In this document: positions 1 to 64,000 of the stretch, piece by piece
Numbering within the stretch: position 1 is the stretch's first letter
Layout of the letters: every line of letters starts with the position of its first letter
Assembly: GCF_036971445.1 (NCBI RefSeq)
Contig: NC_091477.1
Span: 17,422,001-17,486,000, forward strand
Direction: 5' to 3'
Length of the DNA stretch: 64,000 nucleotides
Source: Narcine bancroftii
Lineage: Eukaryota
Made by a program: the position numbers and the translations under genes
The notes under the pieces: model-generated
What the model saw: only the letters and a program-made list of their open reading frames with translations
The model's database searches: none
Told to the model about the DNA's origin: nothing

Positions 1-895
1 AGTTGCTTTTAATTATCTTTAAACATGAAAATAGAATCACACTTTAACTTAACTAACCCTCTTCTAATTCTAAGTGCATATGTGTGTAATGTGTGTGTAA
101 GTTCAGAAATGTTCTTTGGTTCACAGTCCAATCTCACTTCTCATTCCTCCAAGTCCACTGGTTGCAGGCAATTCTTTTACTGTGCACAGAATTTAACATT
201 TATAAAGTTGAAAGGTAAATGGTTACTGCTCAGGAAGGTTCTTGTCAGTTTTCAGAGAGATTTGTTGTTCCAGGACATCCACAACTCCACTCCAGGGTCT
301 TGCTGACAAAACTTGCCCCTCCAGGGTTCTCCAGATGATAACCTCTTTCTTTCAGGTCACCACAGAGTTCCTTCTTGTTTCTCTTATTCCAAGTGAAACA
401 TTAGACAGCCAGTCCTCTCCTCTTGCATGAGCCACTAGGCTGTCTTCCAAANNNNNNNNNNNNNNNNNNNNNNNNNNNNNNNNNNNNNNNNNNNNNNNNN
501 NNNNNNNNNNNNNNNNNNNNNNNNNNNNNNNNNNNNNNNNNNNNNNNNNNNNNNNNNNNNNNNNNNNNNNNNNNNNNNNNNNNNNNNNNNNNNNCTTGCA
601 AAACCACATGACCCTCTTAGAACAATAAATTATCTTCCAGACAATCTGCGGTTCCAACAAGATCTTTCATCTGTTGCCTTTTGTAAACAACAATCCATTC
701 GTGAAGTCTCTTGAGCACTCTCCAAAGCTCTTGCAAAAGGTGTGGAGCCGATATGTCTAGCATTAGCAGAGCTCGAGTATTTCAAATAAGATCGGTTTTA
801 AAGTGTTTGTATGTGCCCTACTGCAACAAACCTTTCCCAATTTATCTCCCAAAAACATACTGAAATACAATACAAACACAACATAATCTGTCACA
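1..895. mobile_element. Solo-LTR family copy (left end outside window; contains assembly gap)
   Basis: Colinear with and highly similar to 56577-57535; ends with the same terminus ATAATCTGTCACA at 895. Confidence 0.8.
452..594. other. Assembly gap (143 N)
   Basis: Run of N in the sequence. Confidence 1.
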
Positions 896-3406
896 CCAGA
901 TTCTGCAACGCCTTAAGGCTGCTGCCGATCAGAGGTGCCTCCATCTTGGGCCCAGACTGCATGGTCTCAGGATTTTAAAATAAACCAATGGTTTCTTTAA
1001 CAGGCTATTTAAAGCTTCTACAGAGCTGTCAGTAATTGGACTGGGTGGAAGAACATTGCAGAGGAGCACAGTACAAAGGCAAGAGATAGCCACTGTAGGA
1101 CAAGAGGAACAATATCTTCATCTAAACTTGCGATACCCACAGAAGACAGTTGAGGCCATTAAATATATTCAAGAAATTAGATTCTATCTTAAGGTGAAAG
1201 ATATCAAGGGATACAAGAAAACAAGAGAGCACTGAAATTGGATGACAATGAATAATGCAGCCTGCTCAAAAGGCCTATCCTATATAGGCATGTCAAGTCA
1301 ACCTCCCTATTTTGCTCCAAAAATTTGGCATTTTCCATATATCGCATGCAAAAGTTAACCCCCACCCATTTTTAACCCTGGCTACCTGCCAGAGCTTGAT
1401 GCTGTGACCACGACTCACCTTGGTCCCGACAGCTGTACATCCAAGCTTCTGATGTCCTGAATGTTGATTATTACCTTGGCCCTGGCCACCCCTCCCACGA
1501 GATCCACTGAAGTCCCGACTGCAGGCTCTCACCAGCCATCCATCCATCCATCTGAGCTCCCAAAGCCCCAACAGTGGACTCCCATCTAGACCCTGGCCAG
1601 ACATCCATCCAAGCTCCCAACATAGACTTGCTATCTGGTCCTGGGTGTCTGCCTGCCCATCTGTGGTCCCAACACCTCAAACGATACACGTGCTTACCGT
1701 GATAAAAGTAAGTCTGTGTGTAATAATCAACCCCTTAAAATTTGCCCTATATACTGGTCTATTTAGTTTAAAATTAGACAATTACACGTACACAGTTATA
1801 CAAGGTATTCATACTTTCCTCATTTTTATGATTAATAATCATCTCCAGTTTCTGTTGAGATTCAGGCAATACAAATGTTCTGTATTCTGGTAACATTCAG
1901 CTTCCAGTTGAGGTACCACCTCCTCCCAACAGTGCAGTCTGCCTCACTTACTGTTTGTTCGATCTTTAATCATACTATATTCAATTTTTCTATTCAACTT
2001 CTATTAATATGCACACAGATCCGGGAGAATTGTTGGTATAGAAACCATTGTGATACTCCCTCGAAATTTTTATTAAAATAAGTACCAATATACTAATACA
2101 GTTATAACCAATAAAATCAATCTCTAAATAACAATGAAAATTCCTCGATTTCTCATTTTTTTACAGAATAGTTGCTCAACTGAGAGGGATTAATTGAGTG
2201 CAAAAGTACTCGGGAACTCCAAATTGACAGCATTGTATCAAATCATTGCTGCATTTTGATGTTTGTTACAATACTGAACACTTTACACCAACATATCCCC
2301 ACAAATAGCATTTGACTCATCACAACCAGCGTGCATACGCACACCATTTGGAATGTGACTCTGGAAGCAATTTGCCTGTAGCAGCCTAAAACATTTTATT
2401 AAACTCATCATCTAGGAGTTAAATTGTCAGAAATTAGAATATTGTAGATTTTTGGCATTCAATCCTTAAAGGCTGATCTTCCCATAAATACACTCAAGAC
2501 AAATTGGTGAAGATAATTTTGAAACACCAAGGGAAACAAAGTTGGAGAGGAGCTAAATGTAGTTTAGTTGAAGATCAAACAATCTTTAACTTAAAGGGCC
2601 ACCATGCCTCCTGTTCCCATTTTGAAACAAGAGTTTTTTTTTAATGATAAGACCTTTTCCATTCCTCAGATTTACATTCCAAGATTTAAATTTTTAATTT
2701 AGACATACAGCAAAGTAACAGGCCCTTCCAGCCCAGGGCCCCATGACATTCAAATTTCCCAATAAACCCATAAACTCCGTATGTTTAAGGGTGGAGGAAA
2801 TCTACGCAGACAGAGAGCATACAAACTCCTTTCAGTCAACACCAGATTTGAACCCATTGTTGTAATAGTGCAGCATTGACTGTTGTAATAACAATCCCAG
2901 ATTATTGGATCAATGTAATGGAATTAGGATACACAAATCTTGTACAACCAGGGCAACTTGCACCCAGATAAAACAAGAGCAAATGTGCACATCATCACAG
3001 TGCTTGTAAACGTTAGTGGAGAGAGTTTAAACTAGAATGGCAAGACGATGGCAACTCAAACAGGGTGACTAGGGAGAGAGAAAGTAGCATTAAGGGCAGG
3101 GCACAAATGGTCAGTGTTGTAGAAAATTATGATTTAAAATGGAAAAAAGGCCTCATTCACCAAGATGTTGTAAGTGGAACAAGAACCAACAAATGACAAA
3201 GTTGCAGATGCTGGAAAAAGAATAAACTTTTTTTTGTATAATACACTGAAATATTTACAATTTAAACCACAAATTAAAATAGCCAAAACTACTTTAAAGG
3301 TAGTTGATTATTTCGGAGAACAAACACAAAGGGAAACAGGATTGGCTTATCCGTTATCAACATTTGATTCTATATTGTTTGCAACTATTTATACATTGCC
3401 GATTTA

Positions 3407-3640
<234 letters not shown>

Positions 3641-5329
3641 TCAACACAATTGGGACAAAATAATGAAATTTCATCAGTATTTAACCAAATGAAGAGCCTA
3701 TTTAGGTATTCAAATATTCTCCTTTTGTTTTTTTCATTTTACGAAAAAATTTTAAACCAAAGCTACCCCAGACTAGCAAAGAAAACTGACCCATTTGTTT
3801 AGGGACTATGAGGTTTTCAAGAAACACCATATACACATGGATACTACAGAAAACTGATAGCTACCCCAGCAGGAGGCCACTTCTTTCAAAAGAGACCGTA
3901 GAGTTCTGGACCTGTCATGGTCTTCTGTCACCTCTGCACTTACTCCTGTGGCAATGAGTCCATATTCATTTCCCTCCCAAGCCCCAACACCCCTCTTCTG
4001 GTCTTCTATAATCTCTTGAACTTTTCATTTCTAAATGCTGTCAAATTCCAACATTCTCATAAAACTTGATTTAAAAATCAACTTTAATTCTCTCAAAAAG
4101 TTAATTTGCCAATTCATATTCCTTTCCAAACTGACATTCAGCATTTGCAACTGATCAATTTCCCTTCTTTCCTTGCTCCAAAAACCCTGCATTTAATCAA
4201 CTTCTATTATCCAAGGAGGGAGAATCTATAAACTCCTTACAAACAGCACATATGAACACAGGTTGTTGGTGCTGTAATAACATTTCACAAATCACTATGC
4301 TTCCATGTCTTTTCCAGCAGAATGCAACTTCAATTGAGAGGCACTGATTGTATAGGCGTGTGAGAATATTTCACCCAGGATAAACACGTCAAATACTACA
4401 GGATATGGATTTAAGGGAGTGGGAGCTTAAAGAAGAAACATGGGCAAATTTTCCTTTTTAAAAACGCACGAACAGAACGTTGGTGCTTGAAACAGGCCAT
4501 CAGGAGTAGTGGTGGAAGCAGATACTGGAGCACCGTTTAAGAAACTTAAATGAATACGTTTGGGACAGAGGGGTCTGGATCATTTGCAACCAGAGTTTTA
4601 ATTTAATTTAGGCATCATTTTTGGTACAGACACATGAGCCAAAAGGCCTTTTACTGGGCTGTACTCTTCTTTGTTAATTGAGGAAAAGGAGAATGGAGTT
4701 CTGCAAGAAGAATTCAAGAAATTATGAAATAAATTGAAAAATAGGACATCAAAAGGCAGTAGCTCCAGAATTACACCAGTCCTATATGCTGGAAGAGAAT
4801 ACCTGGAAGAATGGTACAGGGAGAAAGATTTAAATTCCTGGAATAGTGGAATGATAAGTGGGTAAATACATAACATGTTCAAACAGATAAATAAGTTTGC
4901 TAGTGCTTTGGGAGACGATTCAGACCAAAATGGCAGGGGGAATGGAGCCCAAGCAGAGTCACTAAGGAGAAAGAAACAAGGACAGAAATTAGAGAGGATA
5001 GTAGAATCAAGAACACAGTAGAAGAGCCAAAATACAAACAAAAATGATTATTCAATATGCCAAAAACTGCTTTATGTATTAAGGTATAAACAGCACAAAT
5101 AATGGTAAATGAATATGATCCTATGGCTGAGAGTGAAGAGCTGAGATGGCTAGGACAGGAGCCAATGGGGGAAAATTGGTGAAGCTTGGAGGTGATGAAT
5201 GCCAGACAGAAGGAGTTGATTGGCAGATACCTGTCAGAGGGAGAGGGGCAAGAGAAACAAGGGGGCCAGGTAAAGGAAGAATGGAGTGGGTGATAGATTT
5301 GAATCAGAAAGAGGCAACAATAGTGGTAA

Positions 5330-5930
5330 AATAATGGAGTCAGCTTATAGAGTGGAGGTCAAAAGGCTTGTAGAGTGGTGTAAGATCAACAACCCAAGTC
5401 TCGATGCAGACGAGACAAAGGAGATGATTGTGAACTTCAGGAGGAGGACCACTCCCCACTATAGACAATGGATCCATTGTTGATGGAGTGGGGAGCACAA
5501 AATTCCTTGGCAGCTATTTAAAGGAAAACCTATCTTAGACCCACACCACCTCCTCATTAGTCAGAAAGACGCAGCAGTGCCTACACTTCCTAGAGGTTGA
5601 GGAGGTCAAGGCTCTCGGCCACCATCCTAACAACTTTCTACAGGAGCACAATAGGGAGTATTGGCTGGCTGCATCATAATGTGTTTGGCAGCTGCAAAGC
5701 ACAAGATTGGAGGTCAGATGAAGGGTGATTAAAACCGTAACAACATCACTGGAGTCACCCTTCCCCCTTAAAAAGGGCTGAGAGAATCACTGAGGACCTT
5801 TACCATCTAGCCACAGTAACTTTGAGACTCCACCTTCAAGCAAGAGGTATAGAAGCATAAAACCAGGACCGCCAAGTGTGGAAACAGCTTCTTCTTGCTG
5901 GTAGTGAGACTGTGGAACAATCCTAGAAAC
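5330..5930 (+). mobile_element. Degraded Rex/Babar-type LINE 3' fragment
   Basis: Translates to 'AYRVEVKRLVEWCKINNPSL..TKEMIVNFRR'; same family as the 18330, 47470 and 54570 copies. Boundaries approximate. Confidence 0.65.
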
Positions 5931-6334
5931 CCATAAGTTATTTTTATATCTATTTAGTTTGGATCACTATGCATATATATTATTTGTAGAGGGTACTGGT
6001 GAAATACAAACTAGACGACTTGGGTTAACGGAAAAAAAGGGAGAACTTTAGGAGGAACGGTGGCAGGAATTTCTTCAGAGAATGGTGGATTACGGAATGA
6101 GCTGCTAGATAAAATGGTGAATGTGATCTCAATTTTAACATTAAATAAAAAATTTAGAGAGGTACATGGATGGAAGGGTACGGAGGGTTGTGGAATAGGT
6201 GTATGTCAGCGGGACCAGAAAAAATAAGTTTGGCACACACCAGAAGAGCCAAAGGGCTATTTTCTCTGCTAATATTCTGTGGTTTAGAGATGCGTTGCTT
6301 TGTTGGGTTGTTTCTGTACAATCAGATGAATTTG

Positions 6335-7620
6335 CATTAAAGGATTTAGACAGTGGCTGCTGAGAAAGTTGATACGCTTGATGCAATCTTACAAAAATCT
6401 TTAGATTCTGCAAAAGTCCCAGAGCAATGGAAAGCTTCCACTGTAATATCCCATTTTAAAAGAGGCAGGAGGATTAAAATAAAAGTTGACTGGAGGCAGA
6501 TTGGCTTAACATCCATTGTTAGAAATAGATTAAATTAAGGAAATAAAGCAGCACATTTGAAAATTAACAGTCTAATCAAGTTGAGTCAGCACTGGCTTCA
6601 AAGCTGAAGTAGTTTTTGAGAATGCCTCAAGGTTTGGATGGAGAGAACCAGTAGATGTACTGTACTTGGACTTCCAGAAGGCATTTGATAAAGTGCCTCA
6701 CAAAACGTTAAGCCACAAGATACAAGCTTGTACTGGCACAGAGATTTCTGGCCAACATGCAGGAAACAGTGAGCAAGGACAACCAGGTTATTTCCAGGTT
6801 GGCAACCAGTAACAGTGGGGTGCCAAAGGATCAGTAGTGGGAATGCAGCTGTTTATGTTTATTATGGACTTGGATGGGGGTAAAAAAATAAATGTACAAT
6901 ATCCAAACTTGAAAATGACATGGCTAAGAAAGCACGATCAGCAGAGGAAAATGTTTCACACGAGTATTAACACATCAACTGAGTAGAATAAAAGCTGGTA
7001 AATAGAGTATTGTGGAAAAATGTGAAATGTTCATTTTGGAAGTTAATTTTCTTTTTTAAAAATAGGGAAAACTGCAGAAGGAAAAGAATTTCAGGGTTTC
7101 TTGTGCATGAATGAAAACTCTTGTGCAGCATTAGGGAAATGTAATAGGTAGGGAACTAAAAGAGAAGTTGGCTATTAGATCAAGGAGGTTAGAGGAGAGG
7201 GATCGCCTTACTACAAATGTACAAGGCACAAGTGAGACTGCAATACAAATGCAGTTTTTTTTGTTCCCCGACTTAAGATATAATATCGTTATTGGTAGTT
7301 CAGAGAATATTTACAGAGATAATCCCAGATAAGAAAGAACTATCTAACAAGGTTCAACAAGTCAGAACTCAATTTATTGAAACTTCAGAGTTGCAACCTG
7401 ATTGAAACAAGAAATTCAAAGAGGCATGACAGGGCAAACACTGAAAGGATGTTTAATTTCATGGGAGGGTCCAGAACCAGAGGATACCAATTTACAATTG
7501 ACCAGGAAGAATTTCTCAAAGATTTGCAATTCTTAGAATCTCTCTGACAGAGAGAATTGTGGTACAAGGATCCATGGATACATTTATGATTGAAACAAGC
7601 AAGAGTCAATGTTTGAGGAA
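6335..7620 (+). mobile_element. Degraded CR1-type LINE (RT region)
   Basis: Frames give 'SLDSAKVPEQWKAS' and 'VDVLYLDFQKAFDKVPH' (about 6650-6700); many stops. Boundaries approximate. Confidence 0.75.
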
Positions 7621-8173
7621 AGTAGACGAGATCACAAATGCTTCTCATGATCTTGCCGTTATTTCCTCATTCCAAGGAGGAGGAAGTATGAACACCAAGT
7701 CCATTCAACCATGCATTTTAATAAATGGTTATGTTATCAAAGGTTCTGGTAATTTTGAGCTCTCCTCACTGCTTCATTGAACTGAAACATGTCCAACTAT
7801 TCATTAATCTATATTAAAATAGTCTTTTTCACAAAATCTGCAGATTAAGGTTATGGGCAATCATTTTTCAATAACAAGGATATACTCAATTGCATGTGCC
7901 AAAATAGAATAACTAAAATACAGCAGGACATGAATGGTATTGATCAAGAGGTTTCAGCTAATTGAATGTTAATTATCTGACCTGCTGCATCACAGACTGG
8001 TATGGGGATACCAATACCCCTGAGCGTAAAGCCCTGCAAATGGCAATGGACACAACCTATGACCTCACAGTAAAACCCTCCCCACTATCGAGAACATTGA
8101 TAGGGAATGCTGACTATAAATAAACTGGTGTGCTCACACAATGACTTATAATCCAATAAATAGTAGTTATTAC

Positions 8174-8273
8174 CTGAAGTGGTTTCATTAATGAGCCGCA
8201 AACAATTGAGTCCAGCAATCTGTGCAGCATCCATTACGGACCTCCTCTCAGCATCTGTGAAGAAACATGGGAC
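8174..8273 (-). CDS. HSPA4: HSPA4 coding exon 5
   Basis: 100 nt; [33 protein letters not shown]; AG and GTAATA; separated from exon 4 by an 88-nt intron. Confidence 0.95.
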
Positions 8274-8352
8274 CTGTAGAAAACAGTATATCAATGAATT
8301 AAACAACAAAGCTAGTTGAAATTACACATCACACACAATTAGCAAAACCTCA

Positions 8353-8487
<135 letters not shown>

Positions 8488-8865
8488 TCAAAAATTGTAA
8501 GCAAAAACATTTCATTAAAATTATTTTATACAGGAGAATACATATCGAATCAAAGTGTTTATTGTTCACAAAGGCATTTATCAAAATCACAAGGGCAGAG
8601 TTTAAAAAAAGTGGCATCAAAGAGGAAATGACTTGCACCATGCCATTCACAACTTCAGTATAGGCCAACTTCATTCCCCTTCCATGGGATTTTAAAAAAA
8701 ATTATCCATTCCGTAAATCTCCAATGATACTGTACCCTCCAGAAATTGGTTATGCTGGATGTACAGATTTATATAAAAAAAATAGGGATGCAATTTGAAT
8801 TATCCTAATGCATTTTTTCATTTTCCCCACCCCCCCCCCCCCCCTCCAAACATGACAAAGTAAAT

Positions 8866-11069
8866 CAGGTGCTTGATCTTTTATCTGAAATTCCAAAAAC
8901 TGAACAATTTTTCCAATGGATATCATCTGCTCACTAAATCTCGTGTTTGGCGCAAAACATGACTCAACACTCAACTCGTGTTTGAATATCCCGCGTCCGT
9001 CCACGTTGGTAATTAGTGGAACCCTCGGGAATCCTTATTTTATGTGACAGTGGTAAAAACAGAGTCCAGTTCCTTCAATTCACTATATACGAGCACATGA
9101 TTCACCGTAGATGGCTCGACGCCAGACACCTCTGCTGCTCACGGACTTTGAAGACTGTGAAAATGTCAAAAAGAGCTGCAGAGCACCCCCCCATGGGTAA
9201 CAGTGAGAAAAGAAAAAGAAGCATCTGTCATTATCAATAGCTCAGAAAGTGGAGTTATTGCAGATGCTTGATCATGGTGTATCTGTGCGGCGTCTTACTG
9301 AAGATTATAGTGTGGGAACGACCACCATATATGACTTAAAGAACCAGAAAGTGAAGTTTTACAGTCACAGTGATGACTAGAGACTAATGAAAAATAGGAA
9401 AACATTGCATTGGGCAAAAAGAAAATGCAGATATTGACTGTGTGCTTATTGAATGGGTTTGACAACGAAGAAGTGAACGTTTGGTTTGGTCGACATGAAA
9501 TAAGCTAGAAAATTCCATGAAGAACTGAATCTTGAAGGCAAGGGTGAATATTCACAAGGTTGGCTGCAGAAATTTAAGTATCAAGGTGCAAAATATCTGA
9601 AAATCTGTGGTGAAAAAACTTCTGCTGATTCTGATGCAGCTAAATGTTACATTGATGAATTTGCCGAGATGGTATCTGATCAAAACCTTAGTCCAGAGCA
9701 AATTTATAATGACGATGAAACAGCTTTCTACTGGCGCTATCTCCCTAGAAAAATATTAACAATGGTTGATGAAAGAGCACCATCAAGTTTCAAGGACAGG
9801 GTGACTATTTTTGGGTGTGCAAATGCTGGCACACGCAAGTTAAGGTTGGTAGTCCTTGGAAGAAGCCATCATCTGAAATGTTTTAAAGGTGTAACAAGGT
9901 TACCTGTGTATTATGCAAACAAGCATGGGTAACCAGAGAAATGTTTACTGATTGGTTCAATAACCACTTTGTATCAGGTGCATGAGCTCATTGTAGGAAG
10001 GTAGGTCTGGAAGAAAACTGCCAAATTTTATTGCTCCGAGACAAATGCTCAGCACGTTTTCAGAATTTACTGTCCCCCACCCAACATGAGATCGTCATTG
10101 CAGCCTTGTGTACAAGGAATTTTATGCTCAATGAAGACCAACTAGAAATACTTTTTTTCTGAACTGTGTGCTTGATGCAGTCAAGATGCGCAAGTATCAA
10201 AAACGTCCTGAAAGAGTTCACTCTTAATTAAGGAAGCCATTTATGAACTTGTTAATGCTTAGAAAAATGTAACTGAATCAACATTAAAAAATGCTTGGCA
10301 CAAACTTTGGCCTGCAACAATGTTCAATGAAAATGAGCCTGCAGCTGAAGAATTGTGGGCCAGTAATGAGAAGATGATGATATCAAACGCCAAAGGTGTT
10401 GCAGCAGAAAATATAAATACGTTGCAAGCAGCTGACATTGAAAAAGTGCTGAACATTGACCATGATGCACCTGTTGTGCATTCCTTGAGTGATGTAAAAA
10501 TTGCTGAAATAGTGTTAAATGACGATGAGCATGAGGAAAGCAGCAATGGGGAAGAAGGTATGGTGAACTGCGGTTAAAGTGGAATTAATTGGTGGCATGG
10601 AACAGCATGCATTTATCAGTGAGCATGAGATTATGGTATATTATTCAAAGAGAGACTGCTTAGTTTAGACAGAAACCTCTTCCATGAAACAGTTGATACT
10701 GGAAATCTTTAAAAAGAATCCAACCTGAAGATGATCACCAAAACAATGACAACATTGTTGTAATGTGCTTTTACTGGATATACGGAACATTTTCAGGTGT
10801 TTACATTAGATTGAGCCAGTTTATGTTTGAAGTTTTACTGCAAGTTCTACCTAATAAAAAGTACATTAGTGATTTTATGGTCTTCATCTCTGTCCAGTGC
10901 CACTGCAACCCACCCCCCCCCCCCACCTCTAGTTGGAATGCGTCCTTGTTTTGCGCGAACCAGAAACAATTAAAAATTCCACCGTTACTATTACTCTATT
11001 ATTCAAAACAATTCCGAATTCTGAAAAGAATCTGGTCCCAAGAATTTTGAATAAAAGATTAAGCACCTG
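8866..11069 (+). mobile_element. Full-length decayed pogo/Tigger DNA transposon (Tigger4/Zombi-like) in HSPA4 intron 3
   Basis: About 28-bp imperfect TIRs (CAGGTGCTTGATCTTTTATCTGAAATTC versus reverse complement of right end CAGGTGCTTAATCTTTTATTCAAAATTC); TA after right end. Frameshifted transposase from ATG 9163 with a CENP-B-type HTH (LSIAQKVELL..GVSVRRLTEDYSVGTTTIYDLK) and DDE region (QIYNDDETAFYWR, KDRVT). Confidence 0.88.
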
Positions 11070-12170
11070 TATAACAAAATTTCCCACAGGGCATTAAGGT
11101 AGTAGGAAATGGAGTACAGATGACTTTCAGCTTGCATGCTTCAGCTCATCAAATAAACTGAAACATACAAACACTCTCTGTGCTAGTCCAGGCCACAAGC
11201 CTTGCCCACAATCTGGATCCCAGCCCAATGCACAGCTGGCTCACAGTTCTGCTCAGATGTTCCACCTTGTGAGTATGCAGATAACAGACACCTAGTGCAC
11301 CAGTGAGCAAACCAAATGGCAAATCAGATACTGGGTTATCAGTGTTTAACTGTTACCAGAATATTACTTCAAGATAAATGTTTGAATTATTTAGCCATAT
11401 CTGACTTTTATTTCCTCCAAGCTAAACCCAAACAATTAAACATCCTTTAAGCCACCAAGATTATTCCTGGAGGACCTGCTTACATCCAAAAACCAGTTAG
11501 CATCACAGACAGGGGATATAACCCTTTTCCCGAAAAGAAGTTAAAGAACTCAAGGTCTGTAGGTCAAGATCATTAGTTACTGAAGTCACAAGGTTGCTTT
11601 TGTTAACACCCATCATTGATGTAGGCAAATCTAAAGCCTGCCCACCTTCTCATTCTATGATGGTTCATTATTAAAATGAAGGAAACATAGTCAGAAGCTC
11701 CTCATCTGGAGCCACAAGTTTCAGTGATAAGATGTGATGACCAGGTCTACTTAAGAGCAACAGTGATTTTAAAAAACTTATATCAATATTTTGAAAAATA
11801 TTACAAAAATTCAATGTTCCTCTAAAATTATGAAATTATCAACTCATTGTGAATATATTTATTACCTGGTCACAGGAATATTATGGATCTAGAGAAAGCT
11901 GTTAATCTGTTAATGCACAACTTGTACTTGAAATAGCCAATATCTGACATCTAACCATTTGCACCGAGGAATATAATTTTGTACCAAAAGGACAAAGCAA
12001 AATTAATAAAATGGCATCTTTTTCATGGCCATTCCTAAATGTCAGCAATAATGAGCCCAACATCAAGTAATATTTGCAGTAAGTGACATTAGTTTCTCAC
12101 TTCCATCTTGGAGGCAAAGCATGCACTTTTAAAAGAGCAGATTTTGGTAACTGAGTATTATGACACCAAC

Positions 12171-12311
12171 CTGAACACCTGTCGCACCATTAGGCATCTG
12201 AGCAAGTTCATAAGCAAGCTTGGATTGCTCAGCTCTTACAAACGGGTCTGTAAAAGTTCGCCCATGAAGCCTCTTAAATCCTTGCAGAGTATTTTTGACA
12301 TTTGACAGCAC
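12171..12311 (-). CDS. HSPA4: HSPA4 coding exon 3
   Basis: 141 nt; [47 protein letters not shown]; AG and GTTGGT. Confidence 0.95.
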
Positions 12312-13100
12312 CTACCAAAAAATTAAAATTAATCAATATTTTTAACAAACTGGGCTGGACTTTAACAAACAAGGCCTGTATCACTGAGATGCAACTTTTG
12401 AAAATTTTGTGTATTTTTGAGGAACATGCTGGTCAAAAGCACCTTTGACCTGATCAGCAAGTGTTGGGTGTTGAGAGAGCATGAGAGACGTTATGGCATA
12501 ATTTTAGGAGAGCGAGAATAAACCCTTTCCTCAAATCTGCTGGGAATATCTTTGACACATCATTAAATTGGAATTATGGTTTTGTCATGTATTAAAATTG
12601 CCAAACCAAAATAACGATAAAGGTCAGCAGGCTGCATGGAGAATTGTTGGCATTTCCCAGCAAATTTTGGCCCATTTATTGCTACTTATTTAGATTTTGA
12701 ATTAAGTTACAGGTCATTTTATGCAAGGTACAATTTGCAAGTATAATCTGACTCAATTTTTGCTTGAAACTCAAAAGTTTGTTAAAAAGGTGATTAAAAA
12801 CTGGATGCTAGAAATCTGAAATGAAAGTAGAAAATGCTCCAAATGTGGCAAAAACGTTTCATCAGAATTGCCAGATTAAAAAGGTCTTTGATGGCAAGTG
12901 CCAATGTAATTTTTGTGCCAAAAATTTTGACTTCTCCACAGAACTTTTCCAGTGTTTAGTGCTTTTAATTTTGTTTGTGTTCTGTTTACTTGCTATCGTC
13001 TGACAGCATGAATCCAACTCATGTGCAATAAGTCAATGTTGCCTCACACCAGCTGTTCCTTAAATATTCTTTAAAGGAGGATGCATTGAACTCTACCTAC

Positions 13101-13158
13101 CTGGCTTTTGGCTGCAGCTCCAACTGCACGATTTCTGGGTCCCAAGGACACAAAAGAC
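13101..13158 (-). CDS. HSPA4: HSPA4 coding exon 2
   Basis: 58 nt; SFVSLGPRNRAVGAAAKSQ; TTTTCAG acceptor and GTAGGT donor; phase-2 start matches exon 1. Confidence 0.93.
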
Positions 13159-16097
13159 CTGAAAATTTAAAAGTGTACAGCGTAACTATTCTAGGATCCC
13201 ATTTTCTACTTCTTATAATGATATTTTTTATTCATTCCAAAATTTGTCTCTCGTGGTCAAAGAACCCAAGCGAACCAAAAATTGTCAGAGCACTGTACAA
13301 GTTGCCTTTACATTAATGTACTCGTGTTATAGGTTAAACAGAAGAAGCTGCAGATGCTGGTAACTTGCTCGAGGGACTCAGCAGGACAGACATTATCCAT
13401 GGAATGACGTTGAAAGTCAACACTGTAGTTGGGACACTTTTTCAGGACTAAGGTGGGAAGGGGAGCGTAGAAGCATTAAGAGGAAGGGGCAAAAATGACA
13501 GGCTGGGAAGGGGATAAAATGTAACATCATACTGGCCACATAGGAGAAATGGAATTGGGAGACTAGTAAGGGAAAGAGACCTTATTTTGCTGGGGGGGGG
13601 GGTTGTTGGAAGACAGTGCCATTGAATGAAGTACAGGAATGGCCTAGGAAACCCAAAACAGATAAAGGATAGTGCAAATAGTGGATCATATCAGGGAGAG
13701 GTTACCTGAAATTGAAACACTCAATGATCATGCATTGGGCTGGAGGCTACCCAAGCAGAATATGAAATTCCGTTAAAACCATAGAACACCACAACACAGA
13801 AAACAGGCCATTCACTTTGTGCCGACACATCATCCCACTAACCTGCATCCCTTCCATAACCCTCCAGACCTCTACCATGCATGTATCTATCCAATTTATA
13901 AAACTTATGAGTGAGCCTCCATTTACTCCAGGTTTTGAAATTTAACATCCACAAGCCACATTCTGGCATTTTTCTTCTGACAAACCTGGCTATTTTTGAA
14001 AAGCATCATAGAACCCATTATCAAAAAGGCAGTTGGCAGTTGGAGATTTACCAATATTTTAATGAATGCTGCATTAATTACGATTAGTTTAAAGGGCAGT
14101 CAATAAATTACAGTTCATTTTATTTACATATCTACATAAAAGTGCCTGCATCCTGTACCCAAGATGAAAAGGTAAAACAGAGATGCAATGGCCTATTAAC
14201 ATCCATAACATGAATAGCAAGTCAACTTAAAAGAACTCTGACCAAGATGATACATTGTCTTAAAATCCATCAGAAAATATTCTACCTGTATTAAGAAAAT
14301 CAATCTGCTTATCAGATCAGTAGGTGATCAAAATTCATTGGACTGTATGCTTGGGCAACTTCCAAATTAAAAGTTTTTATAGCACTTTTTGTAGCCACTT
14401 TCAGATTTTAGTAACTTAAAAAAATTATTCAGCATATTAAAGTTGAAATAAATTCATGAAAATTGGCACAAGACTGCCCAGATGGGGTCAATGGAAACAC
14501 CAATCATCATAAAACCACCAAGACTTATAGTGAAAGTGGCAATTCAGCCCATTGCAACCATGGTGATTTAAATTAATCCCATTTCCCAGGGCCTTGTAGT
14601 TTATGATTCAAGTGCATATTAAGGTAAATTTTAAAAGTGATGAGGGTTTCTGCTTCTACTCATTACTCTGAACGTACAATTGCAACAAATGGAAATAAAA
14701 GAATGTTGATCACCTAAATAACTTGTAGAACATTACAGCACGGAAAGAATCTTTGTCCTATAACATGGCGCTGACCTATGTATACCTATTCCACAACAAT
14801 CTAATCTTTTCCTATCTCACCCCCACAACGCTCCATTTTTCTTACATCTATGTGCTTATCAGACCAGCCTCCGCACCAGCACTGACAATGCATTCAGGGC
14901 ATCCAGCAGCCTCTGTGCAAAATCTTACCTCAGACATCTCACCAGAACTTTCCTCCACTCACCTTAAACAGATGTCCTCTGGTATTTGCTATTGTCACCC
15001 CAGGAAAAAGGTGCTGGCTGTCCACCCTATCTATGCCCCATATTGTCATATGTACCTTTATTAAGTCACCTCTCATCCTTCGTCACTCCAAACAGAAAAC
15101 CTCTAGCTCTGTCAACCTTGCTCCACAAGACATGATCTATAATCCAGTTCTGGTAAATCTTTTCTGCACCTTCTCTAAAGCCTAACCCTGACCATAACCT
15201 TCCTATAATGAGGTGACCAGAAAAGAATGCAATATTCCAGTTTTAGGGAGTTGCAACATTACAGTTCAATTCTCTTGGATATAGAATTAAAGTCAAAGAT
15301 ACAACTGCCATTATAAGTGCAGTGGCTTGGATTCCTCCTTATAGAAACTTTTAGAATGTAGCAAGGGTCAATTACATATTTTCAATAGATTTTAATTTTT
15401 TTTTTGCTTGCTGCATTATACATCAAGTAGATAAGTGGGCACATGACCAGCTCAATTAACAAATATTATCTATATTAAACATGGCTTAATCCCAAAGCTA
15501 TTCAGATTACTTCATTTTGTTGAACTAAACACAGGGAAGGTTTCCTCCGGATGCTCTGGTTTCCTTCCACTCAACAAAACCTATAAGGGTTGTCGGTTCA
15601 TTGGGGAATTTGGGCAACACAGACTCGTGGACTGGAAGGGCCTATTACCATGCCAATGTTTAAATCTAAAAATCATGACTAGGATGGCAGCTCAGGAACA
15701 AAAAAAATATAGCTTCATGGTAACCATTATGCAATTGTTAATGCCATCCTTCAGACAGTATTGCTGCAGCGCAAATTGCAGCAGAGGACAATCTATTAGT
15801 GCTTTCCAAATTCATTTGATAACTTGGGGATGTTCAAGCCTGAAATAGAATAACAAGAACAATCGATGATGAGCACATGGATATCCTACAAACATCTGCA
15901 CTTTCAATTTCCTCTGCAAAAACAATCCAATAAAAGTACATTTTTGTCCACTGAAAAGCAGTTTCAAATTCTGCAATTCCATCTTAAAAATTAATTTTCT
16001 CAAAAACCCAAATAAGATAACAAAATCTATTAATAAAAATGAGCTACATGCATAACCAGACCTCCATTCAAACTTTTCAATTCAGGATTTGATGACA

Positions 16098-17103
16098 TTG
16101 TCCGTGAACTACTCTTTGCAGACGATGCCGCTTTAGTTGCCCATTCAGAGCCAGCTCTTCAGCGCTTGACGTCCTGCTTTGCGGAAACTGCCAAAATGTT
16201 TGGCCTGGAAGTCAGCCTGAAGAAAACTGAGGTCCTCCATCAGCCAGCTCCCCACCATGACTACCAGCCCCCCCACATCTCCATCGGGCACACAAAACTC
16301 AAAACGGTCAACCAGTTTACCTATCTCGGCTGCACCATTTCATCAGATGCAAGGATCGACAATGAGATAGACAACAGACTCGCCAAGGCAAATAGCGCCT
16401 TTGGAAGACTACACAAAAGAGTCTGGAAAAACAACCAACTGAAAAACCTCAAAGATAAGCGTATACAGAGCCGTTGTCATACCCACACTCCTGTTCGGCT
16501 CCGAATCATGGGTCCTCTACCGGCATCACCTACGGCTCCTAGAACGCTTCCACCAGCGTTGTCTCCGCTCCATCCTCAATATCCATTGGAGCGCTTTCAT
16601 CCCTAACGTCGAAGTACTCGAGATGGCAGAGGTCGAAGGCATCGAGTCCACGCTGCTGAAGATCCAGCTGCGCTGGATGGGTCACGTCTCCAGAATGGAG
16701 GACCATCGCCTTCCCAAGATCGTGTTATATGGCGAGCTCTCCACTGGCCACCGTGACAGAGGTGCACCAAAGAAGAGGTACAAGGACTGCCTAAAGAAAT
16801 CTCTTGGTGCCTGCCACATTGACCACCGCCAGTGGGCTGATAACGCCTCAAACCGTGCATCTTGGCGCCTCACAGTTTGGCGGGCAGCAACCTCCTTTGA
16901 AGAAGACCGCAGAGCCCACCTCACTGACAAAAGGCAAAGGAGGAAAAACCCAACACCCAACCCCAACCAACCAATTTTCCCCTGCAGCCGTGTCTGCCTG
17001 TACCGCATCGGACTTGTCAGCCACAAACGAGCCTGCAGCTGACGTGGACTTTTACCCCCTCCATAAATCTTCGTCCGCGAAGCCAAGCCAAAGAAAGAAG
17101 AAG
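16098..17103 (+). mobile_element. 5'-truncated RTE-clade LINE (young)
   Basis: RT motif VRELLFADD, GLEVSLKKTEV, FTYLG, QLRWMGHVSRM; C-terminal IGLVSHKRAC; (AAG)n tail; one frameshift. Confidence 0.9.
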
Positions 17104-18329
17104 ATACCTTTGCAAATTGCACAACTCTAAAAAACATTGAATTCTGTTAAAAATTTGGTATTTCTTGATGGTTTAATTGATTCCTTTTCACAGAGTTCTA
17201 TTTTTCTAGGATGTTGGAATTATTTCCCATGGAAGTGAATTATTAATAGAGGTTATAGATTTGAAATAATTTAGCAATCAAATCAGAAAAGAAGGAAGAC
17301 ATTTTAATCAGTCAAATAAATCAGCATAATCTAGAAGCAGTTACATGAACAGATGATGGAATCGTATTCCAAAAGACTTTGCAGGTACCTTCATTGGACT
17401 AAACGCATGGTTATGGGGAAAAAAAAGCATAGTTTGGGAGCAAACTGAATGTGATTTTGAAAAATATAGATAAAGTATTGCACATTGAATGATCGACCAT
17501 TTTATACAATTTTATGATTCATAAATTCAGTAATGAATAATGTTTTATTAAACTCAAAACATTGATACACCACAGAAAAACCTCAGCCCACTGTACCTGC
17601 ACTAATTGCATTCCCCAGCATTTGGCCTTAAAGTTTCAATGCAATTATGTTTTAAGTACTCACCTAAAACGTTCTGAGATCATTTGCTCCACTACCTTCT
17701 CAGGCAGGAGTTTCATAGTATGGCAACCAGAAATACACAATACTCCAGCTACTGTTTAACTAGTGTCTTGTATAAATGTACAGTAACCCTCATGGTCTTG
17801 TATATCTACCTGATATAAAAATCAGAAAACTGTGGAAAAACTCTGATGAGACAGCATCTATGGAGAGAGACCTCAAATGGTAACATTTTTCTTCTTCAAA
17901 TATACAAGTACGTGGCATTTTCTGCTTTTCTTGCATTTTTTTAAAAATAAAAGAGTAGTGATGACTTTGAATTAGGAAGTGGAGAATGGCTCATTAACAG
18001 GGTAGTAATAAAACTGGGGCTACATACATCAAATCATTAATAGTTTAACAGAGAATGAAATAGTCTGTGTTCACATGTTGAAAAACCAAAAGTTTGATCC
18101 TCCACACCAATTCAATCAAAATATCTGGTGAATATTTGTCTTCCAGGTAATGGAATCTTATTTAAGGGGTGTGAGGACTGATGACAAGGGTAGCATTTAT
18201 TGCCCTGTGGTGGTGACATCACATCAGAGGCAAGTTCAGTCAAACACACTGTCGAACTAGAATTACCAAATAGGAACATGACCGCTGACCCAAATATCAA
18301 TGTTTCCTTTTCTACAAAAAAGTAATAAT

Positions 18330-18890
18330 ATTGGAGGATCTATCCTGGAGCCTTCATGTCGATGCAATTATGAAAAAGGCTCATCAGCGGCTGTACTTCA
18401 TGAGGAGTTTGAGGAGATTTGGTATGTCACCAAAGACTCTTGAAAACTTCTACAGGTGTACAGTGCAGAGCTTTCTGGCTGGTTGCATCACTGCCTGGTA
18501 AGGAGGTGCTTATGCTCATCAGGACAAGAAAAAAAATTCCAGAGTTGTTAACTCGGCCTGTGACATGACAGGCATTAGTCTTAACTCCATCGAGATCATC
18601 CATAAGAGGTGGTGTCTTAAGAAAGGAGCCTCTATCCTCAAGGACCCTCACCACCCGCATGCCCTCTTCACTGTTACCATCAAGAAAAAGGTACAGGAGC
18701 CTGAAGATGAAAACTCAGCAGCACAAGGACACTGTTTTCCCTCCTGCCATTAGATTCCTGAATGATCAATGAACCAAGGACACTGGCTTACTTTGTATTT
18801 TACTTGCACTATGTGTTTTATATAAAATGTTTGAACTGTGATGCTGCTACAAAACAAATTTCATTATATGTTCAGGACAATAAATTCTGA
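18330..18890 (+). mobile_element. Rex/Babar-type LINE 3' fragment
   Basis: 'KKAHQRLYFMRSLRRFGMSPKTLENFYRCTV' and 'ILKDPHHP'; ends AATAAATTCTGATT. Boundaries approximate. Confidence 0.7.
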
Positions 18891-19056
18891 TTTAAGTGCA
18901 CTCTGACCTGCAGAGTATTTCCTACATTTTTTTTTGGCAGTAACTGAGATTATTGACTCTTCCCTCCATTTCAGGTTATTTACCAAATTTAAATGCCAAT
19001 TGCCATGGCAAACTTGGAGTTTATGCCTCTAGACCCGAGGACTATTAATCCAGTAA

Positions 19057-20689
19057 AAAAACAAAGCTGGAGAAACTCAGTGTCCTTTAATTAGCAAAGG
19101 TTAAAATACATAACCGATGTTTCGGGCTTGAGCCCTTCATCGAGGTATGGTAAAACATCAGTAGGTATCTGGACAAGAGAGTGGGAGTGTGACACCGAAC
19201 AGAAATGGTTGGCTACTAGGAGGTCACTGTTACGGACAGAGCGAAGTTGTTCTGCGAAGCAATCTCTCAATTTGCACCTAGTCTCTCTGATGTAGAGAAG
19301 GCCACAAAGGGAGCACTGGATACAGTAACTCAGTCCTGTGGAAACACAAGTGTTGTTTCACTTGAAAGACAAGTTTGGGGCCGCAGTCCATGGTGAGGGA
19401 GGTGGTGTGGGCACAAGTAAGGCACCTCCTGTGGCCACAAGGAAAGGTGCTGGAGCAATCATGCTGCAAGCCCACACAGTCAGGACCCCTCAACACTTCC
19501 TCTGGTATATTGAGGACTACATTGGAGCTGCCTCATTCAGCCACAATGACCTTGGCAACTTCATCCACCATAGCCAATTTCCACCCCAATCTCAAACTTA
19601 CTTGATCCATCTCTGACAATACTCTCCCCTTCCAGGATTTCTGTCTCCACCTTAAGAGACAAGCTTTTCACCAATATATATGACAAACTAACTCCCACAA
19701 CTACCTAGACTACACTTCCTCACACCCTGTCCCCCTGCAATGTTTCTATCCCCACCACATTTGCTCCCAAGATGAGGCCTTCCAGTCCAAATCTTAGGAA
19801 ATAACTGGCTTCTTCCACAAACATCTACCACAATCAACTCAGCCCTCACCCGCATCTTCTCTATTTCACGCTCATCCTCCGGAATTTCCAGCACATTAGG
19901 ATCCCAACACGAGACACATCTTCCCCTCACTGCCTTCCACAGAGACTGCTCCCTCTGTGACCCCCTCATGCATTCATCCCTCCCCTGGCACCTTCCCCTG
20001 TGGCTGCAAGAGGTACCACACTTGTTTGCACACCTTCTCCCTCACCACAGGCCCAAACAAACCTTTCAAGTGAAGCAACACTTCATTTAGGTTTCTGCAG
20101 GTCTGATTTACTGCATCTGGAGCTCCCTTTGTGGCCTTCTCTATATCGGAGAGATTGGGCACAAATTGGGAGATCGCTTAGCTGAGCACTTTTGCTTCAA
20201 CCATAACAGTTACAAAGACCTCCCAGTGGCCAACTATTTCAGTTCTGCATCACACTCCCACTCACATGTCTGTCCATGGTCTTGTGCACTGTCACCCCAA
20301 GACCACCCACAAATTGGATGAAGAACAGCTGATTTTCTGTCTGGTCATTCTCCAGCCAGATGGTATTAACATTGACTTTTCCCCTTTTCTGCTAACTTTC
20401 CACTTCTCCTCCCTCCCCCTCCCTTCATCAAGCCATTCCTCCTTCCCTTGATCTCTATTGTCCCCTCCCTCCCTTCTCTATTATCACCTTCTGCCTTGTA
20501 AACATCTCCCCCCCCCACTCTTTTGTTCAGATGCCTACCGACATTTCCCCACACCTTTTGGGCTCAAAGCCCAAAACGTCAGTTATGTATTTTTAACTTT
20601 GCTATAAAAAGGACACTGCTTGACCTGCTGAGTTTTTCCATTTTTGTGTTTTTACTTCAAACATGGTGTCTACATATTTTGTGTTTTAT
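19057..20689 (+). mobile_element. Penelope-like element with inverted 5' pseudo-LTR and 14-bp TSD
   Basis: TATTAATCCAGTAA at 19043-19056 and 20690-20703; GIY-YIG endonuclease remnant (FQVKQH..LIYCIWSSLCGLLYIGE, about 20063-20155); 19057-19460 is an inverted copy of the 3' region. Confidence 0.8.
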
Positions 20690-21773
20690 TATTAATCCAG
20701 TAATTTAATCAATGTGCTAGACGAATGTACAGAGAGGGAAAGGTTAAAACAGGAGCAAGTAAAGGAGAGATAGAAATTGTGGAACAATCTCTGTAACAGA
20801 TATGAAAAAAAAATCTATACTTAATTATATTAAAGGGTGAAATAAAATGACTTTGAAAACTAGGGGAATTGAGGGACATTCAGTGAGAAAAGACTGATTA
20901 GTCATGATTTTATTGAATGGAGGAACTGGTTTGAAGGGGCTAATGAACTAATCCTGCTTCCAATTATTAAGTTCCAACATGCTTTTGACAGGGAGAAGTT
21001 ACCAAAACAGAGAGAAAAAAAAAGTCAGGGTGTGAACTCGGTCTAATAGACCAGGCGTGTGCAAACGAAACATGGGAGAGGCCAAACCATCACTCCCAGT
21101 CACTGAAAAGATTACAATGCAAAATTTCCTAATTCCTGGTGAACTGATTCTCTGTTGCCTTTCTCAGTCACAAACATTGCAATTAGTACGCCCATCAGAT
21201 TTCTACACTAAACCAGAAGTGGGGTTTTAGGCGAAAAATATTGCCAACCTCCCCACCCCCAAAATCCTTCGTCTCCCGTAATGAAGCAAAGCCTGCACTT
21301 ATGACTGTAATCTCCAGTCAAGTTTCCATTAAAACAAATGTAGCTGCTTTGAAATACAATCGTACTATTTAAAATAAATATGGACATGTTCCATCAATTC
21401 AAGGTTCGACACGAGCAAGTTGCAATGGCAATAAAATATAATGGTATCACTGTAAGGCGCTGCCTTAAAAAGGTGGTGGAGACCAGGGGTCTCACAGCAA
21501 TAAAAAAAACCACATTTGATTCATAGATTTTTTTTTAAAAGCGCATGGTCAAGTTCAAAGGAACCATCGAGAAGGCGAAGGGCACGGGGGCAATGAGTAA
21601 GATGCTTAATCTCCCTGCTTTAGTCATTCAATCCCTCCCTCCCTCCTTCCCCACCCCCCCCCCCCCCACTCCACCCCAGCCCAGCCACGCACTGTAGGCA
21701 AAGTGGGACCGACTAGGCCTCCCTGCCACCAACCCACCCCACGCTCGCTCTTCCCGGCCCAACGGGATACCTA

Positions 21774-22364
<591 letters not shown>

Positions 22365-22632
22365 GTAAGGACTTTATCGACGGGAGCGTGCGGCTGAGGG
22401 ACTCGAGTCACCTCTCGGCCTTTGGGGCACCCATTTCGGGGACATCCCTTCCCGAGGGCAAAGAGGAAATCACTGTCCAGAATGGGTCTCCATGGAGAGG
22501 ACGAATGCTTTGCACAAGCAGGATCGCCCACTTTGTCAGGCCATAAGACTAGGGAGCAAAACGAGGGCATACAGCCCATCGAATCGGGGCTGATTTATAT
22601 ATAAATATATATGTATATATATTTATATCTGA

Positions 22633-22731
22633 ATGCTTCTACTAATCAGATTGTGGTGAGAAGGCAGAAGAATGGGGTTGGTTCTGCCCTATTCTTCTGC
22701 CTTCTCACCACAATCTGATTAGTAGAAGCAT
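22633..22731. repeat. Perfect 41-bp inverted repeat with 17-nt spacer (hairpin)
   Basis: 22633-22673 is the exact reverse complement of 22691-22731. Confidence 0.97.
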
Positions 22732-25700
22732 AATGATGGAGAAGCTCAGACTGATAACATACACACACACAACCAACGCTTCAGCCTTTCATCTGATGAG
22801 TCGTCCCATTTTAAGGCGACATTCTCGAGTTCCAACGACCCAGGGGTATTTTGTTTTCAAAAGCATGACTTTCCATGCACAATTGTCACTGTCAGGCGGT
22901 TTATGTGTGCGTTTGGTCTGTGATGCAGAACAACGAATGTTGTGACTTGTTCCTGTCAGTTCTAAGTTGCATTGGTTCTGTGTCCTCCGGGTGCTTGGGT
23001 TATTAGGAGTTGGGTGACACCCTTTTGTTATTGTGTGGTGAAAGGGACTTTTGTTAATTGGGTGCAGTGCTAATTGTTGTCTGAGGTGCAGGAGCTCACC
23101 AAAAAACGGCACCTGGAGCTGCCCCATGAGGTGCCGGAGTGGGGCTCCCCTGCAGCATTGCACCCCCGATTGACTGAAAATTACTAGTTGAACGACTCAA
23201 ATTATCAATGCTTATAGAAGGAAAACGGCGGATAATGGAACAAAGATGTTGGAAGATCTTGAATTTCAAGTTTCAGAATTGTTTTCTTGAAAAGTGTTTG
23301 TTTTGCATTGCCCAGCAAGTCAACCTTAATGATCGAAGTAAAAGACCCACAGCATATTATATATAGCGTGCAGTATTGCAGTGAAAGATCAGTTTGTCCA
23401 TAGTAAGGTTTGTGAGGTTTGCTCAGGAAAACTGCAGAGAAGAACTGTATTTGAACCTGCTGGTGTGTGATGTACCATTCTTGAGCTTTCTCCTGAGTAG
23501 GAGAAGAGTGTTGCTAGGATGGGTCCTTCAGAATGCTAGGGAGCTTTCTGAGACAGTGGGAAGTGGAGATTGAGTGGATGTGGTGGGGGAGGGGGGGGGT
23601 GGGGAAGAAGTTTCTGTGATGTTCTGAGCCTCATTCAGCAAATCAGGCATAATGTTTTGGGTTGGGACCCTTAGTAGAGGCTAAAAAAAGGGAAGGAGAG
23701 ATATCAAGCAAAAAAAACGTGGTGGTGGGAAAGGAGACAAGAGATAGTATGAGAGAGAATTGAATTTTCCACCCTTGTTCCACAATTTCTATCTCTCCTT
23801 TACTTGCTCCTCTCTCTCTTCTCTCTTCTCTTCTCACCCCACTGTGGTTTTCTCCACTGCCTGTCTCTCCATTGCTCCCACCTTCTTTTCTGTCCAGTAG
23901 CCTGACACTTCTTTGCCCCGTCTGTCTCCTCCCCCTTTAGACTTTATATCTCTCCTTTCATCTCGATAAAGGATCCCAATCCAAAATGTTGACTGAACAT
24001 TTTTTCTTTGAGTGCTGCCTGACCTGCTGAGTCCATCCAATGTCTCTCTGTTCACTCATCAAGTTTCTGTTTGCATTCTTCAGGAATCAAAAGCAAAATT
24101 TTGACCAAAATCAGTTCTAATGATTTTCATGATGAATTCTGTTTTGCCCCTTGAAAATTTTGTTTTCAAGTTATGTCTATCACAAAATCTTTTGACGTGT
24201 ACTGGAAAGTTTTACCTATTTGAGATGTTGCACAAACCTATCATCTGCATGCTAACTATGTAAAACTATCAAACATTCTTAGTATGTAACAACAAACATT
24301 CGAGAATTGTTGGACCCAAAAGACTGATGAATGAATTGCAAATTAACTTCTGAAATTTTTATTTCAAATAGGCCACATTTAATACTCAAATGGCTTTTCT
24401 AATTTGATGCGTGAAATGGTGCTTAAATTGCTGAAGTAGTAATCTAAGAACTTGAACTAATGACTCAGGACAGTTATCTGGATAAAATAGGCTATTCTGA
24501 CATGATTTCTCCTTGATTGTAATGTTATTGTTTTTGTTATTCCTGTTTTCCAAATATAACAACACATATCTTGTAGCTATAAGACTCCAAAAGAAAAGTA
24601 TGTATTTAAATAAAATCCTGATCTTAGTTTTAAGTGTGCTTAAAATGGAATTAATTTCTAATTTTAAAAGCCTTTAAAACAATGTATATTTCAAGAGGTA
24701 ACAAAATCTTAAAATTTATACACAATTCATTTTGTAACCCTATTTTCTGTTATTTATAGATCTGTGAAGGGTCAATTATTGCAACCATCCATTATTCAGT
24801 TGTAAAATTTAAAAAAAAATAAATGGTTTTGCAGGACATAAGCAAATAATGAATTCAGAATCTTGTATTTAAAATACCTGTATTTATGTTTGATATTTTT
24901 GATTTTTGCAGTATTACCTTTAGGCAAGTGACAACCAAGGTCCTGTGTAAATTAGTAAGTAGCATATTCACATCTTTTGCCATACCTCATTTGTGAAAAT
25001 CATTTCTAATCTTTCTCATCTATAATGGATTTTAATTGGAATTGGTGAAATTGGAGAAGTGATTGATCAAACTGTTTCAATGGAGTCCAAACATGTTTTG
25101 GTGATTAGTTCAGTGAAAATTGTGCCAGTGTGTATTTGTCCATTAAAATGTGACTTAATGATTGGCACAGGTTAAAACAAAAGATGAGTGGATTGCACTA
25201 ACTTTTGAAGTGTCGTCAGTTTAGAAGCTTTACAAACCATATGCAGAGATTTCAGAGTGGAACATAATTTCACTTTTATGGGAATATCAATTGTTATGGG
25301 AGTAAGAATTGGGGGTTAATATTCTATCAATCTATCTCTGAGCCATTGTCTAAGATATTTATGTTCAGAGCTTGGCTGAGGCTGTGGATTTAGGAAAAAT
25401 TCTACCAAAGATTTTAAAAAAAGAGTTCATTCTTGTTCTCAGCCAGTCATCCTGCAATCTTGGATGGAAGTGACAAGGAGTAACCTAACTGGAGTTTCTA
25501 CCATTCTCTTGCTACTGCAGCTGTGATAAACAATTGTAGCATCTCACAATCACTCTGGTAATGAAATGGTGGGCTTGCTCTCTGTAAGTTTGGTTGAATC
25601 TTTAGGAAGTCAACTTGAATATATCAGAAGTAAAGTAAATGTCCATCATGCAAAATGATGAATCTGGCAGCAGCTTGATGACATCATAAACCAATAGGGA

Positions 25701-25780
25701 AAGGTTTTATTTATTTTGAGATGGGATTATTAATTTGATTGTTTGCTCTTCATCTTTTTTGCAAAGTTACTTTCAGTTCT

Positions 25781-26804
25781 CTCTTCTTCTTTGGCTTGGC
25801 TTCGCGGACGAAGATTTATGGAGGGGTAATGTCCACGTCAGTTGCAGGCTCGTTTGTGGCTGACAAGTCCGATGCGGGACAGGCAGACACGGTTGCAGCG
25901 GTTGCAGGGGAAAATTGGTTGGTTGGGGTTGGGTGTTGGGTTTTTCCTCCTTTGTCTTTTGACAGTGAGGTGGGCTCTGCGGTCTTCTTCAAAGGAGGTT
26001 GCTGCCCGTCGAAATGTGAGGCGCCAAGATGCACGGTTTAAGGCGATATCAGCCCACTGGCGGTGGTCAATGTGGCAGGCACCAAGAGCTTTCTTTAGGC
26101 AGTCCTTGTACCTCTTCTTTGGTGCACCTTTGTCTCGGTGGCCAGTGGAGAGCTCGCCATATAACACGATCTTGGGAAGGCGCTGGTCCTCCATTCTGGA
26201 GACGTGACCGACCCAGCGCAGTTTGATCTTCTGCAGCGTGGATTCGATGCTGTCGGCCTCTGCCATCTCGAGTACTTCGATGTTGGAGATGAAATCGCTC
26301 CAATGAATGTTGAGGATGGAGCGGAGACAACGCTGGTGGAAGCGTTCTAGGAGCCGTAGGTGATGCCGGTAGAGGACCCATGATTCGGAGCCGAACAGGA
26401 GTGTGGGTATGACAACGGCTCTGTATACGCTAATCTTTGTGAGGTTTTTCAGTTGTTTTTCCAGACTCTTTTGTGTAGTCTTCCAAAGGTGCTATTTGCC
26501 TTGGCGAGTCTGTTGTCTATCTCGTTGTCGATCCTTGCATCCGATGAAATGGTGCAGCCGAGATAGGTAAACTGGTTGACCGTTTTGAGTTTTGTGTGCC
26601 CGATGGAGATGTGGGGAGGCTGGTAGTCATGGTGGGGAGCTGGCTGATGGAGGACCTCAGTTTTCTTCAGGCTGACTTCCAGGCCAAACATTTTGGCAGT
26701 TTCCGCAAAACAGGACATCAAGCGTTGAAGAGCTGGCTCTGAATGGGGAACTAAAGCGGCATCGTCTGCAAAGAGTAGTTCACGGACAAGTTACTCGGAC
26801 AAGA
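25781..26804 (-). mobile_element. 5'-truncated RTE-clade LINE with 12-bp TSD
   Basis: Same family as 16098-17103; TSD ACTTTCAGTTCT at 25769-25780 and 26805-26816; C-terminal CNRCNRVCLSRIGLVSHKRAC; (AAG) tail. Confidence 0.92.
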
Positions 26805-27059
26805 ACTTTCAGTTCTAGGTATTGGTTATTCTCACATGAAAGCAGTGATTGCATTAAAGTTAATCTTATCACATTGATGTATGATATACTCTTGGTTACC
26901 AGAGTGCAACATAGAAAGTACTGGAGAAACAGTTCCATGGTGGGAAATAGGTACCGTATATTTGCTGTTGTTTAGCATGACTCTGTATTTGATGACCCCT
27001 GGAATTTTCACCTCAAATGTTGGTTTTGAGAATAATACCCTTTTGTTGTGCTTGGAAGA

Positions 27060-27900
27060 GTATCAAGTTCAGAGGGTTCACAGAGAAATGAGTCTGGACA
27101 CAAGTTTTACAATTAAAGGTCACTTTATTGAACACACAGGGAGGATGTCAAACAATACTTAATTACTCTACCGAAACAAATTCATTCACATTGAACCTAG
27201 GTTGTTATCCGCCTATCTTCTACACGCTCACTCACGTGCACACACTTACAGACAGGGACTTCAGCAGACACTCCCAATCCCTGTACCTCGGGGTGCTGCT
27301 CAGTGTTACGGTTGCTAACACACACCCAGTTCCCTGTACTAATGGGGGCGTGGCTCTCTGCAAGCACTGATTTATCGTAGTCTTATGGATCAGCTTAAGG
27401 GTTGTGCACATCTTACCTGCGACTCCTCCAGCAATGTTCACAATAGTGACCTGGCATGGACCAATCTCCAGGGCATGGACCAATCTCCAGGGCATGGACC
27501 AATCTCCAGGGCATGGACCAATCTCCAGGGCATGGACCAATCTCCAGGGCATGGACCAATCTCCAGGGCATGGACCAATCTCCACGGCATGGACCAATCT
27601 CCAGGGCATGGACCAAGAGGATGAGTGAAAGAAATGTGCTATTCATCGATGTTTTATACAGTTCGGAGCTGGGCATCAGCCAATGATGACCTAGGTAATT
27701 TAAATGAGCCAACGGCAAGGTGTGCACTAATGGGTGGACGGAATCCAACCTTGATTGCCAGATGATGGAGCTTCCGAATAAGTTTCAGACAGGGAGGACA
27801 TGTAACTCTCCGCAATCCACAATGATCCAGACAGAAGCCTCCACAATCCACACATAACACCTTTATATAAGACGGCTGCAAATTCGGCACTTACCACTGA
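27060..27900 (-). mobile_element. Possible LTR-like element containing a minisatellite
   Basis: GC/CpG-richer block with minus-strand TATATAAAG (about 27865) and AATAAA (about 27125); termini and TSD not resolved. Confidence 0.35.
27453..27616. repeat. 19-bp minisatellite x8.6
   Basis: Unit GGCATGGACCAATCTCCAG with one variant copy (CAC). Confidence 0.97.
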
Positions 27901-28729
27901 CCAGTGTAAGCGATTAAAAGCAAATCACAATATTTTAATAATAAATTACCATGTAAAGGTATCAATTTGATTTGGAGTTTCAGAATAAAGCACTGTCAGC
28001 TCCTGTAACAGGCCATTTAAAGGATGTACTGAGCTGATCATAGTCAGACCGGGAAAATTGACCCCATGGAGGAGTGCTGAGACAACACAAATAACTAACA
28101 AGGCATCGGAGCTAACGGGAAGATGGCAGTAGATGCTGTCAAGAAACAGATATTAGGCCTGCTATATAGGACGTCCCTGATTTTAAGTTTTTAAAAAAAG
28201 TTTCGAGGATCATCCTATATGATGGCATATACGGTCAGCAATATTTTGGGCTGTCACCCTTCATCAGGAATAGCAAGAAAGGAGACTTCCAAATAAAAAT
28301 GGGGGGGGGGGGTGGAGTGGGCAGAAGTAGAAAAACACAAGCTGCCAGGTGATGGGCTTTAATCTTTCATAGCAGCATTAAAAGCAAAGCAAACCACAAC
28401 TTTGAGATTACCTTACTTTTAAAGAGTACAATGATCCTTGATTTTTTGGGGGGGGAGGGGGGCAGCAATTTTTTTTATCATTATGATGTAATTTCACTAA
28501 ACAGGGTTTTCATGTGCACTGTTTCTTACACAAGTGTTGCTTTGCTCCCAGGAAGTTTCTTATTAATGTACCCACAATTTTTTGTCCTTCACATTAAAAA
28601 AAAATCTGTTTGAAATTAAAGCAAGGGTAGCTTGAAATTCTGATTTTTTTTTTAAGATGGGTGCTTGCAACTCTTGATTTACTCCTTGTGCTGTGATTGG
28701 CACCTTCTTTTTAATTTTCCAGAATCTAG

Positions 28730-28883
28730 ATGTCTTCCGGGGATAAAGAAGATCAGGAAGATGAGCTTCTGGCCCTAGCCAGTATTTATGGCGAGGATGA
28801 ATTTAAACGTGCAGAATCATCTCAGGGTGGAGAAATAAATGTTTGTTTGGAATTGCCACCAAACTTCAAAATATTTGTTTATG
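28730..28883 (+). CDS. RNF14: E3 ubiquitin ligase RNF14 (ARA54), coding exon 1 (RWD start)
   Basis: 154 nt; MSSGDKEDQEDELLALASIYGEDEFKRAESSQGGEINVCLELPPNFKIFVY; acceptor at 28722, donor GTAAGT. Confidence 0.95.
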
Positions 28884-29407
28884 GTAAGTTGAATAATAGA
28901 TTAAAAATTCACAGGAAGCACATGTAGAGGGAGCGCAGCAAATGCTCAACAGCATTATTTCTGAGGGAAAAATTAAGCCGACAAGGGCTTTTACTCTATT
29001 GAAATTAGAAGAATGAAAGGTGATCACATTGACAAGATACTTACGGAATTTCACAGAGATGATATGTCTTCTGGCTGCACCGGCTAGGAAGCAGACATTC
29101 AAAACAGATGAGAGTAATTTCATCACCCAAAGGGTGATGAATCTTTCAAATTTACTACCCAAGAGGCCAATAGAGGCTCAATTGAGGAATATAGTCGCAA
29201 CTGATAAATAGAATTTTAGATGTCAAGGGAGTCAAGGAATATATGGTTAGCATAGGAAAATGAGGTAAAAGATCAGCTACAATCTAATTTAATTGCGGGA
29301 GGGACAGGAAAAACAATAAAACAGTCTTTTTTGATTTCTACCAATCTTATAAGATGGATTATCAATATTACAACCAGCAGTCACTACTAACTTTTTTTCA
29401 TAACCAG

Positions 29408-29556
29408 GTGATGAAAAGTGGAATAAAAAGGATTTGATTGAATATGTCGTTTCCTTTTTGCCTCCTCTTGTGTTGAACTTCGAAGTTCCACCAGATTATC
29501 CATCATGTTCACCTCCTAAGTATACTTTGAGCTGCAAATGGCTTTTCCGATCTCAG
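29408..29556 (+). CDS. RNF14: RNF14 coding exon 2 (RWD, YPxxxP motif)
   Basis: 149 nt; ..EYVVSFLPPLVLNFEVPPDYPSCSPPKYTLSCKWLFRSQ; AG and GTTTGT. Confidence 0.93.
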
Positions 29557-30728
29557 GTTTGTGCCTCAATTTTATTTTCTCAGATGTATTTTATATTTAA
29601 GACATATTTTATGAAATACACAGTTACAAGATCAACTCTTGAAAATAACTCAAAAAATGTATTTTTTTACTTTTGTTGGGTTCTAGTAGAGTCGTGCATC
29701 ATAGAAGCAGGACCATCGTCTTATCATTAATTATCTCATTTACCAGCACCTAGTTCATTGCCTACTCTGGTTTGACAATTCAAGTTCTTTTTAATTGTTG
29801 TAAGACTACTTGCCTCCATCACCTTTTCAGGCTGCACCTTACAGTGATATCAAAATTATATTTTCAATACTGTTATAATTTAGTTAGGTTAAACCTTGAA
29901 TTTATGGAACCACTAAAATGAGTTAATGTTTTTTTCTAATTAAGTCCCAGTATATGAGTATTATAAATCCTAATATGGAAGGTTATGTAATATAACTTTA
30001 TTCTCTTTAGTAAAGAGGTTATGATTAGAGATTCCAAAACATACACTCTTTACTAAAGCTAAGTTACATTATTCTGCTATTTGGAGTGAAAGGTACAAGT
30101 TGCCAGTTCTTTTAAATGAAAGGAATGTTGAACTTTTCATTTTTTTCTTCAATTCTTCATGTATAAATAACTTGTAAATAATCAGATTGGCTTACACACT
30201 GATGTTTACATTAAGCACATTCACGTTAAGCTAAAAAACAAAATATAAGAGACTTAGTCGATTAGGCAAGGTCTGTGTAGACAAGTGAATATATTTTCTA
30301 TAATTAAGTTTCTTTATAATTTTTACGGGAACTTCATCATAACCCATAATATACTCACATTATGTGTTCCATCAGGAATGAGTTTTAAACTGTAGAAGAG
30401 GATTGATGTTTCCCTGTGGATATAAACATAACATTATGCAGACCAAGATAGTTCAAGTTTCGCATCCCAGTATTGACTGATTTAAAAAAAAAATCTTAAA
30501 TGTTATGTTAAACTGATGCAATTGTTACTTTAATAGAGATAGAACAGCATTAGTTTATGTTCCTGATTTGTGTTCATTTGCTTCTGTCAGTCAAGGTAGT
30601 TGTGGAATTGTGTTCATGTATAATAAATGGCTTGGAGGTTTTTTTGCTTTCCATTAGTGGCAGGTAGGAAATATTCATCTGAATTATTTTATCCATTTTG
30701 ACCCAATTACAAATCAATACATCTGGAG

Positions 30729-30795
30729 TGTTACGAGCCCAGAGGACCCAAAAACCCAGCAGCAATAGATATGCACCTCTATATACTCTGTCACT
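30729..30795. mobile_element. 67-bp internally deleted copy of the solo-LTR family, 4-bp TSD GGAG
   Basis: Starts TGTTACGAGCCCAGAGGACCC.. like 56577; ends TATACTCTGTCACT like 57535; GGAG at 30725-30728 and 30796-30799. Confidence 0.75.
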
Positions 30796-32344
30796 GGAGG
30801 AGAAAAAATGTGGATGTAAGGAGAAAACTAAATTGTAATGTTAAATTGGAGTGATTAACAAATTTATTGGAAAATGATCAGCCACGTAAATCACAAGTTC
30901 CTGTTGAATGAAATACAAATCCACTGTTAGTTGTAATAAAGACATTTGGGCAGGAATAGTTTCAGAAGGACGAGAGCCAAATGCAGGCATCTGGGACTAG
31001 CTTGGATAGGTAATTTGGTCAGCATTAACAAACTGAGCTAATGGGCCTGTTGCAGTGCAATGTAACTGACTCTAAAGAGCTCAGATGTCAATAAACATTA
31101 ATTTTATGCATTTTTGAATTGGAGTGTCATCTTCCATTATCAAAGAGATCCCAAGGTCCTATTTTTTATTGAAATATGGAACACATTATGGGTAGAAATA
31201 TTTAGCTTTCCAGTTATAATAGAATGTATGGTTCTTTGTCCTAGATCTTTGGAAAACCAATTTGGATTATATCTTTGGAGCTTAATTATTTTTGCATAAA
31301 TATTCATTGGTTTTTGAAGTTCCATGGAATCTTATTTCGTCATTCTTTCAATATTGTGGTCAAGAATCCACCAATCCCTCTTGTATGAAAATATTTTTCT
31401 TTTGTTATTTCAATTATTTTAGACATAAACTCTATAAATAGTTAACCTGTCTCAAGAAACAGATCTTCCTGCTTGTTCTATTAAAGTTCCTTTCATTTTA
31501 AAAAATATTAGATTTTCTCATAATCTACTGTAAGAAGAATAACCCCAACTTCTCTAATCTCTTGTAAAATTAATGCCTTTTATCCCTGTTATTCCTCTTC
31601 TATCTACTCAACATTATTCCTAATGTGTATTACCCAGAATTTTATACAAATCCATCTGAGAACTAACCTCTGATCAAGATTTTGCATGACTTCTTTATTT
31701 TTGAAAAATTGCTTGCCAGCAAAGTCATGTGCCTGTATGGTTTATCAACTTTTCCATAACAACATATTTAAGATGAAAGTTGTTGTATACAGAATTTTTA
31801 AGGCTGTGAAATATAATGCAGGATTGTCAGAAAACAAAATATTTAACGTGACGAAGTTGGGTTATTAGTTGAAAAGGAAATACTGGATATGGGGACATTA
31901 TTGACAAGGCTGGGACTTGGGCACAAATCACCAGGCCAAACAGCCATTTTCTGTTGTAGTTTCCAGGTAATCTGAAGAATCCTTAGATAGCCTTGCATAT
32001 CTCAGAGGTAAACAAGGAGTTTGCGGATGCTGGGGTCTAGGGCAGTATGTACTAGACTCTGCAAGTCACACAGCATCCATGGAAAGCATTAGACATTCGA
32101 TGTTCGGAGGAAATGTCAACTGCCTGTTGCATTCCACAGATGCTGCGTGATCTGTTGACTTCCTCCAGCATTTTGTGTATTGCACATCGCAGAATATTGT
32201 TATGGATTAATTTAAGCGCGTCCATTCCCCTTGTTGTATTTTGCAATAAACATGGGTTCAAACTTTGTGCCTCATTGTAATTCTGATAGTTCTGTACTTT
32301 ATCCCAAGTGTTATTCAATAACTTGATCACTTGTCTCCCAACAG

Positions 32345-32851
32345 CTCTCTGCACTTTGTACTTATCTGGATAAAATTTGGAAAGATAGTGGCAATTGTGT
32401 AGTGCTATTTTCATGGATGCAGTTCTTAAAAGAAGAGACTCTCTCCTTTTTACAAATTGAATCACCATTAGAAATGCAAAGAAACTTTAAGGGAACATCT
32501 GACTGCATGTTCTCTCGTGATAAGAAAAAAGAATTTGGATCGCTGAATAAGACAGAGTCTCCCCCTGACCCTAGAGCTATCCAGGATGTGACATCATGGG
32601 CGAGTCTTTTACGTGAAATCTTGGATTTTGATCAGATGCGACAACAACAAGCCTTCAATAACAAGCTGTTCACCTGCAGCGTATGCTTTTCTGAAAAGTT
32701 GGGGACTGACTGCACATACTTCAAAGAGTGTAAACATGTGTACTGTAAAATATGTTTAAAAGAATATTTTGAGATTCAGATACGCGATGGGAATGTTCAG
32801 TGCCTTAACTGTCCGGAACCAAACTGTACTTCTGTTGCTACACCAGCTCAA
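32345..32851 (+). CDS. RNF14: RNF14 coding exon 3 (end of RWD, RING1)
   Basis: 507 nt; LSALCTYLDKIW..VVLFSWMQFLKEE..CSVCFSEKLGTDCTYFKECKHVYCKICLKEYFEIQIRDGNVQCLNCPEPNC..ATPAQ; AG and GTAAGA. Confidence 0.95.
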
Positions 32852-33687
32852 GTAAGATCTTTTGAACATTATCCTTACGTTTTATTTTAATATTTATATT
32901 GAATGTTGACAGCAGTAGAAGTCATCTGGTTGTCAATACCTTAACTTAAAGAAATGATCATAAGCGTGGCAAGAACTGAATAATCTTGACCATTATGAAA
33001 TTCATAATGTGCATAGCTACCTATCACGTGCAGACCCTCTAATTGTTCGTCAGACATCGCACTTTTTCTATAGCATCTCTGGTTATCATTAGTCTGTGTG
33101 TAACACTTGCATTTGATAAAGTTTTAAATTCAAATTTTAGACATACTTTCTCTTAAAAGTATGAGAGCAACATTCTTGTGCTAGGGACAAGAATCTACCA
33201 GTTGTGAGTGGTAGGCAGAGACCTGTTGTGAGCTTTCTTCCACTTTATTTTTCTGGATTTCATTATAAATAAAAACAAATTTATTATCGGATAAATTATA
33301 TTATGGTATAGGTGTGAGTCTTGTGGCACCTATACCATTTTGCTGATGGTATCAGTGAGAACAGAGTGTGTGCTGAGAACAGTTCAATCGGTTCTGAAGC
33401 TGGGCTCTTACTGGAAATGTCCTCTCCACATCCATTCTATCCAAGCCATACAATATTTGGTAGGTTTCAATGAGATCCCTCCACATCCATCAAAACTTCA
33501 GCGAGTATGAAGAGTTCTCAAATGATCCTTGTATATTAGCATTCTCATCCCTGGGATGATTCTTGTAAATCTCTTCTAGACCCTCTCCTTTCTGGACCCT
33601 TTAGATATGAAACCAAAAACTGCTCACAATACTTCAATGCAGTCTGACCAATGTCTTTTAAAGCCTAAGGTTTTAATATCTTTATAG

Positions 33688-33916
33688 GTCAAAGAGCTCG
33701 TGAAGGAAGAGATGTTTGCACGATATGATCGCCTTCTCCTTCAGTCTACGTTAGATCTCATGGCAGATGTGGTGTATTGCCCTCGTAGCATTTGCAGGTC
33801 AGTGGTATTGCTTGAACCAGGGAACACCATGGGCGTTTGTCCAGGATGTCGTCATGCCTTTTGTGCAATATGTGAAATGGCTTATCATGGAATTTCTCCT
33901 TGTAAGTTGAAAGCAG
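33688..33916 (+). CDS. RNF14: RNF14 coding exon 4 (IBR)
   Basis: 229 nt; VKELVKEEMFARYDRLLLQSTLDLMADVVYCPRSIC..CPGCRHAFCAICEMAYHGISPC; AG and GTAAGA. Confidence 0.95.
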
Positions 33917-36388
33917 GTAAGAGAATATGTTCTCACTTGTCTTTTTAAAAATAATAGTTCAATTATGCATGTAATGCAATGTTAAATTAAAATGTGTAAA
34001 CACAAAATGATTTTTGAAATGTTTTCATGGGAAGATGTTCATATTTATTGTCACATTATATCTTGTACAGTGAGGAGAGTTCTTTTTAACAAGCAAATAG
34101 ATCATCTCAAATAAGCATAGAGCAGTGCAAATAGAAGAGCAAGAGCATATTAGTGTCCAATGTTGTTGTGAAAAGATCAATTAGCCTATCGCAAGGGTAT
34201 CATGGGAGACTGTAGTGAGATTCATTCAGGAGACTGATGACTGTGAGGAAGAAACTATGAACCTGTTGGTGTGTGGCTTCTCATCCCTGAACCTTTTCCC
34301 TGAGGGGAGGAGGGAAAAGAGATGAGTGGGGAGAATGGACTGTTGGCTGCCTTTTCAAAGTAATGAGAGCTGTAGATGGATTTGATGGAAGGTTTGTGTG
34401 ATTCTGAGCTGAGTTCTACACCTTCTGCAGCTTCTTACAATCTTGGGCAGAGTAGTTCATGTATCAAGCTGTGATGCATCCAGCCAGGATGTTGTGTTTA
34501 TTCTGAAGTATATACTAGTTAATGTCAGTCAGAGAGCAGGAGTGATCTCTGGTGTGCATTCATGTAGGCCTTTTTTTTTTGTTTCTATTGTCTGCAGTCA
34601 GAAGAATAGAAAGTTCAGAAGCTCAAGTTAGTTACATGGGTCCAGAGATTGTAGGTTTTAATATGTGACTAAAAAAGGTAAAACCTAAAATTAAAAGAGC
34701 TCTAAAAGTTTAAGAGAATAGAAAGGTTTACATAAAACCTTCCAATTAGCAATTTTTATAACTATTGCATGAGGGATTTCTGTCATGGGTATGAATAATG
34801 AAATTTATATTAGGTAAATAGTTGACTTGAATTTCATTTTTTAGGGGTAAGTAATGTTCTCAAGGCTTGAATGTGGTCACTGAAAAGTTGAGAAAACAAA
34901 AGTGGTATTGCTTTTTAGAGTTTTTAGTATTCATGTGATAATCTATGAACTTTTAAACATATATTGTACAAGTATTTTAGATAACCAGCTATAAAGAAAG
35001 GTAGAGCAAGAATGAGTTTGATGTGGGAAGCTCTTATTCAAAGCTTTCATGGAGCATCATATTGGGTGTGAACATTGAACAAAGATCTGCAACCTCTCCA
35101 TTTATCTCATGAAGTACAATGCATAGATAGCAAATTTGTTGCCATGTGTTCCTTCAACACTATTATTTATGCTTCAGAAGCTGTGCTTTCGTACATTATG
35201 AAGATCTTAAAGATCCTTTGTTAGAGTTGCGTTTCTTTCTCGTTACAAGGGCCAGATTTATCACAAAAGTTTCATAACACTGGAAGAAATGAACATTTCC
35301 ATTCGTAAATAAACTTACCTAAGAGTATTGATAGTTATATCCATTTGAGAGCAGTTAGTAATTAGTTCACAAACTATGCTCAGAATTCCCCAATTTTCTA
35401 AAACTTAAAAATTTTTTTTTGGTCTGAAATCAATTACATCATAACTATTTTCCATGATTATTCATTTGGGTACTCTTTAAGAATCTTAGTTTTTAATAGT
35501 TTTAGAAGATATTCCTGGATCTATTTCGGAGTTGTAACCTGGTGTTTTAACACTTAAAATGAAATTATTCTTTTTTTTCAGGAAGAGTATCTAAATTACA
35601 ACTGAGTTACCCAATTCATGACTGAGTAATCAGTTTTAAACTCTACTGAAAACAACATTTGGGAGATGCACCTCAAGTTTCAGATCCATCAGTTGCTCTT
35701 GAATTTCCTCTGGTTTGGTAATTTTGAGAAAATGGCAACTAAGTAGAAGCTGTATTTTTCCCCCCCCTTAGATTTGCAGTGTATTTAAAGCAGGAAAAGC
35801 CTGAACTTTAGGAGAATGAATCCTATAAACAGGATTACTGAATGCACCATCAGCATCCAACCCCAGGAACATAAAGAATAGATGAGGACAATGTGGAACT
35901 GTTGTTCAGGGAAACACAAGAAGTACAGAAAGTGGAATCTTAAAGCAAACAAAGGAGGGACTTGACAGGTCAGGCACCATCCATGGACAGAAATAACCTC
36001 TTTCCACTTTGGTCTTGAGAAAGTCAAGTTTATTATACAATCCAACAAAACAATGATCTCAAAGCCTCAGTGCAAAACATGCAGACGTAACTTGCATGCA
36101 GATAAAACAGTACGTATGCAGGACAAGTATTTCATTTACACAAATAAATATTGCTTCATGACTATGAGTTTCAGATGGTTAGTGTGAGCAGTTCCTTTGT
36201 TCGTTCAGCATTCTCAATACTGAGGGTATTGGTGCCAACCTAAAATTATGACTATCTATTTCTCTCCATGGACGTGACCTAACCTGCTGAGTCCCTTTTC
36301 TTTGTTTGCCTTTTGAACTATCAAGGTTTTTAAGGAAATAAATGATATTTGTGAGTTCTTTTTCTAACTCTTGGGGTTTTGTTTTCAG

Positions 36389-36561
36389 AAAAACTTTCTC
36401 AGTTGCGAGATGAATACTTAGATTCGGATGAATCTGGGAAAAAACTTCTAGAAAAAACATATGGTCGCCGAGTGATTGAAAAAGCCATGGAAGAGCTATG
36501 CAGCCAGGAATGGCTTGAGAAAAACTCGAAGCCATGTCCTCGCTGTGGTACAAACATTCAG
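36389..36561 (+). CDS. RNF14: RNF14 coding exon 5
   Basis: 173 nt; EKLSQLRDEYL..YGRRVIEKAMEELCSQEWLEKNSKPCPRCGTNIQ; AG and GTTAGT. Confidence 0.95.
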
Positions 36562-37532
36562 GTTAGTTAATCAACCTAAATACACATACAGTACTAGATT
36601 TTCTTGTAACAGACAGTTAGTTATTATTACTAGACTATCACTTTGTAAACTTTTGTTTTTCCTCTGAATTTTAAAAATATCTTTTAAAGATCTTTAAACA
36701 CATCTTAGTCTTTGAAAGAATTAGTTTGTGAGGGATTATGGCAATGGTTTTGAATGATCTTTTTGTTAGAGTGTCATATTTCCATATGGGAATTCATGGG
36801 TTTAATTTTAATTTTCCTTTTCGTGAGTTAATTAGTTTGAGTATGACAATTAAAAATTTTACAAGAATTTTAAGATCTTGTTGATGAAAGAATCATTAAT
36901 GTGAAAAAGGTAGATTTTGTTAACTTTTCTGGAGATACTGCCTGACTTGATGAATGTTTCCAGCATCCTGTTTTTATTTTAGATTTCCAGATTCTGCAGA
37001 TTTTGTATTTATCTTCATAGAAACAGTCTGATTTCAACTTAATAAAAGCTGAGATAAAAGGAACATTACCATTTTAAACGGAACAATTTTTGATCATTGT
37101 CAGGAATTTATTTTAAGACATTTCTCACAGACCCTGAGTACGGTGACATTAAGGTAACCATCAATTAGATGTTCAAAGTAGGTGGGAATATCCCAGGAAC
37201 GTTTAACTTGAAATTGAAATTGGAAACTTGGCGAATGATGAGGCCTGCCTTGGATCATTTAGAACAGTTTATTGGCATCACAGATGTGACAGCACTCAAA
37301 ACTACATCAATGGTTGCAAAAGTTGGGCGACAGTCAGAATACCAACTGAATGCAACTTCCCACAAAGTTTGCATGCAGCCCTGCTTCAATAAACTTAACA
37401 TCATTAGAGATTCATGACAATAGAAATATTTACCTAAAATTGAAATCGATGTCAAAAACCTCTCGTTGTCAATGTAGGATTTTTATTGCATTTGGTATGT
37501 TGCAGTAAAATGTTGATATTGTGCTTTTCCAG

Positions 37533-37663
37533 AAAATTAATGGATGCAATAAGATGACTTGCACTGGTTGTAAGCAGTACTTCTGTTGGCTTTGCACATG
37601 CCCATTATCAAGAGTAGATCCATATGGACATTACAATAACTCCACCTCACCCTGTTTCAATGG
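37533..37663 (+). CDS. RNF14: RNF14 coding exon 6 (RING2, catalytic Cys in GCNKMTC)
   Basis: 131 nt; KINGCNKMTCTGCKQYFCWLCTCPLSRVDPYGHYNNSTSPCFN; AG and GTGAGT. Confidence 0.95.
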
Positions 37664-39041
37664 GTGAGTTTCTTTCTTTCTTAATAATATAGTTCATAAG
37701 GCTTTCAGGTCAATTCTAATAACGTGTAATAACTAGTGGCTGGTTTGTTGGGATGGTGTAGATTTTTATTGATCACAAAATCCTGCCAACTCCGATGTGT
37801 TTTAAAAATGTGTAGAAAAATTGTAAATATTTGGAAACAAGTGATTATAACAGGTTCTGGATATAGTTGTAAGTGATTATAACATGTTCTATATGGCTTT
37901 CCTTTTTTAAATTATTGTTAAATTTTTACACATTTTTTGAAATATAATTATGAATAAACATTTTTTAGCCATTCAAAAAAATCAACAAATCTGTGGCCTT
38001 ACTAAGATTTTTAAAAAGAAAACCTCATTATATGATGAGAGTTTTAATCATATAATGCTGTTGTACTTTGAAATACTTCAAGCATTGATCAAGTAAAATT
38101 TGTGGATATGCTTTAGGAACAGAATTGTATTTAATTCTATGGGGTGGGGCTAGAATGCATTCAGGAAGTCCAGATGTGAGCACAGATAGTGATCTGAAGT
38201 TGGAATGTAATTGAATTGAACTTAAGAATTCAAAGCATGAAACGGGCTTTGATTGCATTGGTGCCTGGAAAGCCATGAAAAAAGGGCATCCAAGGAAAAC
38301 AGCAGAAATTGGTGCTTTCTGTAAATAGACCAACCAGGGTAGTGGCAGAGCTATCATATTGAAAATATCCCATGAAGGATTTCAAGATTCTTTTATTCTC
38401 ATGTAATAAAACATGTAATATTACTTGAAATTGCCTTTAGTCTGCCACAAGGCAGACAAAGACTAGCCATCAGCAGAAATTGGTTAGCACCCCTTAGAGT
38501 CAGAGAATGCAAAGCAAAAGAGTCCTGTCCGTGGATTCACCTCCAGCACTCCTGCAGCCACACAGAACTCAGTCCAAACAATCATCAATCTGAACTCTAA
38601 ACTGAAACCTCTGACACAAGTAGGAAGCCTCCTTTAGCCAGTCTCCAGCAGTCCACAGCCTGGTATGAGTCCTTTGACTCCAGCTTCTGCAACCTACATT
38701 AGTTCCTCACCTCCAGTCACCAACAATCCACCACCTGTATGTTCTTTAGCCACAGAGCCCTCACTGACTTGTCGCATTGATCACTGTCTCCTCTGATAAG
38801 CACAACACAATGTTAAAATGCAGTGAGTTACCACTATTTTTAATGGAGAAGAAGATTCTCTAGCATTTTACATTGAAAGAGAGGGCTCAGAAACATTCAA
38901 CAAGAAGGACAACACTGGTAATACAATAAACCAAGGAAGCCACAATAAGAATAAAAACTTGCAGGATATTTTAATGACTAAATCAAAGTTCCTCACTATT
39001 CAATATAAAACAACCTTTAGTTGTGAAAGCAAGGTGAAAAT

Positions 39042-39383
39042 CTTTGAGCGCACCACTGGCTTTGAGCGCACCACTGGCTTTGAGCGCACCACTGGCTTTG
39101 AGCGCACCACTGGCTTTGAGCGCACCACTGGCTTTGAGCGCACCACTGGCTTTGAGCGCACCACTGGCTTTGAGCGCACCACTGGCTTTGAGCGCACCAC
39201 TGGCTTTGAGCGCACCACTGGCTTTGAGCGCACCACTGGCTTTGAGCGCACCACTGGCTTTGAGCGCACCACTGGCTTTGAGCGCACCACTGGCTTTGAG
39301 CGCACCACTGGCTTTGAGCGCACCACTGGCTTTGAGCGCACCACTGGCTTTGAGCGCACCACTGGCTTTGAGCGCACCACTGG
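39042..39383. repeat. 18-bp minisatellite, 19 perfect copies, in last RNF14 intron
   Basis: Unit CTTTGAGCGCACCACTGG; 342 bp = 19 x 18. Confidence 0.98.
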
Positions 39384-40656
39384 AAGAATAAGCAGTTTTA
39401 ATACTCCTTTCTTTGTGCACTGGAGAGAGATAAACACATTGCAATACACAGCTGCAAACATGTTTATTGTCCAGAAAATCCATTGTCCTGGAATATGAAT
39501 TATTATTATTATTATCATATATGATTATGATATAGAGAACAATAATAATTGGAGATCTGTGAATTAATGACTGGATGGATAAAGACATCTGAAATTGATA
39601 ATTTTCTTCAAGATATCTTTTGAAAATAATTCCGTGCTGGTGTATTTTGATTTAATGTAATTTTCCTGAAACCAGTTGACTCAGAACATTTTCCATGGCC
39701 TATATCATTCATTTCTATGGACAAACACTCCATACAAATTGCTTTGTTTGATAATTTATCTCCTCTGACTTTGTTTCATGATGAAATATTATTAAGCGCT
39801 TCTACCAGGGTATGTTCAGAAAATGGAACCTTCTTGTCCAATAGAAAAATCTGAGTGCACTTTATTTTTAAAAAAAAAATCAATCTTTCATTTTGTATCA
39901 CACCTTTCACAACTTCAGGAATCTGAAAATCCAAGAAAATACATTTTGCATAGTAATTACTTCTGTAAGATAAGAAATACAGCAGACAGTTTGCACAGTG
40001 CAAACCCACAAATATGAATAAGAGCATGATGCCCAATAAATAGATCCAGAAGCAATTTTGTACACATTATATGGATGTATATTGTGTTCCTATTTTCTTT
40101 TTTTTAAAACAGAAAAACAAATATTCACATATACCCTTAGATACACATGCAAACCCACATCTCCTGACCACTTTGGCACCTTCATTAACGGTATCATCAG
40201 TATTACCAATTGTACTGGTACCAACTTCTCATAGGTAATACATACTCCAAAACCACTCGTAATTCAGAGAAATAACGCTTAAAGGGTTTCCATCTATGGA
40301 CAAATTTTCCAGTGGAACCTATTAAAGTGTATTTGATTTTCTCCAATTTAAGGTAACCAATTTTAGTTATGTTTGTTGAATGCTCCCCGTGTCTTCAGAA
40401 TATAGTCTTTAATGAACATCTGAGATCACATAGAGGCCTCTTTCAAAAGAAGTTTCTTCCAACAATTATCTTCACATTGGTACCATATTGGAGTGTTGAT
40501 TTAAATTTTCTGCTAACTCACTGATGTGATATGACACTTGCAACCTTCAGCCCATAGGAGTGAATGTTTCCTACTGAACCACAACTGGTGGCACATGTGT
40601 TTGGTTTCAAGACTGGACATTTTGTTCATGCACCTTTTTTTTAAATTTTTTTATAG

Positions 40657-40717
40657 GCTTTTCCAAGGTATTGACATTGAAGATGAGTTCCAGAGTGATG
40701 AAGATGACATTTTGTAG
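40657..40717 (+). CDS. RNF14: RNF14 final coding exon (stop TAG 40715-40717)
   Basis: 61 nt after a T-rich tract and TATAG acceptor; LFQGIDIEDEFQSDEDDIL*; total CDS 1404 nt, in frame. Confidence 0.9.
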
Positions 40718-40959
40718 CCGTTTTCTGAAGTTGCCATTGATTTATCACGTACAAAGCTTGAGTTAAGCATTTGAAACTGGCAAGTTGCTTTTACTTCCAG
40801 CCTAATCAATCTTGTTCAGAATTCCTGAGTGATGGTCATATTAACACTTACTTCAGATTATAATGAAACTTTTGGGTCATAGTTTAAATTACTGTAGATT
40901 TTATTTTCTGTTTTCGAACATATATGGTCCACAGTAAGTAGTTTGAGGAAAAACTATGG

Positions 40960-41133
40960 GTGGTAACATCACCAGTGATTGGGTCTGTAAGGAGTTTGTA
41001 TGTTCTTCACATGTGTGCATGGGTTTCACCTGGGGGCTCTGGTTTCCTCTCACATTTTGAAACGTACAGGAGGGGGTGTAGGTTAATTGGGTGTAAATTG
41101 GACGGCATGGACTTGTTAATGTGCTGTATGTCT
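40960..41133 (+). mobile_element. V-SINE/HE1-like SINE fragment in RNF14 3' UTR
   Basis: GTAAGGAGTTTGTATGTTC..GGGTTTCACCTGGGGGCTCTGGTTTCCTC core shared with other copies. Confidence 0.75.
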
Positions 41134-41730
41134 CAAAAAAAGTCCTGCAAATTTGACTTTAAAATGATTTTTTTAATATGAACATCATTTCAATGAAAAT
41201 AGTTGTTGGCATTGAAACTGTTGTCATTGAGAGCAGTTTTCAAAGATAATATAGAGAATTCATTTCCCTCCCAATTTATGTTCACAATACCATTGGTGCT
41301 CTATGGTAGTTAAGGGATGGCTTAAGGTGGTATGTGAGTGGGGGGAAATAAAAGGTCAAGAACCACTAGTTTTAGAGAGCAGAGGAGAAAGAAAGCAAAT
41401 AAACCCTTGTATTTGTATCATCAAGTAAAATGCCTCTTGCTGATAGGGAAGAAGTTACCCCGAGTCCAGAATTTTCTTTTAACATCTGAGAAAACACTCA
41501 TCACTGAATGCATGACCAAGCAATGCTCAATGAATAGAAATTTGTCAGCTGTGTTTCCACGTTGACCTATAATCAATTCACTACATGTTAAAATGAGTTA
41601 ACATTTTGTTTGGACTCTCCATATTTGGATTTTGTGTGTGCATATACATTTCACGTTGTCCATCTGTTGTACACCCTGATATATTTAAAGTTATTAAATC
41701 AAATTTCAATGCTAGAAATTTTTTAAAAAT

Positions 41731-41984
41731 TTAGACATTCAACTCAGTAACAGGCCATTTCGGTCCACAAGCTCAGCCCCGGCCAACTTTCACCCAATTA
41801 ACGCAGATCCCTGGTATGTTTTGAATGATGGGAGGAAACCAGAGCCCCCCCCACCCCAGGGAAAACCCACGCAGACCCGGAAGAACGTACAAACTCCTTT
41901 CAGGCAGCGTGGGATACGAACCCTGGTCCCGATTGCTGGCGCTGTAAAGATGTTGCACTAACTGCTACACCAACCGTGCTGCCC
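41731..41984 (-). mobile_element. Full-length tRNA-derived V-SINE/HE1-like SINE
   Basis: Minus strand: GGCAGCACGG head, A-box TGGTGTAGCAGTTAG, B-box GGTTCGTATCCC, V-domain-like core, CR1-like tail GAAATGGCCTGTTACTG. Confidence 0.85.
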
Positions 41985-42007
41985 ATTTTATAAATTAAAT
42001 TTCTAAA

Positions 42008-42103
42008 AATAAAGCTGTTATTGTTAATGCATTCCTTTGATAAAGAATGTGTTCAACTATCAAGGAAGAGAAATCTGTGATGTTCAATAAATAATGGAAT
42101 AAA
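42008..42103 (+). terminator. Candidate distal RNF14 polyadenylation signals
   Basis: AATAAA at 42008, 42086 and 42098; proximal alternatives at 41347 and 41398. Confidence 0.45.
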
Positions 42104-42239
42104 AATATTTTGCTGACTTGGCAATCATGTCTTCTAAACGATGCTAAATAAATTAAATTTAACCTTGCGAATAATCACTGAATAGTTTTTTCAAGTTGTT
42201 TTCTTTCACCAATTGTGTTTAAATCTTGGTTACTGTTCT

Positions 42240-45200
42240 TGAACAGAGAACATTGCAACATAGTACTGGCCCTATGGCCCACAATGACTAATAGCGACCT
42301 ACTTTTAATTCTAAATCTTCCCTACCTTACACCTATAACCCTCTAATTTCTTTTGTATCTGTGTGTTTGTTAGTTTTTAAATATCCCTATTGTACCAGCT
42401 TCCACTGCCATCCTGGCAATGCATTCCGTGTCCACTACTCTCTATGTATTAGAAAAAACTGAGCTCTGACATTGCCCCTAAACATTCCTAGTGTACCTTT
42501 TAAAAATGTCCTCTGGTGTTTGGTACACACGGCCCGAGGAAAAGGTAATGGCTGGAAACCCTGACTATGCCTCTCATAATCTTGTAGACCTCTATTAAGT
42601 CACTTCTCATCCTCCTTCAGTCTAAAGAGAGAATCACTAGCTCTGTTAACCTTGCCTCATAAGACACCTTCTTCAATCCAGGTATCATCCTTGTAAATCT
42701 CCTCTGCACCCTCTCCATAACTTTTACATCCTTCCTGTAATGAGTCAATCAGAACTAAACACAATATTCCTTTTCTTTTAAAAATATTTTTTAAAAATTC
42801 TGTTTAATATATAAATCCTACATACAAAGTCTTTTAATAATGACAAATGACTGGTCATAGCAAATACATATCACAAATTAAACATGTAATTTTAATCAAA
42901 AACCTAACCATAATTGTTTACTTGTTTCTTTATGACATCAAATTCTATAAATATATTTACCAGTTTATCCTTTTCTCATAATATATAATTTATATCATAA
43001 TATAAATATAATATTTTCTCATATTATATCATCATATAATGTAATTATAATTATATAATATACAATTCTGGATTGAAAATAGGTAGACAAAATTAGCAAT
43101 CCCTTTATTATCCCAACAAAGGATTATTAAACCATATTCAAACCCATGTTTCACTAATTAATATAAAAAATCAAAAATCCTTGGATAAATCCAACCCCTT
43201 CCTTTAACCATGGTTAACTTGTAAAATTATAAAGATATGGATTGAATTTTGACCTTCAGAGTCTCTGGAGCATCCAGACTTCTTAAATATTTCCACTTAT
43301 GATAGTAATTTATGAATGGGCCCCACATCTTGCCAGACTGAAACTTTATATCTTTAATATATCTAATTTTCTCCAAGCTTAAATAGGACATTACATCATG
43401 TAATTACTGAGTATGAGTGGGTGGAGAGTTATCTTTCCATTTCATTATAATTGTTTGTCTGGCTATCGACAAGATAAAAGTTAAAAATTCTCTCGTGGTT
43501 TGAAGTCAAGAATATATCCTCTTCTGGAGTTAAAAATCAAAGCAATGAAAGGGCATGGTTCTAATTTGATCTTTAGAATTATTGATTCCAAAGATCAAAG
43601 ATATTTATAGTAACTTATTAGATTTAAGAATAGCCTCAATGACTGGGATTAAGAATGATTGGGAACGCGATTTGAATGTATAACTTTCAGTCCAAGATTA
43701 GATTTTCACTCTTAACTTGATTAATTAATCCTCATTTTGTGCACGCCATTGTTTGTTACAATTTAAGGTGGTACATATGATACACGTGTCCAAAGTCCAA
43801 TTTATCCCATTTTTATGGGATAAACTAGTCACTGACCTCCAGACAGAATACATTCATTCTGCTACTACCACTGCCTTCTGCAGGCAAGTGAATCCTGAAT
43901 CCATGGATCCAATGCCACATGACATTCTAAATGAGTTTACTATGGAGGATCTTGTCAAATGCCTTACTAAAATCCACATACACCACTTCTACTACCCTAC
44001 CTTCATCAATTTCTTTTGGGGCTTCTTCAAAAAACTCAATTAGATCTTCCCCTCACAAAGACGTGCTGACTCTCCCTGAGAAAACTATATTTCTCTAAAT
44101 GCTCGTAAATCCTGTGCCTAAGAATCCTCTCCAATAGCTTGCCCCCCCCCCCCCCACTAACCTGTTTCATTGGTCTCTAATACCTAGGATTCTTCCTATG
44201 CCCTTTTTAAATAAGGGGATGACATTTGCCATTCTCCATTCCTCCAGTACCTCCCCTGTGGCTAGGGAGCATGCAAAGATCATTGCCAAAGCCTAAGCAA
44301 TTTCTTTCCTTGCTTCCTGTAGTAACCTGGAGTACATCTTGTTTGGTCCCAGAGACTTGCATAATATTTTTAAGACGATCCAGCACTTCTTCCTCCTTAA
44401 CCTCAACATGCTCCAGCACATAAGTGTGTTCCTTACTGACCTCGCATTGACCAAGGTCCCTCTCTTTCATGAACACTGAAGCAAAGTATTAATTTAGGTC
44501 CTCCCCCACCTTCTCTGCCTCCAGGCACACATTGCCTCCTTTATCTTTAAGTGGCCAAACTTTCACTCTTGTTATCCTTCTTCTTTTCACGTATGTATAA
44601 AATGCCTTGGAGTTTTTTTAAAATCCTACTTGCCAAGGCCTTCTTGTGCCCCTTCTAGCTCTCCTAAATTCCTTCTTGGCTACCATATAATTCTCATGAG
44701 CTCTTCCTGTCTTTTGTTTCCTCAACCTTCTTTATGCTTCCTTCTTCCTTTTAACAAGTTGTCTCACCTCTTTTGTCAACCATGGCTCCCTTATCCTACC
44801 ACCTTTTCCCAGTGTCAGTGGGACAAACCTTTCAAGAACCCTGCACCAGTGGTCCTTAAACATCCTCTACATTACTTCGGTCCTTTTTCCCCCATTCCCA
44901 ATTTAAATTCCCCGCTTCCTGCCTAATCCCATCATAATTAGCCCTTCCTCAATTAAAAACTTTACTATTTGGTCTATCCTCATTCATAGCTATACTAAAG
45001 GTCACTTTCACCAAAATATTCTCCTACCAAGAGGTCTGGAACCTGACCAGGTACATTTCCCAGTATGACCTCTCCTCTGGTTGGCACACATACTGTGTTA
45101 GTAATCTTTTTTAGACACACCTGACAAATTCTGCCCCATCTGTTCCTCTTGCAGTAAGGAAGTGCCTGTCAATATTTGGAAAGTTGAAGTCTCCCTTAAC

Positions 45201-45600
45201 AACAACCCTTTCATTTCTGCGCCATTCCAAAATCTGCCTATTTATCTGTTCCTCAGTATCCCAGGTGGCTACTCCCAGTACAATGATCTCTCCCTTCCTG
45301 TTTTGGACTTCGACCCTCAAGACAATCCCTCCACAATATCCTTTCTTTCTGTAGCTGCGATACTATCCCCAATTAGTAATGCTACTTGCTCCCCCTTTTA
45401 CCCTGCCCTCCCATCCTATCTCTTTTAAAACATCGAAACCCAAATACCTGGATCACCCAATCATGCCCTTGTGTCAGCCAAGTCTCTATAATGGCCACAG
45501 CATTCTAATTGCATGTACTGATCCATGCTCCACGTTCATCTCCATTACACCTAATACTTCTTGCAATGAAATAAACAAACCCTCTAAATGACTACATTTA
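42240..45600 (-). mobile_element. Degraded CR1-type LINE interrupted by an L1 insertion (about 42770-43810)
   Basis: Minus-strand endonuclease remnant 'VVKGDFNFPNID..GTDGAEFVRCV', RT-region remnants and a CR1-like 3' end near 42250. Boundaries approximate. Confidence 0.7.
42770..43810 (-). mobile_element. L1-clade LINE 3' end with inverted 5' segment
   Basis: Minus: ORF2 C-terminus and 3' UTR ending in a T-rich tract at about 42770. Plus, 43600-43810: 'NDWERDL..SSFCARHCLLQFKVVH'. Confidence 0.6.
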
Positions 45601-45835
45601 TGTTCTCTCCGCTGCCTGTATTTCCTCACAGACTCACTGCACATTCTACCATCTGCCCTGTTCTCTATCTTTTCTTGGTTCCCAACCCTTCTAATAAAGG
45701 AAATGTCCATGAGATGCAAATTACATATTTTGTAAAGGAAATATTTTTGAAACAACATTGTTATTGTTTTGTGTTTGATCAATAGGTGGAATTAATTTAC
45801 AATGTCTGTAGTGCTTTTTGAAAAATATATTTTAT

Positions 45836-46327
45836 AGCACAGTTTGTGTAGTGGTTAGCATTACACCGTTACAGTGTCAGTAACCTGAGTTTGAATCTGG
45901 CACTGTTTGTAAGGAGTCCAAATGTTCTCCCCATTTCTGCGTTAATTTTGTCCAGGTGCTGTGGTTTCTTCCTACCATCCAGAAATGTATTGGGTTGTAA
46001 GTCAATTGAATGTATAGATTTAAACATAGACATACAGCATGTCAACAGGCCATTTCGGCCCAGGAGTCCGAGCCGCCCAATTTACACCCAATTAACCTAC
46101 GCCACTGGTACATTTCGAACGATGGGAGGAAATCAGAGCTCCCGGTGAAAACCCACGCAGACATGGGGAGAACATACAAACTCCTTACAGACAGTGTGGG
46201 ATTTGAACCCTGGTACCAATTGCTGGTGCTGTAAAGGCGTTCTGCAAACTGCTACGCCAACCATGCCATGTAATTGGGCAGCATGGACTTATGGGGCAGA
46301 AGGGCCTGTTATTGTGCTTTATGTCTA
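45836..46327. mobile_element. SINE nested in SINE (outer +, inner - at 46015-46267)
   Basis: Outer copy is split after GAATGTA and resumes ATGTAATTGGGCAGC; ATGTA flanks the inner antisense copy on both sides. Confidence 0.75.
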
Positions 46328-46909
46328 AAAAATATTCTTGAGGGTGTACTTATGCAGCAATCTGCTAATGTGATCCATTTAATGCCTTGGCCATGATTTA
46401 ACACGTTCTAGATTTGTATCGAAATTCTTCTGCTGACAGACAAATGAAGTTCATACTCTAGCATCATGGACAAACTTTATTAATCTGATATATTCCAGTG
46501 CTTAGTTATTTAATTAGATATTTTTAATTGTACTCTCCTTGCCTCATTTTCCACCTCCATCATCTGTTAAAATATTCGTGCAGTTCCGATGGTATGCTGT
46601 ATTTCATTATAACGAGGGACGAATGGATGGGCTGACTTCTTGCTACTTTACTTTCTTACAATTGTGTGTCATTTAAACTAGGACAATTCCTTGAATTTAA
46701 TTTCAGGACTGGTGATCTTTTTGATGCAATCTTTCAGAGAAAGTTAACTACAAGGTTATGAGTTGAGAAGCAATTTTTTTTTTAAAAGGCTGTAAATTAA
46801 TGATATTGGGAAATATCCCTACTTGAGAAGTAGATTTTCAAATTATTTTTAAGAGGAGCTGTTCAATTGAATTAAACATTGATGGATTCATTAGCCTGAA
46901 GCTTGATTT

Positions 46910-47105
46910 GTAACAGGCCATTTTGGCTCAAGAGTCTGTGCCACCCAATTTACAGCCATTTAACCTACAGCCCTGGTATGTTTTTGAATGTGGGAGGAAA
47001 CTAGAGCACTTGGGGAGAACTCACACAGATATGGGCTTTGAACCCCAGTCCCAATCGCTGGCTCTGTAAAGGCTTGCGCTAACCATTACGCCAACCGTGC
47101 CGCCC
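46910..47105 (-). mobile_element. V-SINE/HE1-like SINE
   Basis: Same family as 41731-41984; ends CCAACCGTGCCGCCC. Confidence 0.8.
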
Positions 47106-47469
47106 ACGGTTGATACTTTAATAAATTTCATGGTCTTTTTTTCTTACATTTCCAGCAGAATCATATGATTTTTCATGTTCCCAGTTACATAATTTCAATG
47201 TCGATGTAACTTAATTAAACCTTTGTTCCCCACCCTGGAACAGTTATGGTGTTGCATATCATTAGGATGGTACACTTTATTACTGCTTCACTTGAAAAAT
47301 AAACTTAGTTTGATTTCCCACATGCAATGACGTAAATAATTGAAATGGGAATGCTAAAAGACTGCTTAGTACCTCAAGTCTTTCAATTATATATTGATTT
47401 CTTATGGCATTGTACCTGGTGAGTTTGAGATTAAATCGCAGAGGGAATAGACAAATCTATTTTTATGGT

Positions 47470-48420
47470 TCATTGAAAATTTGCATTTATAATTCCAATG
47501 CATCCTCTCAGTACAAGTCAGTAAGTTTAAAACCTGGGCCTCTGTATCTCCCTCTGCAACTGGATCCTTGAACTTCTCATTGGAAGTGTGGATTGGTAAC
47601 ATCTTCCGACTGACAATCAACACAAGTGCACCCCAAGGATGTGGGCTTAGCCCACTACTCTACACCCATGTCTGTGGCCAGGCACTATTCAAATGCCACC
47701 TACAAATTTGCCAATGATGTCATGGTTGTTGGCAGAATCACAGATGGCAAATAGGAAGCATACAGGAGTGAGATAGATCACCTAGTTGAGTGGTGTCACA
47801 GCAACAACCTTGTACTCAACGCCAGTAAAACTAAGGAATTGATTGTGGACCTCAGGAAGGGGAAGCCAAAAGAACGCAGACCAGTCCTCATCCAGGGATC
47901 AGCAGTGGAAAGGGTAAGAAACTTAAAATTCCTGTGTGTTAACATCTCCAAAGACCCCATGGGCCATAATGTCTATTCAATCATGAAGAAGGTACACCAG
48001 TGACTCTATTTCTTTAGGAGTTTGAAGAGCTTAGGTACGTCATCAAAGTCTCTTGCAAATTTCTACAGTCATACCATGGAGAGTATTCTGACTGGTTGCA
48101 CCACTGTCTGGTATGGAGGTGCAATGCACAGGACAGGAAGAGGCCACAGAGAGTTGCAAACTTAGCCAGCGCCATCATGGGCATTAGTCTTCACTCCATA
48201 AAGGACTTTTTTTAAGCGGCACTTCAAGAAAGCAGCTTATATTATTAAGGACTTTCACCACCCAGGCCATGCCCTTTTCTCACTGCTACCATGAGGAAGG
48301 AGGTACAGGAGCCTGAAGACACACACTCAACGTTACAAAAACCGCTTCTTTCCCTCTGCCATCTGATTTCTGACGATAATTAATCTATTGACACTACCTC
48401 ATTTTTTTCTATTTTTTGTA
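47470..48420 (+). mobile_element. Rex/Babar-type LINE (RT to 3' end)
   Basis: 'APQGCGLSPLLY', 'YKFAND', 'NNLVLNASKTKELIVD'. Boundaries approximate. Confidence 0.75.
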
Positions 48421-50308
48421 CTAGTTATTTAATTTTTTTACACCTTGCATTTACAGAATTGTAATTTCTGCCACCTGAAGGCTGAATACCAATCATGAAT
48501 TTCTCCATTTCACAGGGTGGTTACTGCAACAAGGCATTAAGGTTCATTCGATCCATAGAGCTATGAAGGTTTGGTGCAACCATGGGATGAATGCAAGGTG
48601 CAGGATGGCTGATACACAATTGGGCCAATGTAGATGATGTGAAGATAAATAAAATTGCAGGCCAGGAGGTGAAGGAAGGGATTGTTTCAGTGCTAAACAA
48701 ATTTCTTGCATTATTTCAAACATCTTGAAAATCCTTTGCAAAAATTAGATGATGATTTCTATTAGACACGTTTTTGAAAAGGTCTTAACATAAAAGCAGT
48801 AGAATGGACTGTTCAACTCTTTGTTGCTGTTCTCCATCTCTTAAGATTGTGGCTGAAATTCAAGTCAGTGTCACTTTCTTATCTTGACCATATAATCCTC
48901 AATATCAAAATATCTCTTTCTTGAATATACAGTACTCAGCAACTGAACTTGGTTCACTACCCTGCAGCTGCATTGTGGAAAGCCTGCTGACTGGTTGCAT
49001 CAAGGTCTGGTTTGGTAACTTGAGTGCCCAGGGATGCAAAAGGCTGCAGTGGGTGGAAACCTAGCCAAGTCCATTATGGGCTCTGACCTCCCATCCTTTG
49101 AAGACGTCTATGTGAGAAGCTGCCTCAAGAAGGCAGTCATCATCATTAAGGACCCCCATTACCCTGGTCACAACCTTGTACAAATGTGGCTAATGAACTA
49201 CATCTCCAGAACATCCAACATAAAATTCAAGTTTAAATTTAAGTAAAAAGAAACATTCATGCCTCTGAAGTCAGAATTGCTAACTTTCGAGGCTGCTGTA
49301 ATAGATCAAGGTGTTACATTTTAATGGAGAATTGCAAAAGCATAAATGAAGTTAAAAAAAATTAAAACAGAACATGAATTGAACTCCAGAGCTGAACCTA
49401 TCTATTGTCTCCTGAAAAAATTAATTATACAAGCATAATTAAACTAATAAATCATTTATATAATTTAAAAGATTAATAACATGAACAGGCTTATCCTTAA
49501 ACTAGTTAAAAGTAAAGGCCCTCAAAATCAGTCTTGGTATTGCCATCAACTGATGAGTTTTAAAAAGCCACAGATCAAACTAGTAGGGCCGAACTGGCCT
49601 GTTCTGTGCTGTAAGTGGTTATATGGTTATATAATACACTTGCTGAAAAGAAGCTCTGATTTTGTGGTTTTTTCCTGAAGAACAAATGAAGAACATTCAA
49701 CATCATAAAACTAACATGAATGAATCTTGAAATTGTATTGATCTTAAAAATAAAGATTGAAGCAAAAATTACAAATGAAAAGTTCATTTTAAATTTTCAC
49801 ACATGAGTTCTTTTTACTTTCCTATGTTGAGATGATTATCCCAGATACATTGGATCTAAAATTTGTGAGAAAAGAGAAATTAAAATTTTCATTAGTGGTA
49901 GTGCTCAAATCATACTTCTGTTTTTACACCTTGATTTCCTGTCAATTGTAAAACAATGCACCATTATCAGGAGACAAAATTTATAAGTTAAATATTCAGA
50001 ACATACCTTCCTATAATAACCCTGTGCTACTCACCTCCTTTCCTGAGGATTAATTTTCCCGTGGGAGCCTTTAATGAAGCAACTAAATATATGAACAGAT
50101 TCACTGGGAAATGCAGCCTTGAAGTAGCTGGTGAATTATTATCATTTTAAAATACTTTGACTTGCCATTTGATTGTTTGGTAAGAGAATGGTCTCAACAT
50201 TGCTGATTTGACTGGATGAGATTTGGTCATATCTTCATTTCTGAATGAGTGTAATATATAGAGGAGTCTGTCATTGATCTATATCTCCAGGAAATTGATT
50301 TGCCTTTC

Positions 50309-50510
50309 ATGACTGGTCCTGTAATGTAAGATGGTGAGGAGATATGGGGTCATCTTTGATGACTGGTCCTGTAATGTAAGATGGTGAGGAGATATGGGGT
50401 CATCTTTGATGACTGGTCCTGTAATGTAAGATGGTGAGGAGATATGGGGTCATCTTTGATGACTGGTCCTGTAATGTAAGATGGTGAGGAGATATGGGGT
50501 CATCTTTGAT
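50309..50510. repeat. 50-bp tandem repeat x4 (perfect)
   Basis: Unit ATGACTGGTCCTGTAATGTAAGATGGTGAGGAGATATGGGGTCATCTTTG at 50309, 50359, 50409 and 50459. Confidence 0.97.
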
Positions 50511-52299
50511 CCCAGCTATAAAAACAAAAGTTTGCTGATGCAAGAAGTTTAAAATGGAAAAAAAAATGCTGTAGCTATTCACCAAAACCTTGCAGCACCT
50601 TTGGAGAGAGAAACAAGTAGCCATTTCAGGTCATATTGGAAAGAGTAGGTTATTTGCTGCAGTATTTTTAAGAAGACTATGTAATCTAAAAATGGTTCTG
50701 AGTTATTCTAAAATGTGTGCGACATGTTGTGCGACTGATACACTTTGGTTCATTTTGAATTGCTGTCCACCAATAACAGGAAGTTTTCAACACCTTTCTC
50801 ACAGTTTTCGTGGACATGGTGGACTTCCACAGTTGTGGAAGCCTGCATACTGTGTACTTGCTAACTGGGTCAGATGTTTGCTCGAGTATACAGCCATACC
50901 TTAACTATGGCCAATCGCAGATAAATCCAAAGTCGCCATAAGAGCTTAATAAAATTTTTTTCTGAAAATATACAGTGTATCACGGCCCCTGTTAAATGCT
51001 CCCAAAACAAGCCTCTTGCAGAATCAAAAAAGAAAAAGTGTGCCAATAATTTGGAATCAAAGCTAAAGGTGATAAAGCAATATGAAAGTGGTAAAACTAA
51101 ATAGTTATAGTACGGAAATTGGGATGGTCTCTCTCAACTATAACCACAATCTTAATCGAACTAAAATTACCCAGGCTGTTCAACAATGGTATTTAGACAT
51201 GTGTATGTACAATTAGTATGTGTGTCATGGTATCTTATGTTGTACAATATATTTTACTTATAATGGTTGACTTACGCCCACATTGTGTCCCCACTTCCAG
51301 AACGAAATCCATGGCCGTATACATTTCCAGATGCCTTTGACATCACTACCGTGGACAATTTCCATTCCTTTTTTTATTCTTTTCCTATAGCCAGTCTATT
51401 GTCTGTACCCCAAATAAAATGGGAAATGCCAGAAATACCTAATTGGTTGGACAGCACCAAGGAATGTGCTTGAACACAAGGGCTCAGACTCAAAACATCA
51501 GTAATATATCTTGACCTCCCATGGACTCTGCGAGACTGGCTGAGTTCCTCCAGTATTTCTGTGTTTTGACTACGATCACAGCATCTGCATACTTTAAAAC
51601 GAATTCAGGTTGAATACTTTTCATAAGGCACTGTCAAGTATTTTCAGAATTTTCTGTTTACACTTTTGTAGCTCGAATAAAAACTCTCATGACCAGAGGG
51701 AGAACAAACACTTGTATTAGCTTATAACTATGGATAGGGTCTCACATAGACTTCGGAAGGGTTCTGGGTTTAGGTGGGAAACAATACACTACCAGTGAAT
51801 TGCAGTTCAATGCATTCACCCCTTCCTGCCGAATTGAGGCTTTGTGAATGAAGACAGAGAACATGGATTCAGAAAAAAAAAGTTGAAAAATATACAGTTA
51901 TTTACAGATTGAAGCAGTCCGGGGGTCTGGAGATCCTGGTGGAGTGCCCAACCAGGATGGGGGCACTCAACCAGTGCTCAACACACTACCAGTGAATCCC
52001 AGTTCACTGCACACTTCCTACTTCAGGTGCATGCCTTTGGTTACTTTTCTTAACGCATATCGTGATCGTACTAAGAGCCCTGCCTGGTTCATTCAATGTT
52101 CTAGGATACCTGTTCAATGATAAACGTACGATCAAATACATGTCAAATGTATTGATTTGTATAAAATTAATGTGTTGTTTAAAATATCTCATTTGGATAC
52201 AATACCACGGTACATTCTATAATCAAGCAGCGGGAATATCAATGAAGAAATACATGTAGTGCCGTGTCTAAGGTATGGCTGGGTGCCACTTAAAGGGTG

Positions 52300-54050
52300 G
52301 GGGGGGGGGGGGGGCACTGCGCAGTTTCTATTAAAGCCAAACTCGAGGGAGCAGAAGTTTTGAACATGTGCCTGGGCATCGATGTGGCTGCCGCGAAACG
52401 CTTAAAACTGGAGAAGTGACCTGTTGATTACCATGGGTACAGGAGTAAATGCCGCCATCTCCATGGAGCGCGGATCCGGAGGGGGGGGGGGGGGGTAAGG
52501 CCGGAGTGTTTAGAGGAGCTGCAGGGGCTCGTTGTCCTGCCCTCCCTCCCTCCCTCCACGACGTTGCACGTCGGAGACCAGCCCGTCCATCCTGGGCCAC
52601 ACCGTGGCTCAAGGCAGACTCTTGCTCTGCTTAGGAAGAGAAGAAACGGGGGGGGGGGAGAAGGACTTTGATTACATCAGGGACCAATTTGCATCGGTGA
52701 AAGCAGTTGTGATGTTCACGTCGCGCCGTAATTTGTTCATGAACTGATTAATGACTTGTACTTTTGATCTGATATTCCGGTAAAGTTATCTATGTGTGGA
52801 CAGGGGCGGAATATCAGGACTTCCCATCGGCGCTGTTTTCCGTGATCACATCCGAAGGTTATCTGGAAACGACCAAAACGGAGATGGATTACACATCAAT
52901 TTAATTTGCAAAGAAACGAGCGCAACATTTAATGAACATCCATCTGTAACAGACTGTGGTGCAACGTGGGAACCTTGTTCCTTTATTGTGCGGGCCTTTG
53001 AAACCTATTTCATTGCTGGCGAGTCCCAACTCCAGGGCGAATGGTCCCTGGGGGAGGTTCCCCCACCCCACTGATCAGCTGACCGGCAGGCAAGTCACAT
53101 GACGATTTTTTCTCACGCTGGTGAGGAAACTGCAGAAGACGGTCTCTTCTGATGGTGATTTCCCTCCAGCCCGGTGTGCACCCGTTAGCTTTGGGCCAGA
53201 GTTGTTTCGCTGGAAGTAATCCTTGAGGAGAATTGAGAGCGCTCCATGCCAGACCCTCTTAGGGTCAAAGTTGCTTCGCAGTCACGGGCAATTAGGCTGT
53301 AAGTCCATTGCCGTCGTTTCCTGCTCGGGGCTTCGCTGGACTTTTAATGCTTCGGGTAACTCACGATTTTGATCAAACTCCTCCACGCTATTGGTGCGAC
53401 TTTAATGCATTAATTGTTGAGTTTGCATTGTACGTTGTATTTTCATGCACTGACCATGTTAAGATCCGCTTAATATTGTGATTCCAGCTTTTATTTCTAC
53501 CTGCTGAGTATAAGCATCTCGTTGAAAAAAATACCCAAAAACGTGAGAATTGTTGATGCTGAGATTGGTTCGCCAGGCCACTTCTTCTTTCTATTGCCCC
53601 CCCCCCCCCCCCAATATTTAGGGGATACTTTGCCACCCGTTAAACTGGGATTGTTTATCTCCGCCCCCAAATTGCGGGTTCTAATTTGGCGCGCCCAGTT
53701 CCCAGCACGGTCTGGTTTTGGGACGCGAATCTGCCTCCGGAGTGGCTGGGTCCATTCTCGGTCGATACACGCCAGTTTCACGCGAATTCTTCACGGATGT
53801 GGGACAGTCGCGGGTCGAGGTGGAGCAGCCTGAGTGATGCACTTGTTGGCTGACGTTACGGAAGTGGGTGGTCAAGTGAGCGAAACACGGTTTGCATTGC
53901 ACGAAGAAGGAAACAAACGGACGGGCGGCTTTGGCGGAGGCCGGGGAATGAAACGCTGGCTCCTCGAACGGGATGTAACCCCTTTAAAAATAGGCACAGA
54001 CAGCGGACTGGCCTCGCGTGGGAGCTCATGGAAGAAGTAGCCTGCTTCCT
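52300..54050. promoter_or_regulatory. CpG island, probable GNPDA1 promoter
   Basis: CpG-rich block about 4 kb upstream of the GNPDA1 ATG exon; E2F-like TTTGGCGCGC (about 53685), GC boxes, TGACGT plus ETS CGGAAGTG (about 53851-53866), YY1-like GCCGCCATCT (52451). Confidence 0.7.
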
Positions 54051-54569
54051 TGTTGAATTGGTCTCCAACTTGCCAAGTACGAATGTCTGTCCCCACTTGT
54101 TTTGGCTTCAAATTATGGACATGTTGCAAAGTTTCAAATATTTCTGGATCATCTCGCATTTGTACCTCTGTGTTAAATAACACACAATGAGTTAACGTTA
54201 TACGGCACAGTTTATTTAATTCTCCTCCTTTGATCTCCAGTTAACAGGAGGCATAAGCCTCAATCCCCAATTTCCCTCGGCTCATAAAGCAAAAAGTGTA
54301 AATAAGCCTCTGGTCATCTCAACACAGGCGAGTCATTGGAGTAAAAGTGTGCAGAGGCAGTGAATGAAGTAAAAACCCAGCGCTGGAGGTTGGTAATTGT
54401 TTGGCCCCGCGTCTGATGACAAAAGGTTGTAAAAGCTTTATTATTGTTTGGTGAAACTAAGTATGACTCAACAGTTTCTATTCCTGTAGCAAAAGTGATG
54501 TAGACTTTATCCCAGTCTGATTTTAATCTTGTGTATTACCATTTTCTTGTTTAGCCTACTTCGATTTGT

Positions 54570-55820
54570 TGACAGGAGCAATTACTGTCCTATCAAAGGT
54601 GCTGAAGTTTTTTGAAAGGCTGGTGTTGATCAGATTCTGTCTGAGTGGATCAGTTCCAATTCACTTGATGGACCAAAAGGCCATGGCAGATGTCATTTCA
54701 CTGGCATCACACAAAGCCCTGGAACACCTGGACAGCAGGATGTTCTTGCTTGACTACAGTAGTCAACACCGTCCCCTCAAAATTTATCAGCAAACCTCCA
54801 AGATCTGGGATTCAGCACCCCACTAGGTAATAATGGATTTTCTCCACAATCAGTGAGGATCGATAAGAACTTTACCTTCACAATCAGTACCGGAGCACCA
54901 CACAGCTGTGTTCTTAGCCCCCTGCTCTACTTGATGTACACCTGTGGCTCCCTATGATAACAACATCATCTACAAATTTGCTGACAATACCACAGTAGGG
55001 GGTTGAATAGAGGGGTGACGAGTCAGCATAAAGGAGGAGATTGAAAACTTGGCTGAATGATGCATCAACAACAACCTCAATGTCACCAAAATGAAGGATC
55101 TGATTGTTGACTTCAGGAAGGGAAAACCAGAGGTATACAATCCAGTGATCATTGTGGGGATCAGAGGTGGAGAGGGTGAGTAAATTTAAAGTTCTTGGGA
55201 ATCACAATCTCAGAGAATCTTTCCTGGACCTAACTCGGGAGTTTTCAGAGGTATGACGTCGGAAACCTTAGCAAACTTCTACAGATGTATGGTGGAAAGT
55301 GTGTTGACCAGGTGCAGCATGGTCTGGTGTGGGAACACCAATACCCCTGAGTGTAAAACCCTGCAAAAGGTAGTGGACACAACACAGGACATCATAGACA
55401 ATTCCTACCCCCCCCCCCCCCCTCCGCTATTGAGAACATCCACAGAGAAAGCAAGAGCAATCATCAAGGATCTACATCACCCAGCACATACTCTGTGTTC
55501 ACTGCTACCATCAGGAAAGAGGTATAGGTGCCACAAGACTCATACCACCAGGTTAAGGAACACCCTCCACCATCAGACTTTTCAACAACAAACCCAATGA
55601 GGGAGTAACTTGAGGGCTCTTGCTTTTGCACTTTCTCTTTTTTTCTCTCTCTCTCTATGGCACAGTCAGTTTGGTTACATTTTGTTTGTTTACATGTGAA
55701 TGTTAAGTTGTTTTTTTTTTGCATGACCAATCAATGGTACTTCTGCCTCATCTGCAGGAAAAAGAATCTCAGGGTTGTATGTGATGTAATACATGTACTC
55801 CAACAATAAATCTGAAATAT
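54570..55820 (+). mobile_element. Rex/Babar-type LINE (RT to 3' end)
   Basis: 'LKFFERLVL', 'GAPHSCVLSPLLY', 'YKFADN', 'LANFYRCMVESVLT', 'LLPSGKRYR'; ends AATAAATCTGAAAT. Confidence 0.8.
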
Positions 55821-56576
55821 ACAATTATTTCCTTAATTGTCCAGAATGACCACTGAACAAGACAATGCTCATTGTTTTTACAAAGTATTGGTTCAGCTGC
55901 AGCAAGTAAGATATTTGGTGCACATATACATCGTACAATGTATATGATATTGGGAGGGACGGGTTGAGAAAATCCAGTTGGGGCTTAAAGGAAAAAGCAG
56001 AAGTTGATGCTGTTTGCTTGGAGATTCCCAAGGTGGAATGCAAAGTGCTCTTCCTCTATTTTGTGTGTGGCCTTAACTTGGCAGTTCAGTAGATCATTGG
56101 CAGGCAGGTCAGTGTGGGATTGAGAAGCGGAATTAAAATGGGTGGGAGATTCCAGGTATTGTGGCAGATGGAATGAACGTACTTAACCAAATGATTTCCT
56201 GTTCTCTTTGTCCAGTCTTCCTGATGTAGAGGTAACCGGAAGATTTTTGGTTGCTGTTGGGTCATTTAAAAGTAGTTCTAATTTTTTTTTTCTAGCCAGC
56301 TTTTATTTTTCAAGTCTATCCAATTTTTATTGGAATGAAATGTCAAAGACTCTTCTATTTTCTCGCAAGTGCCGATCTTCAGGAAAAATGGTTCATTTTT
56401 GTTATTTTTCTTTCATTTTGAGCATGTTGTCACAAAAGGACCGAATCATACAGAGATACATCAGGGAAAACAAGGCCTTTGACCGATCAAGACAGCCAAC
56501 CACCCATTTGCCCATGTCCTTTATTAATCACTTTTTAAATTCTCCCTACGTTCTTCAAATATCTGCACTTAGCTGC

Positions 56577-57535
56577 TGTTACGAGTCCAGAGGACCCCAA
56601 AACCCAGCAGCAATAGATATTCACCAAGACCAATAGTTGTTTAAACAAAAGTTGTTGTTAATTATCTTTAAACATGAAAACAGGATCACACTTATCTCTA
56701 TTAACTTAACCCCCTTCTAATCCAAGTGTATGTAATGTGTGTAAGTTTAGAAAAGTTCTTTGATTCACCTCATTCCTCCAAGTTCACTGGTTGCAGGCAA
56801 TTCTTGTACTGTGCACAGAATTTAACATTTATGAAGTTCACCAGGCTTTAGTGCTTGAAAGGTAAATAGTTACCACTCAAGAAGGTTCTTGTCAATTTTC
56901 CGAGAGAGATTTGTTGTTCTCTGGATGCCCACAACTGATTCCTTGTAACCAGCCACTTCAGTGTCTTGCCAAAGAAACTTGCCCCATCAGATTTTTCCAG
57001 ATAGTAACCTCTTTCTTTCAGGTCACCACAGAGTTCATTTTTGTTTCTCTTATTTCAAGTGAAACATTAGGCAGCCAGTCCTCTTGTATGAACCACAAGG
57101 GCTTTGACCAGGCTGAACTAAGCACTCACAACCTGTCTTCCAAATGGGGTTTTTCCACAAGCTTTCCAGCTTGTCCCATTCCAGTCCCAGCTACTGCTGC
57201 TGACAGTATCACTGCAGAACAGATCTCTCTCTGAGAAAAACCCTGTTTTTCTCTCTCTGCTTGCAAAACCACACGACCCTCTTAGAACAGCAAGTTCCAC
57301 TCCAGACAGTCTGTGGCTCTGACGAGTTCTTTCACCTGTTGCCTTTTTGTAAAGAACAATCCATTAGTGAACTCACTTGGGCACTCTCCAAAACTTTTGC
57401 AAAGGCTCTTGGAGCTAGCATGAGCAGAGCTCCAGTATTTTAAACAAGATCTGTTTTAAAGTGTTTGTATGTGACATAACCAAAAAAAAACCTGCCCCAA
57501 TTTATCTCCCAAAAACATATCTATAATCTGTCACA
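56577..57535. mobile_element. Solo LTR (959 bp) with 4-bp TSD CTGC, inserted into a SINE remnant
   Basis: TGTTAC...GTCACA termini; CTGC at 56573-56576 and 57536-57539; two further family members at 1-895 and 30729-30795. Confidence 0.88.
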
Positions 57536-57972
57536 CTGCACACTGGGGCAGTTTATAGTGGCAATTAACTTAACAATCTGCACAGCACTGGGATGTAGGA
57601 GGAAACTGAAGCTCCCAGAAGAAATGTGTGATCTCCGAGAGAATGGGTGCCATCTGTGTGGAGTTTCCACAAAGTCGGGGCTTAATCTGGGTGTCTGGAG
57701 TTCTGAGGCAGAAGCTCTGTTCATTTTGCTACGGTCCTGTCTGGTTTTAGGTGCTGTTGTCAAAGGAAGCTAGATTTCTGAATTTGAAACACTTGTTCAA
57801 GTGTGGCCTCACTTGGTTTAAATTTTGAGTTTTGTGGTGGTGGTGGTGGTGGGGGGGGGAGAGAGAACATGCATCCATTGAGACCTGTCAACACATTGGC
57901 TTTTCTTCTGTCTTTTCTTTCTGACAGAAAGTGATTTAATCTTTTCTACTCCTTCATTTTACAAAAATAACA

Positions 57973-58096
57973 ATGAAATTGGTTATATTGGAAGACAACT
58001 CAAAAGCCTGTGAATGGGTTGCAAAATATATTAGGAATCGGATCATTCAATTCAATCCAGGACCGAGCAAATACTTCACCCTGGGCTTGTCCTCTG
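57973..58096 (+). CDS. GNPDA1: Glucosamine-6-phosphate deaminase 1-like, coding exon 1
   Basis: 124 nt; MKLVILEDNSKACEWVAKYIRNRIIQFNPGPSKYFTLGLSS; acceptor CTGACAG at 57927, donor GTGAGT. Residues IRNR and FNPGP are GNPDA1-type rather than GNPDA2-type. Confidence 0.9.
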
Positions 58097-59469
58097 GTGA
58101 GTAGAATGATATTTAATGTGAACTATGTCTTGTTGGTTTACTAAATTTGAATGAATCTGGTTTTGAATTGAGTATTTTGGGGGTATGTTCAACAACAGAA
58201 AAGCAAGAAGATGCTGGAAATAGGAAAGAAAAAAAAATAGAGCCATGGAAAAATTCAGCAGGGTGTAAGGCAGCATCTCTGAGGAAGGAGAGAGATAAGT
58301 TAGATGTCAGATGTATGTTGAGCAAGGTAAGAATTGGAAGGAGCAAAAGGGAATTCCTGTGCTAGGAAGGAGGCCAATGAGACAAGTTTCTTGCAACAAT
58401 GTGTTAATTGCCATTCCCTTGCTGACACAACCACTGCTTGCTATTGGTTTCCTTCATCTCCATGCTATCACATGCATCCATTTGTTCTCATTTTCCAGCT
58501 TCTAGTTCTGATGAATCAACATAAATGTTAATTTTTTTTGCCTACTCAGATGTTGCCCATCTTGGGCATTTCTAGTATTTTCTGTTTTTATTACAAATGT
58601 TCATAAATGCCAATTAACATACACAGTCAGTAAAATCTCTGGTATCCAGCAGGTGTGGGGTTGGTGGATGCCAGATAAGTAAGTTTTTTTTTGTCACTTG
58701 AGACTCATTCTTCCAATGGCAAACTAATATACCTGCATTAAGAATACAGTTTAATTTCTGCAAATGGAATTTACTCAATATGGGTTTATTTTTATTCCAA
58801 ATATAAGATATTTTAGTGAATACAATGTATTGTCAAAAATGGATTTCGGAATAAAAACTGGGACTGCTTGAAATAAAAAAAATTGGGTAAGATTAACATT
58901 TTAATAGCATTAATATGACCTATGTGTGAGGAAATTTCAACCCCTCTGCTTTAAAAGGTTGATTCCTCCTTTTAAGAAATTCCTTCTGATTCGAGACACC
59001 CGAGTTTGTATTGAATTAATGAATCACTGAAAAATTTTCAAATGAAATCTTAAGCCAGGTTAAGAACCATTTATATAAAAAAAACCTTGTATTCTCATAT
59101 TGGAATGGAGTGAAAACAGATCAACGCATGACATCCACTAATGATGTTTTACTAAAACTGCAACTTGTGTCTTGGCATGTGGACTCTTGGATTTTGTTTA
59201 ACTAATAAATTTGAAGTTTCTTGTTGGCACACTTGTGTTTTTATCTTGCTAGAATTATTTCTAGTGGGTTATGAATAAGTGTTACAATATCCTTCAGAAA
59301 GGATATGTATTTTACAAAGCCAATGGCTGACTAAAATTTGCATCAATATCATTGGCAATAAGAATTCCTTTCAAAACCATCTTTTCTGACTAACTTCACT
59401 TAATTAATTATTGGTTAGTAATTGGTGGTTTCATCAAGTAAGATGGCAGAATATAAATCTGGATTATTT

Positions 59470-59700
59470 TGCCATACAGTATGGCAACAGGTCACTTCGG
59501 TCCACGAGTCTGTGCTGCCCAATTAACCTACCCCCCGGTACATTTTTCTATGATAGGAAAAAACTGGAACCCCCAGAGAAAACCCATGCAGATGCAGGGA
59601 GAACGTGCAAACTCCTTTCAGACAACATGAGATTCAAGGTCCAGTCCTGATCGCTGGCACTGTAAAGGCTTTGTGCTAGCCACTACACCAGCCATGCTGC
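59470..59700 (-). mobile_element. V-SINE/HE1-like SINE
   Basis: Same family as 41731-41984. Confidence 0.75.
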
Positions 59701-59769
59701 ATATTGAATTTATTTTTAAAGCTATCTAACACAATTGAACTTGCAGCTGTCATAAATATCTTTCTGCAG

Positions 59770-59871
59770 GCAGCACTCCATTGGGAAGTTATGAAAAACT
59801 AATTGATTATTATAAGAGTGGAGATTTATCTTTCAAATATGTGAAAGCATTTCACATGCATGAATATGTGG
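59770..59871 (+). CDS. GNPDA1: GNPDA1-like coding exon 2
   Basis: 102 nt; GSTPLGSYEKLIDYYKSGDLSFKYVKAFHMHEYV; TTTCTGCAG and GTAAGT. Confidence 0.92.
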
Positions 59872-61859
59872 GTAAGTGTGCTGCAGTACAACTTTTTGAC
59901 TTTATTGTCTAAAATACATATGGCTGATCTGAATTGTCATTTTTTTTTCTGTAGTGTCTGGCCTGGATTCAATGACTTGACATGTTTGTGTTGCATCTCT
60001 TAGTGCACTGATGCAGTAAATTTAATGAGAAAATTTACTATCAGTGAATCAAATATTTTCTATTACAAAAACTACATGCAATTGCCTTGAACTATTAATC
60101 TTAGAAATAATACCATAATAGAGAACAATTAGTAGATTATTCAGCCTTCCTGCCCCCCCAGCCTAATTGATCATTCAATCGGACTGTGATCTTCCCCAAG
60201 TCTGGTTTCCTGCCCTTTCTGTATAATCCTCGATCTTTTACTGATTGGAAATCTATCTCAGCTTTGTATAAGCCCAAGCACTCTTTCCACTCAGCTAAAG
60301 TTAAAAGGGATTTCCAAAAGCTCAATTCCTGAGAGAAGAAATTATTTATTATCTCATTCCTAAATGGGCACTCCTTCTGAGACTATGCCCTCTGGTTCTC
60401 ACTGTTCTTGAGATGTATTCACCCAGTCTCGCTCTGCCAATACACCCCCCTCCCAAGAATCTTGATTGTTCCTCACTTTTTTTTAAAATCTTTGAGCAGT
60501 GACAAGCTATTTAAACTTGTAGAACAGCCCCTCCATATCTGGAATCATCTCAGTACACCTGCAATGAACTTGCATTTATGATTCAATAGGGGCTCACAAT
60601 TGTTGAAAATACTCTACTTGTGGTCTTTCCAATGCCTCATGCAGTTAAACTTCAACTCCCTTTGATTAATGGCCAGTGATGCACTTGCGTGCTTTACTCC
60701 TTAGAACCCCACAAATCCAATGGTGCTGCAGATTTCTGCAGCTTCACCATTTTCTCACATGATTAAAAATATATTTATCAATTTGTTGCCCATTCACCTT
60801 ACCAAGCAATATTTCCATCCACAACTTATTTTTCTGCACACTATTTGCTAAAACACAATGGAGGCTTAATCAAAAAATGGAAGTGTGGTTTGATTTTTAT
60901 GCTAGGGCTATTTGTTTTTAATTTGATAAAGTTTCCTGTGAGCCAAGAAGTGTGAATGTGATGAGGCAAAGAGGTTGTGTAATTTCAAGCTGACTGCTTC
61001 ACATCCTGCATTTGGGAACTGGTGATGAAGCTTCTGTTGATATTGTTGAGCCTCAGAATCATTATATTGTTGGAAGATGTCATTTGGAACATTTGAGTCT
61101 ATGTTGTTTTTCATGTAAATCAATCCAATCAGTTTCATTCCTCCACTCTGTTTCCAATGCCCAGGAGGTTTTTTTTTCTATTTTAAAATGATTGATAATT
61201 TATTTCTGCTTCTTAACTCTTGTTGGCAAAAAGTTTCAGATTTCTTTTTAATCTTTTCCTCCCATTCCTTCTGCATTTATTGTCCAAAACCTTAAATGTG
61301 TACTCTCCCCCCACCCCCCCCCAAGTTCTTGTACCATGTCGAAAAGAACAGCTTTTATTTATCTACCTTGTATAAACTGATCATAAAGTTACCCACTTTG
61401 CACAATAATCGAAATGAGTGGCTGTTGTATAAATTCAATGATGCCTGCTTCTCTTGTTTATTTTTCTTCATACCCATTTCATTGAATGGCTTCTTTGAAT
61501 GAGGGTAGAGATTTAATAAATACCATTCTGGAAGTTACCTACTTTCTGCTCACCTGTGGCTTACAATTGTCCTGCCATACCTTAACTTTATAAAATATAA
61601 CAAATAAAAATCAAAATAAAGCATATGGCTTTTTTGAACTTGCTCCACCAGTTGGTAAGATCATGGATGAAGACTTGCCTCATTGTCCACTCTCCAATCA
61701 CGGTGCCCAATCACAATTGTTTATTTTGTTTTCATGAAGGAAGATTTGTTTGTTAATAATAAATATACTAGAATGTTCATATTCTAAACATTACCAGTGA
61801 TGTAATACTGATCTAAATTTGTAATGTTCAATGACTTGCATATTGCATTTCCCTTGCAG

Positions 61860-62042
61860 GCCTTCCAAGGAGGCACCCGAAAAGCTTTCACTCGTTCATG
61901 TGGAACATTTTCTTTAAACACTTGGATATCCTGGCTGAAAATACGCATAATCTGGATGGGAATGCTCCAGACCTGGAGGCCGAGTGCAACAATTTTGAGG
62001 AGAAAATTAAGGGGGCTGGGGGAATTGAGCTGTTTGTTGGTG
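61860..62042 (+). CDS. GNPDA1: GNPDA1-like coding exon 3; gene continues right of window
   Basis: 183 nt; GLPRRHPKSFHSFMWNIFFKHLDILAENTHNLDGNAPDLEAECNNFEEKIKGAGGIELFVG; CCCTTGCAG and GTACTG. Confidence 0.92.
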
Positions 62043-63072
62043 GTACTGTGCAATGAACTAATTAGAACTAATACACACGTCTTGTAGCTTGTGCACTTAA
62101 ATAACTGATGGCTGTATATTACTTTGGATCATGAAAAATCAAAGGGAGGATATCACATTGGCCAAATTACACACTTCCCCACCATTTGCAATACATAAAA
62201 GTGCTGGAGAAATTCAGCAGGTCACACAGCATCCATGGAAAGTAAAAGGTAATCAATGTTTTGAGCCTGACCCCTTCATTTGGAATTCCTTGCGGCACAG
62301 GCCAGTAATCATTGGTTACCTTTTACTTCCTATGGATGCTGTGTGACCTGCTGAGTTTCTCCAGCATGTTTGTGTATTATACTTGACCCCAGCATTGTTC
62401 AACTTTCCCAACATTTAGTATGCGATATAAACATCAGAAAATGATCAATGCACAGAAAAGCAGTAACAAACTTAATTCCTTTGCATTTAAGAAGCGAGAT
62501 AGAAAACGCACAGGGAGTAATAGATTAGTTTGGATTTAGAGTAGGCGTAGGAAGCTTGATTTAGACTTAAGAATCAAAAATGTGATTTCCAAATGTTGAT
62601 GTCAAGTTGGGTTGAGGAGGTGGTTGGTTTCATACATGCTGTTAAACAGGTATTATTAGCATGGAAGAGGTAAAAAAGGGATTACAGACTTGGGTGGTAA
62701 ATAAAAATCACAAGCCGTATAAAGCCGCCAAGGATTGTGGTTTATGTATAGAATTAGAAAATAACTAATCTGTAAACTCTACCTTAGTAGACCACACTCG
62801 GGAATAAGTACTGTCCTAGACACTATGATTGAAAGAAGGATGTAATGGTGACAGAAGTGATGTCAAAATAGAAAAGAATTACAGTAGTGCCATTAATGTA
62901 ATCTTCTGGCAATCATAGGAAAGCAAGTTTGACCTTTCAAAAAGAAAAAAAAAATCTATGTTCAATCTCTTAAAATAATAAAAGGTTGTGTAGGAGTGGG
63001 TGCAAAAGTTTCCAATTGACAGGAAGTGAAAAGATATCCTGAAAATAAAATAATGATCAGAAACATCTAATG

Positions 63073-64000
63073 AGTTTATTCCAAAAAGGTTTCACTGTCT
63101 CACATGACCAAGTAGAATGTAGAAAAGAACCTACATCCTTATGACACCTAAAACATAAATCCGAAGAAATAAAATTATATTTCCTCTATTTTTCCGGAGT
63201 TAAATATAATTGATGAAGAAAATTATAAAGAACCAATCGATACCTTACATTTACAATTTTAGTCATACAATCCCTACATAAATTCATCCAGTCATTCTGA
63301 GAAATAAGTCTACCTAAATATTTCTCCCATTTCAATCTAGATTTATGTATATCCAGCTTAAGCATTTTATTCTGTAGTAAGGCATACATCTCTGATATAA
63401 ATCCCTTCTTACCACCCTCAGTAAGTAAAATTTCAAATTTAGATCTTCTAGGTAACCGTAAAGTATGTCCAAAATTATCAAACAATAAAGCTTATTGGAA
63501 TAAACTTTAGGAATTTTTAGGAGTTATTTTGAAAGTGAAATTTTCATTAGATCCCTTGGTATTTTTGTTGGGTGATATTAAGAGGATTTGTTTAGAATTA
63601 AAATTAAATAGATTTCAAATTGCTTTTTTGAGATTGGCATTAGCTGCGACTGGAGAATGTTTGGTAATTACTTGGAAAAATTAGACTGATTTGAGTATTC
63701 GGAGATGGCATATGGGCTTGAGGTCTTGTATTCCATTGGAAAAGAGAACATATAATTCGTGTGATAATTTTTTTTAATTGTAAAACTTGGAGCCCGTATT
63801 TGAATTATTGGGGTTGAATCATTAAATCTCCTTCCCGCACAGTAGTGGTGTTGCCCCAAACCATGGTAATTAAATGATGAATTTTGATGTTATGTGATCT
63901 CCTCTCTTTTTTTTGGGGGGGGATAAGTTAGAGGGGGTGAATTGGGGTTGTAGGGGATTAGTTTTTAAGTTTTATTAATTATGTTTTAACATGTACATCA
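63073..64000. mobile_element. L1-clade LINE with inverted 5' segment (63073-63493 minus; 63495 onward plus)
   Basis: Minus: ..YRLVLYNFLHQLYLTPEK..CFRCHKDVGSFLHSTWSCETVKPFWNKL (CCHC domain). Plus resumes WNKL..DPLVFLLG..LRLALAATGECLVITWK. Confidence 0.8.

Follow-up and report, generated by a model that had tools for sequence, protein, structure and literature searches.

Glucosamine-6-phosphate deaminases and related proteins

During the deamination of GlcN6P by enzymes of the NagB and GNPDA kind, His143 opens the ring and Asp72 then shifts a proton from C2 to C1, committing the substrate to deamination; we take Asp72 to be the base for the enolisation step. Conservation of this residue extends from E. 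coli to mammals. For the E. coli enzyme NagB (1CD5), the catalytic residues are named in one report as Asp72, Asp141, His143 and Glu148 (PMC3234256). Allosteric residues and the three hexamer contact segments 216–223, 230–232 and 244–250 are specified in another (PMC4281351). A 2024 review leaves open what the two GNPDA isoenzymes of vertebrates are kept for and whether either of them has a role outside catalysis (PMC11593775).

The closest described counterpart of the protein considered here, from the electric ray Narcine bancroftii, is vertebrate GNPDA1 (human 1NE7; Pfam PF01182, TIGR00502), to which it is 78% identical and which is its top fold match (TM 0.81), as judged from a structure model (mean pLDDT 74.7, 16 sequences) that confirms the fold only. 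Like vertebrate GNPDA1, the ray protein keeps the ring-opening triad, and the residues listed for the allosteric site and for most of the hexamer contacts read the same, but unlike it the protein carries D72H together with P40S, T41S, T68A, N70H, E83K, N92I, I106N, H207L and G219D. Pseudoenzymes in general are characterised, in the relevant sections of two reviews, by an enzyme fold, a lost catalytic residue and kept ligand sites (PMC5106787, PMC10211241), and ray GNPDA1 shares this combination with them and with sensor domains. The non-catalytic sugar-phosphate sensor domains of CggR and LsrR turned up as remote matches in fold, with E values of about 3e-5 to 5e-5, but these are bacterial repressor domains with 6–14% identity, whereas the ray protein is a recent, 78%-identical derivative.

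The loss of a catalytic residue from this core metabolic enzyme is real and apparently new to the literature: among the matches listed we found no paper describing a GNPDA without Asp72, most subscription journals lying outside the scope of the search, and no GNPDA1 paper concerned with electric rays, pseudoenzymes, or gene duplication or loss. Intact, natural GNPDA1 proteins lacking Asp72 would make it possible to tell catalysis apart from whatever other role the enzyme may have. Were the ray gene only decaying, it would be a clear and modestly interesting example of how an isoenzyme of core metabolism can become dispensable.

The GNPDA1 locus of Narcine bancroftii

The window, that is, the whole stretch of DNA that was analysed, covers 64,000 nucleotides (G000:C21:17422001-17486000). 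A CpG island extends over the transcription start region (52001–54250), with observed/expected ratios of 0.65–0.97 as against 0.05–0.4 from 54251 on, and the CpG island that had been proposed is thus real. An RNA-like contig begins inside the island at 53895, the 5' limit reached by this one contig. The non-coding first exon (53895–54388, forward strand; contig X6 record 18) is followed by a GT donor. In this leader form, one of those of GNPDA1, the leader measures 539 nt and contains eight upstream ATGs, and leader plus first coding exon amount to 663 nt, in agreement with the position in the RNA-like contig.

Exon 2 (57928–58096, forward strand) carries the start codon at 57973 and residues 1–41 and is spliced to exon 3 in contigs X6 and X7; its codons 40 and 41, TCC (58090–58092) and TCT (58093–58095), encode P40S and T41S and yield the loop LGLSSGSTP, just as originally read. 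Exon 3 (59770–59871, forward strand; residues 42–75) contains T68A (59847–59849), N70H (CAC, 59853–59855) and, at 59859–59861, the codon CAT by which His replaces the catalytic Asp72. Exon 4 (61860–62042, forward strand; residues 76–136) contains E83K (61880–61882), N92I and I106N; contigs X5 and X6 carry no differing letter here, and codon 85 is TTT (Phe). The coding exons within the window (57973–58096, 59770–59871 and 61860–62042) translate without stops, and three further coding exons follow past its end, within 6 kb (G000:C21:17486529-17486713, 17487832-17488006 and 17491584-17491654). The original reading of three exons with canonical splice sites and neither stop nor frameshift extends to the whole frame, which comprises six coding exons, 279 codons and 840 nt, has AG/GT at all ten junctions, and translates exactly into the database protein P0005 of Narcine bancroftii, "glucosamine-6-phosphate isomerase 1-like". 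Inspection of the downstream exons revealed no disabling stop, and Asp141, His143 and Glu148 are all present. As regards features of a pseudogene, no disabling stop, frameshift or splice loss was seen in ray GNPDA1; there is only the tail stop at codon 280, which leaves the variable tail four residues shorter than that of stingrays.

A search of the Narcine bancroftii genome with the intact stingray protein gave 11 matches, all on two known loci, and thus no intact GNPDA1 duplicate or retrocopy. The window gene falls together with the GNPDA1 proteins from other rays (support 98/92), not with GNPDA2, and the second locus, on C8, groups with GNPDA2 (support 82/88); ray GNPDA1 shows 41 differences from stingray GNPDA1 and 73 from its own GNPDA2. 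RNF14-like and HSPA4-like genes lie upstream within the window, an arrangement also present in fused gene models of fish, and an NDFIP1-like gene is located 6.5 Mb away on the same contig. Since matches occur on two loci only, and in view of the grouping and the neighbourhood, the window gene is the ray's only GNPDA1, with no spare copy, and not the paralogue that it had been thought to be. The GNPDA2 gene is intact and keeps Pro40, Thr41, Asn70, Asp72, Glu83, His207 and Gly219.

Read and contig support for the altered codons

Where contigs were compared over 12 kb at a likeness of 85%, repeats predominated, and only the long pieces were used. A contig from a DNA run, which may be the assembly's own sample, spans 59649–61322 with no letters differing from the assembly. 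Over exon 3, all three covering RNA-like runs match exactly, with no other letters and with His70 and His72 included, their loose ends corresponding to the neighbouring exons, and the Ser40-Ser41 codons are also visible in two of the three. A fourth run, X8 (organism B), has no cover on the His72 exon. The four runs are guessed to be RNA, none being recorded as such, and they derive from one study, possibly of the assembled individual; their contig depths of 4–22 were not taken as expression levels. Over codons 70 and 72, the contigs were free of Asp and Asn and read CAC and CAT.

An artefact of assembly or haplotype could be entertained because the DNA run and the RNA-like runs possibly come from the assembled individual. 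It is, nevertheless, improbable in the extreme, given that one DNA contig and the contigs of three RNA-like runs show no other letters over exon 3 and that the changes are spread across five exons. An assembly error behind His70 and His72 is very unlikely and can be considered ruled out, an exclusion that does not extend to a private allele. In the RNA-like contigs, ray GNPDA1 is present in spliced form with His70 and His72.

Residues lost and kept

The NagB numbering transfers to ray GNPDA1 without gaps. Asp72 is absent, and the histidines announced for positions 70 and 72 are found both in exon 3 and in the contigs, while the triad Asp141, His143 and Glu148, and thereby three of the four listed catalytic residues, is kept. 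The phosphate contacts G42, S43, T44, R172 and K208 are also kept, with changes at the adjoining Pro40, Thr41 and His207, as are the allosteric residues S151, R158, K160 and Y254. Among the hexamer contact segments, 230–232 and 244–250 are unchanged and 216–223 carries I216L, E218D and G219D.

The degree of conservation was assessed for a set of 144 close homologues of nearly full length, which have at least 72% identity with macaque GNPDA1; rows that were more distant or shorter did not enter the set. Of the 144, 138 have Asp72, the exceptions being proteins of the ray, a halosaur and lacertid lizards, a finding that is new here. Among all rows that cover the motif, Asp72 is kept in 293/306. 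Pro40, Thr68, Asn70 and Gly219 are each kept in 143/144. At 125 conserved columns, each at least 98% conserved in 137 reference rows, ray GNPDA1 shows 12 changes, stated against living relatives and not reconstructed ancestors, as compared with none in 110 of the 137 reference rows and a maximum of four, counts that are lowered because the columns were defined from the same rows. As judged from these alignments, His72 and the neighbouring changes exceed chance variation. Phe85, to which significance had been attached, is present but not special; it occurs in 9/144 homologues, including those of manta, sawfish and skates. Together with Val138 and Ala154, it was dropped as evidence of a new role, since these residues are also carried by relatives with Asp72 or by E. 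coli NagB.

The reading that we tentatively prefer, at a likelihood somewhat short of even, is that the product is a pseudoenzyme kept by selection, which would fold, assemble and bind amino-sugar phosphates without deaminating them. The frame is intact and spliced, the catalytic Asp72 is lost, the ligand sites are kept and GNPDA2 retains Asp72. We infer that deaminase activity has been lost from ray GNPDA1: with the carboxylate of Asp72 gone and its strand and the neighbouring loop reshaped, the C2–C1 proton shuttle would be lost and deamination blocked. The kept triad, phosphate pocket and allosteric site could still allow GlcN6P or GlcNAc6P to be bound and the conformational switch to occur without turnover, such that the protein may buffer or sense hexosamine phosphates; the deaminase flux would be carried by GNPDA2, in which Asp72 is kept. 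As to the more specific idea of a regulatory subunit in GNPDA2 hexamers, nothing in the analysis supports co-assembly, and natural GNPDA1/2 hetero-hexamers have not been shown according to the sections of the review that touch on them (PMC11593775).

Alternatively, ray GNPDA1 may still deaminate GlcN6P, if with reduced or shifted activity, His72 serving as the base. The protein scores 349.5 bits against the TIGR00502 (nagB equivalog) cut-off of 236.9, consistent with its NagB fold, three of the four catalytic residues persist, and histidine can transfer protons. The profile score is, however, blind to single residues, Asp72 has been kept over the whole distance from bacteria to mammals, and four neighbouring near-invariant positions are also changed, all of which render a residual deaminase highly improbable.

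Selection and decay

The principal competing explanation for a pseudoenzyme kept by selection is that GNPDA1 became dispensable, since GNPDA2 covers the reaction, and that the gene is drifting and has by chance not yet acquired a disabling change. We consider this doubtful but a serious contender. The tests that bear on it rest on one Narcine genome; a second electric-ray GNPDA1 orthologue was sought in protein searches, the cluster members listed and 50% representatives, and none was present among the matches listed.

The distribution of the changes speaks partly for each side. Five of the 12 conserved-column changes fall within the 16 conserved columns of motifs 38–45 and 66–75 (P=0.008, the motifs having been chosen after seeing the data), an excess in the catalytic motifs that argues against simple decay, and four of the 12 fall in a list of first-shell contacts (P=0.048). 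A position-blind test of clustering gave P=0.085. The clustering on the active site claimed earlier fits these five changes but not N92I, I106N, H207L and G219D, which lie elsewhere; several of them are harsh, with Gly219 belonging to hexamer contact segment 216–223 as delimited in part of PMC4281351, and it is these changes beyond the active site that leave relaxed decay a strong rival.

Elsewhere the scaffold is largely preserved. Among conserved residues, none of 15 aromatics and one of 15 glycines is changed, and the conserved columns changed number 0/20 in segment 220–262 and 1/38 in 139–195 (P 0.07–0.11 for both segments). Taken together, the 37 differences specific to the ray are less severe than random ones (P about 0.005) and fall on conserved columns more rarely than expected (P 0.013–0.018), with earlier normal selection contributing to both effects. 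The 12 conserved-column changes show no significant shift towards mildness (P=0.16–0.17), which is in line with decay.

Further evidence for drift comes from the amount of change. The 12 changes in 125 columns scale to about 25 protein-wide, near the 26–34 rare residues observed, and the terminal branch of ray GNPDA1 is long, 0.19 as against 0–0.05 in stingrays, manta and sawfish. In comparisons with stingray or sawfish, 12 of 40–41 differences lie at conserved columns, and in five ordinary pairs 0–3 of 15–35 do so, a share that would fit a long neutral phase. The stop that comes four codons early, the eight upstream ATGs in one leader form and the intact GNPDA2 are likewise compatible with decay. 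Two observations are in favour of a kept role. Of 29 changed codons, five can be reached from the codons for the residue common to three relatives only in two steps, which suggests that the changes are old. Only one invariant-column change was found in ray GNPDA2 versus eight in ray GNPDA1, and thus rapid change in this family is not general to the ray lineage.

Against decay stands the open frame of a transcript that is still spliced. In a neutral simulation with an assumed indel ratio of 5%, the frame and splice sites survive in 4% of cases after 25 changes and in 9% after 18 (P 0.04–0.09 for an intact frame with ten splice sites); for 18–25 changes, the corresponding shares are 14–22% without indels and 1–4% with 10% indels, and at about 25 neutral changes P for an open frame is about 0.04 (0.01–0.14). 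Moreover, an Asp72-less duplicate persists across lacertids with few other changes at conserved sites. A dead or neofunctionalised protein, as first envisaged, remains the best reading, and recurrence in other vertebrates lends support, while the strength of decay as a rival qualifies it.

Asp72-less proteins of a halosaur and lacertid lizards

Among the 144 homologues, five proteins besides that of the ray lack Asp72: one from a halosaur, with His72, and a GNPDA1-like duplicate in four lacertid species, with Thr72. This recurrence in two other vertebrate lineages is suggestive and supports the interpretation of the ray protein as dead or repurposed.

The lacertid duplicates, from Podarcis lilfordi (P0146), P. 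raffonei (P0204), P. muralis (P0205) and Lacerta agilis (P0148), form one clade (support 100/97), and we found no paper describing them. They resemble the ray protein in the loss of Asp72 and in T41S, with the rest of the site kept, and both T41S and D72T are present in all four full-length duplicates seen; in the Lacerta protein these are the only changes at conserved columns. They differ from it in having Thr, not His, at position 72 and in being an extra copy beside an intact GNPDA1, as found in P. raffonei, the only species checked, where the intact gene is on a contig that differs in length, whereas the ray altered its only GNPDA1. Their distribution shows, as far as the sequences allow, that GNPDA1 without Asp72 can be maintained in more than one species.

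The protein of the halosaur Aldrovandia affinis, a deep-sea fish (KAJ8406014; P0150), rests on one unconfirmed gene model. It shares His72, Lys83, Val138 and Ala154 with the ray and is changed, as is ray GNPDA1, at positions 183 and 184, but differs in keeping Pro40, Thr41 and Asn70. Within the 144 homologues, Ser41 occurs exclusively in Asp72-less proteins (5/144) and Lys83 exclusively in the two His72 proteins; Val138 and Ala154 are native in the active E. coli NagB.

The shared His72 and Lys83, a pair seen in none other of the 144, provide an argument for a new chemistry, in which His72, with His70 and Lys83, would serve another sugar-phosphate reaction, such as that of an isomerase, epimerase or lactone hydrolase, or a metal site, using the kept triad. 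The persistence of the triad and the phosphate contacts is in accord with it, and the same fold also carries 6-phosphogluconolactonases. Nonetheless, both Asp to His and Glu to Lys need no more than one base change, the lizards have Thr and not His, the halosaur retains Asn70, and no result points to a substrate, so that we regard a new activity as improbable. A role as 6-phosphogluconolactonase is not supported: the Narcine protein scores 52.4 bits with TIGR01198, below the cut-off of 124.45 and no better than an intact ray GNPDA1 (57 bits).

The case for convergence is weak when selection on Asp72 is taken into account. Given the loss of Asp72, further overlaps with the ray have P=0.09 for the lizards and 0.43 for the halosaur, and the Asp72-less matches came from a word search seeded with the ray protein, which biases convergence counts. 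A value of P=0.011 for one column changed in all three lineages was discarded as circular, the lineages having been picked for lacking Asp72.

It is conceivable, if rather unlikely, that GNPDA1 has turned at least three separate times, in an electric ray, a halosaur and lacertids, into the same undescribed kind of non-deaminase protein, either a hexosamine-phosphate sensor or a His72-based catalyst, in which Asp72 was removed and Thr41 or Glu83 retuned while the ring-opening triad and the allosteric site were kept throughout. If true, this would imply a second, non-deaminase role of GNPDA1 and would help to explain the presence of two isoenzymes in vertebrates. The three Asp72-less proteins can each be compared with active relatives that are 78–90% identical.

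Gene Order Around GNPDA1

Upstream of GNPDA1, the window carries HSPA4-like exons on the minus strand (window 3434-21881) and RNF14-like exons on the plus strand (28730-37661), and the common strand of the RNF14-like gene and GNPDA1 is an arrangement that recurs in a fused sturgeon gene model. Fused gene models in paddlefish and catfish suggest that NDFIP1 adjoins GNPDA1 in those fishes. In the Narcine bancroftii genome an NDFIP1-like gene lies at 10934628-10956031 of the same contig (NC_091477.1), about 6.5 Mb from GNPDA1, and the two have been set apart by rearrangement.

Leader and Introns of GNPDA1

The GNPDA1 leader, as represented in a single RNA-like contig (window 53895-54388 joined to 57928-57972), extends over 539 nt and contains eight upstream ATGs. 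The reading frames that these open are 1-50 codons long, and no frame overlaps the main start. Other leader forms may also occur. Parts of the introns (54800-57600, 59200-59700, 62200-62400 and 62800-64000) consist of high-copy repeats, which yield very deep piles of 85-95% matches.

Unusual Sites in Other GNPDA and NagB-Like Proteins

Among the database proteins compared, the GNPDA-like marsupial copy of Dromiciops gliroides (P0155) shows a long branch and an active-site lesion of a different kind, with Asp72 retained and D141Q, R172K, F173Y and H207Q present. The GNPDA1-like model of Zootoca vivipara (P0168) carries Ser41 and lacks exactly the exon encoding residue 72, which suggests that the lacertid duplicate, with Ser41 and Thr72 in Podarcis species and Lacerta agilis, contains introns. 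Position 43 of the phosphate loop is Asp in several shark GNPDA1 proteins, from carpet sharks and a catshark (P0124, P0128, P0137 and P0134), whereas others have Ser or Gly. In four unnamed, distant NagB-like representatives (P0267, P0302, P0358 and P0284) position 72 is Gly, Ala or Asn, and P0267 also carries the Lys83 seen in the ray and halosaur His72 proteins.
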